Below are positions 1 through 64,000 of a stretch of DNA of 64,000 nucleotides, piece by piece. The notes beneath the pieces are model-generated. The model was not told the origin of the DNA. It saw only the letters and a list, made by a program, of their open reading frames with translations, and did not search any database. How positions within the stretch are numbered: the stretch's first letter is position 1; every line of letters begins with the position of its first letter. Origin of the DNA: an uncultured Bacteroidota bacterium (GTDB lineage Bacteria > Bacteroidota > Bacteroidia > Bacteroidales > JAAUTT01); NCBI GenBank assembly GCA_963846585.1, contig CAWJWO010000018.1:427759-491758 (forward strand), written 5' to 3'. Made by a program: the position numbers and the translations under genes.

Positions 1-78
1 CCTGTTGTTGAACATATTGAAAATGCATTTTATCCCAGGGTAAATTAAATCTAAAAAACAACTTTAATTAAATTCAAA

Positions 79-675
79 ATGAAAGAAAACAACAACTTTA
101 ATTACTTAATAAAGAAACTTGTAAATTATTTTTTACAGGGACTGCTTTATGTATTGCCACTTGGGCTTACAATATTTGTAATAGTTTACCTTGTTAATCA
201 GGTAGATGGAATTCTATCCCCAATATTTACTCATTTCCTCAATATTAAAATTCCGGGTTTGGGTTTATTATCAATGTTATTAATAATTACAATTTTTGGT
301 TATATAGGCCAGACAGTTTTGGGACGACCCTTCAAATTGGTTATTGAAAGGCTTCTTCAAAAAGCTCCTTTATTAAATATGGTTTACACCTCCATAAGGG
401 ATTTTATGGAAGCATTTGTCGGCAAGGAGAAAAAATTTAACCAGCCCGTTCTTATTAAAATAAACCCGTCATCAGAGTTAGAACGTATGGGGTTCATCAC
501 ACAGCATGACCTGTCAGAACTTTCAATAAAAGATAAAGTTGCTGTTTATATTCCGTTTGCATATGCCTTTTCCGGGGAACTTTATATAGTGCCTTCCTCC
601 TATGTTACCTATGTTAATATATCTTCAAGTGAATGGATGAAATTTATAATATCAGGAGGAATCACCCGGGTATGA
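79..675 (+). CDS. DUF502-family integral membrane protein
   Basis: 198-aa ORF with two N-terminal hydrophobic helices (LLYVLPLGLTIFVIVYLV; GLGLLSMLLIITIFGYIG) followed by a soluble tail, the layout typical of DUF502 proteins. Confidence 0.7.
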   Translation: MKENNNFNYLIKKLVNYFLQGLLYVLPLGLTIFVIVYLVNQVDGILSPIFTHFLNIKIPGLGLLSMLLIITIFGYIGQTVLGRPFKLVIERLLQKAPLLNMVYTSIRDFMEAFVGKEKKFNQPVLIKINPSSELERMGFITQHDLSELSIKDKVAVYIPFAYAFSGELYIVPSSYVTYVNISSSEWMKFIISGGITRV

Positions 676-676
676 T

Positions 677-1077
677 TTTAGCTGTTAGTTGTTAGTTGTT
701 GGTTTTAAAATAGAACCAAGAGCCATCCTTCGACTTCGCTCAGGAACCAAGAACCAGGAGCCAAGACATGGGACGTGGGAGGACGTGAAAAAGAGGACGT
801 GAAAGGACGTGGGGATTTGAGATTTAAGAATTAAGATTTGCGATTTGTGATATGGTGTTTCTGATTCCACTGATAATTCTATTTTAGAATGATATCCTTC
901 AACTGTTTTCTGTCTTCTGTTTTTCTGTCTTCTTTTTTCTATTACCTGTCTTCTTTAATCTTTCTTCTGTTTCACCTCCCATGTCCCAAGTCTCATGTCT
1001 TTTCATGTCCTTTCACGTCCTTTCACGTCCTTTCACGTCCTTTCATGTCCTTTCATGTCCTTTCATGTCCTTTCATT
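677..1077. repeat. Composite word-array element R1
   Basis: Left half carries GTTAGTT x3, GGAACCAAGAACCAGGAGCCAAGA, GGACGTG units and GATTTGAGATTTAAGAAT. Right half carries TGTCTTC units, then about 7.5 tandem copies of the 10-mer TTTCA[C/T]GTCC (1001-1076). GGACGTG on the left and CACGTCC on the right are reverse complements. Confidence 0.9.
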
Positions 1078-1218
1078 GGACATACAATATCATATATTGG
1101 TTTACTAAATATAGCTATTTGGCCATATTTATATTAGATATTTATTATTTATCGAACAATATTGAATCTATTCACAAGAATTTTCGTATTTATAATAAAA
1201 TATAATGTGATAAAAATT

Positions 1219-1407
1219 ATGGAAACCTGTGAATATATAAATTTCGATTATAAATGTATAGGTGAAACAAGCCAAATAAAATCTATTCTTCGAAGTAAGC
1301 AATACATTATAAATGAATACGAACAAGCAAATTCAAAAAATATATGTTTATATTGCCATGGAACAATTGATGATATGGCTTTATTAATTCTCGTTATGCC
1401 AAATTAG
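1219..1407 (+). CDS. Hypothetical small Cys-rich protein (62 aa from the internal ATG); uncertain
   Basis: ORF METCEYINFDYKC...NICLYCHG with two Cys pairs (CX9C, CXXC). I recognise no homology. It lies in an AT-rich island between word arrays, and its TAG stop is the first TAG of an AGTGCTT-type array. Confidence 0.25.
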   Translation: METCEYINFDYKCIGETSQIKSILRSKQYIINEYEQANSKNICLYCHGTIDDMALLILVMPN

Positions 1408-1464
1408 TGCTTAGTAAATAGTGCATAGTGCCTAGCAAATAGATGTTAGTTGTCAGATGTTAGC
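1405..1464. repeat. Word array R2 (TAGTGCTTAGTAAATAGTGCATAGTGCCTAGC, then GTTAGTTGTCAGATGTTAGC)
   Basis: 7-nt AGTGCTT/AGTGCAT and GTTAGTT units read directly from the sequence. The array starts on the stop codon of the upstream small ORF. Confidence 0.85.
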
Positions 1465-1533
1465 ATATTACTATATCCCAAAGTAAAATATAGAAGAATC
1501 ATTATCTCATAAATTTTGCTAGATTAATTAAAC

Positions 1534-1566
1534 TATTGTATTAACTTTGTAATTACAAATACAATA
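1534..1566 (+). promoter_or_regulatory. Candidate mazEF promoter/operator
   Basis: 9-bp inverted repeat TATTGTATT (1534-1542) / AATACAATA (1558-1566) enclosing TAACTTTG (1542-1549). TAACTTTG fits the Bacteroidota -7 consensus TAnnTTTG, 23 nt upstream of the mazE ATG. TA antitoxins classically autoregulate through such palindromes. Confidence 0.45.
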
Positions 1567-1571
1567 AACTT

Positions 1572-1817
1572 ATGGAAGTTTCCGTAGTGCAAATTGGCAA
1601 TTCGAGAGGAATACGATTAAGTAAAACTTTAATAGATAAATATAATATAAAAGATAAGGTTGAGTTAATTCTTGAAAAAGAACAAATGGTGATTAGAGCA
1701 AAACCTGAGCCCAGGAAAGGTTGGGAAATAGGATTTAAAGCAATGCATGATAATGGGGATGACAAACTTTTGATTGATGATATTTTTGAAAATGAAAAGT
1801 TTGAAGAATGGAGTTAA
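1572..1817 (+). CDS. mazE: AbrB/MazE/SpoVT-family antitoxin
   Basis: 81 aa. The N-terminal swapped-hairpin motif VQIGNSRGIRLSKTLIDKY is typical of MazE/AbrB. It overlaps the downstream toxin gene by 10 nt. Confidence 0.85.
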   Translation: MEVSVVQIGNSRGIRLSKTLIDKYNIKDKVELILEKEQMVIRAKPEPRKGWEIGFKAMHDNGDDKLLIDDIFENEKFEEWS

Positions 1818-2131
1818 GTCAATACCAGATAGTTTTAGTAAATCTTGAACCAACTATCGGTTATGAGATTAAAAAGACAAGACCCTGTGTCGTAATATCT
1901 CCAAATGAGATGAACCATTTTCTTGAGACAATTGTAATAGCTCCAATGACAAGTTCGACAAAAAAATATCCCTCACGTATTAAAGTAAATCATGGAAATA
2001 AAATTGGATGGATAGTTCTGGATCAAATACGCACAATTGACAGACAACGCATTATAAAAATATTTGATATTTTAACAGATAAAGAGATTAATAAGGTTAA
2101 GGAAACAATTAAGGAGTTATATGTAGATTAA
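1808..2131 (+). CDS. mazF: MazF/PemK-family endoribonuclease toxin
   Basis: 107 aa. The stretches IVLVNLEPTIGYEIKKTRPCVVISPNEMN and IVAPMTSS...LDQIRTIDRQR match the PemK/MazF fold signature. Translationally coupled to mazE. Confidence 0.85.
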   Translation: MELSQYQIVLVNLEPTIGYEIKKTRPCVVISPNEMNHFLETIVIAPMTSSTKKYPSRIKVNHGNKIGWIVLDQIRTIDRQRIIKIFDILTDKEINKVKETIKELYVD

Positions 2132-2145
2132 CGCCTTTTTTCATT

Positions 2146-2331
2146 TGTCATTAGTAATCAGCGATTTGTCATCATTTGCACATCTGCACCTTACTTTTTC
2201 TGCCTTCTGTCCTCTTTTATCTTTGATCTTTCTTCTTTTTCACGTCCTTCACGTCCCTTTTTGTCTTCTGCCTTCTTCTTTTTACTTCTCAAATCTCATA
2301 TGCCATGTCTTGGCTCCTGGTTCTTGGTTCT
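2146..2331. repeat. Composite word-array element R3
   Basis: Ordered words CTGCCTTCTGTC, TTTTATCTTTGATC, CACGTCCTTCACGTCC, GTCTTCTGCC, CTCAAATCTCA, CTTGGCTCCTGGTTCTTGGTTC. The array ends 2 nt from the cysE stop codon. Confidence 0.9.
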
Positions 2332-2333
2332 AA

Positions 2334-3173
2334 TTAAATTACAAAATTTATCGGTTCCACAAATTTCTTAGAATCACGGATAATGATCGAAGGTTTATGA
2401 TAAACCACTGAAAATGCTGAAACACTTTCGGTTATCCAGGAATTACCTCCCACAACAGTATCGTGTCCAATAATAGTTTGTCCTCCCAGAATAGTGCTCC
2501 CTGCGTAAATAATCACATTATCTTCAATAGTCGGATGTCGTTTTACATTTGTAAGTTCCTTGCCCACATATAAAGCACCTAAAGTAACACCCTGGTATAT
2601 TTTTACATTTTTCCCTATGATAGTTGTTTCACCGATAACTATTCCCGTACCATGATCAATGAAAAAGCTATGGCCGATTTTTGCGCCGGGATGAATATCA
2701 ATCCCGGTCTTAGCATGTGCATATTCAGATATTATCCTTGGTAAAACCGGGATATTCATGTTATAAAGTACATGTGACAAGCGGTATATTGACAATGCAT
2801 AAAATCCGGGATAACATAATATTATTTCTTCAAGGCACTTTGCAGCAGGATCGAATTTCAGATAAGCCTCCGCATCCTTTATAAGTTTGTCATAAATAGT
2901 TGAAACTGTTGAAAAAAAATCGACTGAAAGTTCTTTAACAGTTTTAGGCAATGTAGGTTGCAGGGGTTTCAGCAATTCGTTAAACTGAGCCTGAATATCC
3001 TCCCATTTTGATTCAAAATGGGAAATACTCGCGTTCTTGTCAGCACGGATCGGAAAAAGAAAATTTATAATATCGTTTATAAAATGATGCGTTTTTGCAA
3101 TTGAAGGAACTTCATTGCAAAATGAATGTGTTTTTGAAAATATCCTTTTAGGTAATCCCTTAATTGAATCCAT
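2334..3173 (-). CDS. cysE: Serine O-acetyltransferase (long-form)
   Basis: Hexapeptide-repeat core IHPGAKIGHSFFIDHGTGIVIGETTIIGKNVKIYQGVTLG matches the CysE catalytic region, with an extended helical N-terminus. Confidence 0.85.
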   Translation of the reverse strand: MDSIKGLPKRIFSKTHSFCNEVPSIAKTHHFINDIINFLFPIRADKNASISHFESKWEDIQAQFNELLKPLQPTLPKTVKELSVDFFSTVSTIYDKLIKDAEAYLKFDPAAKCLEEIILCYPGFYALSIYRLSHVLYNMNIPVLPRIISEYAHAKTGIDIHPGAKIGHSFFIDHGTGIVIGETTIIGKNVKIYQGVTLGALYVGKELTNVKRHPTIEDNVIIYAGSTILGGQTIIGHDTVVGGNSWITESVSAFSVVYHKPSIIIRDSKKFVEPINFVI

Positions 3174-3232
3174 CAGACTATCGTATAATGAAGTTATTGA
3201 ATACTAATTTTACAAAAACCATGCATTATTTA

Positions 3233-3290
3233 TTTTCAAATTTGCACATTTCTTGCCCTGAGCGTAGTCGAAGGGTCAAATTTTCAAATT
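3233..3290 (+). repeat. 58-nt element, copy 1
   Basis: TTTTCAAATTTGCACATTTCTTGCCCTGAGCGTAGTCGAAGGGTCAAATTTTCAAATT. Identical to 27161-27218 and 2 mismatches from 31465-31522. Both ends carry a direct TTTTCAAATT, and the centre is a stem TTGCCCT/AGGGTCAA. Confidence 0.9.
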
Positions 3291-3322
3291 ATTTTTCAAT
3301 ATCTTCCTTTCTTAATAATATT

Positions 3323-4585
3323 TTACCCCCTTATCGCCTTTATGCCAGGGAGTTCCTTTCCTTCCATATATTCCAGCATTGCTCCTCCTCCCGTTGAAAC
3401 ATAACTTACCTTGTCGGCAAGATGGTTTTTATTTATAGCGGCTACTGAATCACCCCCGCCAATTAAACTAAAGGCCCCATTGGCAGTAGCTTTTGCTATA
3501 GCTTTAGCAATTGCAGTTGTACCTTTGGCAAATTTTTCCATTTCGAAAACTCCCATAGGCCCATTCCAAAGTATTGTTTTAGATTTTTCAATAACCGCGC
3601 TCATCAATTTTACTGATTCGTCCCCAATATCCAGGCCCATCCAACCATCAGGAGTCTGGTCAATTTTCGATAACCGTATATTTGCATCCGCATTAAATTC
3701 ATCTGCATTAACCGCATCAACCGGAAGCACAACTTTTATTCCCTTTGATTTGGCTTTTTGAAGGATTTCAAGTGCCAAACCCAGTTGATCTTCTTCGCAA
3801 AGGGATTTTCCTATTTTACCACCCTGAGCCTTAATGAATGTATATGTCATCCCCCCACCTATAATAAGATTATCAATTCTATTCAGAAGATTTCCTATAA
3901 TCAGAATTTTATCGGAAACCTTGGCCCCTCCCATTATAGCTGTGAATGGCCTTACTGCATCAAGAAGAATTTTATCCATGGCTTTTAATTCACTTTCAAT
4001 AAGGTAGCCAAACATACAGTCATTAGGAAAGTATGCTGCAATCAGGGCAGTTGACGCGTGAGCCCTGTGAGCAGTTCCAAAAGCATCGTTAACGTAACAA
4101 TCAGCATAACCGGCAAGTTTCTTTACAAAGTCCTTCTGGCGTTCTTTCACTAAGGCCTTACCAGCCTTTTTTTCTTCTTCCGTAGCATTTTCTCCAAGAT
4201 GATAGGGTTTTCCTTCTTCTTCTTCATAAAACCTGAGATTCTCCAATAATACAACATCCCCGGGCTTCATCGAGGAAGTAACTTTTTTTGCCTCTTCGCC
4301 TGCACAATCACTAACAAATATAACTTTTGTGCCAATAATTTTCTCAACTGCAGGTATTATATGTTTAAGTGAATATTTATCCTGTATCTTTCCGTCCGGA
4401 CGTCCAAGATGAGACATCAGAATTACGGAACCACCATCATTTAATATTTTTTTAATTGTCGGCAAGGCTCCACGAATTCGTGTATCGTCCGTTACCTCAA
4501 ATGTTTGTTTGTTGAGTGGTACGTTAAAATCAACACGAACAATTGCTTTTTTATTTTTAAAATTATAAGTCTCTATTGTTTGCAT
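3323..4585 (-). CDS. pgk: Phosphoglycerate kinase
   Basis: 420 aa. Contains RVDFNVPL, the SHLGRP hinge motif, [14 protein letters not shown] and the C-terminal STGGGA.LE motif. Confidence 0.95.
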
Positions 4586-4638
4586 ATATTTTAATTAAGG
4601 ATTAATATTGAATCCCAAAGTTAATTATTTTTTCCAAA

Positions 4639-5766
4639 ATGACTTTCAAAGAAATAACCGGTCAGGATGATATCAAAAAACGCCTTATAAAAACAGTAAA
4701 GGATAACAGGATTGCCCATGCTCAATTATTTTTTGGACCTGAAGGTTGTGGCAACCTTGCTTTGGCTATAGCTTACGCACAATATATCAATTGCTTAAGC
4801 CCTACCGACGAAGATTCCTGTGGCACTTGTCCCTCTTGTAATAAATATCAAAAGTTAATTCATCCCGATTTGCATTTTATATTTCCTGTTGCAACTACAA
4901 AAAAAATAACAAAAGAACCGGTAAGTGACGACTATATTAAAGAGTGGCGGGAAATGCTTCTTAGTTCACCATATATTTCTCTGCAACAATGGTATGATAA
5001 AATCGAACTCGAAAATAAACAAGGTAGCATTAGTAAAAATGAAAGCCAGGAAATATTAAGGAAGTTAAACCTTAAAACATACGAAGCAGAATATAAAATT
5101 ATTATAATATGGCTGCCTGAAAAAATGAACATTATTGCTGCTAACAAATTATTAAAAATACTGGAGGAACCCCCTGCAAAAACATTATTCCTGATGATTC
5201 CTGAAAATACCGAAACTTTACTGCAAACAATAATTTCGAGAACCCAGCTAATTAAAATTCCAAAAATAACTGATGAAGATCTGCTTAAATTCATGAAACA
5301 TAAATATGTGTTGCCTGATTCTCAGCTTTTGGATATAGTTCGCCTGGCGAATGGAAACTTTATAAGAGCTACTGCAATTTTTGAAAACAATAATGAAGAT
5401 TCATTTAATTTTGAAAAATTCATTACACTTATGCGTTTATGCTGGAGTAAAGATGTACCGGGTATTTTGAAGTGGTGCGAGTCATTATCGGGAATTGGCC
5501 GCGAACGCCAAAAAAGTTTTTTATTATATGCTCTTAGAATAATTCGTGCGAATTTTATGATGAATTGCCATGTCCCGCAACTCTCACTTCTAACGGAAAA
5601 AGAATCGGAATTTTCATCAAAATTTTTCAATTATATAAATAATGAAAATGTTTATCTGTTAACGGAAGAATTAAATAAAGCACATAACCATATTGAATCA
5701 AATGCAAATGATAAAATAGTTTTCCTTGATATGTCATTAAAATTAATCAAATTGATAAGGAAGTAA
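4639..5766 (+). CDS. holB: DNA polymerase III subunit delta'
   Basis: 375 aa. Contains HAQLFFGPEGCGNLALAIAYAQYINC, a Zn-module CGTCPSC, and SRTQ in the sensor region. The conserved holB-ricT gene order follows. Confidence 0.85.
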   Translation: MTFKEITGQDDIKKRLIKTVKDNRIAHAQLFFGPEGCGNLALAIAYAQYINCLSPTDEDSCGTCPSCNKYQKLIHPDLHFIFPVATTKKITKEPVSDDYIKEWREMLLSSPYISLQQWYDKIELENKQGSISKNESQEILRKLNLKTYEAEYKIIIIWLPEKMNIIAANKLLKILEEPPAKTLFLMIPENTETLLQTIISRTQLIKIPKITDEDLLKFMKHKYVLPDSQLLDIVRLANGNFIRATAIFENNNEDSFNFEKFITLMRLCWSKDVPGILKWCESLSGIGRERQKSFLLYALRIIRANFMMNCHVPQLSLLTEKESEFSSKFFNYINNENVYLLTEELNKAHNHIESNANDKIVFLDMSLKLIKLIRK

Positions 5767-5806
5767 TTTTAACTATTTTTGTAAAACCTGTAAATAAAGA
5801 AAATTC

Positions 5807-6970
5807 ATGAACAATCTAAATATATGCTGTACCCGTGGATGTTTTAACCAAACCGGAGAGCTGGCAGAAACTGAACCACATTCAATGCTTGGGTGCAATA
5901 AGCTTGACATATTCAACTGGCTCCGGGATATTCCGCAATATAGATTTGAATCTGATATTGTTGAAATCCGATTTAAAAATACAAGAAAAGGTTATTACTT
6001 AAATGTAAATAAACTGCGCCTCAACCAAGGAGATATTGTTGCCGTTGAAGCATCTCCCGGACATGATATTGGCATTGTTTCTCTTACTGGCGATCTTGTT
6101 TATTTTCAATTAAAAAAAGCAGGGATTGCTTTAACAACCCAGGAAGAAATAAAAAAAATTTACCGGAAAGCAAAAGCAGTAGATATTGAAAAATGGTACC
6201 AGGCAATTGAAGTTGAAAATACTACCATGCTTAAGGCACGAAATATAGCTATACAGCTTAATCTTGATATGAAGATTGGCGACGTTGAATACCAAGGAGA
6301 TAAAACGAAAGCAATTTTTTATTACATTGCTGATGACCGGGTCGATTTCCGGGAATTAATTAAGAAATATGCCGAAGAGTTCAAGGTTCGTATTGAAATG
6401 AAACAGATTGGTGCAAGGCAGGAAGCCGGCCGCATTGGTGGTATTGGTACTTGCGGGCGTGAATTATGTTGCTCTACATGGCTTACTAATTTTATTTCGG
6501 TAACTACAAATTCGGCCAGATACCAGGAAGTTTCCCTTAACCCTACTAAACTTGCCGGACAATGCGGTAAGCTTAAATGTTGCCTGAATTACGAATTAAA
6601 AGCATATATAGATGCTCAACAAGACTTCCCTGAAACATCTTTACCCTTAGAAATTTTGGAAGGTACTGCTTATCACCAAAAAACAGATATCTTCAGAAGG
6701 ATCATGTGGTACTCTTTTAGCAAAGATGATGCAACTAACCCTATCCCCGTTGATGTTGACAGGGTAAAGGAAATTCACGAGCTTAATAAAAATGGCATAA
6801 AAGCAAAAAACCTGACTGAACCTGTTGTTGAATCAAATCCTAAAAATGTCCTCGATTATCAAAATCCCGTTGGTTCAGACAGTATTACCCGATTTGAAGA
6901 AACCAGGAAAAATTTCAGATATAAGAAACGAAAAAACAAGAAACCACAGGATAATGAAAAAACTCAATAA
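5807..6970 (+). CDS. ricT: PSP1 domain protein (RicT/YaaT-like)
   Basis: 387 aa. The Cys cluster GTCGRELCCSTWL...GQCGKLKCCLNYE is characteristic of the PSP1 C-terminal domain. Located directly after holB, as in many bacteria. Confidence 0.8.
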   Translation: MNNLNICCTRGCFNQTGELAETEPHSMLGCNKLDIFNWLRDIPQYRFESDIVEIRFKNTRKGYYLNVNKLRLNQGDIVAVEASPGHDIGIVSLTGDLVYFQLKKAGIALTTQEEIKKIYRKAKAVDIEKWYQAIEVENTTMLKARNIAIQLNLDMKIGDVEYQGDKTKAIFYYIADDRVDFRELIKKYAEEFKVRIEMKQIGARQEAGRIGGIGTCGRELCCSTWLTNFISVTTNSARYQEVSLNPTKLAGQCGKLKCCLNYELKAYIDAQQDFPETSLPLEILEGTAYHQKTDIFRRIMWYSFSKDDATNPIPVDVDRVKEIHELNKNGIKAKNLTEPVVESNPKNVLDYQNPVGSDSITRFEETRKNFRYKKRKNKKPQDNEKTQ

Positions 6971-7457
6971 ATATATAACTATACTGATTTTTAGTGGTAA
7001 ATGGATACATTGCCTGTTTTTAATTTTATGTATAATTATAACAAGCTGTAAATACAATAGTATTTACGATAAATCAACCAATATACCAAATTACAAATGG
7101 AGCAAAAATTCGAAAATCAATTTCGAAATACCTGTCTCAGATACTATAAATGGATATAATATTTTGATTTCCCTGAGAAATGACAATGACTATCCTTACA
7201 GTAACTGCTTCCTTTTTGTTAATACTATCTCACCAAAAGGGATAATTATACACGATACAATTGAATTTTCACTGGCGGATGAGCATGGTAAATGGTTAGG
7301 ACATGGATTTGGCGGTGTATGGAGTACTGAATTCTATAAAAAAAACATAAGGTTCCCGGTTAAGGGGCCCTATAAAATTGAAGTTATTCAGGCTATGAGA
7401 GACGAACCTTTGGTTGGAATTATGGATGTCAGTATTCGCATCGAAAAAGCAAAATAA
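6954..7457 (+). CDS. gldH: Gliding motility lipoprotein GldH
   Basis: Start moved to the internal ATG at 6954, giving MKKLNKY...IIITSC, a lipobox with Cys. The body motifs LRNDNDYPYSNCFLFV and DEHGKWLGHGFG fit my recollection of GldH. Overlaps the ricT 3' end by 17 nt. Confidence 0.8.
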   Translation: MKKLNKYITILIFSGKWIHCLFLILCIIITSCKYNSIYDKSTNIPNYKWSKNSKINFEIPVSDTINGYNILISLRNDNDYPYSNCFLFVNTISPKGIIIHDTIEFSLADEHGKWLGHGFGGVWSTEFYKKNIRFPVKGPYKIEVIQAMRDEPLVGIMDVSIRIEKAK

Positions 7458-7578
7458 AAGAATCTCTAAAAGCCTCAACTTTTTTGTTGGACTTCAAATT
7501 TTAAATCCTCATTTACCTTAAGTAAACTGCGGTTTAAAATTTTAGTCCGCCTCTAATTTGAGGCTTTAGAGATTCTTT
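7458..7578 (+). repeat. Nested-hairpin repeat, copy A (subfamily 1)
   Basis: Outer stem AAAGAATCTCTAAAAGCCTCAA / TTGAGGCTTTAGAGATTCTTT. Inner AT-rich stem CTTCAAATTTTAAATCC / GGTTTAAAATTTTAG. Core CTCATTTAC-CTTAA-GTAAACTG. It starts 1 nt after the gldH stop. Copy B is essentially its reverse complement. Confidence 0.9.
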
Positions 7579-7593
7579 AAAAAATAGGGGATT

Positions 7594-8286
7594 GTGAGTA
7601 AAAGAAAATTGGAACGATTTGCAGAATTAGGTACGTTTTTAAATGTAATTCAACCCGATATAGAAGAAATTTTTAATAAAGACCATTATATTAAAGGCAA
7701 ATGGAATGAAAATTTGTTCAAAAATAACAGCCCGATTGTTCTTGAGCTTGGTTGTGGTAAAGGTGAATATACCACAGGAATGGCCGAAGTTTGCCCTGAT
7801 AAGAATTTTATTGGTGTAGACATTAAGGGAGCCAGAATCTGGATAGGTGCGAGGTATGCAGATCGGCACAATCTCACTAATTCCGCATTTTTAAGGATAC
7901 GCATCGACCATATTACATCCTTGTTTGCCCGGGATGAAGTATCTGAAATTTGGATTACTTTTCCTGATCCATATGAAACACCCGGAAGATCAAAAAAACG
8001 GCTTACATCATCTGTCTTTCTTTCATCTTATCAGCATTTTCTTAAAAACAATGGCCTGATCCATCTTAAAACTGACAATAAAATTCTGTATGATTATACT
8101 CTTAAACTTTGTATTCTTAATAAATTTGAAATATTATATAATACTGACAACTTGTACCATTCTTCTTTCGATAATAACTGGCTAAATATTAAAACACACT
8201 ATGAAACCAAATTCCTGCTTAATAACATTCCAATAAAATATCTCTGTTTTAAGCTTAATAATAATGTAATGATTACTGATTGCTGA
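7594..8286 (+). CDS. trmB: tRNA (guanine-N7)-methyltransferase
   Basis: 230 aa with a GTG start. Contains the typical TrmB N-terminus KRKLERFAE, the SAM site LELGCGKGEYT, and FPDPY. Confidence 0.9.
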   Translation: MSKRKLERFAELGTFLNVIQPDIEEIFNKDHYIKGKWNENLFKNNSPIVLELGCGKGEYTTGMAEVCPDKNFIGVDIKGARIWIGARYADRHNLTNSAFLRIRIDHITSLFARDEVSEIWITFPDPYETPGRSKKRLTSSVFLSSYQHFLKNNGLIHLKTDNKILYDYTLKLCILNKFEILYNTDNLYHSSFDNNWLNIKTHYETKFLLNNIPIKYLCFKLNNNVMITDC

Positions 8287-8302
8287 TTACAATTGGAAAA
8301 CA

Positions 8303-8408
8303 AGTTTATAAGGTTTATAAAGTTTATAGAAGATCTTATAAAACTTCATCACCACATCACCACATCACCACATCACCTAATCACTTCATCACTTAATCAC
8401 CTAACCAC
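8303..8408. repeat. Word array R5
   Basis: GTTTATAAG 9-mers followed by CATCACCA 8-mers (x3-4) and variants (CTAATCAC, TTCATCAC). This is the reverse-complement order of the GTGATGAA + TATAAACC modules at 27076-27158. Confidence 0.9.
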
Positions 8409-8447
8409 TTTTTTAAAAACTGAACATAGTTATTCAAATCCGGTTTA

Positions 8448-8455
8448 TATATTTG
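8448..8455 (+). promoter_or_regulatory. Candidate -7 promoter box (TATATTTG) for the mrp gene
   Basis: Matches the Bacteroidota TAnnTTTG -7 consensus 20 nt upstream of the ATG at 8475. I saw no clear -33 TTTG. Confidence 0.3.
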
Positions 8456-8474
8456 AACAAAATATTTATAAAAT

Positions 8475-9581
8475 ATGGTTATCAATATAGAACTAGTTAC
8501 ATCAGCACTTGCAAAAGTCACACATCCTGCAGTAGGAAACGATATTGTTTCTCTTAACATGGTAAGCGACATTGTTATCAAAGGTCATGAAGTTTCTTTT
8601 ACACTCACTTTTCAAAAATCGACCGACCCGTTAATCACCTCTATAATAAAAGCGTGCAAAATAGCTCTGCAATCTCATATCAGTCCCCATATTGAAATTG
8701 GTGAAATAAAAATTAACAGCGTTCAAACTATTGAACATAAAGAAAATTCCCTTTCAAAAGTTAAGAATATTATTGCAGTATCTTCCGGCAAAGGCGGTGT
8801 TGGAAAGTCGACCATAACTGTCAATATAGCAGTTACCCTTGCAAAACTCGGATATAAAACGGGATTGATCGATGCTGACATTTATGGCCCTTCAATTCCA
8901 AAAATGTTTCATATTGAGGATAGTAAACCGGAAGTGATTGATAAAAATAACATGGATTATATTATCCCAATTATTCAAAATGGAATTAAGATTTTATCCG
9001 TAGGATTTTTTGTGAAACCAACTGATGCTTTAGTCTGGAGGGGCCCAATGGCCACCAATGCATTGCGTCAGTTAATCCATAACGGAGACTGGGGTGAACT
9101 CGATTTTTTATTGATTGATATGCCTCCTGGCACAGGAGATGTACATTTAACTATAGTACAGGAAATGTCAATAACAGGTGCAGTAATAGTTAGTACTCCT
9201 CAGCAGGTGGCTCTCGCTGATGCAATTAAAAGTATCAACATGTTTAAAGGTGAAAAAATTAATGTGCCAATACTGGGCCTTGTTGAAAATATGGCGTGGT
9301 TTACACCTGAAGAATTACCAGAAAACAAATATTTCATTTTTGGAAAGGATGGATGTAAAAAGTTAGCTGAATCAACTGGTGTACCATTTCTTGGCCAAAT
9401 CCCAATTATTCAAAGTATTTGTGAAGACGCTGATAATGGAACACCGTCAGCCTTAACCGATAACTCAACAGCAAAATTTGCCTTTAGCGATCTGGTAAAA
9501 AAACTTATCGAAGAAGTTGACCGGAGAAATGCCACTCTTGAACCTACACGCAGAATAGAAATTATCAAAAAAATGCACTAA
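8475..9581 (+). CDS. apbC: Mrp/NBP35-family Fe-S cluster carrier ATPase (ApbC)
   Basis: 368 aa. N-terminal DUF59-like domain, deviant Walker A SGKGGVGKST, and DMPPGTGD. Confidence 0.9.
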   Translation: MVINIELVTSALAKVTHPAVGNDIVSLNMVSDIVIKGHEVSFTLTFQKSTDPLITSIIKACKIALQSHISPHIEIGEIKINSVQTIEHKENSLSKVKNIIAVSSGKGGVGKSTITVNIAVTLAKLGYKTGLIDADIYGPSIPKMFHIEDSKPEVIDKNNMDYIIPIIQNGIKILSVGFFVKPTDALVWRGPMATNALRQLIHNGDWGELDFLLIDMPPGTGDVHLTIVQEMSITGAVIVSTPQQVALADAIKSINMFKGEKINVPILGLVENMAWFTPEELPENKYFIFGKDGCKKLAESTGVPFLGQIPIIQSICEDADNGTPSALTDNSTAKFAFSDLVKKLIEEVDRRNATLEPTRRIEIIKKMH

Positions 9582-9658
9582 AGAATAGTTGTTGGTTGTT
9601 AGTTATTAGTTGCAAGTTACAGGTTACAGGTTACAGGTTACAGGTTACAGGTTGCAGG
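9582..9658. repeat. Word array R6
   Basis: GTTGTTGGTTGTTAGTTATTAGTTGC followed by the heptamer AGGTTAC x5 and GTTGCAGG. It creates a spurious 44-codon N-terminal extension of the next ORF. Confidence 0.9.
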
Positions 9659-9727
9659 AACAAAATTACATCCTTTACAAAATATTCCTTGAATTTTATA
9701 GTTATCAATAAAATAACTGTCATATTA

Positions 9728-12373
9728 GTGAATAGAATTATTAGAATAGTATTAGTACTTCAATGGCTGGTTGTTCTTTTAATGGCTTCGTGCTCAAACC
9801 AGAAAAACACCTCTGCAACCAGGGCTTATCATAACCTTACCGCACATTTCAATGTTTTATTTAACGGGCAGGAAAGTTATAAGAAAGGTTTAAAGAAGAT
9901 AGATGCTACATTTAAAGACGATTATTCAAGGGTTTTGCCAATATTTACTTATGGAAACGATGCAATATCTAAAGCTGTTGCACCTGATATGAATGTTGCA
10001 ATAAAAAAAGCCGGCAAACTGATTGCCCTTCACTCAATAAAAGCCAAACCTAAAATGAAAAAAGGTCATTTGAGCCAGCGTGAAAAAGAATTCTACGATA
10101 AAAATGAATACAATAAATGGGTAGATGTTGCTTACCTTATGATGGCCAAAGCCAATTTTTATAAACACTTTTATAAACCCGCGTCAGATATATTAATTTT
10201 TGTAGAAAGGGAATTTGAAAAACTGCCAGCCCAATTTGAAGCCTTGATATGGCAGGCACGAATTTATTCCGAAAACAAAGAATATGCTGATGCTGAACGA
10301 ATTCTTACCAGATTGGAAGGAGATAATAATTTCCCTGAAAAATTAAAATTTGATTTATATAGTACTATAGCAGATGTTGCTTTAAAACAAAATCAATATG
10401 AAGGCGCTATAAAACCTTTAAACAAAGCATTAATGCTCGTAAAATCGAGAAAAATAAAACTACGGCATAAATTCATTTTAGCACAAATTTACCAAAAAAC
10501 CGGATCGTTTAAAAATGCTTCAGATTTATATAAATATATAATCAGAAAAAACCCTCCTTATGAAATGAGTTTTAATGCAAGGATAAATCTGGCTTCTACT
10601 GTAGCCAACGGTGATAAAAATACCATTTATATAAAATCACAGTTAAGGAAAATGCTCAGAAATAGAATAAACATCGAATATCAGGATCAAATCTATTACG
10701 CTATGGGGAATTTGGAACTGATAGAAAACAATGAACCTCAGGCAATAATTTATTACAAAAAATCAGTATCAGTAAGTAAAATAAATCAAAATCAGAAAGC
10801 ACTCTCTTGTATTACTCTTGCTGATCTTTTTTACAATAAAAAAAATTACATACCTGCCGAGGCCTATTACGATACCGCACTGCATAATATTAATGAAAAA
10901 TATCCTGATTATGTTAATATCAAATCAAAGGCAGATTGTTTAACACACCTCGTAGAAAATCTGAACACTATTTCACGCGAAGATAGCTTGCAGAAAATAG
11001 CATCTCTTCCGGAAGATGAACGTTTTAAAATTATTGATGAGATAATAAATAACCTGCGGAAAAAGGAAGCAGAAGAACTATTGGCAGAAAAGCAACGCCT
11101 TCAGGAATACAGCAATAACCAAGGCCTTGCAAATCAGGAACCCAATGTACAGGCAAAGTGGTATTTTTACAATCCAATATCAATTGAGCAGGGGATGAAA
11201 GACTTTAAGCTTAAATGGGGGACCCGGCGCCTCGAAGATGACTGGAGGCGTCAAAATAAAGGATCTGCAGATCTCGCTGCCGACACATCCGAATCAGGAA
11301 CTGAAGAGAAAAATCAGGATCAAAAAAAGATAGCAGATAATAAAAAAAGGGAATATTATATCCAGAACTTACCGCTTACTGACTCAATGATGGAAGTTTC
11401 ACATAAAAAAATAATTGATAGCTATTTCTCTGCAGGATTGGTATACAGAAACGAATTAAAAGATCCGCTTCAGGCAGTATTGCTTTATGAAGAAATGCTG
11501 AAACGTTTTCCTGAAAACGAATACAAACTTCCGGTATACTACCAGCAATACATAATGTATTCTGATTTGAATAACAATGAAAAAGCATCATATTATAAAA
11601 CTATGTTGTTAACAAGTTATCCTGACAGTAAGTTCAGCAAAATCATATCTGATCCTGAATATTATAAACAACTTTTAGAGAAGGATAAGGAATGCGATAA
11701 CTTCTATGAATTAACCTATAATCTTTTCAATTCAGGCAATTATTCAAGAGTTATAGAAAATTCCGACAGCGCCTTAAATAAATATAAAAACAATCCTGTT
11801 CTTCCAAAATTTGTTTTTCTTAAAGCGCTTGCAATAGGAAAGACATCCGACATCATGGCTTTTCGAAGCGAATTAAATAATGTTATTACACAATATCCTA
11901 AAGATCAGGTAAGTAATAGTGCAAAAGAAATGTTAACTTACCTGAATAATTATAAACCTGAAACAAAACAACTTGAAGATTATAAAATTGCAGAAGAAAC
12001 TTTCACTGTTGAAGAAAAATCAACTTACATTTTTGCATTGGTAGTTGAAAAACAAGAAGATATAAACCAAATCGCTTTTGATGTAATAAATTATAATCTT
12101 GATAATTTTCCTGATGATCATATGGATGTTACTAATGAACCAGTTGGAAGTAAATATAAAATCATCAGGGTGCAATCGTTTCCTGATCAAAACGCCGCTT
12201 TAAAATATTATAACACTTTTACATCTAAACCAAGTATTTTGAAAAATGTAAAATTCAGCCGAACCCTATTTATAATCTCCCCTTCAAACATACAACTTTT
12301 GGAGAAACAGGAATCAGCCGATGGCTATTTCGAATTTTTTAAAACCCATATTCTTAAAATCACAGAACAGTAA
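9728..12373 (+). CDS. porW: TPR-repeat lipoprotein, probable T9SS component PorW/SprE
   Basis: Start set to the in-frame GTG at 9728, giving signal/lipobox MNRIIRIVLVLQWLVVLLMASC. The mature N-terminus AYHNLTAHFNVLFNG and the ~880-aa TPR-rich body fit my recollection of SprE/PorW. The family name is less certain than the CDS itself. Confidence 0.6.
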   Translation: MNRIIRIVLVLQWLVVLLMASCSNQKNTSATRAYHNLTAHFNVLFNGQESYKKGLKKIDATFKDDYSRVLPIFTYGNDAISKAVAPDMNVAIKKAGKLIALHSIKAKPKMKKGHLSQREKEFYDKNEYNKWVDVAYLMMAKANFYKHFYKPASDILIFVEREFEKLPAQFEALIWQARIYSENKEYADAERILTRLEGDNNFPEKLKFDLYSTIADVALKQNQYEGAIKPLNKALMLVKSRKIKLRHKFILAQIYQKTGSFKNASDLYKYIIRKNPPYEMSFNARINLASTVANGDKNTIYIKSQLRKMLRNRINIEYQDQIYYAMGNLELIENNEPQAIIYYKKSVSVSKINQNQKALSCITLADLFYNKKNYIPAEAYYDTALHNINEKYPDYVNIKSKADCLTHLVENLNTISREDSLQKIASLPEDERFKIIDEIINNLRKKEAEELLAEKQRLQEYSNNQGLANQEPNVQAKWYFYNPISIEQGMKDFKLKWGTRRLEDDWRRQNKGSADLAADTSESGTEEKNQDQKKIADNKKREYYIQNLPLTDSMMEVSHKKIIDSYFSAGLVYRNELKDPLQAVLLYEEMLKRFPENEYKLPVYYQQYIMYSDLNNNEKASYYKTMLLTSYPDSKFSKIISDPEYYKQLLEKDKECDNFYELTYNLFNSGNYSRVIENSDSALNKYKNNPVLPKFVFLKALAIGKTSDIMAFRSELNNVITQYPKDQVSNSAKEMLTYLNNYKPETKQLEDYKIAEETFTVEEKSTYIFALVVEKQEDINQIAFDVINYNLDNFPDDHMDVTNEPVGSKYKIIRVQSFPDQNAALKYYNTFTSKPSILKNVKFSRTLFIISPSNIQLLEKQESADGYFEFFKTHILKITEQ

Positions 12374-12375
12374 CT

Positions 12376-12663
12376 AATTTGAAAATGAGCAAATGAGCAA
12401 ATGAGTGGAAAAGGACGTGAGACGTGGGACGTGGGACGTGAAAAAAAGGACATGAAAATTAATTTGAAAATTTGAAAATGTGCTAATATAAAAATTTTGT
12501 AATTAACAATTTATTATCTGAATTACGTCTTTTGTCTTCTGTCTTTTGTTTTCTGTCTTCTTTTATCTTTCATCTTTTATCTGTCTTTGTAAGTCTCACG
12601 TCCTTTCATGTCCTTTTTCATGTCCCACGTCCCTTTTTGTCTTGGTTCTTGGTTCTTGGTTCT
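12376..12663. repeat. Composite word-array element R7
   Basis: Left half: AAATGAGC x3, GACGTGR x4, AATTTGAAAATTTGAAAATGTGC. Right half: TGTCTTC units, TTTATCTTT units, CACGTCC/CATGTCC units, CTTGGTT x3. GACGTG/CACGTC form complementary arms. The array ends 15 nt before the porX ATG. Confidence 0.9.
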
Positions 12664-12678
12664 AATAAATATATAATT

Positions 12679-14232
12679 ATGAAAAATATATCTGTATTAT
12701 GGGTGGATGACGAAATTGATCTTCTTAAACCTCATATTCTGCTGTTACAGGATCGGGGCTACAAGGTAACTACTTGTAATAATGGAACTGACGCTTTAAT
12801 AGTTGTACAACAGGATGATTTTGACATTATACTTCTGGATGAACATATGGCAGGATTAAGTGGCCTTGAAACACTTAACAAGCTCAAATCAATTACACCA
12901 AATACTCCTGTTATTATGATTACAAAAAATGAAGAGGAAAACCTTATGGAAGATGCCATAGGTTCTAAAATTACAGATTACCTTATCAAACCTGTAAATC
13001 CGAAACAGATTCTATTGACTATCAAAAAAAATACAGAACAAAAAAAACTGGTTTCACTAAAAACATCAACAGTTTATCAATCGGAGTTTTTGAATATAAG
13101 TAATTTGATTAGTTACGCGAATACTTATGCCGACTGGGTTAATTTATATAAAATTTTAGTTTACTGGGAAATTGAACTCGAAAAATTGAATGATCCCGGA
13201 ATGTTTTCGATTCTCCAATCACAACACAGTGAAGCCAACCAGAAATTTGCTAAATTCATAAAGCAAAATTATTTAACCTGGTTCGACGGAAAAGGTGATA
13301 AACCAATAATGTCACAAAATTTGATGAAGGAAAATATTGTACCCTACATCAAACCGGGAGATAATGTCTTTCTGATAGTAATTGATAATCTTCGCCTGGA
13401 CCAATGGAAAATACTTAGCCCCGTTTTATGTGAATATTTCAGGATAGAGCGTGAAGAATTGTATTTCTCCATACTCCCAACGGTTACCCAGTATGCCCGC
13501 AATTCTATTTTTGCCGGTCTTATGCCATTATCAATCAGGAAAATATATCCCAACCTTTGGGATGATAATGACGAAGACGAAATGAATAACCAATATGAAG
13601 AGGACCTTATGAGGCTTCAGCTTTCACGGCTTGGCGTGAAATGCAGGTTTGCTTATGAAAAAATAAGCAATCAGAAAACAGGCAATAAAGTACTTGAAAA
13701 TATAAATAATTATTTTAATTATGATTTCAGCATATTGGTATATAATTTCGTGGATATCCTTTCTCATGCACGGACAAGCCAGGAAACCATCCGTGAACTA
13801 TCAACCGATGAAGCTGCCTACAGGGCTCTAACTCTTTCGTGGTTTCAACATTCATACCTGTTTGAATTGTTAAAAGTCCTCGCCGAAGAAAACTGTAAAG
13901 TAATCATAACTACCGATCATGGTTCCACTAAGGTCGGCAACCCTATCAAAATTATCGGCGATAGGGATACATCTGTAAACCTCCGTTATAAACAAGGAAA
14001 AAACCTGAAATATAACCCTAAAGAAGTGTTTGAGATTAAAAATCCGGAAGTTGCACACCTTCCACGTTTCAATATTAGTACCAGCTATATATTTTCAACG
14101 GGGGACGATTTTATGGCATACCCCAACAATTTTAATCATTATGCCAGTTATTACAAAAATACTTTTCAACATGGCGGAGTTTCGCTTGAGGAAATGATTA
14201 TTCCCTTTGTAGTGCTGAACCCTTTAAAATAG
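12679..14232 (+). CDS. porX: Response regulator with PglZ (alkaline-phosphatase-fold) output domain; T9SS regulator PorX
   Basis: Start moved to the ATG at 12679 (MKNISVLWVDDE). CheY receiver with DD...D and KP. The C-terminal PglZ motifs IVIDNLRLDQW and TTDHGS match the architecture of PorX. Confidence 0.8.
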   Translation: MKNISVLWVDDEIDLLKPHILLLQDRGYKVTTCNNGTDALIVVQQDDFDIILLDEHMAGLSGLETLNKLKSITPNTPVIMITKNEEENLMEDAIGSKITDYLIKPVNPKQILLTIKKNTEQKKLVSLKTSTVYQSEFLNISNLISYANTYADWVNLYKILVYWEIELEKLNDPGMFSILQSQHSEANQKFAKFIKQNYLTWFDGKGDKPIMSQNLMKENIVPYIKPGDNVFLIVIDNLRLDQWKILSPVLCEYFRIEREELYFSILPTVTQYARNSIFAGLMPLSIRKIYPNLWDDNDEDEMNNQYEEDLMRLQLSRLGVKCRFAYEKISNQKTGNKVLENINNYFNYDFSILVYNFVDILSHARTSQETIRELSTDEAAYRALTLSWFQHSYLFELLKVLAEENCKVIITTDHGSTKVGNPIKIIGDRDTSVNLRYKQGKNLKYNPKEVFEIKNPEVAHLPRFNISTSYIFSTGDDFMAYPNNFNHYASYYKNTFQHGGVSLEEMIIPFVVLNPLK

Positions 14233-14365
14233 TAGTAAGTCGTAAGTATTTATATCTTATTTGCAAGTTACAAGTTGCAGGTTGCAGATTTCAGGTCCTT
14301 TCACGTCCCATGTCCTTTTTTTCACGTCCATTGTCTTTGTTCCTGGCTCTTGGTTCCTGGCTCTA
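14230..14365. repeat. Composite word-array element R8
   Basis: TAGTAGTAAGTCGTAAG (includes the porX stop), GCAAGTTACAAGTTGCAGGTTGCAG, CACGTCC/CATGTCC units, CCTGGCTCTTGGTTCCTGGCTC. It ends 6 nt from the stop of the minus-strand DUF4197 gene. Confidence 0.9.
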
Positions 14366-14371
14366 TTTTTT

Positions 14372-15088
14372 TCAGTTGCCAAACACTTTCTTTAGCAATT
14401 CCGATGTGCGGGCCATAGGATCTTTACGAATCTTATCTTCCTCCTTTGCAATCATTATAAACAATCCGTCAATAGCCTTTCCGGTAACGTATTCAGTAAG
14501 ATTTGGGTTCATTTTCTTAACAAAAGGAATCCTGTTATAAGCTTTAATAAGTTCTTCCCAATGTTTGGTTGCCTCTACCTTATCCAATGAAGCTTTTATT
14601 GAAGGTCTGAATTTTTCGTTTAGTTGAGGCGAGGTGTTTTTTTTGAGATACATGGTAGCTGCATCATTATTGCCTTTCACTATATTGATTGCATCCTTTA
14701 CGCTCATGTTTTTAATTGCATCAATAAATATATCCTTTGCATCCTTTGAAGCATCTTCAGCTGCCCTGTTAAGAGATAAAACCATTTCGTCAACCTGTTT
14801 TCCCATACCTATGGATTTCAGTTTTGACTCCATTTCTTTAGCCTCAGGAGGAAATGGAATTTTAATTTCCGGGTTTCCAAAATAACCATTCTCCTTTGAA
14901 ACAATATTAACACTGTTGCCTGTACCATTTACCAGGGCTTCCTTAATTCCATCAGCAGCTTCGCTCTCACTAAAACCACCGCCATTTTGCCCCATAATTG
15001 CTTTTGCATCATTTAACAATTGTGCTTCCATTTTATTTTCAGCTGTTGTAAACACTACAATTATTAATACCAATAGCATTTTTTTCAT
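14372..15088 (-). CDS. DUF4197 domain secreted protein
   Basis: 238 aa with a signal peptide. The stretch ADGIKEALVNGTGNSVNIVSKENGYFGNPEIKIPFPPEA is typical of DUF4197. Confidence 0.7.
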   Translation of the reverse strand: MKKMLLVLIIVVFTTAENKMEAQLLNDAKAIMGQNGGGFSESEAADGIKEALVNGTGNSVNIVSKENGYFGNPEIKIPFPPEAKEMESKLKSIGMGKQVDEMVLSLNRAAEDASKDAKDIFIDAIKNMSVKDAINIVKGNNDAATMYLKKNTSPQLNEKFRPSIKASLDKVEATKHWEELIKAYNRIPFVKKMNPNLTEYVTGKAIDGLFIMIAKEEDKIRKDPMARTSELLKKVFGN

Positions 15089-15159
15089 ATTAAATATTTT
15101 TACTGCCGAAGGTAATATTTTAATTTCAAATCATTGTTGTACGGATAAAATACTATCTC

Positions 15160-15289
15160 GTCCCTGACGGGACTTTCTGTTATTATTATTTCATTATCTG
15201 CCAATATGTTGTCCCTACGGGACTATCCCGTCAGGGATTAAATATTGGTAGAAACAAATTCACCCCTGCATTTAAGTCCCGTTAGGGAC
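15160..15289. repeat. Cluster of GTCCC-N3-4-GGGAC mini-hairpins
   Basis: GTCCCTGACGGGAC (15160-15173). A long imperfect palindrome CTGCCAATATGTTGTCCCTACGGGA / TCCCGTCAGGGATTAAATATTGGTAG (15198-15251). GTCCCGTTAGGGAC (15276-15289). Confidence 0.85.
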
Positions 15290-15381
15290 GGCATATTTAC
15301 ATTCAGAATAATTTGACATTTTTTACAAATCAATAGTGATTTAAAATAAATTTTCTTCAAAATTTTGAATAATCAAAAAAA

Positions 15382-15414
15382 ATACTTTACTTTGATAAAG
15401 TATATACTATACTT
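15382..15414 (+). promoter_or_regulatory. Candidate oriT for the MobV relaxase (overlapping inverted repeats)
   Basis: ATACTTTA-cTTTGA-TAAAGTAT (15382-15403) overlaps AAGTATA-TAC-TATACTT (15398-15414). The shared TAAAGTATA arm and overlapping-IR layout resemble the pMV158-type MobV oriT as I recall it. It lies about 220 nt upstream of mob. Confidence 0.45.
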
Positions 15415-15497
15415 CATATTTAAGTTTTAACAGGTATATCGCATTTTGATACTGCTACTAACTAATCCTGAGCAATTAATAATAGTTAATTAATATA

Positions 15498-15617
15498 GGG
15501 TACCTCTAAAGGCCTCAAATTTGAGGCGGGCAAAAATTTTAAACCGGAGTTTACTTACAGTAAATGAGGATTTAAAATTTGAAGCCCAACAAAAAAGTTG
15601 AGGTTTTTAGAGGTGCC
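15498..15617 (-). repeat. Nested-hairpin repeat, copy B (subfamily 1, inverted relative to A)
   Basis: Outer stem GGGTACCTCTAAAGGCCTCAA / TTGAGGTTTTTAGAGGTGCCC. Inner stem GGGCAAAAATTTTAAACC / GGATTTAAAATTTGAAGCCC. Core GGAGTTTAC-TTACA-GTAAATGAGG. Near-identical to the reverse complement of copy A. It ends 17 nt before the mob ATG. Confidence 0.9.
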
Positions 15618-15634
15618 CTTAAACTTCAAAAATT

Positions 15635-16708
15635 ATGACACAATTTGCAGTACTACACATCGAGAAAAACAAGGGCAGTCAAATAGGCTTAAGTAAACAC
15701 ATCAGCCGGGAAACAATCCCTGCAAACGCTGATCCTTCAAGATTGTACCTTAATGAAACTCCTGTTGGTTCAAGGAATCAAATGCAAGACATAAAGGATC
15801 GGATAAAGGAAGGTGTGACTCAAAAAACTGCTATCAGGAAAGATGCAGTAAAAGCAATGCAAATAATTTTAACCGGCAGCCACGAACAGATGAAAGTTAT
15901 TGAAAGCAACGGACTTTTAAAAGACTGGATGAAACAAAATATATCCTGGCTTGATAAAACATTCGGAAAAGCTAACGTAGTGAATGTTACCTTACACATG
16001 GATGAATTAACCCCTCATGTTCATGCTACTGTTGTACCTATAACTTCCGACGGACGATTATGTGCAAAGGATTTCATGTCAAAGGAACACCTGAAAGGTT
16101 ATCAGACAAGTTACGCCAAAGCAATGGAACCTTTTGGCCTGAGCCGCGGTTTGGAAGGAAGCAGGGCTAAACATCAGGATGTAAAACAGTATTACGCTAA
16201 ACTGAATTACGAACTTCCAAAAATTAATAAGGAAATTGAGGAAAAACAAGAAACGGTAAAAGTACTTAAAAATGAAATCAGGGTTGATACAGCCTGGAAA
16301 ACCGTCACAGGTATTGTTGATGGATTTGCAAAGCGAAAAGAAAATAAGGACAAAGAAGATGAAATTGCTTCTTTAAAGAAAACAGCAGAACAACTTTCAA
16401 TTGATCTTAATAATTTACAGAAAGAGTTTGCTAAATCCAAATTAGAATTGAATAATACTAAAAAAGAATTTTCAACTTTACATGCTGAGATAGATAAATC
16501 AATGCAAGAAGGTTTAAAACAAGCCGTCCATACAATTAATCATTTGATATATAGCCAAATTGAAAAACCATTATTTCAATTTGAACTAATATACAAAAAG
16601 GAAAAGCCTGTAATAGAATTAAAACTTATTAAACCAACCAATCATGTGCCTACAGTGGAAGAAATAATGGGCAAAAATGTAAGAAAAAGAAATTTGGAGC
16701 GGTTGTAG
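15635..16708 (+). CDS. MobV-family (Mob_Pre) conjugative relaxase
   Basis: 357 aa. The N-terminal relaxase motifs align with MobM of pMV158: LHIEKNKG...SKHISRE, IRKDAV, and the metal-binding HMDELTPHVHATVVP (HxDE...PHxH). The C-terminal half is coiled-coil. The stop codon lies inside the first GGTTGTAGA repeat word. Confidence 0.85.
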   Translation: MTQFAVLHIEKNKGSQIGLSKHISRETIPANADPSRLYLNETPVGSRNQMQDIKDRIKEGVTQKTAIRKDAVKAMQIILTGSHEQMKVIESNGLLKDWMKQNISWLDKTFGKANVVNVTLHMDELTPHVHATVVPITSDGRLCAKDFMSKEHLKGYQTSYAKAMEPFGLSRGLEGSRAKHQDVKQYYAKLNYELPKINKEIEEKQETVKVLKNEIRVDTAWKTVTGIVDGFAKRKENKDKEDEIASLKKTAEQLSIDLNNLQKEFAKSKLELNNTKKEFSTLHAEIDKSMQEGLKQAVHTINHLIYSQIEKPLFQFELIYKKEKPVIELKLIKPTNHVPTVEEIMGKNVRKRNLERL

Positions 16709-16797
16709 AAAAGGTTGTAGAGGTTATAGAAAAAGGTTGTAGAGGTTGTAGAGGTTGTAGAGGTTGTAGAGGTTGTAGAGGTTGTAAAGGTTGTAGT
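16701..16797. repeat. Tandem 9-mer array R9 (GGTTGTAGA)
   Basis: GGTTGTAGA repeated about 10 times with A-rich interruptions; 5 perfect consecutive copies run from 16735. The TAG of the first unit terminates mob. Confidence 0.9.
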
Positions 16798-16844
16798 TCT
16801 TATAATACTGTTTAGTATCTGTCTTTAAAGTGCATTGTTTGGAT

Positions 16845-16946
16845 CATAAAGTTCGTAGCCGAGGCTTGCGAAGATTAAAAATCAGGAGTTTACTAAAGTA
16901 AATGACTGATTTTTAGGCGAGCGTAACGAAGGATACGGACTTTATG
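16845..16946 (-). repeat. Nested-hairpin repeat, copy C (subfamily 2)
   Basis: Outer stem CATAAAGTTCGTA / TACGGACTTTATG. Inner stem TTAAAAATCAG / CTGATTTTTAG. Core GGAGTTTAC-TAAA-GTAAATGAC. Flanking CGAGGCTTGCGAAG and CGAGCGTAACGAAG. It lies 8 nt downstream of the minus-strand SPOR gene stop. Confidence 0.85.
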
Positions 16947-16954
16947 AACAAACA

Positions 16955-17926
16955 CTATTTAGAAAGAAGCCACACCTCTTCCATCCCCTTCATTGCCCTT
17001 ATTTTTTCACATTCACTTAAAGCTTTTTCTTTATCTCCGAATTCCCCTAACGAAACCCTGTATAAATCTTCTCCGAATTGTAAAACTTCTGTTTTAAATC
17101 CATCCTTTTGATAAATATTAGCAAGAATAGTTGCACGTTTAAATGTATTAAAACTGCCGCCAATAATAAAATAGCTTTTGCCTTCAGAGGGTTTTGCCAC
17201 CTTTACAGAATCAATAGCAAGTGCATTCTTTTTATCGGTTTTATTATTGAAAAATTTTTCCAAATCACTTACTTTGGTAGTATCCGGGATTAATTTAACA
17301 GCAGATGGTACCTTCACATTTTTGTCAGTTACAGTAATTTTACTTACAGTTTTTGTAATAATATATCTTGATTTTATTTTACTAAAATTTATATACACGA
17401 AAATTGCTCCACCTGCAAAAATTAATATGCCTAAAGCATACAGAATTTTGAAAATGGTTTTTTTAAAATTTTTGAGGGATTTTTCATCATTTTGATTAGG
17501 GCCTGATAAAAAATCCAAAGATCTATAATCAATTTTAGATAACCCAAAGGAATCAGTTAAAAAATTAGAACCATATTCACGATCAAACCGGATAATATCG
17601 TGATCTTTTGAAAAATACCCAATCCCTTCCAAAAGAATTGTTTCTCCTTTGTTCAATTTCTTATTAAAAGCGTCAACCTGATGTTTTACAAATTTTTCTG
17701 CATTTTTTTTTGTTATCTTCTTCTGCTGAGCTATTTGTTGGACAAAAAAATCATCAGGACTATCAAGTTGCTTATTAAAAATTAAGAACTTAGTAGGAGG
17801 TGTAATAGTATGTTCTTCACTATTAATCTCTGCAGCCCTGTATATTGTCTTAAATCCTCCAATTCCCGGAATTATTAAAATATCATTGCTATATAATAAT
17901 TCCTTAATGTAAATTGATAATTCCAC
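16955..17926 (-). CDS. HU-CCDC81-like N-terminal domains + TM + C-terminal SPOR domain protein
   Basis: 323 aa. The N-terminus LIIPGIGGFKTIYRAAEI is typical of the bacterial HU-CCDC81 domain. One TM helix follows, then a C-terminal SPOR-like segment YFIIGGSFNTFKRATILANIYQKDGF...YRVSLGEF. Confidence 0.7.
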   Translation of the reverse strand: MELSIYIKELLYSNDILIIPGIGGFKTIYRAAEINSEEHTITPPTKFLIFNKQLDSPDDFFVQQIAQQKKITKKNAEKFVKHQVDAFNKKLNKGETILLEGIGYFSKDHDIIRFDREYGSNFLTDSFGLSKIDYRSLDFLSGPNQNDEKSLKNFKKTIFKILYALGILIFAGGAIFVYINFSKIKSRYIITKTVSKITVTDKNVKVPSAVKLIPDTTKVSDLEKFFNNKTDKKNALAIDSVKVAKPSEGKSYFIIGGSFNTFKRATILANIYQKDGFKTEVLQFGEDLYRVSLGEFGDKEKALSECEKIRAMKGMEEVWLLSK

Positions 17927-18084
17927 TTATTTAGATTTTAACGCAAATGTATAAAAAATTAATTTTCAACGGTGATCTTTCTGTTCATCATAGGATAATT
18001 AGTGCAAGGTGTAAAAACATTTTTATTATCTTCGCAATTTTAGATTCGGAAAAACTAGTTTTGGTAAATATAATTTAACAAAAA

Positions 18085-19047
18085 GTGGAACAAAAAGTAA
18101 CCTCAAAAAATTTCGCGTTAATTGGTGCTGCAGGCTTTGTTGCACCTCGCCACCTTAAAGCCATCAAAGAAACTAAGAACAATTTAGTAGCAGCACTTGA
18201 TAAATTCGACTGCGTTGGAATAATGGACAGCTATTTCCCCAATGCTGATTTTTTTGTTGAATTTGAACGATTCGACCGTCATATTGATAAAATTCAAAGG
18301 TTGGGTACCAAAGTTGATTACGTAAGTATTTGTTCACCAAATTATTTACATGATTCTCATATACGTTTTGCCCTTCGAAACCAGGCAGATGCAATTTGCG
18401 AAAAACCTCTTGTCCTTAATCCATGGAATATTGACGGACTTATTGAAATTGAAAAGGAAACAGGCAAAAAAGTTTATAATATACTGCAACTTAGGCTTCA
18501 TCAATCCATTATAGAATTAAAGGAACGGATTAAAAAAGGCCCTGCAGATAAAATCTACGATATTGATTTAACTTATATCACCAGCCGTGGAAATTGGTAT
18601 CATACTTCCTGGAAAGGCGAACTTTCCAAATCTGGTGGAGTTGCCACAAATATCGGAGTTCATTTTTTCGATATGCTATCCTGGATATTTGGGGATTTAA
18701 AACAAAATATTGTTCATATTATGAATCCTGATAAAGCATCTGGTTTTCTAATGCTTAAAAATGCCAGGGTAAGATGGTTCCTTAGCATTGATTTTAATGA
18801 CCTTCCTGCCACAATTCAGGCAAAAGGCCAAAGAACCTTTCGGTCAATTAAGGTTGACGGGAATGAATTTGAATTCAGCGAAGGCTTTACTGATCTTCAT
18901 ACCAAGACATATGAAGAAATCCTTGCAGGAAATGGCTTTGGATTAACTGAAGCAAAACCATCGATTGAAACTGTATTTGCTATACGTAAATCTGAACCGG
19001 TTGGGAAAATTGGCGATTATCATCCATTCTGCCAAAATATAATTTAG
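18085..19047 (+). CDS. Gfo/Idh/MocA-family oxidoreductase (WbpB-like UDP-sugar 3-dehydrogenase candidate)
   Basis: 320 aa with a GTG start. Rossmann N-terminus FALIGAAGFVAPRHLKAI and an EKP motif (CEKPLVLN). It sits in a nucleotide-sugar gene neighbourhood. Confidence 0.75.
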   Translation: MEQKVTSKNFALIGAAGFVAPRHLKAIKETKNNLVAALDKFDCVGIMDSYFPNADFFVEFERFDRHIDKIQRLGTKVDYVSICSPNYLHDSHIRFALRNQADAICEKPLVLNPWNIDGLIEIEKETGKKVYNILQLRLHQSIIELKERIKKGPADKIYDIDLTYITSRGNWYHTSWKGELSKSGGVATNIGVHFFDMLSWIFGDLKQNIVHIMNPDKASGFLMLKNARVRWFLSIDFNDLPATIQAKGQRTFRSIKVDGNEFEFSEGFTDLHTKTYEEILAGNGFGLTEAKPSIETVFAIRKSEPVGKIGDYHPFCQNII

Positions 19048-19175
19048 ATTTGAGGATTAAAGGATTTAGGCGTTTAGACTTTTAGGCTCTTAGGCTTTAG
19101 CTAATTAAAATATAATGAAACAAATAATTTATATTTCAACCTATTTCTCTGTGTCTCAGTATCTCAGTGTTTAAG
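19045..19175. repeat. Word array R10
   Basis: TTTAGGC/TTAGGCT units directly after the stop codon, then ATATTTCAACCTATTTCTCTGTGTCTCAGTATCTCAGTGTTTAAG. That second module is shared with 54965-54998, and in reverse complement with 50814-50860. Confidence 0.85.
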
Positions 19176-19225
19176 TTTTTATTGGGTTTCCTGAGAGGGA
19201 AACAGTTCGACTAAATTAAGATATT

Positions 19226-20512
19226 ATGTACAATGATCTTGTTGCAAAAAAAGAAAAATTGGGCGTCATCGGCCTTGGTTATGTAGGTTTACCTATAGCG
19301 TTGGAGTTTGCAAGGAAATTGTCTGTGGTAGGATTTGATATACGTCCTGACCGGGTTGAAAAGATGAAAAATAAAATCGACCCAAGTAATGAATTGGATT
19401 CAAATGCATTCAATGGTTGCGATATTCAATTCACGGCAAATATTGAAGATTTAAGAAGTGTTAAGTTCTTTATTGTTGCTGTCCCTACTCCAATTGATAA
19501 ACGTAATTTACCTGATCTTACTCCATTGCTTGGCGCAACAAATACAGTTGCTAAAGTCCTTAAAAAAGATGATTATGTAGTTTATGAATCTACCGTTTAT
19601 CCTTCCTGTACAGAGGAAGATTGTATTCCAATCCTTGAAAAACTTTCAGGCTTAAAATTCAAACAGGATTTTAAAGTTGGATTTTCTCCCGAAAGAATTA
19701 ATCCGGGTGATAAGGAACATACCTTAAAATCAATAGTTAAGGTTGTATCTGGTTGTGATGAGGAATCACTTGAAGAAATTGCAAAAATATATGAATTAGT
19801 TGTATCTGCCGGAGTTCATAGGGCAAGCTCAATAAAGGTTGCTGAGGCTGCCAAAATTATCGAAAATACCCAGCGTGATATAAACATAGCTTTTATGAAT
19901 GAGCTTTCTATTATATTTAACAAATTAAATATTAATACATACGAAGTTCTTGAAGCAGCAGGAACAAAATGGAATTTTCTTAGATTCTTCCCGGGATTAG
20001 TTGGAGGCCATTGTATTGGAGTCGATCCCTATTACCTTTCCTATAAAGCCAAAGAATTAGGCATACATGCCCAGATAATCAATTCGGGCCGTTCTATAAA
20101 CGATTCAATGGCCGAATATATTGCCGTTCAGTGCGTTAAAAAAATGATTTCTGCAGGGAAAACAATTAATCAATCCAGAGTCATAGTAATGGGAGCTACT
20201 TTTAAAGAGAATGTAAGCGATATCAGGAATTCTAAAGTTGCCGATATTGTTTATGAATTAAATTCTTTTGGAGTATCTGTTGATGTAATTGATCCATACG
20301 CAGACTCAGGTGACCTGAAACACGAATACGGATTCGGCTTAAACAAAATTTCCGGAAAATATGATGCAATTATTTTAGCTGTAAACCATCATCAATATAT
20401 CAACTTTGAGGAACAATATTTCATTAATCTTTGCAATGAAAAAGGAATATTCTTTGATGTAAAAGGTGTATACAGAAATAAAATACATAAATTAACATAC
20501 TTAAGCTTATAA
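19226..20512 (+). CDS. Nucleotide-sugar dehydrogenase (TviB/WbpO/CapL-like UDP-N-acetylhexosamine 6-dehydrogenase)
   Basis: 428 aa. Contains VIGLGYVGLP (NAD binding), the catalytic-Cys region GGHCIGVDPYY, and the C-terminal UDP-binding domain. Confidence 0.85.
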   Translation: MYNDLVAKKEKLGVIGLGYVGLPIALEFARKLSVVGFDIRPDRVEKMKNKIDPSNELDSNAFNGCDIQFTANIEDLRSVKFFIVAVPTPIDKRNLPDLTPLLGATNTVAKVLKKDDYVVYESTVYPSCTEEDCIPILEKLSGLKFKQDFKVGFSPERINPGDKEHTLKSIVKVVSGCDEESLEEIAKIYELVVSAGVHRASSIKVAEAAKIIENTQRDINIAFMNELSIIFNKLNINTYEVLEAAGTKWNFLRFFPGLVGGHCIGVDPYYLSYKAKELGIHAQIINSGRSINDSMAEYIAVQCVKKMISAGKTINQSRVIVMGATFKENVSDIRNSKVADIVYELNSFGVSVDVIDPYADSGDLKHEYGFGLNKISGKYDAIILAVNHHQYINFEEQYFINLCNEKGIFFDVKGVYRNKIHKLTYLSL

Positions 20513-21559
20513 ATGGGTAAGAAAAAAATATTAGTTACCGGTGGAACAGGATATATCGGATCACACACTGCAGTAGAACTTATAAATGAAGGCTTTGATG
20601 TTATAATTGCAGATAACCTTTCCAATTCATCCACTTACTCACTTGATGGAGTGGAAAAAATAACAGGGATTCGTCCTGTATTTGAACAATTCGACCTGTG
20701 TGATAAAAAAAAGGCAAAGGATCTGTTTGTAAAATATCCTGAAATTGAGGCTATTATTCATTTTGCTGCTTCAAAAGCCGTAAATGAATCAGTTGAAAAA
20801 CCTTTATTATATTACCGCAATAATTTTGTTACGCTTATTAATTTACTTGAAATTGTTAACGAAAATCCTGAAATTAAATTTGTATTTTCTTCATCTTGTA
20901 CAGTTTATGGACAACCTGATTATTTACCAGTCACAGAAAATTCTCCTGTTAAAAAAGCAACCTCTCCATATGGCAATACAAAACAGGTTTCAGAAGAAAT
21001 AATTCAGGATATATGCGCTGCCAATCCTCAGGTTATGGCCATATCACTTAGGTATTTTAATCCTATAGGTGCACACAACTCTGCAATTATTGGTGAACTT
21101 CCTCTTGGTGTTCCGCAAAACCTGGTTCCATTTATTACTCAAACTGCCATTGGCCTTCGCGAACAGCTTAAAGTATTTGGCGACGATTATAATACTCCGG
21201 ATGGTTCATGTATCAGAGATTATATTCATGTGGTAGATCTTGCGAAAGCCCATGTAATTGCAATTAAACGACTTATAAATAAAAAAAACAAGGCTTGTTA
21301 TGAGGTTTTTAACCTTGGCACAGGACGCGGGGTTTCGGTACTTGAACTCATAGATGTTTTTCAAAAAACTACCGGGGTTAACCTTAATTATAAAATAGTG
21401 GGCCGACGAATGGGCGATATAGAAAAAGTTTGGGCCGATACCAAATCAGCCAATGAAGAACTAGGCTGGAAAGCTGAAAGCACACTCGAAGAAACCATTC
21501 TTTCGGCATGGAACTGGGAAAAGTACTACCGCAATATAGTAGTAAGTCGAAATCAGTAA
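20513..21559 (+). CDS. galE: UDP-glucose 4-epimerase
   Basis: 348 aa. Contains GGTGYIGSH, SSSCTVYG, and the catalytic YGNTK (YxxxK). The start codon abuts the previous stop. Confidence 0.9.
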   Translation: MGKKKILVTGGTGYIGSHTAVELINEGFDVIIADNLSNSSTYSLDGVEKITGIRPVFEQFDLCDKKKAKDLFVKYPEIEAIIHFAASKAVNESVEKPLLYYRNNFVTLINLLEIVNENPEIKFVFSSSCTVYGQPDYLPVTENSPVKKATSPYGNTKQVSEEIIQDICAANPQVMAISLRYFNPIGAHNSAIIGELPLGVPQNLVPFITQTAIGLREQLKVFGDDYNTPDGSCIRDYIHVVDLAKAHVIAIKRLINKKNKACYEVFNLGTGRGVSVLELIDVFQKTTGVNLNYKIVGRRMGDIEKVWADTKSANEELGWKAESTLEETILSAWNWEKYYRNIVVSRNQ

Positions 21560-21773
21560 AACGAATTTTAGAACCAGAAACCAAGAGCCAGGAACCAAGA
21601 CAAAATACAGAAGACAGAAAACAAAAGAAAAATGATTTAATAATTAAGCATCGAGTTTTATAACTTGTATTTACGTAATACTTAAATCTCAACTCTAGAA
21701 TCTTAAATCACTAGCCACTAGTACCTGAACCTGTGTCCCTTATCTTGGTTCCTGGTTCTTGGTTCCTGGCTCC
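21560..21773. repeat. Composite palindromic word-array element R11 (homologous to R16)
   Basis: Outer arms AGAACCAGAAACCAAGAGCCAGGAACCAAGA (left) and CTTGGTTCCTGGTTCTTGGTTCCTGGCTCC (right) are complementary. The interior order CAGAAGACAG / TTAAGCATCGAGTTTTA / CTTAAATC / CACTAGCCACTAG parallels 29269-29457. Confidence 0.9.
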
Positions 21774-21797
21774 ATTTTAAAGATCAATTTAGTTCAT

Positions 21798-22853
21798 ATG
21801 AAAAAGACAATTATTATTACCGGTGGTGCCGGATTTATTGGTTCACATATTGTACGGCTTTTTGTAACAAAATACCCGCATTATAATGTCATTAACCTGG
21901 ATAAGCTTACTTATGCAGGAAACCTTGAAAATCTGAAGGATGTTGATAAATTGCCTAATTATAAATTTGTAAAGGCTGATATTACTGATATTGAAGAAAT
22001 AAACCGCGTATTTGTGAAATTTAAACCTGACGGGATTATTCATCTTGCTGCTGAATCACATGTTGACAGATCAATTGCCAATCCGATGGAATTTATCCAT
22101 ACAAATGTAATTGGCACTGTTGTACTATTAAATGCAGCACGGGAAACCTGGAAAGATAATTTTGACAATAAACGCTTTTATCATATTTCTACCGACGAAG
22201 TTTATGGATCGCTTGGCAATAAAGGTCTGTTTACCGAACAAACACCTTATGGCCCACGTAGCCCTTATTCATCTTCCAAAGCCAGTTCCGACCATTTGGC
22301 CAGGGCATATTTCCATACTTATAATTTACCCGTGGTTGTATCAAATTGTTCAAATAATTATGGCCCCAATCAGTTCCCTGAAAAGTTAATTCCACTGTCA
22401 ATCAACAATATAAAAATTAATAAAACTATACCAATATATGGGAAAGGAGAAAATATCCGCGACTGGCTTTTTGTTATTGATCATGCACGGGCAATTGATT
22501 TGATTTATCATAAAGGGAAAACCGGAGAAACATATAATATTGGTGGCAACAATGAGTGGACAAACATCGATCTTATAAAACTTCTTTGTAAGATCATGGA
22601 CAGTAAATTAAAGCGTTACCCCGGCACATCCGCGAAGCTGATTACATTTGTCAAAGACCGTGCCGGGCACGATTTACGGTACGCTATCGACTCCTCAAAA
22701 CTTCAGAATGAACTAGGTTGGGCTCCTTATTTACAATTTGAAGAAGGACTCGGAAAAACGGTCGACTGGTACCTCGAAAATGAAGTGTGGCTCGGAAATG
22801 TTCTATCAGGAGAATATGAAAAATATTACCGGCAGCAGTATGTAAAAAGATAA
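21798..22853 (+). CDS. rfbB: dTDP-glucose 4,6-dehydratase
   Basis: Start moved to the ATG at 21798 (MKKTIIITGGAGFIGSH). Contains STDEVYG and YSSSKASSD (YxxxK). The upstream 13 codons of the ORF track are repeat-encoded. Confidence 0.9.
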   Translation: MKKTIIITGGAGFIGSHIVRLFVTKYPHYNVINLDKLTYAGNLENLKDVDKLPNYKFVKADITDIEEINRVFVKFKPDGIIHLAAESHVDRSIANPMEFIHTNVIGTVVLLNAARETWKDNFDNKRFYHISTDEVYGSLGNKGLFTEQTPYGPRSPYSSSKASSDHLARAYFHTYNLPVVVSNCSNNYGPNQFPEKLIPLSINNIKINKTIPIYGKGENIRDWLFVIDHARAIDLIYHKGKTGETYNIGGNNEWTNIDLIKLLCKIMDSKLKRYPGTSAKLITFVKDRAGHDLRYAIDSSKLQNELGWAPYLQFEEGLGKTVDWYLENEVWLGNVLSGEYEKYYRQQYVKR

Positions 22854-22862
22854 TTTGTAAAA

Positions 22863-22942
22863 AGAGCCAGGAACCAAAACTTATTAAAAACCGGGATTCT
22901 TGTTATGGCACCTAAGCACTATGCACTAAATACTAAGCACTA
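22863..22942. repeat. Word array R12
   Basis: AGAGCCAGGAACCAAAAC after the rfbB stop. CACCTAAGCACTATGCACTAAATACTAAGCACTA abuts glmS, and the glmS stop codon (TAG on the minus strand, 22940-22942) is the first TAG of the AGTGCTT array read on the minus strand. Confidence 0.85.
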
Positions 22943-24775
22943 TTCTACCGTTACCGACTTGGCAAGATTCCGGGGCTGATCAACATTACAACCACGCATT
23001 ACGGCAATATGATAAGACAAAAGCTGTAAGGGAACAACTGTTATTAATGGCGAAACAGAGAAATCCGTCACCGGCACTTCCAATACATAATCAGCCATTT
23101 TGCTGATCACCTTATCGCCTTCATGTACAACGGCAATTACAGTCCCGCTTCTTGCTTTTACTTCCTGGATATTACTTAATATCTTTTCGTAGGTCTGATC
23201 ATTTGTTGCAAGCACAACTACAGGCATTTTATTATCAATCAGAGCAATCGGGCCATGTTTCATTTCTGCGGCAGGATATCCTTCCGCATGGATATATGAT
23301 ATTTCCTTAAGCTTAAGAGCTCCTTCAAGGGCAACCGGAAATAAATAACCCCTTCCGAGGTAAAGGAAGTTGGTTGCATATTTAAATAAAGTAGCTATAA
23401 ACTTATACTTTTCATTATTAGCCAGCGTTTTCTCAATTTTATCAGGAACAGACATTAGTTCTGTAATTAAATGCTTACCCTGCTGCGGGGTTAAATTTCC
23501 TCTTTCCATACCCAGGGAAATTGCCATCATCATCAGAACAGTAACTTGTGCGGTAAAAGCTTTTGTAGATGCAACCCCAATTTCAGTACCGGCATGGGTA
23601 TATACACCTGCATGGGTTTCACGGGGAATGCTTGATCCCACTACATTACAAATACCCAATACCAATGCTCCTGAATCTTTAGCCTGTTTAATTGCAGCAA
23701 GGGTATCGGCTGTTTCGCCACTCTGGCTTATTGCAATTACCACATCATCCTTATAAATAATTGGATTACGGTAACGGAATTCCGAGGCATATTCAACTTC
23801 TACAGGTATACGGGCATATTCTTCCAGTAAGTATTCACCAACTAATCCGGCATGCCAGGAAGTACCGCAACCTATTATAATTATTCTCTTTGCCTCTAAA
23901 AGCCGGGGCATTACGTCGTATAGCCCGCCTAAATGTATTTCCGAATTGTCATTTTTAATCCTTCCTCTGAATGTATCTAATATTGACCTGGGTTGCTCAA
24001 ATATTTCCTTTAACATAAAATGGTCAAATCCATTTTTTTCAATTTCGGAAGTTTCCAGGCTCAACTTATGAATTATAGGTACTTGTTTAATATTCCGGAT
24101 AGTTTTGAGAATCAATTCATCCCTTTGAATAATTGCAACATCATCGTCGTTCAGATAAATAACATTGTTTGTATGTTCTACTATCGGAGTTGCATCTGAA
24201 GCAATAAAATATTCATCATTGCCGACACCAATCACAAGAGGGCTCCCTTTTCTTGCTGCAATGAGCTTATCCTTTTCTTCCCTGCATATAATTACAAGGC
24301 CATATGCCCCTACTACTTTATTTAATGCTAACCTGACTGCCATCTCTGCATTTACCTGGCCTTTCAAATAAATGTATTCTATCAGGTTAACAAGAATTTC
24401 AGTATCTGTTTCACTTTTAAATTTATATCCCCGTAATTCGAGTTTTTTCTTTAAAGTCGAATAGTTTTCTATAATCCCATTATGTATAAGTGTAAAATGC
24501 CCGTTCATTGAAGTATGAGGATGAGCATTTACATCATTTGGTTCACCATGAGTAGCCCATCGTGTATGTCCAATGCCAATGCACCCTGTTATATCCTTGC
24601 TTTTTATAAACTCTTCAAGATCACTAACTTTACCCTTTCTTTTATATGTTTTTACATCACCGTCAATAAGTGATATGCCGGCCGAATCGTACCCCCTGTA
24701 TTCAAGCCTTTTTAATCCATTGATTAAAATAGGGTAAGCTTGTTTTTGTCCAATATAACCCACTATTCCACACAT
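22940..24775 (-). CDS. glmS: Glutamine--fructose-6-phosphate aminotransferase
   Basis: 611 aa. N-terminal MCGIVGY (catalytic Cys2), two SIS domains, and the canonical C-terminus ...KSVTVE. Confidence 0.95.
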   Translation of the reverse strand: MCGIVGYIGQKQAYPILINGLKRLEYRGYDSAGISLIDGDVKTYKRKGKVSDLEEFIKSKDITGCIGIGHTRWATHGEPNDVNAHPHTSMNGHFTLIHNGIIENYSTLKKKLELRGYKFKSETDTEILVNLIEYIYLKGQVNAEMAVRLALNKVVGAYGLVIICREEKDKLIAARKGSPLVIGVGNDEYFIASDATPIVEHTNNVIYLNDDDVAIIQRDELILKTIRNIKQVPIIHKLSLETSEIEKNGFDHFMLKEIFEQPRSILDTFRGRIKNDNSEIHLGGLYDVMPRLLEAKRIIIIGCGTSWHAGLVGEYLLEEYARIPVEVEYASEFRYRNPIIYKDDVVIAISQSGETADTLAAIKQAKDSGALVLGICNVVGSSIPRETHAGVYTHAGTEIGVASTKAFTAQVTVLMMMAISLGMERGNLTPQQGKHLITELMSVPDKIEKTLANNEKYKFIATLFKYATNFLYLGRGYLFPVALEGALKLKEISYIHAEGYPAAEMKHGPIALIDNKMPVVVLATNDQTYEKILSNIQEVKARSGTVIAVVHEGDKVISKMADYVLEVPVTDFSVSPLITVVPLQLLSYHIAVMRGCNVDQPRNLAKSVTVE

Positions 24776-24813
24776 ACAATTAATATTTTTACAAATAACC
24801 TTCGAATTTAAAA

Positions 24814-25632
24814 CTAATTATTGCTTTCTGATAATATTTTCTCATAGAAAACAGCATATTCGTCAATAATATTATCAGGATCATTAAACGGTAAATAAGT
24901 TTTACCTGATGATTTAACATATTCTTCCACAGTTGCATTAACGTTTTTATTAGCTATAATTATTCCATCAGAGAATTGAACGGCAAGTTTGGTTAGATTT
25001 AAAAAATCCGGGTTTTCAATTATTTGCAAATCCTTTTTAGTAATACCATCCATTATAATCTTATTCCTGAATGTTTTATTCAAGGCAGGGTCAAAATTAT
25101 CATTGTAGACAGAGTATACAACTTTGGAATTAGCAAACATGGGATCGTCCCTGTAAGCTTTTTTAATGAACAAGGGAATTAATGCTGTGAACCAACCGTG
25201 ACAATGAATGATATCAGGTGACCAGCGCAACTTTTTTACTGTTTCAAGAACACCCCTGTTAAAAAAAATGGCACGTTCGTCGTTATCCTGGAATGGTTGC
25301 GCATTACTATCATTTAAGGTATATTTACGTCCAAAATAATCATCATTATCAATAAAATAAACCTGCATCCTCGCTGATTGAATAGATGCAACCTTAATAA
25401 TCAATGGATGATCCGTATCATTAATAATCAGGTTCATCCCTGATAATCTTATAACTTCATGCAACTGATTTCTCCGCTCATTAATACAGCCAAATTTTGG
25501 CATGAATGTCCTGATTTCTTTACCCTTTTCCTGAATGCCTTGTGGGAGATTCCTACAAATTATCGACATTTCTGATTCGGGAAGATAAGGTGTAATTTCC
25601 TGAGAAATAAACAAAACCTTGGTACTTACCAT
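24814..25632 (-). CDS. Short glycogen/starch-synthase-family protein (Bacteroidota ~270-aa form)
   Basis: Start placed at the ATG at 25632 (MVSTKVLFISQEITPY...). This is an N-terminal GT5-like glycogen synthase domain, divergent from panC as is commonly seen in Bacteroidota. The upstream TTG in the ORF track is less likely. Confidence 0.65.
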   Translation of the reverse strand: MVSTKVLFISQEITPYLPESEMSIICRNLPQGIQEKGKEIRTFMPKFGCINERRNQLHEVIRLSGMNLIINDTDHPLIIKVASIQSARMQVYFIDNDDYFGRKYTLNDSNAQPFQDNDERAIFFNRGVLETVKKLRWSPDIIHCHGWFTALIPLFIKKAYRDDPMFANSKVVYSVYNDNFDPALNKTFRNKIIMDGITKKDLQIIENPDFLNLTKLAVQFSDGIIIANKNVNATVEEYVKSSGKTYLPFNDPDNIIDEYAVFYEKILSESNN

Positions 25633-25710
25633 GCAACAAACCAATTTGCGAATTAATGTGCAAAGTTAGTAAAATTTAATAATTATATTTGAAACTTCAA
25701 TAATATAAGT

Positions 25711-26556
25711 ATGAGTATTATTTATTCCCAGGATGAAATAAGCACAATAATAAAAGAAATCAAGAGAAAAGGCCATACAATTGGTTTTGTGCCAACTATG
25801 GGAGCCTTGCATGAAGGGCACCTTTCACTTGTAAAACAAGCCACACCTGAAAACGATAATATCATAGTCAGTATATTTGTTAATCCTACCCAGTTTAATG
25901 ATAAAAATGATTTAGCCAATTATCCCAGGATGATTGAAAAGGATATTGCTTTACTTGAATCCTGCAAGGTTGATTTTATTTTTGCCCCATCTGATAATGA
26001 AATGTATCCTGAACCTGACAAAAAAGTATTCGAATTCGGGGGACTTGACAAGGCACTGGAAGGTAAACACAGGCCCGGACATTTTAATGGCGTTGCCCAG
26101 ATAGTTTATAAATTTTTTAAAGTTTTACAACCTGACAGAGCATATTTTGGTGAAAAGGATTTTCAACAAATAATTATCATAAAACATCTCATTAAAACTT
26201 TCGGACTTAAGGTTGAAATAGTTCCCTGCCCCATTATCAGAGAGTCAGATGGCCTGGCAATGAGTTCACGCAATTTGCTGCTTACACCTGTCCAGAGAAA
26301 AAGTGCTGCTCTTATTTCCAGGTTTCTTTTTGAAAGCCTTAGTAAAATAAATAAACTAAGTATTACTGATTTAATTTCAATGGTGGTTAATAATATTAAT
26401 AATGACCCTCAGCTTGAAGTTGAATATTTTGAAATTGTCAATGATAATACTCTTAAGCCCATTTCATCATGGGATGATCCGGCAGGGAAGGTTGGACTTA
26501 TTGCAGTAAGGGTTGGTAAAATAAGACTTATCGATAATATTAGATATAATTCTTAA
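25711..26556 (+). CDS. panC: Pantoate--beta-alanine ligase
   Basis: 281 aa. Contains PTMGALHEGHLSL (HxGH), FGEKDFQQ, and SSRN. Confidence 0.95.
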   Translation: MSIIYSQDEISTIIKEIKRKGHTIGFVPTMGALHEGHLSLVKQATPENDNIIVSIFVNPTQFNDKNDLANYPRMIEKDIALLESCKVDFIFAPSDNEMYPEPDKKVFEFGGLDKALEGKHRPGHFNGVAQIVYKFFKVLQPDRAYFGEKDFQQIIIIKHLIKTFGLKVEIVPCPIIRESDGLAMSSRNLLLTPVQRKSAALISRFLFESLSKINKLSITDLISMVVNNINNDPQLEVEYFEIVNDNTLKPISSWDDPAGKVGLIAVRVGKIRLIDNIRYNS

Positions 26557-26571
26557 ATTTGTAATATTATT

Positions 26572-26646
26572 AAAGTAGGAAAGTAGAAAAGTAGAAGAGT
26601 AGGAAAGCGATCCTAACCTATTTGCCTACTTTTCTACTTAACTACT
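26572..26646. repeat. Word-array hairpin R13 between panC and panD
   Basis: AGTAGGAA/AGTAGAAA 8-mers x4 (26572-26607) face the complementary CCTACTTTTCTACTTAACTAC (26624-26646). Predicted long imperfect hairpin. Confidence 0.85.
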
Positions 26647-26680
26647 GATTAAAGTTATAAAAATATATTGCACAATATTT

Positions 26681-27043
26681 ATGACAATTGAAGTTTTAAA
26701 ATCAAAAATACACAGGGTAACCGTAACTGATGCAAACCTTAATTACATAGGCAGCGTTACCATAGATGAGGATCTGTTGGTTGCAGCCAATCTTATTGAA
26801 TTTGAAAAAGTTCAGGTAGTAAATATTAATAATGGCAAACGTTTGGAAACATACATAATAAAAGGCGAAAGAGGTTCAGGCGTGATTTGCCTTAACGGGC
26901 CTGCAGCAAGACAAGTTGCAGTAGGTGATATAGTCATAATTATGTCTTTTGCCAGCATGGATTTTGAAGAAGCTAAAAAGTTTAAACCTGTAATTGTGTA
27001 TCCGGATACTGCCACTAACTCGTTAATAGTGCATAGTGTTTAG
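26681..27043 (+). CDS. panD: Aspartate 1-decarboxylase
   Basis: 120 aa. Contains KIHRVTVT and the self-processing site YIGSVTID. The last ~6 codons (LIVHSV*) are encoded by ATAGTGCATAGTG-type repeat words. Confidence 0.9.
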
Positions 27044-27160
27044 TGCTTAGTGCTTAGTTGCTGGTTGCCAGTAAAAAGTGATGAGGTGATGAAGTAATGA
27101 AGTGATTATGTGATTAGGTTTATAAGATTTTCTATAAACCTTATAAACCTTATAAACTCA
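27027..27160. repeat. Composite word-array element R14
   Basis: AGTGCAT/AGTGCTT 7-mers (spanning the panD stop), GCTGGTTGC, GTGATGAR 8-mers, and TTATAAACC 9-mers. Followed immediately by 58-nt element copy 2. Confidence 0.9.
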
Positions 27161-27218
27161 TTTTCAAATTTGCACATTTCTTGCCCTGAGCGTAGTCGAA
27201 GGGTCAAATTTTCAAATT
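27161..27218 (+). repeat. 58-nt element, copy 2
   Basis: Identical over 58 nt to 3233-3290. It ends 11 nt before the ATG at 27230. Confidence 0.9.
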
Positions 27219-27229
27219 TTAATTAACTT

Positions 27230-27721
27230 ATGGACCATCTCAGTTTTATCCAATCCAAAATTGTTCTCGACTGGTCAGATCTGGAATCCAGCCTTGCCTT
27301 ATGGAGATTTAAAAACCAAAAAATAATATTTACAAATGGTTGTTTTGATATTATCCATCTTGGCCATGTAGAATATCTTGCTAAGGCAGCATCACTTGGT
27401 ACCCAGTTAGTAATTGGCGTAAACAGCGACGCATCAGTTAAACGGTTAAAAGGCCCCAAACGTCCGGTTCAGGACGAAAATACCAGAGCTATGGTATTGG
27501 CTTCATTTGGTTTTGTTTCAAAAGTTGTACTTTTCGATGAAGATACTCCATATGACCTGATTAAACTGATATTACCGGATATCCTGGTTAAAGGAAGTGA
27601 TTATGCTCCTGAAAATGTGGTTGGCTACGACATTGTTACTGAAAATGGGGGTGAAGTTATTACCATTGACCTGGTTTACGGGCACTCTACTACTTCCATT
27701 ATTAATAAACTCTGCATATAG
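27230..27721 (+). CDS. Cytidylyltransferase-fold D-glycero-beta-D-manno-heptose-1-phosphate adenylyltransferase-like protein (RfaE domain II type)
   Basis: 163 aa. Contains FTNGCFDIIHLGHVEYL (HxGH nucleotidyltransferase motif), with length and layout like RfaE domain II / HldC. Confidence 0.75.
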   Translation: MDHLSFIQSKIVLDWSDLESSLALWRFKNQKIIFTNGCFDIIHLGHVEYLAKAASLGTQLVIGVNSDASVKRLKGPKRPVQDENTRAMVLASFGFVSKVVLFDEDTPYDLIKLILPDILVKGSDYAPENVVGYDIVTENGGEVITIDLVYGHSTTSIINKLCI

Positions 27722-27728
27722 GGATAAA

Positions 27729-27899
27729 GTTGCTAGTTTTTAGTTGTTAGTTGTTAGTAAAAAGTGATGAAGTGATGAAGTGATGAAGTGATCAATAATT
27801 CATACCTTAAAAACTTAATTACCTAATCACTTTTTCAAACTAACAATTTCCTTGTAATCAGTGCATTCTATGCACTAAGCACTATGCACCAAGCACTAA
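27729..27899. repeat. Composite word-array element R15
   Basis: Left: GTTAGTT x3 and GTGATGAA x3.5. Right: CCTAATCAC, AACTAACAA, and GCACTAAGCACTATGCACCAAGCAC (complements of the left-type words). It ends 7 nt before the radA ATG. Confidence 0.9.
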
Positions 27900-27906
27900 A
27901 TATCAA

Positions 27907-29268
27907 ATGGCCAAAGAACATACAGTATATATATGTCAGCGATGCGGGGCTGAATCCGCTAAATGGATAGGTCGCTGCCCTTCTTGCAATGAATGGAATA
28001 CCTATACAGAAGAAATTATCCAAAAACAATTGACAAGAAATTCTGCCGTTCCAGGCAGAGGATATTCTAAACCTGTATCTCTTGATGAAATATCTGCAAT
28101 TCATGAATCCCGGTTAGATACAAATATAAATGAATTGAACAGGGTACTTGGTGGTGGAATGGTTCGTGGTTCATTAATCCTACTTGGTGGCGAACCAGGT
28201 ATAGGTAAGTCAACTCTCGCTTTACAGCTTGCGTTAGGGTTTAATAATGTAAAAGTATTATATATTACTGGTGAAGAAAGCCTTCAACAAATAAAACTAC
28301 GTGCAGAACGTATACACTCAAAAAGTAATAATTGCTTATTTGCCAATGAAACATCACTTGAAAATATCCTCGGATTATGCCAAAGCGAGCTTCCTGATCT
28401 GGTAATAATAGACTCAATACAGACTATTTCTGCAGAATCCCTGGAATCAGCAAATGGAAGCGTTTCCCAGGTGCGTGAATGTACCAATGCCCTGCTGCGA
28501 TTTGCTAAAAGCTCTGATACGACTATCCTGCTTATTGGACACATTACCAAAGAAGGTTACCTGGCAGGTCCAAAAGCCATGGAACACATTGTTGATGTTG
28601 TTTTACAATTTGAGGGCGACAATCAGCATATTTACCGTATTCTGCGCCCAAGTAAAAATCGTTTCGGATCTATTACCGAGATTGGAATTTTTGAAATGTG
28701 CAATGAAGGATTAAAGGAAATTTCCAATCCGTCGGAAATACTTATTTCATCTAACGAAGAACAATTAAGTGGTGTAAGTATAGCAGCTACAATAGACGGT
28801 ATAAGGCCATTTCTGATTGAAGTTCAATCATTGGTCAGTACGGCAGCCTACGGAACTCCGCAACGTTCATCCACAGGTTTTGATATCCGGCGATTAAATA
28901 TGTTGCTGGCCGTTCTTGAAAAACGGGCTGGTTTTAAACTTGCCTCCAAGGATGTTTTTTTAAACATTACCGGTGGAATAAAAGTCGACGACCCCGCTAT
29001 AGACTTGGCTATTATTACTTCAATATTATCTTCAAACCTTGATATTTATGTAAACCATAAGTATTGCTTCGCTGGCGAAATTGGCCTTTCAGGGGAAATC
29101 CGGCCGGTTAACCGTATAGATCAACGTATAAGAGAAGCCGAAAAACTGGGCTTTAATAAAATATTCTTCTCTAAAGCCAATAACAGCGGTTTATCAGCTT
29201 CTAAACATAAAATTGAATTGGTTCCTATTGGTAAAGTTGAACATCTGTTTCATAAATTATTCAAATAA
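27907..29268 (+). CDS. radA: DNA repair protein RadA
   Basis: 453 aa. N-terminal C4 zinc finger CQRCG...CPSC, Walker A GGEPGIGKST, the KNRFG motif, and a Lon-like C-terminal domain. Confidence 0.95.
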   Translation: MAKEHTVYICQRCGAESAKWIGRCPSCNEWNTYTEEIIQKQLTRNSAVPGRGYSKPVSLDEISAIHESRLDTNINELNRVLGGGMVRGSLILLGGEPGIGKSTLALQLALGFNNVKVLYITGEESLQQIKLRAERIHSKSNNCLFANETSLENILGLCQSELPDLVIIDSIQTISAESLESANGSVSQVRECTNALLRFAKSSDTTILLIGHITKEGYLAGPKAMEHIVDVVLQFEGDNQHIYRILRPSKNRFGSITEIGIFEMCNEGLKEISNPSEILISSNEEQLSGVSIAATIDGIRPFLIEVQSLVSTAAYGTPQRSSTGFDIRRLNMLLAVLEKRAGFKLASKDVFLNITGGIKVDDPAIDLAIITSILSSNLDIYVNHKYCFAGEIGLSGEIRPVNRIDQRIREAEKLGFNKIFFSKANNSGLSASKHKIELVPIGKVEHLFHKLFK

Positions 29269-29457
29269 AATGGAACCAAGAACCAGGAACCAAGAGAAAA
29301 GAAGGCAGATGGCAGAAGATAAAAGATAAAAAAATTTAGAATTAAGAATCGAGATTTTAGATTTGTAATTTATGAATGCCTAAATCCGTAATTCACTAGC
29401 CACTAGTCCCTGGCCACTAGCCCCATTTCCTGGTTCTTGGTTCCTGGTTCCTGGTTC
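29269..29457. repeat. Composite palindromic word-array element R16 (homologous to R11)
   Basis: Left arm GGAACCAAGAACCAGGAACCAAGAG (29272-29296). Right arm TTCCTGGTTCTTGGTTCCTGGTTCCTGGTTC (29427-29457). The interior carries GGCAGAAGATAAAAGATAAAA / TTAGAATTAAGAATCGAGATTTTAGATTTG / CACTAGCCACTAGTCCCTGGCCACTAGCC. Confidence 0.9.
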
Positions 29458-29463
29458 TATTAA

Positions 29464-31158
29464 TTAAACTTACAATTTACGACAAACAACCTGCTACATA
29501 TCTCCGGCCTCGACATCGATTTCATACAAACTGGAATAAGGAAATCCATTTGCCGGAATCTGAATTTTTCAATTGCCAATGGTGAAACAGTTGGCATTTT
29601 AGGAGAATCCGGTTCGGGAAAATCAATAACTGCCCTTTCTGTATTAGGCCTTTTACCTCCTTCCCTTAAGGTTTCGGGAGGCAATATTTTATTTGCAAGG
29701 CCGGATGGTTCGATAATTAACCTTGCACAATCCACAGTTAAAACATTACAATCAGTCAGGGGAAAAGAAATTTCGATGGTTTTCCAGGAACCTATGACAT
29801 CGCTTAACCCTGTTTATTCATGCGGTGACCAGGTATTGGAAACTATTTTGCAACATAAGGTTTGTGAAGGGGATTTTTTTATCAGACAAATAAAAAACTC
29901 AAATAATATAAAAGAAGCCAGGGATAAGGTATTATCATTGTTTAATAAAGTCAGGCTTAAGGATCCTATAAAAATATATAATAGTTATCCGTATCAGCTT
30001 TCGGGAGGCCAGAGACAAAGAATAATGATCGCAATGGCTGTATCATGTAATCCCCGGTTGTTATTAGCTGATGAACCTACAACTGCACTGGATGTATCTG
30101 TACAACAATCAATTCTTGAGTTAATTGGCGAACTGCAGGCCGAAACAGGAATGAGCATTTTATTTATATCACACAATATTAATGTAGTATCAGAAATTGC
30201 AAAACGGGTTCTTATATTAAAGAATGGCGAGATTGTTGAACAAGGTGATATATCTCAGGTGATGTCAAATCCTGAACATTCTTACACCCGTGGATTAATT
30301 GCCTGCAGTAAATCAATAAGGGATAAAGGAAAGCGGTTGGTAACTATGGAAGAATTTATTAATCTGAATGATAAAGATAATAAGGATAATAAGAATGAAC
30401 AGAATATTTCTGAAAAATATTTAAATACAGATATCCAACAAAATGTACCTGTACTGAGAATAAAAAATCTGACAGTTAATTTTAAACATTCAACAGGACT
30501 ATTTGGAAAATCAAATACTAAAGAAATCCTTCACAATATAAATCTTGAAGTGTTCCAAAACGAAACCATCGGACTTGTTGGAGAATCAGGATCCGGTAAA
30601 ACAACCCTTGGACGGTCAATTATGAAACTGATCGGTTTCCAAAGAGGAGATATTTTCTATAATGGTATGCCAATCAACCTGCTCTCAGGAAAAGAATTGA
30701 AAAATTTTCACCGGAAAGTTCAGATTATATTCCAGGACCCATATTCATCATTAAATCCCAGGTTTACTATCGGGCAAATGATTACCGAACCCATGGTAGT
30801 TCACCGGTTATTTAAAAATAAATCTAAACGTAAAAAACGTGTCCTTGAGTTATTAAAACAGGTCAACCTTGATGAAAATTATTATTACCGTTACCCTCAT
30901 CAGTTATCGGGAGGACAAAGACAAAGAATTGGCATAGCACGGGCACTGGCAGTTGAACCTGAATTACTGATACTAGACGAATCAGTTTCTGCACTTGATG
31001 TATCAATTCAGGCTCAGGTACTTAACCTGCTTAATGATTTAAAGGGTTTATACAAGCTTACATATATTTTTATATCTCACGATTTGGATATAGTTAGATA
31101 CATGTCTGACCGGCTTGTGGAATTGAAAGAAGGCCGGATAGTTGCAAGTCGTAAGTAG
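29464..31158 (+). CDS. ABC transporter ATP-binding protein with two fused ATPase domains (DppD/DppF-YejF-like); 5' end unresolved
   Basis: The frame is open from the stop at 29461. First Walker A GESGSGKS at ~29605, signature LSGGQRQR twice, second Walker A GESGSGKTT. There is no in-frame ATG/GTG/TTG upstream of the first Walker A (only CTG at 29491), so the ORF-track ATG at 29776 is internal. The last codons and stop lie in a GTAAGTC word array. Confidence 0.8.
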   Translation, partial: LNLQFTTNNLLHISGLDIDFIQTGIRKSICRNLNFSIANGETVGILGESGSGKSITALSVLGLLPPSLKVSGGNILFARPDGSIINLAQSTVKTLQSVRGKEISMVFQEPMTSLNPVYSCGDQVLETILQHKVCEGDFFIRQIKNSNNIKEARDKVLSLFNKVRLKDPIKIYNSYPYQLSGGQRQRIMIAMAVSCNPRLLLADEPTTALDVSVQQSILELIGELQAETGMSILFISHNINVVSEIAKRVLILKNGEIVEQGDISQVMSNPEHSYTRGLIACSKSIRDKGKRLVTMEEFINLNDKDNKDNKNEQNISEKYLNTDIQQNVPVLRIKNLTVNFKHSTGLFGKSNTKEILHNINLEVFQNETIGLVGESGSGKTTLGRSIMKLIGFQRGDIFYNGMPINLLSGKELKNFHRKVQIIFQDPYSSLNPRFTIGQMITEPMVVHRLFKNKSKRKKRVLELLKQVNLDENYYYRYPHQLSGGQRQRIGIARALAVEPELLILDESVSALDVSIQAQVLNLLNDLKGLYKLTYIFISHDLDIVRYMSDRLVELKEGRIVASRK

Positions 31159-31463
31159 TAAGTCGTAAGCCGTAAGAAAAGAGAAGGCAGAAGACAGAAG
31201 GCAGAATGAGACGTGAGACATGAGACGTAGGAAGTGAGACGTGGGACGTGAGACATGGAAATAATTTGAAAATGTGTTAATTTGAAAATTTGTAAATGAA
31301 AGCAATTAAAATCTCAAATCACGAATCTTAAATCTCAAATCACCAAATCACCTTTTCCACGTCTTTCCATGTCTTTCCATGTCCTTCCATGTCCCCTTTG
31401 TATATTCCACATCTCACGTCTCACGTCTCATGTCCCTTTTCCTAATTCTTGGTTCTTGGTTCC
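31146..31463. repeat. Composite word-array element R17
   Basis: GTAAGTC 7-mers; GAAGGCAGAAGACAGAAGGCAGA; GAGACGTGAGACATGAGACGTAG... 7-mers; AATTTGAAAATGTG; ATCTCAAATCACGAATCTTAAATCTCAAATC; CCATGTCTTT 10-mers; CACGTCT 7-mers; TTCTTGGTTCTTGGTTCC. GACGTG/CACGTC arms are complementary. Confidence 0.9.
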
Positions 31464-31464
31464 A

Positions 31465-31522
31465 ATTTCAAATTAGCACATTTCTTGCCCTGAGCGTAGT
31501 CGAAGGGTCAAATTTTCAAATT
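31465..31522 (+). repeat. 58-nt element, copy 3
   Basis: Two mismatches relative to copies 1 and 2. Its last 2 nt overlap the stop codon of the minus-strand PBP1A gene. Confidence 0.9.
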
Positions 31523-33878
31523 ATTTAAAGTTGTCTTCATTATAATCAGTCCTGATAACCCCTTCAGCATTACCCATAGGACAATCAAAATTAGATTTAA
31601 ACCCTTCAGGGCATTCAAATGGTTCCTGGCTTAAATTTAATCGTTTGTCTGCATATGCTTTCTGCAAAAAAAGTGCAAAAATTGGTAACGCCATCGATGA
31701 TCCCTGCCCTTCTCTCATATTATTAAAATGAATGGATGGTTCATCTCCACCTACCCATGCTCCGGCAACCAGATCAGGTGTAATTCCTACGAACCAACCG
31801 TCGGATTGATTTTGAGTAGTCCCTGTTTTGCCCCCGATTTCATTCATCAGGTTATAAGAACTTCTTATCCTTGATGCCGTTCCATTATGTACAACCCCCA
31901 TTAACATTTGTAACATCAGGTACGCGGTATGTTCATTAATTGCTTCTACCTGCCGGGGCTTAAAGGTTGTAAGTATGTTCCCGTTTTTATCTTCGATACG
32001 GGTAATAAAAATAGGTTGAGTATAAATTCCCTTATTAGGAAAAGCAGTATAGGCACCTACCAAATCGTATAATGAAATATCAGGAACACCCAGGCACAAT
32101 GAAGGAACAGCAGGAATATCGCCCTTAATCCCTAATTTTCTTAAGAGATCAATAAGCGATTGTGTACCAAATTTTTGTAATAAAAAAGCTGCTACATAAT
32201 TCACTGACATGGCAAGCCCCCAACGAAGGTTAACCGGTCTCCCGTCAAATGGAGTTGGTTCATCATTCTTTGGAGTCCAGGAACTATCTTCCGATAGCTT
32301 AAATGAAACCGGAACATTAGGTACCATATCACATGGTTTATAACCTTCCTTCATGGCAAGAGTATATAAAAACGGCTTAATAGTTGAACCTACCTGTCGC
32401 TTCTGTATCATTACGCCATCATATTTAAAATTTCGAAAATCAGGCCCTCCTACATAAGCTCTAACGTATCCGTTATGGGGATCCACTGCCATAAAACTGG
32501 CACGTAAATAAAATTTTGAATAACGTATTGAATCCCATGGAGACATTACTGTATCTTTTATTCCTTTCCACGTAAATACTCTCATGTCAGTCGATCGCTT
32601 AAATGTATCTTTGATCTGAATATCCGTTAAGCCCTGATTAATCAAGCTCCTGTAACGGTCGGAATGTCTCATGGCTATTATAAGTCGTTCGTTTACTTCA
32701 TTATCTGTAAGCTCGCTGCCAAATGGAGCCCTTTTCTTCCCTTTTTTAGCTTTGAAAAAATCCGGCTGAAGCTTTGCTGACAGATGCTCAACTAATGCCT
32801 TTTCAGCATATTCCTGCATTCTCGAATCAATAGTTGTATAAATTCTCAACCCGTCTTTGTATAAACTATATTTTGAACCGTCCGGTTTGATATTCTTATT
32901 ACACCACCCATATAAAGGATCTTCAATCCACCGGAGAGAATCATCCCTGTATGAAATAGCTGAATTATAATCCTTAAACTGAGGTTTGTTCTTGTTCATT
33001 ATCATGCGGATGTATTCCCTGAAATATGTAGCCAGGCCCGATTCATGACCCTGGGCATGGAAGTTAATGTTTAGAGGAACTTTTATCAGTGAATCAAACT
33101 GGTTTTTGGTAATGTTTTTTTGCTCATACATTTTTTCCAGGACATTATTGCGCCGGGATAATGCCCTTTCAGGATTGCGCTTTGGATTAAAGGTAGTCAT
33201 TCCCTTAAGCATTCCTATTAGTAATGCCGCTTCTTCAATTTTTAGGGAATCAGGCGGTTTATTAAAAAACATCCTTGATGCAGTTTTAATTCCGGTCGCT
33301 TCGCTTGCAAACGATACCGTATTTAAATACATTGTTATTATTTCTTCCTTTGAGAAATTTCGTTCAAGTTTAATGGCAATTACCCATTCTTTAAATTTAG
33401 TAAGGGCAAAAAGTCCTTTTTTTACAATTTTGGGCTGATTTACTATAGTATCGCGGGGAAAAAGATTTTTAGCCAATTGTTGTGTAATAGTACTGCCTCC
33501 TCCTTCACTTTTTTGCCCTAACAGAATAGTTTTACTTATCACCCGCATTAATCCGATCCTGTCAATGCCTGAATGTTTCATAAACCGCTGATCCTCCCTG
33601 GCAATCAAGGCTTGAACAAGATATGGGGATAAATCTTTATATTCTACAGTATTTCTATTCTCATCCAAGTAATACGTCCCGATGATTTTGCCATCCGTGG
33701 AATAAATTTCAGTTGCCAGATTTCGCAACGGGTTTTCAAGATCTTCAAAAGTTGGCATAAATCCAAGCCATCCAAGAGAAATTAATGTAAATATTATAAA
33801 TAGTAAAAAAGTTGGCGTAAGAAAAATAATCCAAAAAATATTTAAGTACTTTTTTTGCTTATCGTTAAGATTCTTCAT
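31521..33878 (-). CDS. mrcA: Penicillin-binding protein 1A (bifunctional transglycosylase/transpeptidase)
   Basis: 785 aa. N-terminal TM helix, GT51 motifs EDQRFMKHSGID and GGSTITQQLAKN, transpeptidase motifs STIKP and KTGTT. Confidence 0.9.
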   Translation of the reverse strand: MKNLNDKQKKYLNIFWIIFLTPTFLLFIIFTLISLGWLGFMPTFEDLENPLRNLATEIYSTDGKIIGTYYLDENRNTVEYKDLSPYLVQALIAREDQRFMKHSGIDRIGLMRVISKTILLGQKSEGGGSTITQQLAKNLFPRDTIVNQPKIVKKGLFALTKFKEWVIAIKLERNFSKEEIITMYLNTVSFASEATGIKTASRMFFNKPPDSLKIEEAALLIGMLKGMTTFNPKRNPERALSRRNNVLEKMYEQKNITKNQFDSLIKVPLNINFHAQGHESGLATYFREYIRMIMNKNKPQFKDYNSAISYRDDSLRWIEDPLYGWCNKNIKPDGSKYSLYKDGLRIYTTIDSRMQEYAEKALVEHLSAKLQPDFFKAKKGKKRAPFGSELTDNEVNERLIIAMRHSDRYRSLINQGLTDIQIKDTFKRSTDMRVFTWKGIKDTVMSPWDSIRYSKFYLRASFMAVDPHNGYVRAYVGGPDFRNFKYDGVMIQKRQVGSTIKPFLYTLAMKEGYKPCDMVPNVPVSFKLSEDSSWTPKNDEPTPFDGRPVNLRWGLAMSVNYVAAFLLQKFGTQSLIDLLRKLGIKGDIPAVPSLCLGVPDISLYDLVGAYTAFPNKGIYTQPIFITRIEDKNGNILTTFKPRQVEAINEHTAYLMLQMLMGVVHNGTASRIRSSYNLMNEIGGKTGTTQNQSDGWFVGITPDLVAGAWVGGDEPSIHFNNMREGQGSSMALPIFALFLQKAYADKRLNLSQEPFECPEGFKSNFDCPMGNAEGVIRTDYNEDNFK

Positions 33879-33991
33879 GGCTTTTATTAAGATTGACGGG
33901 TAAATTTAGTAAATATATTTAAATGTAATTTTTGAGATCAGGAGCATATTTTTTTTTACTTTGTGAAGTTTTTAAACCGGAATATTGAATT

Positions 33992-36325
33992 ATGGCAGAA
34001 AATCTGGTAATAGTTGAATCACCGGCGAAGGCTTCAACCATAGAAAAATTTTTAGGCAAGGATTATATTGTCAAATCAAGCTATGGCCATATCAGGGATT
34101 TAGACAAAAAAAACCTGGGTATTGATGTAAAAAAGGAATATTCGCCCCAATATATTATCCCTGAGGATAAGCTTAAAGTTGTTGCTGAGCTTAAAAAACT
34201 GGCTAAAAATGCAACAACAGTTTGGTTGGCTTCTGATGAAGACCGTGAAGGTGAGGCTATTGCATGGCATTTATCCGAAGTTCTTGGCCTGAAACAGGAA
34301 AAAACCAAACGTATAGTTTTTAATGAAATTACAAAAAATGCTATTCTTAATGCGATAAAACAACCCAGGGACATTGATACTAACCTTGTAAATGCACAGC
34401 AGGCAAGACGAATTCTTGACCGTTTAGTCGGTTTTGAAATATCACCTGTTTTATGGAAAAAAGTCAGGCCATCATTGTCTGCAGGGAGGGTTCAGTCGGT
34501 TGCTGTCCGTTTGATTGTTGAAAGGGAGCGTGAAATAAATGCATTTAATAGCACTTCTTCCTTTAAGGTGGCCGGACTTTTTATTTTAGATGAAAAAAAG
34601 GCTAAATTATTTGCTGAACTGGAAAATAAAATTGAAACAAAGGAACTAACCCTGGAATTCCTTAAAAAATGTAAAGGTGCTATTTACACTGTATCGGGTA
34701 TAGTCACAAAACCTGCCAAAAAATCGGCGGCCCCTCCGTTTACTACTTCAACATTACAGCAGGAAGCCAGCCGAAAACTCAGTTTTTCGGTTGCCCAAAC
34801 TATGGCTATTGCGCAAAAACTTTATGAAGCCGGTAAAATAACCTATATGCGTACTGATTCTGTAAACTTGTCAGAAACAGCTATTAATGCAGCTAAAAAT
34901 GTTATAATAAAACTTTTTGGAGATAAATATTCCTCCCCACGCCAGTTTAAAACAAAAACAAAAGGCGCACAGGAAGCTCATGAAGCAATCCGGCCTACTT
35001 ACCTGGATTATTCTGAAATTGAAGGGTCCAATCAGGAGCAAAGGTTATACGAACTTATCTGGAAACGTACCGTTGCTTCACAAATGAGCGAGGCACTGCT
35101 CGAAAAAACAACAGTCGTTATAGATATATCCACAACTGATGAAAAATTTATTGCAACAGGCGAGATATTGAAATTTGATGGGTTCCTTAAAGTTTATATT
35201 GAATCAACTGATGAAGAATCTGAAGACAATAATGAAAGATTATTGCCTCCGCTTTCAATAGGCCAGGAAATAGCCCTCGATTATATAAAAGCTAACCAGC
35301 GATTTACTCATCACGCTCCACGTTACACCGAAGCCAGCCTGGTTAAAAAACTTGAAGAGTTAGGAATCGGGCGCCCTTCTACTTACGCCCCGACTATTTC
35401 AACCGTACAACAACGAGGTTATGTATTAAAAGAGGACCGGGAAGGAATAGAACGTGATAGTATAGAATTTATATTTAAAAACGGCATAATTTCAGACAGG
35501 ATATTAAAAGAAAATACAGGGGCAGAAAAAGCAAAATTATTCCCAAGTGACATAGGACTAATTGTCAATGATTTTCTCATTTCACATTTTAAGGAAATCC
35601 TCGATTATAATTTCACTGCAAATGTGGAAAAAGAATTTGATGAAATTGCCATGGGCAATGTGGTTTGGTATAAAATGATAGACAGGTTTTATATTCCATT
35701 TCATGATAAAGTTCAGGAAACAACCGAAAAATCGGAACGTAATGTTGGCGAACGCATTCTGGGTAAAGACCCTGTTTCCGGCAAACCGTTACTTGTAAGA
35801 ATAGGACGGTTCGGCCCTATGGCCCAGATAGGCGAATCTACTGATGAAGATAAACCGCGTTTTGCCGGATTATTAAAAGGTCAATCCATCGAAACCATTA
35901 CCTTTGACGAAGCACTGGCTTTATTTTCACTGCCAAGAACTATCGGCACTTTTGAAAACTCTGAAATTTTAGCCGGTGTCGGCCGTTTCGGGCCCTATCT
36001 GAAACATGATAACAAATTTTTCTCTATTAAACCATCGGAAGATAACCCTTTAACTATAAATCTGGACAGGGCTGTTGAAGTCATTGCCCAAAAACGAACT
36101 GAACAGGAAAATAAAGTATTAAAAACATTTAAAGAAGATCCTGACATAAAGGTTCTTAATGGACGTTTTGGGGCTTATATAAATTATAAAAAAAATAACT
36201 TTAAAATTCCAAAAACTAAAATTCCGGAAAACCTGACTTTTGATGAATGTAAAGATATTATAAGTAAAAGCCCTTCAAAAGAGAAGACTAAAAAGGCTGG
36301 GAGAAGAAAGAAGAATAGTGCTTAG
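33992..36325 (+). CDS. topA: DNA topoisomerase I
   Basis: 777 aa. TOPRIM LVIVESPAKASTIEKFLG and SDEDREGEAIAWH, active-site Tyr region ITYMRTDS, basic C-terminal tail. The final codons (NSA*) come from the AGTGCTTAG repeat word. Confidence 0.95.
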   Translation: MAENLVIVESPAKASTIEKFLGKDYIVKSSYGHIRDLDKKNLGIDVKKEYSPQYIIPEDKLKVVAELKKLAKNATTVWLASDEDREGEAIAWHLSEVLGLKQEKTKRIVFNEITKNAILNAIKQPRDIDTNLVNAQQARRILDRLVGFEISPVLWKKVRPSLSAGRVQSVAVRLIVEREREINAFNSTSSFKVAGLFILDEKKAKLFAELENKIETKELTLEFLKKCKGAIYTVSGIVTKPAKKSAAPPFTTSTLQQEASRKLSFSVAQTMAIAQKLYEAGKITYMRTDSVNLSETAINAAKNVIIKLFGDKYSSPRQFKTKTKGAQEAHEAIRPTYLDYSEIEGSNQEQRLYELIWKRTVASQMSEALLEKTTVVIDISTTDEKFIATGEILKFDGFLKVYIESTDEESEDNNERLLPPLSIGQEIALDYIKANQRFTHHAPRYTEASLVKKLEELGIGRPSTYAPTISTVQQRGYVLKEDREGIERDSIEFIFKNGIISDRILKENTGAEKAKLFPSDIGLIVNDFLISHFKEILDYNFTANVEKEFDEIAMGNVVWYKMIDRFYIPFHDKVQETTEKSERNVGERILGKDPVSGKPLLVRIGRFGPMAQIGESTDEDKPRFAGLLKGQSIETITFDEALALFSLPRTIGTFENSEILAGVGRFGPYLKHDNKFFSIKPSEDNPLTINLDRAVEVIAQKRTEQENKVLKTFKEDPDIKVLNGRFGAYINYKKNNFKIPKTKIPENLTFDECKDIISKSPSKEKTKKAGRRKKNSA

Positions 36326-36369
36326 TGCATAGTGCTTAGTGCTTAGTTGCTGGTTGTTGGTTGCTGGTA
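36315..36369. repeat. Word array R18
   Basis: ATAGTGCTTAGTGCATAGTGCTTAGTGCTTAG followed by TTGCTGGTTGTTGGTTGCTGG. The first TAG is the topA stop codon. Confidence 0.9.
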
Positions 36370-36410
36370 GATTTTGTTTATAAACCGATCTGCATTTTTT
36401 AAAATTAATT

Positions 36411-37550
36411 ATGTCCATAAACGATTACATAACTTATTGGGATGATAAGGCTGAAATTATGACATTCAAAGGTACTATAGTTACTAAAAATATAACATTC
36501 CTGGATAACAGCCATATATATTTTACAAAAAACAAATATTCAGTTGCTATTTTAGGTATTCCTGATTTCGAAAATGAAACTTCATTTAATTGTGCATTGC
36601 TCCTAAGAGATAGTTTATACAAGCTGGTGGAAATCTCAAAAAGTTTGAAAATAATTGATTTAGGGAATATTAAATGTGGCAATAACTTCAATGATACTTG
36701 CATAAATATAAGCAAGGTAGTAATTGAAATGAATAAACTTAATATAACTGTAATTATACTGGGAGGCTCATCTAAATTTCATTGGGGTTTTATACTTGCA
36801 AATCAAAAAAATAATATTCCTGTTAATCTGGTCAGTATAGATGCTGAAATTAATCCTGATATTTTTGCTCCCTCTTATATCAACGATTTTGCCGATCATA
36901 ACGATCGTCCTTCATTGTATAATTTTACCAACATTGGTTTTCAAAGTTACCTCGTGGAAAGAAAAACTGTTGATATGATTGATGACCTTCATTTTGAAGC
37001 TTACCGTCTGGGTAATTTACGTACCAATATTGATGAAATGGAGCCGGTTCTCAGGGATTCAAACTTATTGAATTTTAGTCTTAATGCCGTTAAATATTCT
37101 GATTCTCCCGGGTCAGCAGTTAATTATCCAAACGGGTTAACAGGAGATGAGGCGTGTCAGCTTTCTTTTTTTGCCGGGCATAGTAATTATATCTCAGCTT
37201 TTGGATTATATGATTTAAATCATAAACAGGACCCATTATCAATTTCATCAAAACTTGGTGCCCAGATTATATGGTATTTTTTAGAAGGTTTTGCAAATCG
37301 TATATTTGAAGAACCTGATATTACATCGGAAAATTTTACAAAATATATAATTCATAATAGCAAAACGAATATGAATTTATCTTTTTACAAAAGTAATCTT
37401 ACCGGCAGATGGTGGATGGAAATTACAAATGAAAAATTAAAAAGGAATATTCTAATATCCTGTTCTGATACAGATTATCAACAGGCATGCAGGCAGGAAA
37501 TTCCTGAACGGTGGTGGCTTGCCTGTTTACGTCAAAATAAAATGATCTAA
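36411..37550 (+). CDS. Arginase/formimidoylglutamase-fold family protein with degenerate metal-ligand motifs
   Basis: 379 aa. It can be aligned by eye to ureohydrolase blocks, but GGSSKF replaces GGDHS/GGGHE, IDAEIN replaces DAHxD, and SLNAVKYSDSPG replaces S(I/F)DxDxxDP. Confidence 0.5.
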   Translation: MSINDYITYWDDKAEIMTFKGTIVTKNITFLDNSHIYFTKNKYSVAILGIPDFENETSFNCALLLRDSLYKLVEISKSLKIIDLGNIKCGNNFNDTCINISKVVIEMNKLNITVIILGGSSKFHWGFILANQKNNIPVNLVSIDAEINPDIFAPSYINDFADHNDRPSLYNFTNIGFQSYLVERKTVDMIDDLHFEAYRLGNLRTNIDEMEPVLRDSNLLNFSLNAVKYSDSPGSAVNYPNGLTGDEACQLSFFAGHSNYISAFGLYDLNHKQDPLSISSKLGAQIIWYFLEGFANRIFEEPDITSENFTKYIIHNSKTNMNLSFYKSNLTGRWWMEITNEKLKRNILISCSDTDYQQACRQEIPERWWLACLRQNKMI

Positions 37551-37636
37551 CAAGGTAACCTTAATCAACGTTTAAAAGTATACATTACCAAATAATAATA
37601 AGGGTAGAACAATAAACGATAAACAATATATGTTTA

Positions 37637-37644
37637 TATATTTG
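37637..37644 (+). promoter_or_regulatory. Candidate -7 box (TATATTTG) upstream of porP-gldKLMN
   Basis: Matches TAnnTTTG 64 nt upstream of the porP ATG. No convincing -33 element found. Confidence 0.3.
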
Positions 37645-37707
37645 TAGAGAATGCATATTTTTATTTACTTTACTACCTTATTGATTAAATGAGGTAAGGA
37701 ATCGTTT

Positions 37708-38640
37708 ATGATCAGGTTTTTATTGGTTATCCCCTTAACATTTTTTTTTGGTATGGCTCTTGCCCAACAAGATCCACAATTTAGTCAATATATGTTTAAT
37801 AATATGTCAATAAACCCGGGTTTTGCAGGCAGTAAAGATGCTGTTAATGTGACTCTTTTTAACCGCAACCAATGGTTGGGATTTCCAGGCGCTCCTACTA
37901 CTTCACTTTTTACTGCAAGCGTTCCCTTAAAACCATTTAATATAAGCAGTGGCTTAGGCCTTACTGCCAGTACCGATGCTATTGGATTTCAAACCACAAA
38001 TAATGTTAGTGTTTCCTATTCCTATATAGCCACTGTAAGGAACGGTGATGCTAAGTTAGGTATTGGAATTAGTATAGGCTTTTTAACCAGCGCTTTTAAC
38101 CCAAAGTACATTACTTATAATGGTGAACAACTTCCAATTACTGTGCCCGGAGAAACCTCAAGCGATAACGCAAAAACATATGATATTGGATTAGGGGGTT
38201 ATTACCATTCAGAAAATTTATACCTTGGGGTTTCTACTACACACCTTACCCAATCTACATACCATTATCTTTTAGGTGCAAACTTATCATTAACAAGAAA
38301 TTATTATATAACTACGGGTTACAATCTTGCCTTACAGAATCCGGCATTCGAGTATCAACCCTCGGCAATTGTGAGGTTCGACGGAACCTCATCATCTGTA
38401 GATTTAAGTTCGCTTATTTTATACAATAAAAAATTTTGGGGCGGACTGTCGTACAGGTGGAATGCAGCAATTGTTTTAATCCTTGGCATGGAATTACCTA
38501 ATGGCCTTCGAATTGGTTATTCTTATGATTATACGCTTAATGGCCTGAATGCAAGTACACATGAAATTATGCTAAGCTATAATTTCAGCCTTGTAAAGGA
38601 AAAAATTTTACATAAATATAGAAGTGTACGTTTTTTATAA
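37708..38640 (+). CDS. porP: T9SS outer-membrane protein PorP/SprF family
   Basis: 310 aa. Signal peptide followed by AQQDPQFSQYMFNNMSINPGFAGS, the hallmark PorP/SprF N-terminus. Beta-barrel-like alternating pattern. Positioned upstream of gldKLMN, as in the P. gingivalis porPKLMN locus. Confidence 0.85.
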   Translation: MIRFLLVIPLTFFFGMALAQQDPQFSQYMFNNMSINPGFAGSKDAVNVTLFNRNQWLGFPGAPTTSLFTASVPLKPFNISSGLGLTASTDAIGFQTTNNVSVSYSYIATVRNGDAKLGIGISIGFLTSAFNPKYITYNGEQLPITVPGETSSDNAKTYDIGLGGYYHSENLYLGVSTTHLTQSTYHYLLGANLSLTRNYYITTGYNLALQNPAFEYQPSAIVRFDGTSSSVDLSSLILYNKKFWGGLSYRWNAAIVLILGMELPNGLRIGYSYDYTLNGLNASTHEIMLSYNFSLVKEKILHKYRSVRFL

Positions 38641-38725
38641 AAATTTTATTAACTTTAATTACTAAAATATTCAATTTTACAAAACATAGAAACTTAATAA
38701 GATTACAAATAAATACCTCTTTCTT

Positions 38726-40066
38726 ATGAAAAAAATGCTGGTAATAAGTTTAGTACTTGCGGCACTTAGTGGAAGTTGCGGGAAAGGCACCGGTGAAGGT
38801 GAACTGACTGGTGTTAAGGGAAGGCCAAAATATTTTGAACCCGATCCATTCGGAATGGTTTTCATTCCACAGGGAAGTTTTAACATGGGTCCTAGTGATC
38901 AGGATGTGTCATGGGCACAAAATATTACATCGAAGACAGTTTCTGTTGATGCTTTCTGGATGGATGAATCTGAAATGACAAACAATAAATATCGCCAGTT
39001 TGTTTATTGGGTCCGGGATTCAATTATGAGAAGAATGCTTGGCGAATCGCAGGAAGACTTTCTCATTAAAGAAGATGAAAATGGCAATCCGATTGACCCG
39101 CCTATGATTAACTGGAAAACTAAAATTGACTTTAAGGATGAAGAAACCAACGAAGTGCTTAAAGATATTTATCTCCCTGTAAATGAACGTTTTTATTTCA
39201 GGAAAGAAATAGATACAAGGAAACTCATGTATGAATATTTTTGGGTTGATTTACAACAGGCTGCCAAAAAAAGCAACCGTTATAATTTCAATAAAAAACA
39301 ATACGAAGGAGTGGCATTTAATGTAGCAGGGGAACAGGTTAAGGTTCAGGACAGGACTCCATTCATTATGCGTGATGTGGTTAATGTTTATCCAGATACA
39401 TTATGCTGGGTTTCCGACTTTACCTATTCATACAACGAACCTATGTCAAACATGTATTTCTGGCATCCTGCCTATGACAATTACCCTGTTGTAGGGGTTA
39501 ACTGGAAACAAGCTACCGCATTTTGTATTTGGAGAACACAATTATTAAATGCCAGTTTGCATAAATCCGGAGAACCTGGTGTCCACGAATACCGTCTTCC
39601 TTTGGAATCGGAATGGGAATATGCAGCCCGTGGCGGATTGGAAAATTCCATGTATCCGTGGGGAGGAATGTACACCCGGAACAAACAGGGATGCTTCCTT
39701 GCAAATTTCAAACCTATGCGGGGTAATTACATTGACGATGGCGGATTTACAACCATGCGTGTTGGTTCCTACGAACCTAATGAATTCGGACTTTACGATA
39801 TGGCAGGCAACGTTTCCGAATGGTGTGCAAATGCATATGACGAATCAGCTTATAATTTCATGCACGATTTAAATCCTGATTATAAATATAATGCACGGCC
39901 CGATGACCCACCTTCAATGAAACGTAAGGTAGTTCGCGGTGGATCGTGGAAAGATATTGCTTATTATCTCCAGGTTGGTACAAGAACTTACGAATATCAG
40001 GATACTTCCAAATCATATATTGGATTTAGATGTGTTCGGTCGTATCTTGGAGGCAACTCTAAATAG
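38726..40066 (+). CDS. gldK: Gliding motility / T9SS lipoprotein GldK (PorK)
   Basis: 446 aa. Lipobox LSGSC, GELTGVKGRPKYFEPDPFGMVFIPQGSFNMG, and the FGE/SUMF1-like C-terminal region RGGSW. Confidence 0.95.
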   Translation: MKKMLVISLVLAALSGSCGKGTGEGELTGVKGRPKYFEPDPFGMVFIPQGSFNMGPSDQDVSWAQNITSKTVSVDAFWMDESEMTNNKYRQFVYWVRDSIMRRMLGESQEDFLIKEDENGNPIDPPMINWKTKIDFKDEETNEVLKDIYLPVNERFYFRKEIDTRKLMYEYFWVDLQQAAKKSNRYNFNKKQYEGVAFNVAGEQVKVQDRTPFIMRDVVNVYPDTLCWVSDFTYSYNEPMSNMYFWHPAYDNYPVVGVNWKQATAFCIWRTQLLNASLHKSGEPGVHEYRLPLESEWEYAARGGLENSMYPWGGMYTRNKQGCFLANFKPMRGNYIDDGGFTTMRVGSYEPNEFGLYDMAGNVSEWCANAYDESAYNFMHDLNPDYKYNARPDDPPSMKRKVVRGGSWKDIAYYLQVGTRTYEYQDTSKSYIGFRCVRSYLGGNSK

Positions 40067-40186
40067 TGCCTTTAAGAAACTGTCAATTTCTGCGTTAGGC
40101 TCATCATCAAAATGCTCATTTACTATCAGTAAACTCCGCTTTTGATGATTTCGCAAGCCTTGAACTTGACAGTTTCTTTAATGTCA
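40066..40186 (+). repeat. Nested-hairpin repeat, copy D (subfamily 2) in the gldK-gldL gap
   Basis: Outer stem GTGCCTTTAAGAAACTGTCAA / TTGACAGTTTCTTTAATGTCAC. Inner stem TCATCATCAAAA / TTTTGATGA. Core GCTCATTTAC-TATCA-GTAAACTCC. The flanks GCGTTAGGCTC and TTCGCAAGCCT match the reverse complement of copy C. It starts on the last base of the gldK stop. Confidence 0.9.
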
Positions 40187-40207
40187 CTCAATTATAATAA
40201 TTGTAAT

Positions 40208-40229
40208 AAAACGCCAAATTTGGCGTTTT
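40208..40229 (+). terminator. Perfect 22-nt palindrome AAAACGCCAAATTTGGCGTTTT (possible terminator/attenuator)
   Basis: Perfect inverted repeat ending in TTTT, located between gldK and gldL, 70 nt upstream of the gldL ATG. Confidence 0.4.
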
Positions 40230-40298
40230 CCTTGTGAGATATAAATGATTATTTTAATATTTAAAATATAATTTCTTTCAGTAATATATTTATTTAGT

Positions 40299-41177
40299 AT
40301 GAATATTTCCGAAATAGTTCAAAGTTCTGGCTGGAAAAATTTTATGGCCAAGTTATATGGCTTTGGTGCTTCTGTTGTTATTATAGGTGCATTATTTAAA
40401 ATCCAGCACTGGACAGGGGCTGGTTTAATGATTACATTAGGCTTATGTACAGAGTCGATAATTTTCTTTTTCTCGGCATTTGAACCGCTTCACGAAGAAC
40501 TGGACTGGACCCTCGTTTATCCGGAACTTGCAGGGATGACCGATCCTGATGAAATAGAAAACATTAAAGAAGCCGGAAAACTTGGGCATGCTACTCTTGA
40601 CAGGTTTGAAGACTTAGTCCAGGATGCAAATATAGGGCCTGAAACCTTTCGAAAACTTGGCGATTCCCTTCAAAAGCTGAATTCTACCTCATCGAACCTT
40701 ACTGATATTACACAGGCTACAGTTGCTACTTCCCAGTATGCGGAAAATATGAAAAATGCCGCTACTACAGTTGGTTCCATGTCAGATACCTTTACTCAAT
40801 CAACGGCAGCATTACAGAACTCTGTGGGTAATTTATCCAATTCGTATTCCAGGCTTTCTGCCAGTGTAGAATCCGATCTGCCCCTAATATCAGAAGGATC
40901 AAAAAATTATAATTCACAACTTGGAAGCTTAAATAAAAACTTATCAGCCTTAAATGCTGTTTACGAGTTACAGTTGCGCGATTCAAATACGCAAATTAAA
41001 GAAACACAAACTATTTACGCAAATTTTAATAATTTGATTCAAGATATAAAACATTCAGCAGAGGAAACACAAAAATACCGGGATGAAATATCGAATCTGA
41101 GCAAAAACTTGGCTTCGCTTAATAACATCTATGGTAATATGTTGACAGCCATGAATGTAGTAACTGGTAAAAAATAA
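40299..41177 (+). CDS. gldL: Gliding motility / T9SS motor protein GldL (PorL)
   Basis: 292 aa. Two N-terminal TM helices with the conserved LYGFGASVVIIGALFKIQHW and TESIIFFFSAFEP (conserved Glu). Coiled C-terminal region. Confidence 0.95.
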   Translation: MNISEIVQSSGWKNFMAKLYGFGASVVIIGALFKIQHWTGAGLMITLGLCTESIIFFFSAFEPLHEELDWTLVYPELAGMTDPDEIENIKEAGKLGHATLDRFEDLVQDANIGPETFRKLGDSLQKLNSTSSNLTDITQATVATSQYAENMKNAATTVGSMSDTFTQSTAALQNSVGNLSNSYSRLSASVESDLPLISEGSKNYNSQLGSLNKNLSALNAVYELQLRDSNTQIKETQTIYANFNNLIQDIKHSAEETQKYRDEISNLSKNLASLNNIYGNMLTAMNVVTGKK

Positions 41178-41201
41178 GTTGCGTTAGAAAGTTAAAAAAC
41201 T

Positions 41202-42827
41202 ATGGCTCACGGAAAAGAAACCCCTAGACAAAAAATGATAGGGATGATGTATTTGGTGCTGACGGCATTGTTAGCATTAAATGTATCTAAAGATATACTT
41301 AACGCCTTTGTATTGGTTGACAATAGCTTAACAGTTGCTACTGAAAATTTTTCACAAAAAAATAAACTTATTTATGAAGAGTTTGACAAGGCAGCTGCTC
41401 AGGTAAATAAAGCCAAAAAATGGAATGCTATGGCTAAAACAGTTCGCAAAGAATCTGATAGTTTATATAATTATATTAGTTCTGTAAAAGTAAGGCTTGT
41501 AAAATTAGTGGATGGCAACAAAGCTGAGGCTGTTGAAAATGGTAAAATTTTACCTATGAAAATAGGTGCTAAAGATAATATGGATAAAACTGCTAATCTT
41601 ATGGTTGGCAGCGATAATAACGGTGAAGCAAAGATACTAAAAGCAAAAATTATCGCTTTCAGGGAAAATTTATTAAAAATGGTAGTGGATAAAAAGGATG
41701 TTGGTTTGATAAATTCAATTAAGAAAAATTTAAATACCGACCATCCTCCCCGTGAAGAAGGAGGTGCACCGGAATCCTGGGAAACTTACAACTTCGAACA
41801 CAGGCCTTTAATTGCCGCTACAACTATTTTGTCTACTATGCAAAGCAATATCAGAAGTGCCGAATCGGAAATTACCACATACCTTTACAATAAAATTGAG
41901 GCCGGTTCCACCAAGTTTAATAAACTTGAAGGAATTATTATGCCTAACTCTAATTATATTTTAAAAGGCAATGAATATCACGCAGAAGTCTTTCTTGCTG
42001 CTACTGATACAACTCAAAATCCTGTTATTACTGTTGGTCAGGTTAAAGAAATTACCCTGCCTGACGGATCAAAAGATTATGAAATGGTGGGTCCCAGTGA
42101 AACTTTGCCAATAAATGAACATGGGCACGGTGTATATAAACGACCTGGCGGGGCAATTGGCAATATGAAATGGGGAGGTATTATTCAATTAAGCCGTTCG
42201 GACGGTACCAAGATAAGAACACGTTTTAGTTCTGAATACCAGGTAGCTGAAGCAGCTACGGTTATCTCCCCTACTAAAATGAACGTATTTTATATCGGGG
42301 TTGACAATCCTGTAGATGTATCAGTTCCAGGGGTCCCGGGAGATAAAGTTTTCCCTTCAATTAACAACGGGGTAATGATTCCAAGTGGAAAATCATCCTG
42401 GATAGTACGTCCCAGATCTGAAGGTAAAGCAACTGTATCAGTTCAGGCAGAATTTGACAAGAAAAAAAAAGACATGGGTTCAATGGTCTTCCGTGTTAAA
42501 GGAATACCCGATCCGGTAGCTAAAGTTGCCAATAAAAAAGGAGGTCTCATCGACCGGAATACTTTGGCTGCTCAGTCTGTTGTATTGGCCGAACTTGAAG
42601 GTTTTGATTTTGATGCCCCTTTTAAGGTGATTGAATTTACGGTTTCAGCAACTATTAGAGGATTTGTGCGAGACGAAACAGTTAAATCCAATAAAATAAC
42701 CGATGCCCAGCGGGACATTATTTCCGGTGCAAGCAAAGGCCAGAGAATATATTTTACTGATATAAAAGCGGTCGGGCCTGATGGCAGACCGAGGGAATTG
42801 CCAACAGTGTATTTTAAAATTCAATAA
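41202..42827 (+). CDS. gldM: Gliding motility / T9SS protein GldM (PorM)
   Basis: 541 aa. The N-terminus PRQKMIGMMYLVLTALLALNVS is the GldM signature TM segment. Long periplasmic domains follow. Confidence 0.95.
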   Translation: MAHGKETPRQKMIGMMYLVLTALLALNVSKDILNAFVLVDNSLTVATENFSQKNKLIYEEFDKAAAQVNKAKKWNAMAKTVRKESDSLYNYISSVKVRLVKLVDGNKAEAVENGKILPMKIGAKDNMDKTANLMVGSDNNGEAKILKAKIIAFRENLLKMVVDKKDVGLINSIKKNLNTDHPPREEGGAPESWETYNFEHRPLIAATTILSTMQSNIRSAESEITTYLYNKIEAGSTKFNKLEGIIMPNSNYILKGNEYHAEVFLAATDTTQNPVITVGQVKEITLPDGSKDYEMVGPSETLPINEHGHGVYKRPGGAIGNMKWGGIIQLSRSDGTKIRTRFSSEYQVAEAATVISPTKMNVFYIGVDNPVDVSVPGVPGDKVFPSINNGVMIPSGKSSWIVRPRSEGKATVSVQAEFDKKKKDMGSMVFRVKGIPDPVAKVANKKGGLIDRNTLAAQSVVLAELEGFDFDAPFKVIEFTVSATIRGFVRDETVKSNKITDAQRDIISGASKGQRIYFTDIKAVGPDGRPRELPTVYFKIQ

Positions 42828-42844
42828 TCTAAAACATAAAAGCC

Positions 42845-43720
42845 ATGCGTACCTTTTCTGTAGTTACAATTGCATTGATTATGATGTTCCTGTCATCCGG
42901 CAGTACTATTTTTGCCCAGGACACCAAAACTGAGGTTTATGAAAAAATACATATACCCCATAAAAAGCCAATTCCTTATCCATATACCAGGGAAGCCGAT
43001 GTGATGTGGTCCAAGACCATCTGGAGAATGTTAGATTTGAGGGAAAAAATGAACCTTCCTCTTTTCTATCCTTCCAAACCTATAGGAGAACGGATGAGCC
43101 TGGTTAGTCTTCTTTTTTATGGCATTGATAATGAAGGGTTACAAGCTTATGATCCCTATAAGGATGTAGATGAATTTAAAATACCAATGTCAAAAGAAGA
43201 TCTCGAAAAACAAATGGATAACGTTGCAAGAGATGTTCAGGTAGCGGATACTACAGGTCAAATGGTGACAAAACATGTTGCCGGTGAACGTAAAATGGAC
43301 CAAATCAAAAAAATTCTTATAAAAGAAAAATGGTTCTTCGATAAAAATTATTCAACCATGCAGGTTCGTATCCTGGGTCTGTGCCCTATACGGGTATATC
43401 CAAGGGAAATAAAAGGGGCTGTAAATCCGGATGAAGAAAATGCCGAAATGTTGCTTAAAGAAGTATGCTGGATTTATTACCCTGAAGCAAGAAATTTATT
43501 AGCTTCTCATGCCGTATATAATAAATTTAACGATGCACAGCAGGCTTCTTTTGACGATTTATTTGTTCAACGCCGTTTTGCCAGTTACATATATGCAGAA
43601 TCCAACGTATATGATAACAGAAGAGTTGAAGAATATACAACAGGATTGGAAACGCTTCTGGAAGCTGACCGCATCAAGGAATCGCTATCCAATATTGAAC
43701 AAGACCTGTGGGAATACTAG
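42845..43720 (+). CDS. gldN: Gliding motility / T9SS periplasmic ring protein GldN (PorN)
   Basis: 291 aa. Signal peptide and the typical GldN stretch READVMWSKTIWRMLDLREKMN. It is the last gene of the gldKLMN cluster. Confidence 0.9.
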   Translation: MRTFSVVTIALIMMFLSSGSTIFAQDTKTEVYEKIHIPHKKPIPYPYTREADVMWSKTIWRMLDLREKMNLPLFYPSKPIGERMSLVSLLFYGIDNEGLQAYDPYKDVDEFKIPMSKEDLEKQMDNVARDVQVADTTGQMVTKHVAGERKMDQIKKILIKEKWFFDKNYSTMQVRILGLCPIRVYPREIKGAVNPDEENAEMLLKEVCWIYYPEARNLLASHAVYNKFNDAQQASFDDLFVQRRFASYIYAESNVYDNRRVEEYTTGLETLLEADRIKESLSNIEQDLWEY

Positions 43721-43810
43721 AGAAGACAGAGGTCAGAATTCAGAAGTCAGAAGTCAGAAGACAGATAAAAGATAAAAGATGTAAAAATCAATAGTCAATT
43801 GTCAATATTC
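43721..43810. repeat. Word array R19
   Basis: AGAAGACAGAGG, CAGAAKT 7-mers x4, GATAAAA units, and CAATAGTCAATTGTCAATATTCAATA, directly after the gldN stop. Confidence 0.85.
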
Positions 43811-43813
43811 AAT

Positions 43814-43848
43814 AAAAAAGGTGTTTCTTAAGTGGAACACCTTTTTTT
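43814..43848 (+). terminator. Rho-independent terminator after gldN
   Basis: A-tract, stem AGGTGTTTC / GGAACACCT with a 6-nt loop, then a T7 run. Confidence 0.7.
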
Positions 43849-43874
43849 ATGAGTACAATACATAATATTACCTT

Positions 43875-45374
43875 ATGAACAACATAATATTTGGAATTTT
43901 TACAATTATCATTTGTACAGTTGGTTATATATTTTCATGGAGCCAATGTAAAAAAGATAATTACAACATAGCTATCTTATTTCTTTTACTCTGCGGACTT
44001 GTACTTCGTATTTATACATCAACAGATTTTTTTCTTCACTGTTGGGATGAACGATATCATGCGCTTGTCGCTAAACACTTGATAAGTCACCCTTTAGTTC
44101 CTACACTTTACAATAACCCTATTCTTGGTTTTAATTATAAATGTTGGGTTGGAAATAATATTTGGTTACACAAACAACCTTTACCATTGTGGACAATGGC
44201 TTTAAGTATGTGGTTATTTGGAATAAATGAAATTGCATTACGCCTCCCATCGATTATATTATCAACTATTGGAATTTGGCTTACATATTATATTGGCAGT
44301 TATTTTTTTAATAAAAAGGTGGGCTATTTAGCAGCATTTTTATTTTCTATCAATGGATTAATAATTGAATTAACAGGTGGTAGGGTTGCGACAGACCATT
44401 TTGATATTTTCTTCTTATTTTTTATTGAATTAGCTGTTGTTTTTAGCATATTATTCGCACAAAAAAAGAACGTAATTTATAATATATTATCAGGAATTAG
44501 TATTGGTTCTGCAATATTATGTAAGTGGATGCCTGCTTTAATTGTACTTCCAATTTGGCTCCTGATTGTAAATGATTCCGGAAATTTTAAAATAAAAACT
44601 ATTCTGATTCAATTCATTATTTTATTGGTCACATGTTTTGTAGTTTTCTTACCATGGCAACTTTATATTTATAACACATTCCCTATTGAAGCGAATTGGG
44701 AGGCACAATTTAATTTAAAACATATTACGGAAATAGTTGAAGGGCGAACAGGACCTTTTTATTATTTTTTGAATGTAATAAGGATAAACTATGGCGAATT
44801 GATCTATTTACCTATTCTTTGGTTTATATGGAGAACATTTAAAAATATTGAGAATAAAAAAAGATTAGCAATACTAATTTGGTTTATTGTACCTTTTATT
44901 TTTTTCTCATTTGCAAAGACAAAAATGCAAGCTTATATATTGTTTACATGTCCGGCATTATTTTTAATAACAGCTGAATTTTATTTTATGCTTTCTAACT
45001 ATAAAATAAATCGTAATTATAAATGGTTTTACAATTTGATTTTGTGGTTATTAATTTTATTACCAATAAGATATGCAATTGAAAGAGCAAAACCTTTTGA
45101 AATGATGGATAGAAACCCTCAATGGGTGAAGGATTTAAAACAATTAAGAACTATGAATATTAATAAAGGTGTTCTTTTTAACTACAATAACCCTATTGAA
45201 GCAATGTTTTACACAAACCTTGTTGTTTATCCATATATCCCAGATAAAAACATAATTACAAATATACAACAAAAAGGGTATAATGTAATTATCAACAACA
45301 ATGAATACATCCCTGAAGATATTAAATCTCTTAAAGGTATTATAACTGTATATTTAACTGACGCTAATAATTGA
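43875..45374 (+). CDS. GT-C fold glycosyltransferase, family 39 / ArnT-PMT_2-like membrane protein
   Basis: 499 aa with more than 10 predicted TM helices. The first-loop acidic motif WDERYHALVAKHL (DE motif) and overall layout match 4-amino-4-deoxy-L-arabinose/mannosyl transferases. Confidence 0.7.
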   Translation: MNNIIFGIFTIIICTVGYIFSWSQCKKDNYNIAILFLLLCGLVLRIYTSTDFFLHCWDERYHALVAKHLISHPLVPTLYNNPILGFNYKCWVGNNIWLHKQPLPLWTMALSMWLFGINEIALRLPSIILSTIGIWLTYYIGSYFFNKKVGYLAAFLFSINGLIIELTGGRVATDHFDIFFLFFIELAVVFSILFAQKKNVIYNILSGISIGSAILCKWMPALIVLPIWLLIVNDSGNFKIKTILIQFIILLVTCFVVFLPWQLYIYNTFPIEANWEAQFNLKHITEIVEGRTGPFYYFLNVIRINYGELIYLPILWFIWRTFKNIENKKRLAILIWFIVPFIFFSFAKTKMQAYILFTCPALFLITAEFYFMLSNYKINRNYKWFYNLILWLLILLPIRYAIERAKPFEMMDRNPQWVKDLKQLRTMNINKGVLFNYNNPIEAMFYTNLVVYPYIPDKNIITNIQQKGYNVIINNNEYIPEDIKSLKGIITVYLTDANN

Positions 45375-45384
45375 CCAATCATCA

Positions 45385-45546
45385 GAGATTCCTCCCTGCG
45401 GTCGGAATGACGACCCACTGTATAGTGGTGTAGGAGGAAGAGAAAGCGGCAAAGCCGCTTTCTCTTCCTCACCTTCTCTTCCCGAAACCAACTGTCATTT
45501 CGAGCGCAGCGAGAAATCTCAAAATAACGGCTATGCCCTTCAGGGC
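45385..45546. repeat. Relatively GC-rich structured block between convergent genes
   Basis: GAGATTCCTCCCTGCGGTCGGAATGAC (45385-45411) faces the related, inverted GTCATTTCGAGCGCAGCGAGAAATCTC (45494-45520). Between them is a perfect 16-bp stem hairpin AGGAAGAGAAAGCGGC-AAA-GCCGCTTTCTCTTCCT (45435-45469). GCCCTTCAGGGC follows (45535-45546). Confidence 0.85.
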
Positions 45547-45574
45547 TTTAAATCCTGATTCGACAAATATTTAT

Positions 45575-47242
45575 TCACAGTGTATTGCCATTTATAAATT
45601 CAAACATAAATTCATACCACTTTCTGTTCATAAACCCGTTATGATGGTATCCTTCTTTAATTATAAGCCGGCAATTGTTATCATGCTTTTTCATTAAAGA
45701 ATCAAAATCGGTGGCCGTATATAAGGGATTAAACTCATCTTTTGTACCAAACAGGCAGAGAAACTTTGTATTAGCTTTTTTAATATTCTGTGTAGGAGAT
45801 AAAAGCCGTGGATCACATTTATTGTCCAGTTGATAATAAAACCAATTATCCTTTAACGGCTCAAAACATGGTGCTATTAATATGCAATTCTCAGGTTGTT
45901 CGCTTATTACTGAGTCTTCTTTCGGGTCGTTGAAATTTTTTATTAATGTTGCTGCTGCTGCTAAATGTCCTCCTGCTGACCAACCAATAGCCGTAAGATT
46001 ATCGGGGTCAATATTAAGGTTTCTGGCATTCCTGCGTGTCCATCGTATTGCTGATTTAACATCCTGCAGAGCTTCAACAGGTGTTGAATTGAACCTTCCT
46101 TTTATGCTATACTCAAAAGATATAGCAACAAAACCCTTTTCAGTAAAAAAACGGCAACAGTCAAAGAACTGCTCCGGCGAGCCTTCATACCACCCACCAC
46201 CAAAGAAACAACATACAACAGGTTGCTGTCCTTCGCTTTTTGTATCATGTTTAAAAATATACGCTTTTAAGTTGTACTTTTCCCGCTTTTTATATATTTC
46301 GACTTTAAAATCAGCATTTACCCTTTGATTTGATTTCAATATCAGTGAAATTTTATTTTTAAACATTGAACCTTCCCCCAGCTTATCTATTCTGGTAATT
46401 ATATCATCTGAATTGAAAAAACCATAGGATTTAATATGGTCAAGCAGGATTTGTTCAAGTACCATATTTTTAAGCTTCCAATCTTTAAATTCATTTTGTA
46501 CTATATCTAATTTAATATTTGTTAAAATATTATCTGTATAACCCTTTGAATTATCAAAAGCTGATAATTTGCCTTTGCCATCAATATATGTACCTGTAAA
46601 TTCTGAAAATTCAGTAATATATAGTAAACCAGGGTCATTAAAAGTTATCCGCGGAACAAAAGAATTAAAATTCTCGGGCAAAGTGTAACGTGTATGATTT
46701 ATAAGCGAATGATTAAATGCATATTCATAATATAATTTAGCCCTGATGCAATTTTCCCGCAGGTTTTCATATCTTTTAAACATTTCAGGCGCATTTTCTA
46801 TGTTTTTAACCATCTTAAACATAGAATCGATTTTTGATCGGAATATACCAAATTCACCTGCAAAGAGGTTTAATTTATCTATTTTATTTTTTATTGTGTC
46901 GAAGTACCGTTCATGGTTAATGATTTGTTCATTCAAATTTTTTTCATCACCGGATAATCTTACTTCGTGAGTTTTGTTATCAATTTCCAAATTGATCTTA
47001 TTACCGGGTTCGGCAAATATATTAATGTTAAAACCCAAATTAATATTAAAATAACTTCCACCTGATGCACAAGGTTCTTTTATTAAAAAATTACTTATAG
47101 AATCTGTTTTTAGCACTTTAATACATTTGCCGTTAACTGTTATAAATGAATTGGCATAATTTGTAATTTTACCTTTAATAACTACAGGCTTGTTACAAGA
47201 AAAGGATATTAAAGGGATTAACAGGATGAATATTTCCTTCAT
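45575..47242 (-). CDS. Alpha/beta-hydrolase (esterase/lipase) with ~330-aa N-terminal extension
   Basis: 555 aa. The C-terminal domain has the oxyanion motif FFGGGWYEGS and the nucleophile elbow GWSAGGH. The N-terminal region is beta-rich (DUF4369-like start) and of unknown function. Lipoprotein-like signal sequence ISFSC. Confidence 0.7.
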   Translation of the reverse strand: MKEIFILLIPLISFSCNKPVVIKGKITNYANSFITVNGKCIKVLKTDSISNFLIKEPCASGGSYFNINLGFNINIFAEPGNKINLEIDNKTHEVRLSGDEKNLNEQIINHERYFDTIKNKIDKLNLFAGEFGIFRSKIDSMFKMVKNIENAPEMFKRYENLRENCIRAKLYYEYAFNHSLINHTRYTLPENFNSFVPRITFNDPGLLYITEFSEFTGTYIDGKGKLSAFDNSKGYTDNILTNIKLDIVQNEFKDWKLKNMVLEQILLDHIKSYGFFNSDDIITRIDKLGEGSMFKNKISLILKSNQRVNADFKVEIYKKREKYNLKAYIFKHDTKSEGQQPVVCCFFGGGWYEGSPEQFFDCCRFFTEKGFVAISFEYSIKGRFNSTPVEALQDVKSAIRWTRRNARNLNIDPDNLTAIGWSAGGHLAAAATLIKNFNDPKEDSVISEQPENCILIAPCFEPLKDNWFYYQLDNKCDPRLLSPTQNIKKANTKFLCLFGTKDEFNPLYTATDFDSLMKKHDNNCRLIIKEGYHHNGFMNRKWYEFMFEFINGNTL

Positions 47243-47296
47243 GTTTATACATTTTTAAACCTTATTCCGATTCAAATTTCAATAAACTATTCGAAA

Positions 47297-49129
47297 TTAC
47301 TTATCAGGGGACTGATATTTTACTTTAAGTTCATCATACCACTTTTGCATAATAAAGAATGCCTTTTTCTTTTGTCCTTTATCCGAAACCAGGCCTTTTC
47401 GGTTGAAATCGTCCTGTAGGCCAGGCAAGAAGCGACGCGGGGATCGAAAATCTTTTAATATCCAGGGTGTTGTTCCTGCTAATCCGGGAATTCGTTTTAA
47501 CATATTTACACTATGTATATATAAATCTTCCTGGTAATCTTCGGTAAAACGGTCTGTTTTTGACCCTCGCATTCCGTAAACACATTCTCCGCCAAATTCA
47601 GTTATAATTACCGGCTTTTCTTCAGAAAAAGTCCATTCAACACGGTCGCATTTTTCCGGTAAGCCGTCGTACCAGCCAACATATTGATTGAAACTGATAA
47701 TATCGAACAATTTTCCTAAGGTGTCGTTGACGGTCATTAGTCCGGGTTTAATTTCTTCCTTTTCCAGTGCAGCACTAACAAACCTTATATTATCAATGCT
47801 TCTTGCTTTGGCAGCCAAACGGCTTAAAAAATTGAACCGCTCAGGACTTTGAGGGGTTTCATTGGCAATAGACCATATTATTATATTTGCCCTGTTTTTA
47901 TCCCGGGTAATAATATCTGAAAGCTGATTTTCAGAATTATTATATGTTTCCGGATTACTCCATTGAATGGTCCAATACACAGGTATTTCGGACCAAACCA
48001 TGATTCCCGCTTTTTCAGCCTGGCGGATCATTTGTTCATTGTGCGGATAATGTGCCAACCGGACAAAATTACATCCCATTTCTTTTGCCCATCCTAAAAG
48101 GATTGCATCTTCCTCGGCAGAATAGGCCCTGCCATTGCGAAATGCAGCTTCTTCGTGAATACATACTCCCCTGCAAAATATCTCCCTGCCATTGAGTAAA
48201 ATCTTTGTTCCTTTTGCCTCAATAGTCCTGAATCCAATTTCGTCGGATATTTTATCACTTTCTGAGGTAATTGAAACATTATACAATTTAGGATTCTCTG
48301 GGCTCCAATAAACTGGCATAACTTTTATTTCGAAAGCAGCATACCCGTTTTGGCCGGTAATTACCTCATGGCTTATCTTTAGCTCAGGAATGGCGATTCT
48401 CACCTTTTGAATATTTTGTATGCCGTCAAGCTGAACCCAGCCACTGATTTTGTTTTTATCGCCTTTTTTCAGTTGAATATAGTAATCACGTATAAAGGTA
48501 GAGGGAGTTTCAATTAAATAAACCTGGCGGGTAATACCACCATAATTCCACCAATCAGTGTTGATTGTCGGCACACCTTCCGGAATCCGCTTATTATCAG
48601 CTTTTACTACAATTGAATTTTCGCCTGGTTTTATCAGCCCTGTAACTTCAAAATTGAAAGGCGTAAAGCCCCCCACATGCTTGCCAATTTCTTTTCCGTT
48701 AAGAAATACAACAGCTTCGTAATTTACTGCACTAAAATACAGGAATTGACGATTGCCGGCAGCAGGTTTGTATTCGAAACGTTTCCTGTACCATACTGTA
48801 CCTTCATAATAGTATAATTCAGGTCTTTGTGTATTCCAATCACCTGGAACAGATAAAGTTTTGTCAGTAGCAAAGTTATACTCCTGAAGCGTGCTTTTAT
48901 CAACCCAGTCTTTATCTTTTCCAAATCCATCTTTCAGAGGAATTCTGCGATAATCATAATAACCTGTTTCATATGGATCAACTATTGTTTTCCATTTCCC
49001 GTCAAGCGATGTGGTATGTCGTCCATCTACATTAATAATTTGTGGATATAATTGACTATAAACTGTTAGTGAACTAATATTCAGCATAATAAATAAAGCT
49101 AATCTGGATATATAATTAAATCCTATCAT
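47297..49129 (-). CDS. Glycoside hydrolase family 2 (beta-glucuronidase/beta-galactosidase-like)
   Basis: 610 aa. Sugar-binding, Ig-like and TIM-barrel order, with acid/base WSIANE and nucleophile ITEFGG motifs. Signal peptide present. Confidence 0.8.
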   Translation of the reverse strand: MIGFNYISRLALFIMLNISSLTVYSQLYPQIINVDGRHTTSLDGKWKTIVDPYETGYYDYRRIPLKDGFGKDKDWVDKSTLQEYNFATDKTLSVPGDWNTQRPELYYYEGTVWYRKRFEYKPAAGNRQFLYFSAVNYEAVVFLNGKEIGKHVGGFTPFNFEVTGLIKPGENSIVVKADNKRIPEGVPTINTDWWNYGGITRQVYLIETPSTFIRDYYIQLKKGDKNKISGWVQLDGIQNIQKVRIAIPELKISHEVITGQNGYAAFEIKVMPVYWSPENPKLYNVSITSESDKISDEIGFRTIEAKGTKILLNGREIFCRGVCIHEEAAFRNGRAYSAEEDAILLGWAKEMGCNFVRLAHYPHNEQMIRQAEKAGIMVWSEIPVYWTIQWSNPETYNNSENQLSDIITRDKNRANIIIWSIANETPQSPERFNFLSRLAAKARSIDNIRFVSAALEKEEIKPGLMTVNDTLGKLFDIISFNQYVGWYDGLPEKCDRVEWTFSEEKPVIITEFGGECVYGMRGSKTDRFTEDYQEDLYIHSVNMLKRIPGLAGTTPWILKDFRSPRRFLPGLQDDFNRKGLVSDKGQKKKAFFIMQKWYDELKVKYQSPDK

Positions 49130-49244
49130 ACGTCCTTAGGTTAAAATTAACCTAAATGTAATAAAATTGTTTATTACATTTATATTATAAAACAAACATT
49201 AGCCAAACCTTACATTATAATACAATTAAGAGTTGAAAAATATA

Positions 49245-49370
49245 AACCACAAAGATCACAAAGGATTACACAAAGTAACACAAAGGAATAAATACTTAAA
49301 ATGATGAAATCAAGTATATTGTTTATTATCCTTTGTGTACCTTAGTGATTGACTTAGTGTACCTTTGTGG
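49245..49370. repeat. CACAAAG word-array hairpin R21
   Basis: Left: AACCACAAAGATCACAAAGGATTACACAAAGTAACACAAAGG. Right (complementary): CCTTTGTGTACCTTAGTGATTGACTTAGTGTACCTTTGTGG. Lies in the divergent GH2/GH5 intergenic region. Confidence 0.85.
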
Positions 49371-49426
49371 TAAAGCTAAATTTATCATTTGATTCTTAAT
49401 TCGCATTTATAATCAAAATTAAAAGA

Positions 49427-50770
49427 ATGAAAATAACTGCAGCATTAACAATTATTATAATGTTCCTATTGGGATTTAGAAGCCTGGCAAGCGCTCAAAA
49501 AATAACTGTGAAGGGGACAAAATTTTACAGGGATGGAAAAGAGATATGGTTTAACGGTGCAAATACCCCATGGGACAACTGGAACGATTTTGGCGGAAAA
49601 TACAACCATCAGTGGTGGGACTCTGCATTTAAATATATGCAAAAAGCCCATATTAATATGATAAGGGTATGGATAAGCTGTAATGGCAATGTTGCACCTA
49701 CCATAAACAGCGATGGTACGGTAACAGGAGTGATCCCTGCATTTTGGACAGATGTTGATGATCTTGAAGGTATTGCAAATAAATATCAAATATATGTACT
49801 GTCGACTTTGATGTCTTTTGATAATTTTCAAAATAATAACAGGGACTCTTCCAACTGGCGGAATATGCTTAACGATTCATCAAAAATAAGGACTTATATT
49901 AATAATTATATTATACCGTACGTCGAAAGATATGATACCAGTAAATATTTTTACGCTATTGATTTATGCAATGAACCGGAATGGATAAATCAAAACTCCG
50001 CTGACGGAAAATTGCCTTTAAAGGAAATACAAAGATTTGCAGCTATGTGTTCAGCTGCCATCCATAACAACAGTTCAAAACTGGTTACAATTGGCAGTGC
50101 ATGCGTAAAATGGAACAGTGACAATCCCGGTGGACAATTCATTGGCAATTGGTGGTCGGATGCCAACCTTAAAGCTGCTTATAATAATAACAGTTCAGTT
50201 TACCTTGATTTTTGGGAAACTCACTATTATAACTGGGTGTATCCATACTATGGGGCACCTTTCACCAAAACAATAAATGCCTATGGAATGACTAGTGACA
50301 GGCCAACTCTTGTCGGTGAGGGGCCAGGTAAAAATGATGAAAACCACACTATTATACAAATGTACCAGGATACCTGGGCAAACGGATTTGCAGGTTATTG
50401 CTCGTGGACTTCCAATGGCATCGATAAAAATGGTACCCTGTCAGAATTCGAACCAGGTACTGATACCTTTTTTACAAAGCATATGTTATTAATTTATCCT
50501 TCTTCGGTACCCGCCACAGGTGTGACAGTTTGTCCCTCAAAAGCGGCTATTGCTAAAAGCGGGACCCTGCACCTTACCGATACTGTATGGCCTTCAGGAT
50601 CAAGCCAGGCGGTTGAATGGTCCTCTGGCGATACCACAATTGCTAAAGTTGATATTTGGGGAACGGTAACTGCAGTAGCGCCCGGAAGTGTTAAAATAAC
50701 CGCAACATCAGCTGATGGAGGGTTTAAAGCAACCTCAGTTATAACTGTCTCTTCCGGATCCGAAAACTAA
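49427..50770 (+). CDS. GH5-like glycoside hydrolase (beta-mannanase-like) with C-terminal Big_2 domain
   Basis: 447 aa. Signal peptide, GKEIWFNGANTPWDNW, and the NEPEW (acid/base) motif. The C-terminal ~80 aa (GTLHLTDTVWPSGSSQAVEWSSGDTTIAKV...) is bacterial Ig-like group 2. Confidence 0.6.
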   Translation: MKITAALTIIIMFLLGFRSLASAQKITVKGTKFYRDGKEIWFNGANTPWDNWNDFGGKYNHQWWDSAFKYMQKAHINMIRVWISCNGNVAPTINSDGTVTGVIPAFWTDVDDLEGIANKYQIYVLSTLMSFDNFQNNNRDSSNWRNMLNDSSKIRTYINNYIIPYVERYDTSKYFYAIDLCNEPEWINQNSADGKLPLKEIQRFAAMCSAAIHNNSSKLVTIGSACVKWNSDNPGGQFIGNWWSDANLKAAYNNNSSVYLDFWETHYYNWVYPYYGAPFTKTINAYGMTSDRPTLVGEGPGKNDENHTIIQMYQDTWANGFAGYCSWTSNGIDKNGTLSEFEPGTDTFFTKHMLLIYPSSVPATGVTVCPSKAAIAKSGTLHLTDTVWPSGSSQAVEWSSGDTTIAKVDIWGTVTAVAPGSVKITATSADGGFKATSVITVSSGSEN

Positions 50771-50813
50771 TGGTGGGCGACTATATTAGAAGATAGCCAA
50801 TTATAAAATTAAA

Positions 50814-50965
50814 CACTGAGACACAGAGCCACAGAGAAATAAATTGAAATATATTTTTTTCTTTCCTCTTTCTTCTTTTATCTTTTATCTTTTATCTGTC
50901 GTCTGTCTTCTTTTTCACGTCCCTTTCACGTCCCATGTCTTGGCTCCTGGTTCCTGGTTCTTGAT
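50814..50965. repeat. Composite word-array element R22
   Basis: Ordered modules CACTGAGACACAGAGCCACAGAG / AAATAAATTGAAATATATTTTTTT / CTTTCCTCT / TTTTATC x3 / TGTCGTCTGTCTTC / CACGTCCCTTTCACGTCC / CTTGGCTCCTGGTTCCTGGTTC. It ends 7 nt from the wzc stop. Confidence 0.9.
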
Positions 50966-50972
50966 TCTATTT

Positions 50973-53348
50973 TCATATTCCCTGAAATATTCTCTTTATC
51001 ATCCGCTGTCTCCAGGTCGGCTTTTTATGATCAGAATAATAATCATTGTAAATATCACTATATCCATAGTTATAGCTGTATTTTTTCCCGTATGCATAAT
51101 ATGAATTCACTTTAACATCGTTGATGAGAATACCTATATTAGGTACATTTCTCTTGTTACTAAGCTCATCAACCAGGTACAGGACATCCCTCGGTGAATA
51201 ATTATGCCTTATTACAAAAATATTGGCATCCGAATACCTGCTAAGTAAAATAGCATCGGTTACAATGGCAATTGGCGGTGTATCAATTAAGATAAAATCA
51301 AATTCATTTTTTGCCCTCGTTATAAACTTTTCCATCAGTTCAGTATCAAGCAGTTCTGAAGGATTCGGCGGTATAGGCCCGGATACGGAGACGTATAAAT
51401 GATCAATATTGGTAGGTTTAATAATATCTTCATAAGACGTTTTCCCTATCAGGTATGTACTTAATCCCACCTTGTTATCAATATTAAATATCTTATGTAT
51501 TTTGGGTTTTCTAAGGTCAAGGCTTAAAAGCAAGGTCTTTTTTTGAGCCTGGGCCAAAATAGCTGCCAGATTTATTACACAGAACGTCTTCCCTTCACCG
51601 CTCATGGTAGAGGACATACAAATCACCTTTTTTTCTTTATCCCGTAATATATATTGCAAGTTTGTTCTTAAAGCCCTGAATGATTCAGCAATAGTAGACT
51701 TTGAGTTATCAGCTACCGGAATGTCAGAAGATTTATCGTTATGCCCGACCGATCCGAAAATAGGTACCTTGGTAAGTTTTTCAATAACTTTAACATCATT
51801 AATTTTATTATTAAAAAATTCTAAAAGAAATAGTATCGATAAAGGAAACAATAAACCCAATACTATTGCTACCATCTTATTTTTTGATTCCAGAGGGGCT
51901 ATTTGTACAGTACTATAGGCTGATGCTTCATCCAAAACTTTATTATCTGCCACATTTGAAGCTTTTGAAATGGCGGCTTCGGCTCTTTTTTGCAATAGAA
52001 AGTTATAAATCTGGTCGTTTAATTTAAAATCCCTTTGAATATTTAATAATCTGCGCTCAGTTACGGGTAATTTTTGCAATTCTTCTTCAATTGATGCTTC
52101 CTGGTTAGAAATTTCATTCAGGCTTATTTTTGCGGAATTAATTATTTCATTAATGTTTTCCTGTAACGCTTTCATAGTATTTTGAATCTTTGCATTCAGG
52201 AGGGTAAGACTTGGATTATCATCCTGAGCATTCATAATCAATATACTCCTTTCTGAATAAAGCCTGCTTAACTCAGTAATCAGGGAATTTAAAAGCGCAT
52301 CGCTAATACCCATTATGGCAGGTGCAATAACATCTTTAAAGTCTTTCCTTTTCTGTATATAGTCCTGTACATATTTGTAATATCTCAGCTGAATTTCAGC
52401 TGTCGCCCTGTCTTCCTGAACCTTTTCAAGTTTTGATTTAATTGCCGAACCCTCGGTTGTAAGATCAACTACTTTATTGTTTAACCTGAATATCTGAAGC
52501 TTATCCTCTGCTCTTCTTAATGAATCAACAACAGTCGATAATTGATTGTCGATAAAATTAATAGTATTAATAGCTGTCTGGTTTTTTTCCTCCAAACCCA
52601 TTCTTATATATACTTCCATTAATTTATTAATATAATCGGCCTCCATTTGAGGAACCAAACCGGTAGTGCTTAGAGTTAAAACTGTCCCTCTTTTATCGTT
52701 GGTCGCTATATTTAATTTATTCCGGTAATTGTTTGTAAGACTCCCTATATCATTAAATATAAAGAAATATTTATTTGTGTTGGAAGGCTCTTTTATATAA
52801 ACCTTAAAATTGAAATTACCATCACTATACCTCTCCTTAAACTTTAATATTTTACTTATTTTATGCTTACCATCAATCTCCAGTTTATATTCATCTTTTG
52901 ATAAAATAGTTATTTCTACCGGATATTCTTTCAAATTATATGAACCGGAATCCACCACTATATAAAAAGGAGCTGATTTATATTGCATTGGTTTTCTTAT
53001 AGTACCAACACTGAAATAACTAATGTCAAAATCCTTTAATTCCCGTAACGCCTTGCTTGCCATTTTATACGATTTAAGAATGGCAATTTCATTATCGATG
53101 TTTTTTCTTGCACTTAGCCTGTCAATAGAACTAATTAACACCTCAGCGGCAGATTTTTTTTCATCGTTAATAAGCAAGGTGGCACTTACACTGTATACAG
53201 GATCGGCATAATAATTAATAAAATAGGCAACTATATAAGCTATTGTCAGTGAAATAACAAACCAATACCATTTATTTAATATCTTATAAATAAATTTTCT
53301 AATATCAATGGCTTCTTCCGGTGAAGAATAATTCACTTGGTTTTCCAT
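50973..53348 (-). CDS. wzc: Polysaccharide co-polymerase / tyrosine autokinase (Wzc-like)
   Basis: 791 aa. Wzz-type N-terminal domain with 2 TM helices and a long coiled-coil, C-terminal BY-kinase with Walker A SGEGKT, and a Tyr-rich tail YYAYGKKYSYNYGYSDIYNDYY. Confidence 0.85.
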   Translation of the reverse strand: MENQVNYSSPEEAIDIRKFIYKILNKWYWFVISLTIAYIVAYFINYYADPVYSVSATLLINDEKKSAAEVLISSIDRLSARKNIDNEIAILKSYKMASKALRELKDFDISYFSVGTIRKPMQYKSAPFYIVVDSGSYNLKEYPVEITILSKDEYKLEIDGKHKISKILKFKERYSDGNFNFKVYIKEPSNTNKYFFIFNDIGSLTNNYRNKLNIATNDKRGTVLTLSTTGLVPQMEADYINKLMEVYIRMGLEEKNQTAINTINFIDNQLSTVVDSLRRAEDKLQIFRLNNKVVDLTTEGSAIKSKLEKVQEDRATAEIQLRYYKYVQDYIQKRKDFKDVIAPAIMGISDALLNSLITELSRLYSERSILIMNAQDDNPSLTLLNAKIQNTMKALQENINEIINSAKISLNEISNQEASIEEELQKLPVTERRLLNIQRDFKLNDQIYNFLLQKRAEAAISKASNVADNKVLDEASAYSTVQIAPLESKNKMVAIVLGLLFPLSILFLLEFFNNKINDVKVIEKLTKVPIFGSVGHNDKSSDIPVADNSKSTIAESFRALRTNLQYILRDKEKKVICMSSTMSGEGKTFCVINLAAILAQAQKKTLLLSLDLRKPKIHKIFNIDNKVGLSTYLIGKTSYEDIIKPTNIDHLYVSVSGPIPPNPSELLDTELMEKFITRAKNEFDFILIDTPPIAIVTDAILLSRYSDANIFVIRHNYSPRDVLYLVDELSNKRNVPNIGILINDVKVNSYYAYGKKYSYNYGYSDIYNDYYSDHKKPTWRQRMIKRIFQGI

Positions 53349-53364
53349 CTATTGGTTTATCTGG

Positions 53365-54153
53365 TTATTTTTTTGTTAAAGAATAAACTAAAATATATGT
53401 GGTAATGAGCGTAGTTAATAATGTTAAAAATGAAGTGTAATCTGTTAACTTAATTCTAAAAGCAGTATATTTCAATGGTTCCACGTAAATAACATCATTT
53501 GGCTGTACGAAAAATTTCTCTGACTTAAGCAGTCCCCGCTTCGTCAGGTCAATCCGGAAAGTTTTCAATCCTCCTCCTTCAGTAGACCTGACTATTAAAA
53601 TATTCTTCCTGTTCCCGTAATAAGTTATTTCACCTCCCAAAGCAATAGCCTCAAGTATGGTTGCCCTGTCATTAAAAATAGTAATCTGTCCGGGATGTCC
53701 AATTTCACCTAACATTGTAATTTTAAAACTAACCAGCTTAAGTTCAACCCTCGCATCTTTTATATACTGAACTGCTATCTTCTGTATATCTTCAGTTGCC
53801 TTATCAACAGTGTTCCCTCCAACAAGTACATCTCCTATTACAGGCAAATGAATAAATCCGTTTTTATCAATGGAATAACCTGTAAAATACATGTTGCCAC
53901 CTGATATTCCCATGGATGATTGTGAATTGCCGGAAGTTCCGTTTGAATTAAAAAGTTCCGAAACATTTTTATCAATACTTAATACGTTTACGTATAAAAT
54001 ATCAGCCGGTTGTAACTTATAAAGAGTCAGATTGGGTTTATACACCGTATCCTTCTCCCCACGCTTTGCCTGCAGGTATGTAATTTTTTTATATTCCCCG
54101 CATGAGGTTAATAATAAATATGTAACAGACACAATCCAGATTAATTTCTTCAT
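53365..54153 (-). CDS. wza: Polysaccharide export outer-membrane protein (Wza-like; Poly_export + SLBB)
   Basis: 262 aa. Lipobox LLTSC, the Poly_export motif YKLQPADILYVNV, an SLBB domain, and a C-terminal TM helix. Confidence 0.8.
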   Translation of the reverse strand: MKKLIWIVSVTYLLLTSCGEYKKITYLQAKRGEKDTVYKPNLTLYKLQPADILYVNVLSIDKNVSELFNSNGTSGNSQSSMGISGGNMYFTGYSIDKNGFIHLPVIGDVLVGGNTVDKATEDIQKIAVQYIKDARVELKLVSFKITMLGEIGHPGQITIFNDRATILEAIALGGEITYYGNRKNILIVRSTEGGGLKTFRIDLTKRGLLKSEKFFVQPNDVIYVEPLKYTAFRIKLTDYTSFLTLLTTLITTYILVYSLTKK

Positions 54154-54297
54154 AAAATATAACTATCAATATAGCATTTATCTATACAATTTATAAATTT
54201 ATCTTACCTCAAATTCAATAAATTCAAAATTAAAATAAATTCAAATTAAATTACTGTTTCAGCTAATATATTTAAATTAGAGCAAAAATAGAATTTT

Positions 54298-54888
54298 ATG
54301 TTTTCAGGTATTGTAGAAGAAGCTGCCACAGTAGTATCAATTGAAAAAGACCGTGATAATTTGAATATTACCCTGTCCTGTTCTTTTGTTAACGAACTAA
54401 AAACCGATCAAAGCTTATCTCATAACGGGGTTTGTCTTACAGTTGTTAAAAAAGATACAAATACATACACTGTAACAGCTATTGCAGAAACACTTTTAAA
54501 ATCAAATTTGGGCATAGTCATTACGGGCGATAAAGTTAACGTTGAACGAAGCATGAAATTAAATGACAGGCTGGACGGTCATCTTGTACTGGGACATGTA
54601 GATCAAACTGCCGTTTGTAAAAAAGTAATTGAAGTGGAAGGCAGCTGGTATTATACATTTTCGTACGATCCTTCCACAAACAATATAACTGTGGAAAAAG
54701 GTTCTATAACGGTTAACGGGGTTAGTTTAACGGTTGTTAATTCACAAAATGGCTCCTTTCAGGCAGCAATTATCCCATACACCTATTATCACACTAATTT
54801 TCAGCAAATAAAGCCAGGAAATATAGTTAACCTCGAATTCGATATCATTGGTAAGTATGTGGCCCGGTTATTGTCATCTGTTAAGTAG
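54298..54888 (+). CDS. ribE: Riboflavin synthase alpha chain
   Basis: 196 aa. Starts MFSGIVEE, with duplicated lumazine-binding repeats (SLSHNGVCLTV / ITVNGVSLTV). Confidence 0.9.
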   Translation: MFSGIVEEAATVVSIEKDRDNLNITLSCSFVNELKTDQSLSHNGVCLTVVKKDTNTYTVTAIAETLLKSNLGIVITGDKVNVERSMKLNDRLDGHLVLGHVDQTAVCKKVIEVEGSWYYTFSYDPSTNNITVEKGSITVNGVSLTVVNSQNGSFQAAIIPYTYYHTNFQQIKPGNIVNLEFDIIGKYVARLLSSVK

Positions 54889-54998
54889 TTTGTTACCTGA
54901 TAGATCCAAGAGCCAAGAACCAGGAGCCAAGATAGAAAACAGAAGACAGAGGAAAGAAAAAATATATATTTCAATTGATTTCTCTGTGCCTCTGTGTT
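54886..54998. repeat. Composite word-array element R23 (inverted relative to R22)
   Basis: CCAAGAGCCAAGAACCAGGAGCCAAGA / AGAAAACAGAAGACAGAGG / AAAGAAAAAATATATATTTCAATTGATTTCTCTGTGCCTCTGTGTTTAG. It is the reverse complement of the R22 module order, lacking the CACGTCC block. Confidence 0.9.
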
Positions 54999-55027
54999 TA
55001 GTTTCTTATGTGAAGATATAAAAAATA

Positions 55028-56068
55028 ATGAAATCATTGACTCCAAAACAAGTAGCCATTTACATTGCTATAGTTGCTGTAATAGTATTTCTTTTACTGC
55101 TTTTAATATCATTGTCACTTCCTACGAGAATAATGCTTATAACCAGCCTGTTATCAGCAAGTATTTTGTTCTGTTGTGTTTATTTTTTTTCCCGGCATAT
55201 CCTTATTGAATTTATTATTGAAAAAATTAATCCAATATACAGGACTCTTCATAATATTAATATTCAAAACAAAGAAAAAAAGGAGTACCTTGAGGGTAAA
55301 GATATTATAACAGAAATAAGGAATGATGTTTCGGCATGGACAAATAATAAATCACAGGAAATTGCACAGCTGAAAGAACTCGAAAAATACCGGAAAGAGT
55401 TTTTAGGAAATGTATCACATGAACTCAAAACACCCATTTTTAATATTCAGGGATATATTTTAACACTTCTTGATGGCGGCCTCGAGGACCCTGCCATTAA
55501 CCGTTTGTACCTCGAACGTACTGAAAAAAGCATAAACCGTATGATTAATATTGTTGAAGATCTTGAATCAATTTCAAGGCTCGAATCAGGGGAACTTAAG
55601 CTGCAATTTGAAGATATAAATATTATAAGTTTAGTGGAAGATGTATTCGAAATGCAGGAAATGCTTGCTAAAAATCTGAAAATTAAACTTTCTTTCGGAG
55701 CAAATTACGATAAACCAATTAAAGTAAAAGCCGATAAAAAAAAGATTACAGAAGTTCTTAATAATCTTATCGTAAATTCAATTAAATATGGAAAGAAAAA
55801 TGGAAAAACTACCATTACTTTCATTGATATCGGTGAACAGGTACTAATTGAAGTTACTGATAACGGGATTGGAATAGCAGAAAAAGATTTATCCAGAATA
55901 TTTGAACGTTTTTACAGAACTGATAAAAGCAGGTCGCGCGACCTTGGAGGCACGGGCCTGGGATTATCAATTGCCAAGCATATTATGGAAGCTCATAATC
56001 AAACTATTCAGGTGAGGTCAAAAATTGGGGAGGGCTCTACGTTTACATTAACCCTAAATAAATCTTAA
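55028..56068 (+). CDS. Sensor histidine kinase (2 TM, HisKA + HATPase_c)
   Basis: 346 aa. H-box FLGNVSHELKTPIF, N-box LNNLIVNSIKY, G-boxes DNGIGI and GGTGLGLSIAKH. No adjacent response regulator. Confidence 0.85.
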   Translation: MKSLTPKQVAIYIAIVAVIVFLLLLLISLSLPTRIMLITSLLSASILFCCVYFFSRHILIEFIIEKINPIYRTLHNINIQNKEKKEYLEGKDIITEIRNDVSAWTNNKSQEIAQLKELEKYRKEFLGNVSHELKTPIFNIQGYILTLLDGGLEDPAINRLYLERTEKSINRMINIVEDLESISRLESGELKLQFEDINIISLVEDVFEMQEMLAKNLKIKLSFGANYDKPIKVKADKKKITEVLNNLIVNSIKYGKKNGKTTITFIDIGEQVLIEVTDNGIGIAEKDLSRIFERFYRTDKSRSRDLGGTGLGLSIAKHIMEAHNQTIQVRSKIGEGSTFTLTLNKS

Positions 56069-56110
56069 GTAGTAAGGTTTAAAAGTTTATAAACATTACA
56101 ATTTTTACAT

Positions 56111-56890
56111 CTATTCCGATACCTGAACAGGTATTCCCAATTGTTCTATAAGCCCGGCAATTTGTTTTAATTTGGCAACAGGTATTTTTTCAAGGGTATC
56201 GAATGGCGTATTCCTTGCAATAGTATATATCATAACCATTCGGGGATTTATTTCTCTTAAACATATTTTCAATGCATCTGTTTCAACTTCCGTTGTATTA
56301 TCAACATGCCGGCCATCAATAAACCCCTTCAGGAACATTGTTTGAATTATAAGCTGACCTGAAAAACTTTTGAGCTGCCGGACAATTTTTCCAATATCAT
56401 ATGTCCCTTCCGGCCTGTTAATTAATCGAATTGTTCCATTTATTCCGGAATCGAGTTTCATAATATTATTATCTGCCTTTTTTAAAGCTTCAACTACATT
56501 TTTTTTATGTAACGTTGTGGAATTTGACAGAACCGATATAGCTGCATCTTTATAATACTTGTCTCTTAAAACTATAGTATCATTTATAATATGGTGGAAT
56601 TCAGGATGCATTGTTGGCTCACCATTGCCTGCAAAAGTTATTACGTCCAGTTTTTCTTTTTTTTCTGAAATGGCAGCAAGCGCCGACTGAAGTTTGCCTG
56701 AAACTTCACTCCTTGATGGCAACGTTATTTGTATACCTGAACCTTTCTCATTTAAACCACACTCACAATATGCACAATCAAAATTGCAATATTTGCGATT
56801 CGTTGGCAATAAATTAATCCCTAATGATATCCCAAGTCTTCTGCTTGTTACCGGGCCATATATTACCCTGTCAAATAAAAATGTATTCAT
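56111..56890 (-). CDS. Radical SAM protein
   Basis: 259 aa. CNFDCAYCECG (CxxxCxxC cluster) near the N-terminus and GGEPT-like GNGEPT. Confidence 0.8.
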   Translation of the reverse strand: MNTFLFDRVIYGPVTSRRLGISLGINLLPTNRKYCNFDCAYCECGLNEKGSGIQITLPSRSEVSGKLQSALAAISEKKEKLDVITFAGNGEPTMHPEFHHIINDTIVLRDKYYKDAAISVLSNSTTLHKKNVVEALKKADNNIMKLDSGINGTIRLINRPEGTYDIGKIVRQLKSFSGQLIIQTMFLKGFIDGRHVDNTTEVETDALKICLREINPRMVMIYTIARNTPFDTLEKIPVAKLKQIAGLIEQLGIPVQVSE

Positions 56891-56926
56891 TCAGTAATTC
56901 TTAAATGGCTTATTAATCTATTTATT

Positions 56927-57763
56927 TTAACGGTTAACTTTCCTGGCTCCTGGTTCCTGGTTCCTGGCTCTGTTCAGATAATGGTACTTAGATTGAGGGT
57001 TTACCTCGCTTACAATTTTCTTTACATAAAACATTGAAATATTTATATGTCTTAAAAATTTGCTTTTTTGGTCATCCTGATCCAAAATAAATCCTTTAAT
57101 AATATTATTTTTCTTGTTTTTTATCCTTTTCGAAACCTGGTATAATTTTACTTTTGCCGATCTGTTATAATTGATTTTCTCAAAGTAATCAGCCGGATTA
57201 ATTTTATCCTTGTTATTTTTGATGGTATTGTATGCAGTAAACCCTATATTTTTAGACTGGTCGTCATTAAATATTTGTATCTGAATTGTTATTTCATATA
57301 ACCCGGTATCTTTTACAGCTATTTCAAAAGGAATTTTTTCAGCAAATCCTTTCCCCTCAAGTTTAATATTAATCTTCCCTTTATACAAATTTCCTGCCGA
57401 ATCCAGAATTAATGACCTTATGATATAAATATCCTGGCTCATCCGGTTTAACTCTGTTAATACTTCATCATATATTTCCTCATAACTTTTTGGTTTTATT
57501 TTAGAATAATACGATAAAGAACTATCGAACTGAACCTTAGTAATCCCGTTTTTATCAAAAATCTGCTTATAGAAATCATTATTATACTTACCGGCATTAT
57601 TTTGGTTTGAATGCATCATATAATATGCATCTGCAAGTTGAATGTCTATAAGTAAATCTTTAAGCTTTGCTGCCGGAATTATTTGGATTTTAGTTTTATG
57701 ATTGCACGACCACCCAAAACAAATTATAATGACAAAAACTATTATCCTTTTTACATTTCTCAT
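56927..57763 (-). CDS. Lipoprotein with N-terminal DUF4296-like domain
   Basis: 278 aa. Lipobox FGWSC. The stretch KLKDLLIDIQLADAYY...YKQIFDKNGITKVQFDSSLSYY is DUF4296-like. The start overlaps the sprF-like stop (ATGA). The last ~10 codons (NQEPGARKVNR*) are encoded by a CCTGGTT word array. Confidence 0.65.
   Translation of the reverse strand: MRNVKRIIVFVIIICFGWSCNHKTKIQIIPAAKLKDLLIDIQLADAYYMMHSNQNNAGKYNNDFYKQIFDKNGITKVQFDSSLSYYSKIKPKSYEEIYDEVLTELNRMSQDIYIIRSLILDSAGNLYKGKINIKLEGKGFAEKIPFEIAVKDTGLYEITIQIQIFNDDQSKNIGFTAYNTIKNNKDKINPADYFEKINYNRSAKVKLYQVSKRIKNKKNNIIKGFILDQDDQKSKFLRHINISMFYVKKIVSEVNPQSKYHYLNRARNQEPGARKVNR
56940..56970. repeat. Word array R24 (TTCCTGGCTCCTGGTTCCTGGTTCCTGGCTC)
   Basis: CCTGGTT/CCTGGCT 7-mers lying inside the 3' end of the lipoprotein ORF. 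Confidence 0.85.
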
Positions 57764-58680
57764 TTACGCTTTTTTGCCATTTTTTTAATAGAATCGAAGT
57801 TATATCCTATTACTATTTCATATGAACCTGCACTATATTTCCTAAGATTTGAAAGAGCATAATCCCAGGCAAATCCTATGAATATTCTCCGCTCATGGGT
57901 ATATCCCAATATTAAGGATATGGCGTCTTGTGTCCTGTATGAAAGACCTCCCCATACCGTATTCCTGTAAATCGCTTTCCCATAAAACTCAAACTGATAA
58001 GGAGCAGCTATCACTTTTGTTACTACTACGCCAGGCTCAAGGGTCCATTCACGGTCAATTAGATAGCGATAGCCTCCCATAAGATAAAAATGTGTTTGTA
58101 GCTCCGTTATCCCAACCTGATTTGGAATTAAAGCTTCATGCAGGTTAAATAAATGATTTGCTGAAAATCCGGCATTAAATTGTGAATTGTAAACATAAAT
58201 ACCCGCTGAGGCATCGGGTTCAAGTTTGGAAAGAACCGAATTAGGCAATTCTGTATAATCAGTAATATAAAATTGTATGCTTGTTAAATCAATAGAATAT
58301 TCCAACAAACCAAGTTCAAGCCCAAAGGAAATACGAATATCCGAAGTTATCGGCATATTATAGGTATAAACTCCATTAGCCCCTGTTGTACTCACCGGAC
58401 CTGTGATATCGCTATATACATTCCCGCCAAAGCCCATATCCCTAGTACTATGAGGCCCAAAAGCACTTACTACATTTGTAATAGGAGCATCTTTAAACCC
58501 TACCCATTGAAAACGGTGGTTGGTCCTAATTTCCCAATAATTAGCAGTACCTGCTACAGCCGGATTATAAAGGAAGGGGTTCATCATGTACATAGTAAAC
58601 TCAGGCGACTGCTGTGCCCAAAGCGGTACTGTATAGGTAACGGTTAATGAGAGGAGGATGAGGATGAGGTACTTTTTCAT
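57760..58680 (-). CDS. PorP/SprF-family T9SS membrane protein (SprF-like partner of the upstream adhesin)
   Basis: 306 aa. Signal peptide followed by AQQSPEFTMYMMNPFLYNPAVAGT. The 4-nt ATGA overlap with the adhesin stop matches the sprB-sprF arrangement. Confidence 0.85.
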   Translation of the reverse strand: MKKYLILILLSLTVTYTVPLWAQQSPEFTMYMMNPFLYNPAVAGTANYWEIRTNHRFQWVGFKDAPITNVVSAFGPHSTRDMGFGGNVYSDITGPVSTTGANGVYTYNMPITSDIRISFGLELGLLEYSIDLTSIQFYITDYTELPNSVLSKLEPDASAGIYVYNSQFNAGFSANHLFNLHEALIPNQVGITELQTHFYLMGGYRYLIDREWTLEPGVVVTKVIAAPYQFEFYGKAIYRNTVWGGLSYRTQDAISLILGYTHERRIFIGFAWDYALSNLRKYSAGSYEIVIGYNFDSIKKMAKKRK

Positions 58681-61600
58681 TTGCCTGTACTTACGATAGT
58701 TACTGAGCCTGTCTCTGGAGTTGTTCCATCTTTAAAATCAATTACAAAATAATAGGTTCCTGCAGGTAAATAATATCCATTGCGTTTACCGTCAAAAACT
58801 CTGGTTGAATTATCATATCCGGTTGACATATAAACCAGCTCTCCCCAACGGTTGTATACCTCAACAAGTATATCCGGATAATCGGGAGCCTTTTCAAGGA
58901 ACCAAACCTGATCTTCATAATGTTTTGAACCTGGATAAATCCCGGTAGGTATTAATCCATGCGACCGAACAATAATATCAATCGAATCACTCTGCTGACA
59001 ACCGTTAGAAGTTTCAGCAACCAGCACATATTCAATGCTATCACCTGATGGAACACTCTTAACATTTATAATAGGTGTCCTGCTTGCCGGATTATCCAAA
59101 TAGGTAGTTGGAGTCCATTGATAACTATTAAAGCTATCGGGCAGAGCCTCTAATTGCACTGGTATATTGACATCAACAAAATCCTTGTTAATTGCTTTAA
59201 ATCCTGTACTGGTCTCAATTCCCACCTGAAGATTATAATTTGTATAAACGGCAATAAGAACTGAAGCAGTATCTGTACAATTTTGAGTATCAGTTACAGC
59301 TACCTGGTATCGTCCATTACTGGTTGTAGTTAACATTGGATTTTGAATAAATGAATTGCTTAATCCTGTTAAAGGTGTCCACGACCAACTATATCCGGCT
59401 GACCCCGAAGCATTCAACTGGTAAGGAACACCCTGGCAAATCTGGGCCGAAGGACCTGCACTTACTTTTAATGTATCTTTCGCGTTTACTGTAAAAGCTT
59501 GTGAGGCCCGGCAAGAGTCAGCATCTATAACAAATAAAGTATAATGCCCCATAGGAATGCCCGTCAACGAATCCGTAGCTGAACTGTTATTCCATAAATA
59601 TGAATAAGGTGCAGTACCTCCGTTAATTATGGTGGTAATGCTACCGTCAGATTTTTGATAATTACAGCTGGCGTCTGCTACATCACCGATAATCACTAAC
59701 TTCTGGGGTTCTTTTATTGTAATAATATTTAGATATTCAGCACCTTTAGCATCGGTAACTGTTACAAGGTAATTACCTCCGGGTAAATTTGGAAATATAT
59801 ATGCATCGTTTGCTACAGCAACAATTGAATCGGAACCAGGACCTTTAATTATAAATGTCAAAGGATTTGTATAAATAGTATCTCCCATGGTAAGACTAAT
59901 TATACCCGAAGAATCACCAAAACAATTAATATTTGTTACAACAGGTACAACGAATAATGTATCCCCGCTTTTAACTCTAAGGGATGTATCATGTGAACAA
60001 ATATAATTAGAGTCCTGCGTGGTAATTGTATAAATGCCTGCATTCAGATTTGAAAATGTTGAATCGGATTGCCAGGTGGAACCTCCGTTTATTGAGAACT
60101 GATATGGCGGAATGCCATTTTTTACGGTTAAAATTTGTATACTACCCTTTGCAAATCCTATAATATTGGTTATACTTGCTGTAATGTCTATCGGCTTAGG
60201 ATCTACTAAAAGTTTCTCGGTTGTTTTCTGGCAACCATTTCCATCCATAACACTAATCAGGTAATTTCCGGCAGAAAGATTAAAAAATTGGAAATTTGTA
60301 CTATACGCACTATCATTAATTGAGAATTGTAATTGTGGTATGCCTGTTGCTGTTACTCTTATACTACCATTATTCCCATTAAAACAAGTCGGGTTGGTTG
60401 GTGATATAAATCCGAATTTTAATGCAACAGCAGGCTGAGTAATGGTATCTGACTGGAAGAACTTAGCACCTGTTATTGTGTCAACAACTTCTGTAAGATA
60501 AGTCCCGGCTAACAAATTTATAAATTTCCCCGAATCCTGGAAGGTAGAACCTCCGTTTATCGAATATTTACATTTCGCTGATCCTGCAACTGTAAGGGTA
60601 ATGCTGCCCGTTGAATCTCCTTTGCATATAACATTAATTGTTGTAACTGTTACCGTTAAGTTTGAAATATAAAAAGAATCAAGGGCAGCGGCACAACCTA
60701 ATGAATCGTGTACATAAACATAATATTTGGCTGCTGAAAGATTTAAGAACGTATCGCTTTTTTGATAATTAATTCCATCTATACTATAATTTAACGGCCC
60801 TTTTCCTCCCTTTGCATAAACTGTGCAAGATCCGTTAACAGCTCCATGGACATTAACCGTAACAGCCGAATCAATTATAACTGCTGGAGGGGCCTTAATT
60901 GTATCAGTACCTGTTGCCGTACAAGATGTTAAAGTATCCCTGACATGAGTAGTATATATGCCACCCAATAATCCTGTAAATGTACTGTCTGCCTGATATG
61001 GCATCGTATCCAGTGAAAACGTCAACATTCCGTTGCCGCCACTGGCATATATTTTAATACTTCCATTTGGATTGTTATAACATATTGTAACATTATTCAC
61101 AACTGATGAATCAATGCTAAGTTTGTTTGCTCCTTTCAAATTTATTACCGGAAATGCAGCTGGACAATTATTTGAATCCTTCACTGTCAGATTGTATGGC
61201 CCTTGGTTAAGATTAGTGAAACTTGAATCAGGTTGCCATGTTGTACCACCATCAATGGAGTAGAGGTAAGGACGTGTACCTCCTGAAACGTTTGTAAATC
61301 GTATAAACCCGTTAGATTGGCCGAAACAAATATAATTACTTGTATCAATGGTGTTTATAGCAAGAACCGCAGGTTGTGTGATCACAATATTAAATGTATC
61401 GGCATTACAGCCATTGTTATCGGTTGCAACTACCATATAATTATTTGCCGGCGATAACCCGCTGAAAACTGCGCTGTCATTTGAAATCACAGGTGAACCA
61501 ACATCAACTCCTCCCTGTTCAAGGACAAAATTATACGGCCGTGTCCCTTTATGGCCCTTTAATTTGATTTTACCATCACCGGCAAGGTTACATGTTACAT

Positions 61601-64000
61601 TGAAAACTTTCAAAGAATCAGCAAAAAACATAGTTGGCTGAACAATTTTAATTGTGGTATCCTTGTTACAGCCATTATCATCAAAAATGTGAAGTGTGTA
61701 AATCCCTTTAGTTAAACCTGATACTGTTTGTCCGCTATTTTTTGTAACACCGTTAATGGTGAATTCTTTAAGACCGGTTCCACCGCTTAAATATGCCTGT
61801 ATGCTGGTTGTATCGCCAAAACATTTTAACGAATCCCCATTACTGAATTTTATAGAATCAATATTTATAGGTAATGGTGATGAAACACTGGCAAATGCCG
61901 TATCAATACAACCCAATTCATCGGTAACAATTGCAAAATAATTTCCACTGCAAAGTTCCACTGTATCTCCGGTTGCTACCAAAGTTGAAGGTGCCAGCTG
62001 ATTATACCATTTCCCTTTTTTATACGGTGCGGTACCTCCCGTTTTTGTAAGTACAGCAGTTGCTCCCTGGCCTGGCCCGCAATTTGAACATTTTGTTTTT
62101 AAACCTATTGGGACAATATAGTCTGTTGGGGAGCAGGTAAATGCGTCTTCCGACTGATTTATAGGAAAATTGATATTGCCTGAATCATAATTCACTGTTA
62201 CACTATCACCGTGAGAATCTACATCTTTAAATTCTATATAAGCATTTGTTATATCTCCAGCTTGTAAAAAAGCATTATCACAATCTGTAACTTCTACTCT
62301 CCAGGCCCCATTTGCCGGGTCTTTCCCATATAACGCAGTCCAATCTCCAACAGCTCCAAAAGTGCCGGTTAAAGGCTTGTCTTTATATTGCGGACTGCAA
62401 ATATCGTACGTTTGTGATGCAGGTAATTTAGTAGTAAACACAACCTTAGCAGAACTTGCAAAACTATAACATAAAAAGTCATTAGTGTGCAAGGTTACAA
62501 TTGTTCCGTCAGGAGATACAAAATAAAATCCTAAACTGTTAAGTGCCGCTCTGTTATTAACGCTTATTCCTATTTCAATAGTAGTTCCGGCGCCAATCAA
62601 ATAAGGAGTTAATGATCCGACGGTAGCAACAAGTGTGGAAGTAATTGTAACAGTTTTAGAACTAAATACATCCGGACATATTGCACTTGAGGCGGTTAAT
62701 GTAAGAACTACTGAACCGTTTAACTGATCGTTTGGCCCGGGTGTATAAATAGTGTTCAGGATAGCAGCGTTTGTAAAAGTCCCGTCTCCGGAAGTAGTCC
62801 ATAATAATGAACTGTAGTTTGAAGCTGTTGCATCAGAAAGTACAATATTATCATTATGGCAGATTGAATCATTGGCTCCTGCATAAGCTGTGGCATCCGG
62901 GTTAATTGTTGCAACAACAGCTGTACGTGTGGTTGTTGTACATCCGGCTAAAGTGGCATCTACATAATATGTCGTTGTGCCCGCTATTACAGGTGTGGTA
63001 AAGCTTGGGCCTGTGCCCAGCGATACACCTCCGGTGGCTGCCGCCCACCAGTTTATTATCCCTGCGCTGGCCGTGGCCCCAAGGGTTACTGCTCCAGGGC
63101 CGCAATTACTGCCCGGCGTGGTACTGGTTATTGTTGGTACAGGATTGATTGTTGCTGTCACTGCTGTTCGAGCGGCTGTGGTACATCCGGCTATAGTAGC
63201 GTCTACATAATAGGTCGTTGTGCTTGCCAGGACAGGTGTGGTAAAGCTTGGGCCAGTGCCCAGCGATACACCTCCGACGGCTGCCGCCCACCAGTTTATT
63301 ATCCCTGCGCTGGCCGTGGCCCCAAGGGTTACTGCTCCCGGACCGCAATTACTGCCAGGTGTTGTTCCTGTTATTGTTGGTATAGGAGTGATTGTTGCTA
63401 CAATAGCTGTACGTGTGGTTGTGGTACATCCCGCGTTGGTAGCATCTACATAATAGGTAGTTGTGTTAAGTAATACAGGTGTTGTAAAGCTTGGGCCTGT
63501 GCCAAGCGATACCCCTCCGGTGGCTGCCGCCCACCAGTTTATTATCCCTGCACTGGCAGTGGCCCCAAGGGTTACTGCTCCCGGACCGCAATTACTGCCC
63601 GGCGTGGTACTGGTTATTGTTGGTATAGGATTGATTGTTGCTGTCACAGCTGTTCGTGCGGCTGTGGTACATCCTGCAATGGTGGCATCTACATAATAGG
63701 TCGTTGTGCCTGCCAGGACAGGTGTTATAAAGCTTGGGCCTGTGCCAAGCGATACCCCTCCGACGGCTGCCGCCCACCAGTTTATTATCCCTGCGCTGGC
63801 CGTGGCCCCAAGGGTTACCGCTCCCGGGCCGCAATTACTGCCTGGTGTGGTACTGGTTATTGTTGGTATAGGAGTTATTGTTGCAACAACTGCTGTCCTT
63901 GCGGCTGTGGTACATCCTGCTATAGTTGCATCTACATAATAGGTTGTCGTGCTTGCTATTACTGGTGTTGTAAAGCTTGGGCCTGTGCCAAGCGATACCC
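58677..64000 (-). CDS. SprB-like giant cell-surface adhesin with type-B T9SS C-terminal domain; 5' end beyond the window
   Basis: The frame stays open to position 64000; the ORF-track 'M' at 63647 is an internal GTG (Val). N-terminal 81-aa Ig-like tandem repeats, a P-domain-like module, more than 10 SprB-type repeats (C.G...G.I.....GG..PY.Y......Q....F..L..G.Y...V.D..GC), and the C-terminal VEVYNRWGELVY...LPAGTYYFVI gliding-associated CTD. Confidence 0.85.
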   Translation of the reverse strand, partial: VSLGTGPSFTTPVIASTTTYYVDATIAGCTTAARTAVVATITPIPTITSTTPGSNCGPGAVTLGATASAGIINWWAAAVGGVSLGTGPSFITPVLAGTTTYYVDATIAGCTTAARTAVTATINPIPTITSTTPGSNCGPGAVTLGATASAGIINWWAAATGGVSLGTGPSFTTPVLLNTTTYYVDATNAGCTTTTRTAIVATITPIPTITGTTPGSNCGPGAVTLGATASAGIINWWAAAVGGVSLGTGPSFTTPVLASTTTYYVDATIAGCTTAARTAVTATINPVPTITSTTPGSNCGPGAVTLGATASAGIINWWAAATGGVSLGTGPSFTTPVIAGTTTYYVDATLAGCTTTTRTAVVATINPDATAYAGANDSICHNDNIVLSDATASNYSSLLWTTSGDGTFTNAAILNTIYTPGPNDQLNGSVVLTLTASSAICPDVFSSKTVTITSTLVATVGSLTPYLIGAGTTIEIGISVNNRAALNSLGFYFVSPDGTIVTLHTNDFLCYSFASSAKVVFTTKLPASQTYDICSPQYKDKPLTGTFGAVGDWTALYGKDPANGAWRVEVTDCDNAFLQAGDITNAYIEFKDVDSHGDSVTVNYDSGNINFPINQSEDAFTCSPTDYIVPIGLKTKCSNCGPGQGATAVLTKTGGTAPYKKGKWYNQLAPSTLVATGDTVELCSGNYFAIVTDELGCIDTAFASVSSPLPINIDSIKFSNGDSLKCFGDTTSIQAYLSGGTGLKEFTINGVTKNSGQTVSGLTKGIYTLHIFDDNGCNKDTTIKIVQPTMFFADSLKVFNVTCNLAGDGKIKLKGHKGTRPYNFVLEQGGVDVGSPVISNDSAVFSGLSPANNYMVVATDNNGCNADTFNIVITQPAVLAINTIDTSNYICFGQSNGFIRFTNVSGGTRPYLYSIDGGTTWQPDSSFTNLNQGPYNLTVKDSNNCPAAFPVINLKGANKLSIDSSVVNNVTICYNNPNGSIKIYASGGNGMLTFSLDTMPYQADSTFTGLLGGIYTTHVRDTLTSCTATGTDTIKAPPAVIIDSAVTVNVHGAVNGSCTVYAKGGKGPLNYSIDGINYQKSDTFLNLSAAKYYVYVHDSLGCAAALDSFYISNLTVTVTTINVICKGDSTGSITLTVAGSAKCKYSINGGSTFQDSGKFINLLAGTYLTEVVDTITGAKFFQSDTITQPAVALKFGFISPTNPTCFNGNNGSIRVTATGIPQLQFSINDSAYSTNFQFFNLSAGNYLISVMDGNGCQKTTEKLLVDPKPIDITASITNIIGFAKGSIQILTVKNGIPPYQFSINGGSTWQSDSTFSNLNAGIYTITTQDSNYICSHDTSLRVKSGDTLFVVPVVTNINCFGDSSGIISLTMGDTIYTNPLTFIIKGPGSDSIVAVANDAYIFPNLPGGNYLVTVTDAKGAEYLNIITIKEPQKLVIIGDVADASCNYQKSDGSITTIINGGTAPYSYLWNNSSATDSLTGIPMGHYTLFVIDADSCRASQAFTVNAKDTLKVSAGPSAQICQGVPYQLNASGSAGYSWSWTPLTGLSNSFIQNPMLTTTSNGRYQVAVTDTQNCTDTASVLIAVYTNYNLQVGIETSTGFKAINKDFVDVNIPVQLEALPDSFNSYQWTPTTYLDNPASRTPIINVKSVPSGDSIEYVLVAETSNGCQQSDSIDIIVRSHGLIPTGIYPGSKHYEDQVWFLEKAPDYPDILVEVYNRWGELVYMSTGYDNSTRVFDGKRNGYYLPAGTYYFVIDFKDGTTPETGSVTIVSTGK
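62910..64000 (-). repeat. 243-bp (81-aa) tandem coding repeats in the adhesin, at least 4.5 copies to the window edge
   Basis: Period 243 nt is visible as shifted near-identical spurious plus-strand ORFs at 62977, 63220, 63463 and 63706. The unit encodes TINPIPTITSTTPGSNCGPGAVTLGATASAGIINWWAAATGGVSLGTGPSFTTP....TTTYYVDAT.AGCTT..RTA.VA. Confidence 0.9.

Follow-up and report, generated by a model that had tools for sequence, protein, structure and literature searches.

Two diverged copies of a foldback unit built of inverted heptamer arrays after radA and a galE-like gene in an uncultured Bacteroidales bacterium

Among the long simple repeats of bacteria, heptamers are the most common. To our knowledge, no origin or function has been accepted for them after more than 30 years. 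The GGGAATC heptamers of Xanthomonas lie 0-50 bp from stop codons (coding strand) and start codons (non-coding strand), often occur as inverted convergent pairs capable of forming stem-loops, and vary from one close relative to the next (Rehm et al. 2015, PMC4692102). For Bacteroidetes, 'larger assemblages of heptamer repeats' were described from spacers whose counterparts in close relatives are shorter and free of repeats, and near-identical repeat-filled spacers were found at two loci of Elizabethkingia (MacGregor 2015, PMC4679880). That study was centred on TAACTGA upstream of start codons; neither inverted arms nor a phase or GA anchor nor GARCCAR appear in its description (PMC4679880). 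REP sequences are single palindromes of 20-40 nt with GTAG/CGTC tags (PMC3116915, PMC3733652). BrickBuilt of Porphyromonas gingivalis, also from the Bacteroidales, contains a tandem repeat, a 23-nt minisatellite bounded by unique leader and tail units that have small inverted ends (PMC4596501).

The genome studied here is an extreme natural case of such repeats, with multi-heptamer stacks that are ordered, keep one phase and a GA anchor, and have near-absolute inward polarity. The window, meaning the whole stretch of 64,000 nucleotides that was analysed, has a G+C content of approximately 35%. The tract after radA (radA tract) and the tract after a galE-like epimerase gene (galE tract) were both found at the positions given in the original prediction (Table 1). 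Its claims that the two are homologous with the same internal order, and that their outermost arms are reverse complements of each other, were also borne out. When aligned with MAFFT, the tracts had a mean column identity of 82%, and both ran in the order GGAACCAAG-type arm, CAGAAGR/GATAAAA words, TTAAGAATCGAGATTTTA versus TTAAGCATCGAGTTTTA, (C)CTAAATC/CTTAAATC, an identical TCACTAGCCACTAGT and a CTTGGTTCC-type arm. The centre of the galE tract carried a 13-nt insertion relative to the radA tract. With the arms removed, the interiors aligned collinearly over approximately 115 nt with a local score of 69, against 18.4 ± 2.9 in dinucleotide shuffles (z = 17). The two tracts were mutual best matches among all spacer tracts of the window, and the remaining tracts scored far lower against either copy. 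They also have a 15-mer in common, and the word CACTAGC is found in the window only in these two tracts.

Every word concerned is short and recurs in many spacers, which is what would be expected if two low-complexity, AT-rich spacers had come to resemble each other by chance through independent slippage from one local word pool. This candidate was rejected by the interior alignment test, and with seven features in one order, a 15-mer and a private word shared by the two tracts, it is highly improbable. The result supports the view that the tracts are diverged copies of a single definable unit whose ends are inverted, and not two independent slippage products; as the tracts are true paralogues, a copying event took place. 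Full two-sided copies numbered two in 74 kb (the window plus 10 kb of extra flank, L325); the extra flank contained more arrays and no third full copy. Exact matches to the RadA protein were present in five metagenome-assembled contigs of one strain, and its nearest named relatives came from MAGs with the labels Bacteroidales or Bacteroidota. The tract was identical in four independent assemblies of that strain (99.96-100% identity, all with the same unit numbers), so its sequence is not an assembly artefact.

Table 1. Positions in the window of the focal tracts, their parts and neighbouring genes, and of further GARCCAR arrays.
Feature	Position	Strand	Description
radA	27907..29268	+	RadA/Sms Pfam domains; tract starts at its stop codon
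radA tract	29269-29457		After radA; placed as originally predicted
radA tract, left arm	29269..29297	+	(TAA)AATG, three GAACCAR (29273-29293), GAG; predicted to pair with right arm
radA tract, inner left stack	29298..29331	+	Diverged heptamers in arm phase, GA anchor (TRF period 7)
radA tract, centre	29332..29392	+	Degenerate ATTTRA-type heptamers including TTAAGAATCGAGATTTTA; lag-7 identity 0.61 vs 0.31 ± 0.06
radA tract, inner right stack	29393..29426	+	CACTAGC/CCCTGGC heptamers (reverse complement GCTAGTG)
radA tract, right arm	29427..29457	+	Four YTGGTTC (reverse complement GAACCAR), end GGTTCTATT
ABC-ATPase gene	29491..31158	+	Downstream of radA tract; CTG 29491 is first plausible start
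Epimerase ('galE') gene	20513..21559	+	Upstream of second copy
galE tract	21560..21773	+	Paralogous copy, after galE-like epimerase gene
galE tract, arms	left 21571-21598, right 21745-21772		Internal order as in radA tract
GARCCAR array	744..764	+	Heads GA-phased stack (A, GACRTGG, GATTTGA); no inverted GARCCAR partner in spacer
GARCCAR array	2310..2330	-	Directly 3' of stop, ORF 2334..3173(-); no inverted GARCCAR partner in spacer
GARCCAR array	12642..12662	-	Right edge of 12374-12689 spacer; no left GARCCAR partner
GARCCAR array	14343..14363	-	Directly 3' of stop, ORF 14372..15088(-)
GARCCAR array	31449..31462	-	Heads right half of convergent spacer 31159-31520
GARCCAR array	50940..50967	-	Directly 3' of stop, ORF 50973..53348(-); stack homologous to that at 54903
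GARCCAR array	54903..54930	+	14 nt past stop of ORF 54298..54888
GARCCAR array	56943..56970	-	Last codons of ORF 56927..57763(-)

The arms of both tracts consist of GARCCAR heptamers, tandem and variable in number, with three to four on the left and four YTGGYTC on the right. They are predicted to pair as terminal stems of 27-28 bp enclosing approximately 130 nt, and the two tracts fold with minimum free energies of -65.7 and -65.6 kcal/mol (z = -6.8 and -8.6). TRF reported period 7 or 14 over the whole radA tract, and period 7 with 4.4 copies at 91% in its right arm. Each half is a polar stack that begins with a sharp outer edge by the ORF and continues with three to four near-perfect GARCCAR units followed by increasingly diverged heptamers. 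The inner units of the left half (GAGAAAA, GAAGGCA, GAAGATA, GATTTTA) retain the 7-nt phase and the GA anchor, the inner left stack of the radA tract reading GAGAAAA GAAGGCA GATGGCA GAAGATA AAAGATA. On the complementary strand, the inner units of the right half are GGCTAGT, GACTAGT and GGATTTA. Lag-7 identity of the focal tracts, centre included, was 0.50-0.61 against 0.28-0.31; taken across the tract it was 0.53-0.60. The centre is thus itself 7-nt periodic, and the element is without a unique, non-repetitive core: from end to end it is two inverted, degenerate heptamer arrays.

The same design recurred at other array heads. The pattern (GARCCAR)x2+GARCC had 13 matches in the window, with 0 expected. 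All 13 arrays begin at a spacer edge and read inward behind a flank such as AAAATA, AAAATG or TTAATA; nine lie directly past a stop codon in sense orientation, and four, including the right arms of both focal tracts, lie antisense upstream of a + strand gene. No inverted GARCCAR partner was present in the same spacer for 9 of the 13, and GARCCAR occurs on both sides of a spacer only in the two focal tracts. The radA stop codon TAA (29266-29268) belongs to a recurring terminus, AAAAT[AG]GARCC. Recurrence of the right terminus as GGYTCYAWT at six other gene borders had been predicted. This motif was indeed enriched (14 matches in the window against 5.0 ± 2.4 expected) and stood at array termini in eight cases (709, 2326, 12658, 14359, 21768, 29269, 29453 and 31458), but one of the predicted sites, 50965, reads GATTCTATT and has one mismatch. 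Beyond the GARCCAR head blocks, 53 of 137 GA dinucleotides fell in phase 0 (p = 1e-14, 12 further units), the in-phase units beginning with GA as in GACATGG, GACGTGA, GACAGAA, GAAGGCA, GATTTGA and GACTAGT. The lag-7 identity profile was 0.35 outside, increased to 0.74 in the outer head block and then stayed at approximately 0.5 inward for at least 130 nt.

Short-period repeats gave 118 TRF rows in the window. With word classes defined by hand-written patterns, the word map placed 75 arrays in spacers, which total 6.4 kb, and 4 in genes, which total 57 kb. Arrays covered 40% of bases in tandem (-> ->) spacers, 44% in convergent and 7% in divergent ones; within coding sequence they covered 108 nt. 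Inward orientation was found in 68 of the 75, the purine-rich version of each word occupying the 5' half of the spacer on either strand. Divergent, promoter-only spacers were array-free and well conserved between the window and its closest relative (L005). The system is lineage-specific, and its stacks fill almost every spacer after a gene's 3' end. Among - strand tandem spacers (e.g. 24776-24813, 47243-47296 and 53349-53364), 0 of 7 <- <- spacers carried arrays against 15 of 24 -> -> spacers; these seven are all short (293 nt in total), and the absence of arrays may only reflect operon packing.

A strong fold (z -3.6 to -8.6) was predicted for spacers whose two stacks have words in common, and z was about 0 for spacers with one-sided arrays or with unrelated words on the two sides. 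Long-range hairpins were predicted for both focal tracts and for the spacers at 676, 12374, 26557, 27722 and 31159, and no structure was predicted for half of the array-bearing spacers. Since only spacers with complementary stacks fold, the hairpin is a property of some tracts and not of the whole system. An intrinsic terminator consists of a short GC-rich stem with a loop of 3-8 nt, followed by a U-tract. No terminator-like site was found in 21560-21808 or 29269-29490, and counts in the window were at chance level. The sigma-70 promoter scan likewise stayed at chance level and placed no site in either tract. Rfam 15 gave 0 matches at the gathering score over the whole window, and a tRNA scan found none.

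Gene starts were taken from ORF calls plus orthologue alignments. The ABC-ATPase gene lacks its original start: AAC (29488-29490) aligns with the ATG of the orthologues on L005 and L008, and no in-frame ATG, GTG or TTG is present between the stop at 29461-29463 and 29776. Translation may start at the CTG at 29491; the region is identical in the four assemblies. The panD ORF continues for six codons within a TAGTGCW array and then stops (27020-27043), and the end of the DUF4296 gene, ...EQSQEPGTRSQES*, falls within a GARCCAR array (56927-56970). Tracts of this kind therefore shift predicted gene starts and stops, through loss of a start or entry of ORFs into arrays.

Synteny around radA was kept in contigs whose RadA proteins are 88, 88, 85, 83, 80 and 77% identical. 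Empty sites in relatives had been proposed as a check, and in this species-level comparison the radA-ABC junction was empty in three relatives, the two genes being 4 nt apart in L008, overlapping by 4 nt in L010 and 29 nt apart in L324. The junctions of panC-panD-CTP transferase-radA-ABC measured 9, 3, 3 and -4 nt in L010 against 124, 186, 185 and 222 nt in the window, where all four are array-filled. No orthologues of the focal tracts were detectable in L005 (z = 0.1 for both spacers). The panC-panD palindromes of the window and L005 were marginally alignable (z = 3.0). An apparent common terminus of window and L005, TTTTAGAAYC, was rejected as not significant. The junction between radA and the ABC gene is a hotspot, with a palindromic filler of a different kind in each of three related species. 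In L005 (11363-11457) it holds a 95-nt palindrome of GTAGGAAA-type words, in L323 (1442-1665) a 224-nt palindrome without arrays, and in L012 (11360-11443) an 84-nt spacer with inverted AAGAATG...CATTCTT ends.

Beyond the lineage, (GARCCAR)x3+GARCC was present at at least 113 loci in 185,579 species genomes, where approximately 0.03 would be expected by chance on our own estimate. Among the matches listed, the phyla included Verrucomicrobiota, Planctomycetota, Acidobacteriota, Chloroflexota, Bacteroidota, Proteobacteria, Cyanobacteria and others, and the arrays often stood beside other heptamer arrays, sometimes with an inverted partner (19 of 92 arrays of other genomes). Cultivable relatives that carry such arrays include Kordia algicida OT-1, Proteiniphilum sp. 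X52 and Chryseobacterium pennipullorum. Downstream of the listed arrays, GA fell in phase 0 in 263 cases against 72-96 in the other phases. At listed loci of 52% G+C or less with callable ORFs, the array lay just after the stop on the coding strand in 11 cases and on the non-coding strand in 1. A universal purine-rich 5' to pyrimidine-rich 3' polarity for GARCCAR was rejected, both polarities occurring elsewhere (7 vs 11 among the matches listed). The array vocabulary differs between genomes; no other word of this genome was shared across phyla, and the selected word alone recurs.

GARCCAR arrays of four or more units were also common on viral-class contigs of IMG/VR (L126-L245). There the pattern had at least 120 matches, against 12 and 65 for the two scrambles of the same composition that made up the composition control; heptamer arrays being common in general, the excess indicates enrichment and not uniqueness. 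No inverted partner was found within 600 nt of the 99 testable IMG/VR arrays among the matches listed. The family-specific pattern CACTAGCCACTAG..TGGTTCYTGGTTC had 0 matches in JGI metagenomes. Because GARCCAR arrays are so widespread, the arms are instances of a common heptamer array and not a private transposase site. Higher-order repeats of heptamer stacks, head to tail and three to five in a row, were seen in Sphingobacteriaceae/Daejeonella MAGs (L093, L097, L102). Their unit consists of [GAACCAR]n, GACTGT..GTGCTAATTGAAAATTTTCTGC, [CAGACCT/CATACCT]n and [CAGATAA/CAGACAA]n, an arrangement of heptamer stacks that differs from that of the window.

Several other features were recorded in the window. 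A repeat of approximately 57 nt, TTTCAAATTTGCACATTTCTTGCCCTGAGCGTAGTCGAAGGGTCAAATTTTCAAATT, occurs in three copies (3234-3290, 27162-27218 and 31466-31522) of 83-100% identity; two of the three abut word arrays, and a CCCT...AGGG hairpin lies inside the repeat. The GTGCTAATTTGAAA stretch of the repeat (reverse complement) is likewise found behind GAACCAR arrays in MAGs of Daejeonella and Sphingobacteriaceae. An internally palindromic element of 113 nt forms an 88% inverted pair at 7455-7567 and 15509-15621, 7.9 kb apart, and related hairpin cores (TCATTTAC..GTAAA) are present at 40071-40181, at 16860-16930 and in L325 (7289-7629). This element is more like a conventional MITE or REP-type sequence than the focal tracts are. 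A MazF/PemK toxin gene (1808..2131) and an overlapping small upstream ORF (1572..1817), probably its antitoxin, lie as a pair (1572-2131) between two array-filled spacers. Tandem repeats of 243 nt (81 codons; 84-89% identity) occupy 62905-64000 (L326 1-10004) within a gene for a 3368-aa SprB/Ig_7/CHU_C adhesin that runs off the window, that flank being one giant gene. Genes for T9SS and gliding (PorP/SprF, GldL/M/N and the giant SprB-like adhesin) are present and fit Bacteroidota.

The explanation that we favour, with a little better than even confidence, is that the tracts are lineage-specific foldbacks of heptamer simple-sequence repeats, which grew by slippage and were copied as whole units by recombination through their perfect arms. 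Replication slippage on 7-nt units would create and extend the arrays, with the newest or most homogenised units at the outer edge; periodicity, phase continuity and the identity gradient were observed, and from these we infer slippage. Two stacks could then meet head to head, or template switching could duplicate one stack in inverted form, and the complementary arms of the product would pair as a stem of 27-28 bp in either single-stranded DNA or RNA made by read-through. Folding predicts this pairing, and either event may account for the mirror-image arms. The entire two-armed unit would subsequently have been copied once between the galE and radA spacers, by ectopic recombination or gene conversion seeded by perfect arm arrays of 21-28 nt and with no dedicated transposase. 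The collinear homology demonstrates the copying, for which we consider recombination the most likely route. Slippage is the likely origin of the unit because the flanking duplication is inconsistent, the arms are a common heptamer, there is no unique core and no transposase was found in 74 kb. Any effect on expression, such as that of a 3'-end hairpin separating genes whose translation is coupled in relatives, would probably be a by-product and not the reason for the element.

The copying of a whole unit with inverted ends, which is MITE behaviour, speaks against the favoured reading, as do the equal unit numbers of the four assemblies of one strain, in which there is no sign of ongoing slippage. 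The original prediction had called the tracts a MITE-type element and named target-site duplications and a transposase as things to look for. The inverted ends, the copied unit and the empty sites are all present. A 6-nt direct repeat (ATTTTA) flanks the galE copy and none flanks the radA copy, so there is no target-site duplication of constant length across the two copies. No transposase domain was detected with Pfam in the ORFs of the window or of the 10 kb extra flank, which together represent 74 kb of a multi-megabase genome, and no Y1/HUH transposase was found in the window. A REP-type palindrome of 20-40 nt with a GTAG/CGTC tag is absent from both tracts. The label 'MITE-type' is therefore not supported for the tracts. 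The sole mobility-type protein of the window is a Mob_Pre (MobV-type) relaxase (15635..16708, within 15089-16805), and nothing ties it to the tracts. The 546-nt spacer before its gene is highly structured (z -10) with repeated GTCCCTGACGGGAC-type hairpins, and nine copies of the 9-mer AGGTTGTAG follow the gene, overlapping its stop. Readings as integron attC sites or CRISPR were dropped, as the flanks are syntenic housekeeping genes and no spacers are present.

A non-autonomous transposon (MITE or REPIN-like) is nonetheless one rival to slippage and recombination: a transposase encoded elsewhere in the genome would recognise the GARCCAR arms or their hairpin and move the unit of 190-215 nt into AT-rich sites just past stop codons. 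The two collinear copies with inverted termini, the strong predicted foldback and the empty sites agree with it, and the conserved AAAAT[AG]GARCC terminus and the ATTTTA repeat could be transposition signatures. A second module pair, 8291-8413 and 27073-27170, lies in opposite orientations. We consider this rival unlikely, given the radA copy without a duplication, the variable unit number and cosmopolitan heptamer of the arms, the nine window arrays without an inverted partner, the repetitive centre, the lack of a transposase in the window and its 10 kb flank, and a total of two copies in 74 kb with a family-specific pattern unmatched in JGI metagenomes. A selected cis-acting RNA or DNA element is equally doubtful. 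On this view, the heptamer stacks would be kept for their function as signals in 3' UTRs or between cistrons, either as a register-tolerant hairpin that blocks exonucleases or insulates genes, or as binding sites for a protein reading approximately 7 nt per subunit (cold-shock or S1-type). The strand and position rule of the arrays, in the window and past stops elsewhere among the matches listed, and the GA anchor kept in phase across different words are in its favour. So is the panC-panD palindrome of GTAGRAAA-type words, which in the window and in the 88% relative has different units and still paired arms. S1, Csp and CsrA have been proposed as heptamer binders (MacGregor, PMC4679880). Half of the array-bearing spacers are without predicted structure, neither tract has a U-tract or canonical terminator, Rfam matches are lacking and the vocabulary differs between genomes, all of which count against selection; moreover, the arrays invade junctions that in relatives measure 3-9 nt or overlap, and are thus dispensable.

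The selected element and the other readings are not mutually exclusive. Strict inward polarity and the conserved GA anchor would not be predicted by neutral slippage alone and hint at selection or a directional process; they are explained by none of the readings considered here. It is quite improbable, on our assessment, that the GA-anchored polar stacks are the footprint of an undescribed directional process or factor, with the two-armed units as its mobile or self-copying form and a prokaryotic counterpart of Foldback. Candidates, at the same low probability, would be polymerase- or primase-linked extension of arrays at gene ends, or a conserved RNA or single-stranded DNA binder reading 7 nt per subunit. 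The colonisation by stacks of spacers after gene 3' ends, and the position of GARCCAR past stops on the coding strand in many phyla, point to such a process.

In this genome, arrays have invaded gene junctions in an operon whose relatives are tightly packed, and copying has carried one composite unit, at least, from one locus to another. With this order, polarity, invasion and copying, the system could serve to distinguish among slippage, recombination and transposition as the origin of intergenic repeats, and could test the action of arrays on mRNA 3' ends. Such tracts will mislead MITE finders.

Compared with known systems, the closest architectural analogues are the eukaryotic transposons of the Foldback/Galileo type, which have long inverted termini of short tandem subrepeats that vary in length between copies (PMC4079207, PMC3573991). 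The likeness is an analogy only, those elements being eukaryotic and kilobase-scale, with identified transposases and target-site duplications. Like REP/BIME sequences and the REPINs associated with RAYT transposases, which are extragenic palindromes that cluster past genes, sometimes as inverted doublets, and form mRNA hairpins (PMC3116915, PMC3733652), the tracts lie between genes; unlike REPs, the window units are tandem heptamers, with no such tag and no RAYT-like gene in the window. The focal tracts share with bacterial MITEs, BrickBuilt included (PMC4596501), that they are small, non-coding, intergenic and multi-copy with inverted ends. Unlike in BrickBuilt, the ends are themselves the tandem repeat and nothing is unique, and no target-site duplication or cognate transposase was found in the 74 kb. 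With the assemblages of MacGregor the arrays share their occurrence in Bacteroidota, the presence of several heptamers side by side in one spacer, the recurrence of a repeat-filled spacer at two loci and the shorter spacers free of repeats in close relatives. With intergenic heptamer simple-sequence repeats (the long repeats of Mrazek 2007, Xanthomonas GGGAATC and cyanobacterial STRR) they share the 7-nt unit, the almost exclusively intergenic position at ORF ends with a strand rule, the frequent inverted pairs and the lack of conservation in close relatives. They differ from these in having stacks of many words that follow a GARCCAR head block with a recurring order and a single phase, in an extreme density of 40-44% of spacer bases past gene 3' ends, in words that are not G4-forming and in a composite unit copied between loci. 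Overall, the tracts look more like runaway simple-sequence repeats than like a classical mobile MITE.

Follow-up and report, generated by a model that had tools for sequence, protein, structure and literature searches.

The tandem heptamer arrays that overlap stop codons in the window (the whole 64 kb stretch of an uncultured Bacteroidales genome analysed here) are probably the gene-proximal arms of packed palindromic modules, whose stop-bearing words of period 7 close all reading frames. We give this packing reading a probability of roughly 60%. Briefly, imperfectly palindromic intergenic modules made of tandem 7-10-nt words fill most array-bearing spacers, running from 0-13 nt after one stop to about 15-40 nt before the next start, and their outermost words combine period 7 with a stop triplet (TAGTGCT, TAGTTGT, TAAGTCG, TGATTAC). 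Since 7 = 1 mod 3, the stop triplet moves on by one frame with each unit; three units in a row thus cover every frame, and any open reading frame (ORF) entering such an array is closed within 21 nt. Where an array lies flush with the native stop, this stop may coincide with unit 1 and nothing is donated, as at glmS. Where a small indel has shifted the junction or the native stop is gone, the gene would run on to the TAG or TGA of unit 2 (topA ...NSA, ABC ATPase) or of unit 3 (panD ...IVHSV, TrmB ...TDC). Words with no in-frame stop can be read through, and the RGARCCA units of the DUF4296 gene add about 8 residues in this way. The flush packing itself would result from the birth or retention of arrays beside gene ends together with loss of neutral spacer, and junction changes would be tolerated because a stop is always nearby.

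Array junctions at gene ends

Arrays were called by TRF and protein domains by Pfam, and the junctions were also read directly from the sequence. The C-terminal tails were compared with those of orthologues in the relatives L114, L116 (89% identity, GCA_964513035.1) and L205 and in E. coli, and additionally with 19 relatives for GlmS. TRF identified TAGTGCT arrays of 4.6, 4.6 and 4.4 units along with many further arrays of period 7-10, at a density of 1.02 arrays/kb. An Rfam search of the whole window gave no family match. As originally predicted, the stops of topA, panD, glmS, ORF 1162-1407, the ABC ATPase and Mob genes lie inside tandem arrays, by direct reading and by TRF, and the stop of PorX is directly adjoined by a word that the galE tail resembles. 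The TrmB, GldN and oxidoreductase junctions are further cases beyond those predicted. The coordinates of all these features are collected in Table 1.

Table 1 Genes, arrays and spacer features in the window.
Feature	Positions	Strand	Remarks
ORF 1162-1407, unverified	1162-1407	+	TTG start, no Pfam match
TAGTGCW array at ORF 1162-1407	1404-1450	+	TRF; TAG of unit 1 (1405-1407) is the stop
TGATTAC x3 array at TrmB	8270-8290	+	TRF; TGA of third unit (8284-8286), in frame, is the stop
PorX stop TAG (14230-14232), directly followed by TAGTAAGTCGTAAGT	14230-14247	+	Pfam Response_reg + PglZ
GGTTGTAGA 9-nt array, MobV relaxase	16694-16796	+	TRF, Pfam; first unit holds stop 16706-16708
Degenerate TTTAGGCT 8-mer array, oxidoreductase	19045-19098	+	By eye; TRF calls only 19065-19098
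galE tail ATAGTAGTAAGTCGAAAT	21533-21550		Similar to the word following PorX and in the ABC ATPase array
glmS	22940-24775	-	Ends GTA GAA TAG
TAGTGCT-type x4.4 array at glmS	22912-22942	-	TRF; first TAG (22940-22942) is the stop, native position
panD	26681-27043	+	Ends TTA ATA GTG CAT AGT GTT TAG
TAGTGCT x4.6 array at panD	27027-27058	+	TRF; third TAG (27041-27043) is the stop
Complete palindromic spacer (example)	29269-29459	.	RGARCCA and AGAAGRC arrays, centre, CACTAGC and TGGYTCY arrays
AAGTCGT x4.4 array, ABC ATPase	31146-31176	+	TRF; variant unit 2 AAGTAGT holds stop 31156-31158
topA	33992-36325	+	Pfam Toprim, Topoisom_bac, Toprim_C_rpt
TAGTGCT x4.6 array at topA	36316-36347	+	TRF; TAG of unit 2 (36323-36325) is the topA stop
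Second topA array, GTTGCTG/TGGTTGY x3.3	36346-36368	+	TRF
Hairpin then ATTTTTT, terminator-like, tentative	36367-36400	+	Fold; consensus terminator scan made no call
AGAAGTC + AGATAAA arrays, GldN	43721-43780	+	TRF; begin at the base after native stop TAG (43718-43720); AGAAGTC part 43721-43765
AGAGCCA/GGAACCA x4.3 array, DUF4296	56941-56970	-	TRF; translated inside the tail

The topA gene ends with AAG AAT AGT GCT TAG, and the codons AAT AGT GCT and the stop overlap the array, in agreement with the prediction that the final residues NSA are repeat-encoded. The tail reads ...KKNSA here and ...KKKS or ...KRKRKA in orthologues, a gain of about 3 residues, and the stop is TGA in L114 and the array TAG here. 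L116 shares the identical AAT AGT GCT TAG junction but has one TAGTGCT unit against 4.6 in the window, which fits inheritance with gain or loss of units, not repeated insertion. The order of words at topA, TAGTGCT followed by TAGTTGC/TGGTTGC, recurs after panD, and the tentative terminator-like hairpin stands between the topA arrays and the start of the next gene at 36411.

The panD tail reads ...TNSLIVHSV* here and ...TNKLL* in orthologues, which makes it 4 residues longer, following an indel of 2 nt at the junction, and the PanD domain ends at about residue 112 (Pfam). The whole of LIVHSV had been attributed to the repeat; the residues I-V-H-S-V are indeed array-encoded, but the preceding L is not. 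The first TAG of the panD array aligns with the native TAG of L114, but out of frame. At glmS, the stop belongs to unit 1 and zero residues are therefore donated; the C-terminus of GlmS, ...DQPRNLAKSVTVE (...SVTVE), is identical to those of E. coli and the 19 relatives. The claimed donation of stops and C-terminal residues holds at topA and panD and extends to TrmB; the ABC ATPase gene takes its stop from the array, and glmS receives no residue.

The remaining junctions vary in what the array contributes. The stop of the ABC ATPase gene is TGA in L114 and the array TAG here, and its tail is equal in length within +/-1 residue among relatives, which use TGA or TAG. TrmB ends with ...VMITDC* here versus ...VMIIESEHTYSK* and similar tails in orthologues, most of which are 3-8 residues longer. 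GldN ends with DLWEY-TAG here as in L114, and a canonical hairpin with a T-run follows the GldN arrays at about 43815-43850. The stop TAG of the oxidoreductase gene (19045-19047) sits in the first TTTAG of its array, and the plasmid relatives of Mob are at most 37% identical, too divergent for its tail to be aligned with theirs. CCTGGTT-type words had been proposed to encode the C-terminal end of the DUF4296 protein; this applies to part of the tail, where the array units encode ...RARNQEPGAR and form an insertion of about 8 residues (ARNQEPGA) relative to the L205 orthologue.

Array-adjacent genes otherwise retain their native ends. RadA, PanC, PBP, CTP-transferase, Wzz/ParA-like, histidine kinase and radical-SAM proteins have the same tail length as array-free relatives, with substitutions only in the last 1-3 residues. 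Aligned with orthologues, the native C-termini are kept to within 0-5 residues (GlmS and GldN unchanged, PanD +4, topA about +3), and the arrays did not replace gene tails wholesale. The suggestion that they had taken over native 3' ends fails beyond 1-5 codons.

Position, polarity and folding of the spacer modules

The distance between stops and arrays was analysed for the 28 gene 3' ends in the window with an array in the downstream spacer, and these statistics, like all others for the window, cover its 64 kb. Half of the arrays (14 of 28) begin no more than 10 nt from the first base of the stop (null mean 6.2, p = 0.0009). Eight of the 28 begin no later than +3 (null mean 4.9, p = 0.09), and three at -1 to +3 (null mean 1.0, p = 0.07). 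The closeness of arrays to stops thus exceeds chance, but a start exactly on the stop is not significant by itself, given that arrays occupy the spacers almost to saturation. The first unit follows TAA or TGA stops at variable distances of 1-13 nt. At six period-7 junctions the in-frame stop lies in units 1, 1, 2, 2, 3 and 3, and this 2:2:2 spread is the prediction of a random frame relation.

The arrays are strictly oriented: in five word families, each of the 32 arrays points outward from the gene boundary closest to it. Every one of the five TAGTGCT arrays of the window starts in TAG phase, and in glmS and panD the first TAG of the array occupies the native stop position to the base; packing alone predicts neither observation. 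RGARCCA arrays often open with a special TAGARCC unit that is mirrored by GGYTCTA at the far end, and these ends look like a defined element terminus. The word order common to several loci and to the 89%-identity relative implies that modules have been copied. Arrays are without difference in four near-identical assemblies (2 mismatches in 6-8 kb), which indicates that ongoing slippage is slow, and no strain-level variation in unit number was found among assemblies of the same genome.

Folding analysis revealed a strong hairpin potential of whole spacers. The complete palindromic spacer of Table 1 folds at -63 kcal/mol with z = -6.5, and the three whole spacers analysed form long hairpins (z = -6.5, -3.8 and -5.4), with their outer arrays mirrored in the manner of terminal inverted repeats. 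Self-complementarity of AGUGCU through G-U pairs was considered for the short arrays and rejected: the sense strand folds at -18 and the antisense strand at -5 kcal/mol, yet z is only -0.1 to -1.1 against dinucleotide shuffles. TAGTGCT arrays alone fold like shuffles, and so carry no specifically selected structure. A consensus scan found no canonical terminator in any spacer from 22 to 38 kb, in contrast to the closest relatives, where classic terminators consisting of a hairpin and a T-run stand after glmS. The arrays lack T-runs and are not intrinsic (Rho-independent) terminators, and the GldN terminator is a separate structure after its arrays. This architecture of outward-polar word arrays and long hairpins, at about 1 array/kb and with no canonical terminators in the region, is more notable than the overlap with stops.

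Alternative explanations and related repeat classes

Neither of the two explanations offered in the original prediction, precise insertion at stop codons or replacement of native 3' ends, holds as stated, and the prediction is partly supported. For insertion, non-autonomous MITE- or REP-like palindromic modules would enter the TA or TAG of stops, with the duplicated TA and the first base of the element regenerating the stop. This is possible but doubtful. It would agree with the TAG phase of the five TAGTGCT arrays, the mirrored TAGARCC and GGYTCTA ends, the word order kept across loci and in L116, and the folding of spacers into long inverted repeats, and the termini of GTAG REPs are known to give TAG stops (PMC3733652). 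At 107 genome loci, (T)TAG comes first in 57% of TAGTGCT arrays, where 29% was expected, but this figure, and a (T)TAG-first boundary rule across phyla with it, was judged unreliable: the recovery of short arrays is skewed by the phase of the search pattern, and the phases of control words were mixed. Against precise targeting stands the variable gap after TAA and TGA stops; a target-site duplication could not be defined, the comparison with L114 and L116 yielded no clean-bordered pair of empty and filled sites, no RAYT or transposase gene occurs among the window ORFs, and L116 has the topA junction with another unit number. Also unlikely is a dedicated process with a polarity of its own that places or seeds the modules at the TA(G) of stop codons, where they would have assumed the role of intrinsic terminators in this lineage. 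Such a process could be a mobile palindromic element targeting TA or TAG, or slippage anchored on the stop codon, and would, if true, account for boundaries that open with TAG, for the coincidence to the base with the native stops of glmS and panD, for the conserved word order and for the missing canonical terminators.

Local nucleation, by which slippage would act in place on a heptamer containing the stop or the last codons, is improbable on the evidence from word order: TAGTGCT, RGARCCA and TAGTAAGTCGTAAG recur in fixed order at many unrelated gene ends, and this is not expected from independent seeding. Individual junctions do point to it, as TGATTAC x3 of TrmB matches native coding ...ATG ATT A... 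(orthologue P0129 has ...NVMIIES), the variant unit AGTAGTA of the ABC ATPase array matches the native L116 tail AGT AGT AGA, and heptamers have been proposed to favour polymerase slippage (Mrazek 2007, as cited in PMC4679880). We regard as very improbable a selected function in which stop-rich arrays would be retained as backstops for translation or as RNA structures near stops that stand in for intrinsic terminators. The terminator-free spacers between 22 and 38 kb, the contrast with glmS of the closest relatives and the stability of the spacer hairpins would suit it, as would the case of E. coli REPs, which affect translation when they lie no more than 15 nt from a stop (as cited in PMC12306157). 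However, TAGTGCT arrays by themselves show no folding advantage over shuffles, GldN carries arrays plus a separate canonical terminator, and arrays 3-20 nt past stops have no excess of stop triplets on the sense strand. A selected backstop was rejected on the numbers of sense-only and antisense-only stop triplets, which are 2 versus 1 in the window and 2 versus 10 in relatives. Wholesale replacement, in which arrays overwrote and truncated native 3' ends, appears largely refuted by the orthologue alignments and is hardly conceivable. It could draw on the shortened TrmB tail and on the stops of topA and the ABC ATPase gene that differ from L114, but all other compared genes keep native C-termini and changes do not exceed 5 residues. 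The packing reading, in which a stop-bearing word of period 7 also offers a stop in every frame, fits better than the two explanations originally offered.

The stop-supplying arrays resemble published cases, namely the heptamers of Xanthomonas and Nostoc, the TAACTGA repeats of Beggiatoaceae and GTAG REPs. Cyanobacterial short tandemly repeated repetitive (STRR) heptamers, reportedly described by Mazel et al. in 1990, are said to be several tandem heptamers, often contiguous, in intergenic regions at many loci; the window arrays differ from them in phylum and in words. To our knowledge, neither stop-codon overlap nor a palindromic module order is part of the STRR description. Heptameric long simple-sequence repeats (LSSR/STRR type) have head-to-tail units of 7 nt (range 5-11 nt) in at least 3 copies. 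The window arrays, of period 7-10 and with TAGTGCT in 4.4-4.6 units, agree with this; like such repeats they lie sense-side at stops and antisense upstream of ORFs, and differ in unit number (L116, topA). Bacterial MITEs (Correia, ERIC, Nezha) are intergenic with long inverted arms, and after TA insertion they may overlap ORF ends and supply stops. The long spacer hairpins (z = -3.8 to -6.5) with mirrored outer arrays correspond to the terminal inverted repeats of MITEs, and the TAG...CTA ends of the spacers are compatible with TA duplication, but the orthologous spacers of L114 and L116 are not alignable, so that no borders are definable. Unlike MITEs, the window copies show no demonstrable fixed length or consensus copy and vary in unit number and word content. 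Phase-variable contingency SSRs, whose unit number is hypervariable among close strains and which switch expression from promoters or 5' coding regions, were rejected as a class, the arrays being 3'-terminal in location and identical in four assemblies.

The G-rich heptamers GGGAATC and GGGGAYT of Xanthomonas and Nostoc are intergenic, typically in about 4 copies; in sense orientation they overlap stops or lie no more than 50 bp away, and in antisense orientation they directly precede ORFs (Rehm et al. 2015, PMC4692102). They share with the window arrays the 7-nt intergenic unit and the outward polarity. Their words lack stop triplets and were investigated for G-quadruplex formation (PMC4692102), whereas the window words are AT-rich and of many kinds, several of them stop-bearing, and are ordered into long-hairpin modules. 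TAACTGA heptamers occur in Beggiatoaceae, cyanobacteria and some Bacteroidetes; they carry stops in three frames and are necessarily at ORF ends, with 13 sets overlapping an upstream stop codon (MacGregor 2015, PMC4679880). This single word lies mostly just upstream of start codons (PMC4679880), in contrast to the mostly 3'-proximal, many-worded and palindromic window arrays. GTAG-tagged REP/BIME sequences are intergenic repeats that form hairpins, often with G-T pairs, and most of them lie downstream of genes (Di Nocera et al. 2013, PMC3733652). REPs are single palindromes of 20-40 bp with a GTAG or CGTC tag and a link to RAYT transposases (PMC3733652), whereas the arms in the window are tandem heptamers and GTAG occurs only inside the 9-mer GGTTGTAGA. 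The supply of a TAG stop to ORFs at topA, panD, the ABC ATPase and Mob is REP-like behaviour, not proof of membership.

Arrays in other genomes

The overlap of stops and arrays extends to pattern-scan loci of genomes other than the source genome. At 82 loci of Bacteroidota relatives, the stop lies inside the array in 32 of 112 arrays near 3' ends, with stop-bearing words that include TGAACAG, TAACAAT and TGATTAACGA. Among TAGTGCT loci of many phyla, 19 of 56 sense-side gene ends have their stop inside the array, and these 19 junctions repeatedly show tails that end with ...SA* or ...VLSA*. Six of the ten tested ORFs that stop in TAGTGCT arrays have clear Pfam domains, housekeeping or other (PBP2, RecJ, UvrD-like, HisRS, GalT and TPR/cytochrome). 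The stop-free word TTGCAGT served as a control: 8 of its 11 cases fall within ORFs, whereas words with a stop are located at ORF ends. TAGTGCT is present in at least 113 stretches of many phyla, but it is not a special universal element: viral contigs gave 10 for TAGTGCT versus 21, 17, 19 and 12 for control heptamers of the same composition. Since the controls are equally or more frequent, its wide spread reflects the general abundance of heptamer arrays.

In array-rich genomes, the last 1-5 residues and the stop of many proteins are set by fast-evolving non-coding repeats, and a stop-bearing repeat of period 7 makes the junction of gene and spacer tolerant to frameshifts. For annotation, ...SA* and ...VLSA* tails derived from TAGTGCT arrays occur in real housekeeping genes of several phyla. 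Short-read assemblies break at these arrays.

Array-borne stop codons and native gene ends

The window (G+C 35%) belongs to an uncultured Bacteroidales genome, and its closest named topoisomerase matches carry Bacteroidales or Bacteroidota MAG annotations. It contains 118 rows of short tandem repeats identified by TRF, which merge into 65 arrays of period 7-10 at a density of 1.02 per kb, approximately four times that of L114, a syntenic relative; among 82 related loci it ranks first. The original prediction held that word arrays begin exactly on stop codons and donate stops and C-terminal residues to genes, and direct reading of the sequence bears out all of its stop/array junctions. The gene names TopA, PanD, GlmS, PorX (response regulator plus PglZ), ABC ATPase, GalE-like epimerase, MobV relaxase, DUF4296 protein, and GldN are supported by Pfam. 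ORF 1162-1407 may not be a gene, since it has a TTG start and no Pfam match.

Junctions of gene ends with arrays, and palindromic spacers (units are single copies of a word)
Feature	Position	Relation to array
topA stop	36323-36325	TAG of unit 2, TAGTGCT array (4.6 copies) 36316-36347
panD stop	27041-27043	TAG of unit 3, array 27027-27058
glmS stop (minus strand)	22940-22942	unit 1, array 22912-22942
ORF 1162-1407 stop		unit 1 of its array
PorX stop (TAG)		followed by TAGTAAGTCGTAAGT
ABC ATPase stop		within unit 2 of AAGTCGT array
Mob stop		inside first GGTTGTAGA unit, array 16694-16796
DUF4296 tail		RGARCCA units translated within coding sequence
TrmB stop (not predicted)		unit 3 of TGATTAC (3 copies)
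GldN (not predicted)		array begins on first base past stop
Oxidoreductase (not predicted)		stop heads degenerate TTTAGGCT array
Palindromic spacers	673-1100, 2131-2333, 12374-12668, 29269-29459, 31159-31520, 50771-50972	

The accompanying interpretation, that insertion targets stops precisely or that arrays replaced native 3' ends, holds only in part: comparison with orthologous C-termini shows that native tails are kept except for a few codons, which speaks against wholesale replacement. The GlmS tail ...DQPRNLAKSVTVE matches E. coli and 19 relatives exactly, with a TAA stop in 11 of these relatives and TAG in 8. L114, whose TopA is 85% identical, lacks most of the arrays of the window; its GldN tail is identical, and the tails of radA, panC, PBP, CTP-transferase, the Wzz/ParA-like protein, a histidine kinase, and a radical-SAM protein keep their length and carry substitutions only within their final one to three residues. 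The ABC ATPase tails are likewise of equal length across orthologues, give or take one residue. The panD gene ends in ...ACT AAT AAA TTA TTA TAG in L114 and in ...ACT AAC TCG TTA A/TAG TGC A/TAG TGT T/TAG in the window. There the first array TAG occupies the native TAG position, but a 2-nt difference puts it out of frame; the reading frame ends at the third TAG, to give ...LIVHSV instead of ...LL. TopA orthologues end in ...KKKS, ...KKKA, or ...KRKRKA (stop TGA in L114), and the tail ...RRKKNSA-TAG is common to the window and a relative of 89% identity. The TrmB tail is 3-8 residues shorter than in most orthologues, and its TGATTAC word agrees with the native ...ATG ATT A.... Compared with the L205 orthologue, the DUF4296 protein has about 8 aa inserted that the array encodes, and the insertion is present in degenerate form in the 77% orthologue.

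Array proximity to stops and its probable explanation

The 28 gene 3' ends with an array in the downstream spacer were compared with a null model in which the first array could begin at any position between a point 21 nt inside the gene and the spacer end. In 14 of the 28, the array begins no more than 10 nt from the stop (null mean 6.2, p = 0.0009), so the closeness to stops is real and beyond chance. Starts at or before +3 (8/28; null mean 4.9, p = 0.09) and at -1 to +3 (3/28; null mean 1.0, p = 0.07) are not significant taken alone, since arrays nearly saturate the spacers. The peak near stops recurs in larger samples. Among 831 gene ends of 82 loci from Bacteroidota relatives, 112 arrays start -30 to +150 nt from a stop; 32 of them contain the stop, 19 begin 3-10 nt past it, and their words are different stop-bearing ones (for example TGAACAG, TAACAAT, and TGATTAACGA). 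At 113 TAGTGCT-array loci from many phyla, a gene 3' end lies on the TAG-oriented side in 56, and 19 of these stop inside the array, 18 by TAG, with recurrent array-encoded tails ...SA-stop or ...VLSA-stop. Six of ten such ORFs tested have clear Pfam domains, housekeeping or other (PBP2, RecJ, UvrD-like helicase, HisRS, GalT, and a TPR/cytochrome protein).

The best explanation, to which we assign a probability of about 0.6, is that arrays would be packed closely against genes, period-7 frame arithmetic would supply the stop, and the junctions would drift. A stop-bearing heptamer shifts the frame by one per unit, and therefore three units stop all three frames. The in-frame stops at six period-7 junctions fall in units 1, 1, 2, 2, 3, and 3, as expected for an arbitrary frame relation. 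The frame-arithmetic account is further supported by viral contigs, where stop-bearing control words lie mostly at ORF ends (TAGTCGT contains the flanking stop codon in 9/16 arrays) and TTGCAGT, a word with no stop triplet, is internal to ORFs in 8/11 cases. No excess of sense-strand stop triplets was found in arrays 3-20 nt past stops, and thus there is no sign that array stops were selected as backstops.

Close packing and frame arithmetic leave unexplained three features that look like defined element termini: all five TAGTGCT arrays of the window begin in TAG phase, the first array TAG of glmS and panD coincides base for base with the position of the native stop, and the opening unit of RGARCCA arrays is often a special one, TAGARCC, with its mirror image at the opposite end. 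Such features keep alive an origin of the arrays by targeted insertion or anchored on stops, which we nevertheless consider unlikely: the gap from TAA or TGA stops to the array varies from 1 to 13 nt, neither a target duplication nor an empty site is definable, and the 64-kb window has no transposase. Also against it, the topA junction is common to the 89% relative (L116), which has one TAGTGCT unit against 4.6 in the window. The apparent (T)TAG-first rule across phyla (57% vs 29% expected) is biased by the phase of the search pattern, and TAGTGCT is no commoner in viral contigs than control heptamers of the same composition (10 vs 12-21).

In Xanthomonas and Nostoc, heptameric repeats of typically four units occupy the sense strand at gene ends, either overlapping the stop or no more than 50 bp from it, and the antisense strand ahead of ORFs (Rehm et al. 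2015, PMC4692102). The termini of GTAG REPs are a frequent source of TAG stops for neighbouring ORFs (Di Nocera et al. 2013, PMC3733652). The stop-overlapping arrays here are thus a Bacteroidales instance of documented behaviour; less ordinary is the modular, polar, hairpin-forming spacer architecture around them.

Spacer modules

Whole spacers are imperfect palindromes of considerable length, in which arrays of different words (7-10 nt) follow each other in a set order; three of these spacers fold as single hairpins (z = -6.5, -3.8, and -5.4 against dinucleotide shuffles). The word order is fixed outward from the gene in two series: TAGTGCT, TAGTTGC/TGGTTGC, AAGTGATG, GGTTTATAA, then a core; and (T)AGAACCA, GGACGTG, AGAAGRC, AGATAAA. 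The arrays of five word families, 32 in total (27 at 3' ends, 5 at 5' ends), without exception point away from the nearest gene boundary, and the stop-codon arrays thus form the outermost arms of the modules. A scan of 16 kb (22000-38000) gave no consensus intrinsic terminator in any spacer. In the closest relatives (L122, L131, L139, L141, L144), glmS is followed directly by a classic hairpin-plus-T-run terminator; at GldN, arrays come first and then a separate terminator.

An 18-nt core, CCTTCGACTWCGCTCAGG, is conserved at 727-744, 3257-3274, 27185-27202, and 31489-31506 (4 copies vs 0.01 expected). At least three of the four copies have in common a longer surrounding element, ...TTTGAAAATTTGACCCTTCGACTACGCTCAGGGCAAGAAATGTGC..., and neither core nor element has an Rfam match. 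TAGTGCT tandem arrays (L001-L113) are spread over many phyla, in both MAGs and isolates, including Vibrio, Shewanella, Hymenobacter, Planctomycetota, Acidobacteriota, CPR, and an archaeon; an inverted AGCACTA array often comes next. Three loci of one Thermoguttaceae MAG (L039, L052, L074) share a conserved loop sequence and look like a dispersed hairpin family. Two short-read assemblies of the same genome (L199 and L200) have contigs ending 8 nt past the panD stop, inside the TAGTGCT array, so such arrays fragment metagenome assemblies; apart from this, four near-identical assemblies agree fully in their arrays.

Other features of the window

Directly 3' of the MobV relaxase gene, in a chromosomal context, the 9-mer GGTTGTAGA occurs in nine copies with an 18-nt super-period (16694-16796), which may be iteron-like repeats or belong to a mobilisable element. 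A MITE-like inverted-repeat element with 42-nt arms (TTTAAGAAACTGTCAA...) lies just past the GldK stop (40071-40181) and is missing from L114; another at 16839-16952 has the TCATTTACT..AGTAAACTCC internal hairpin in common with it. The small overlapping genes at 1572-2131 are probably a toxin-antitoxin pair, judging from the MazF/PemK-like motif (...RPCVVISPNEMNHFLE) encoded by the second. The Wzz/GNVR plus ParA-like tyrosine-kinase-type protein (791 aa) is a single ORF at 50973-53348, and in L205 (16347-18722) two separate genes, of 481 and 300 aa, take its place. Tandem 243-bp (81-aa) repeats, in at least 4.5 copies of 86% identity, occupy 62905-64000, up to the edge of the window; they lie at the 5' end of a 1656-aa ORF (58677-63647) and continue upstream of it.
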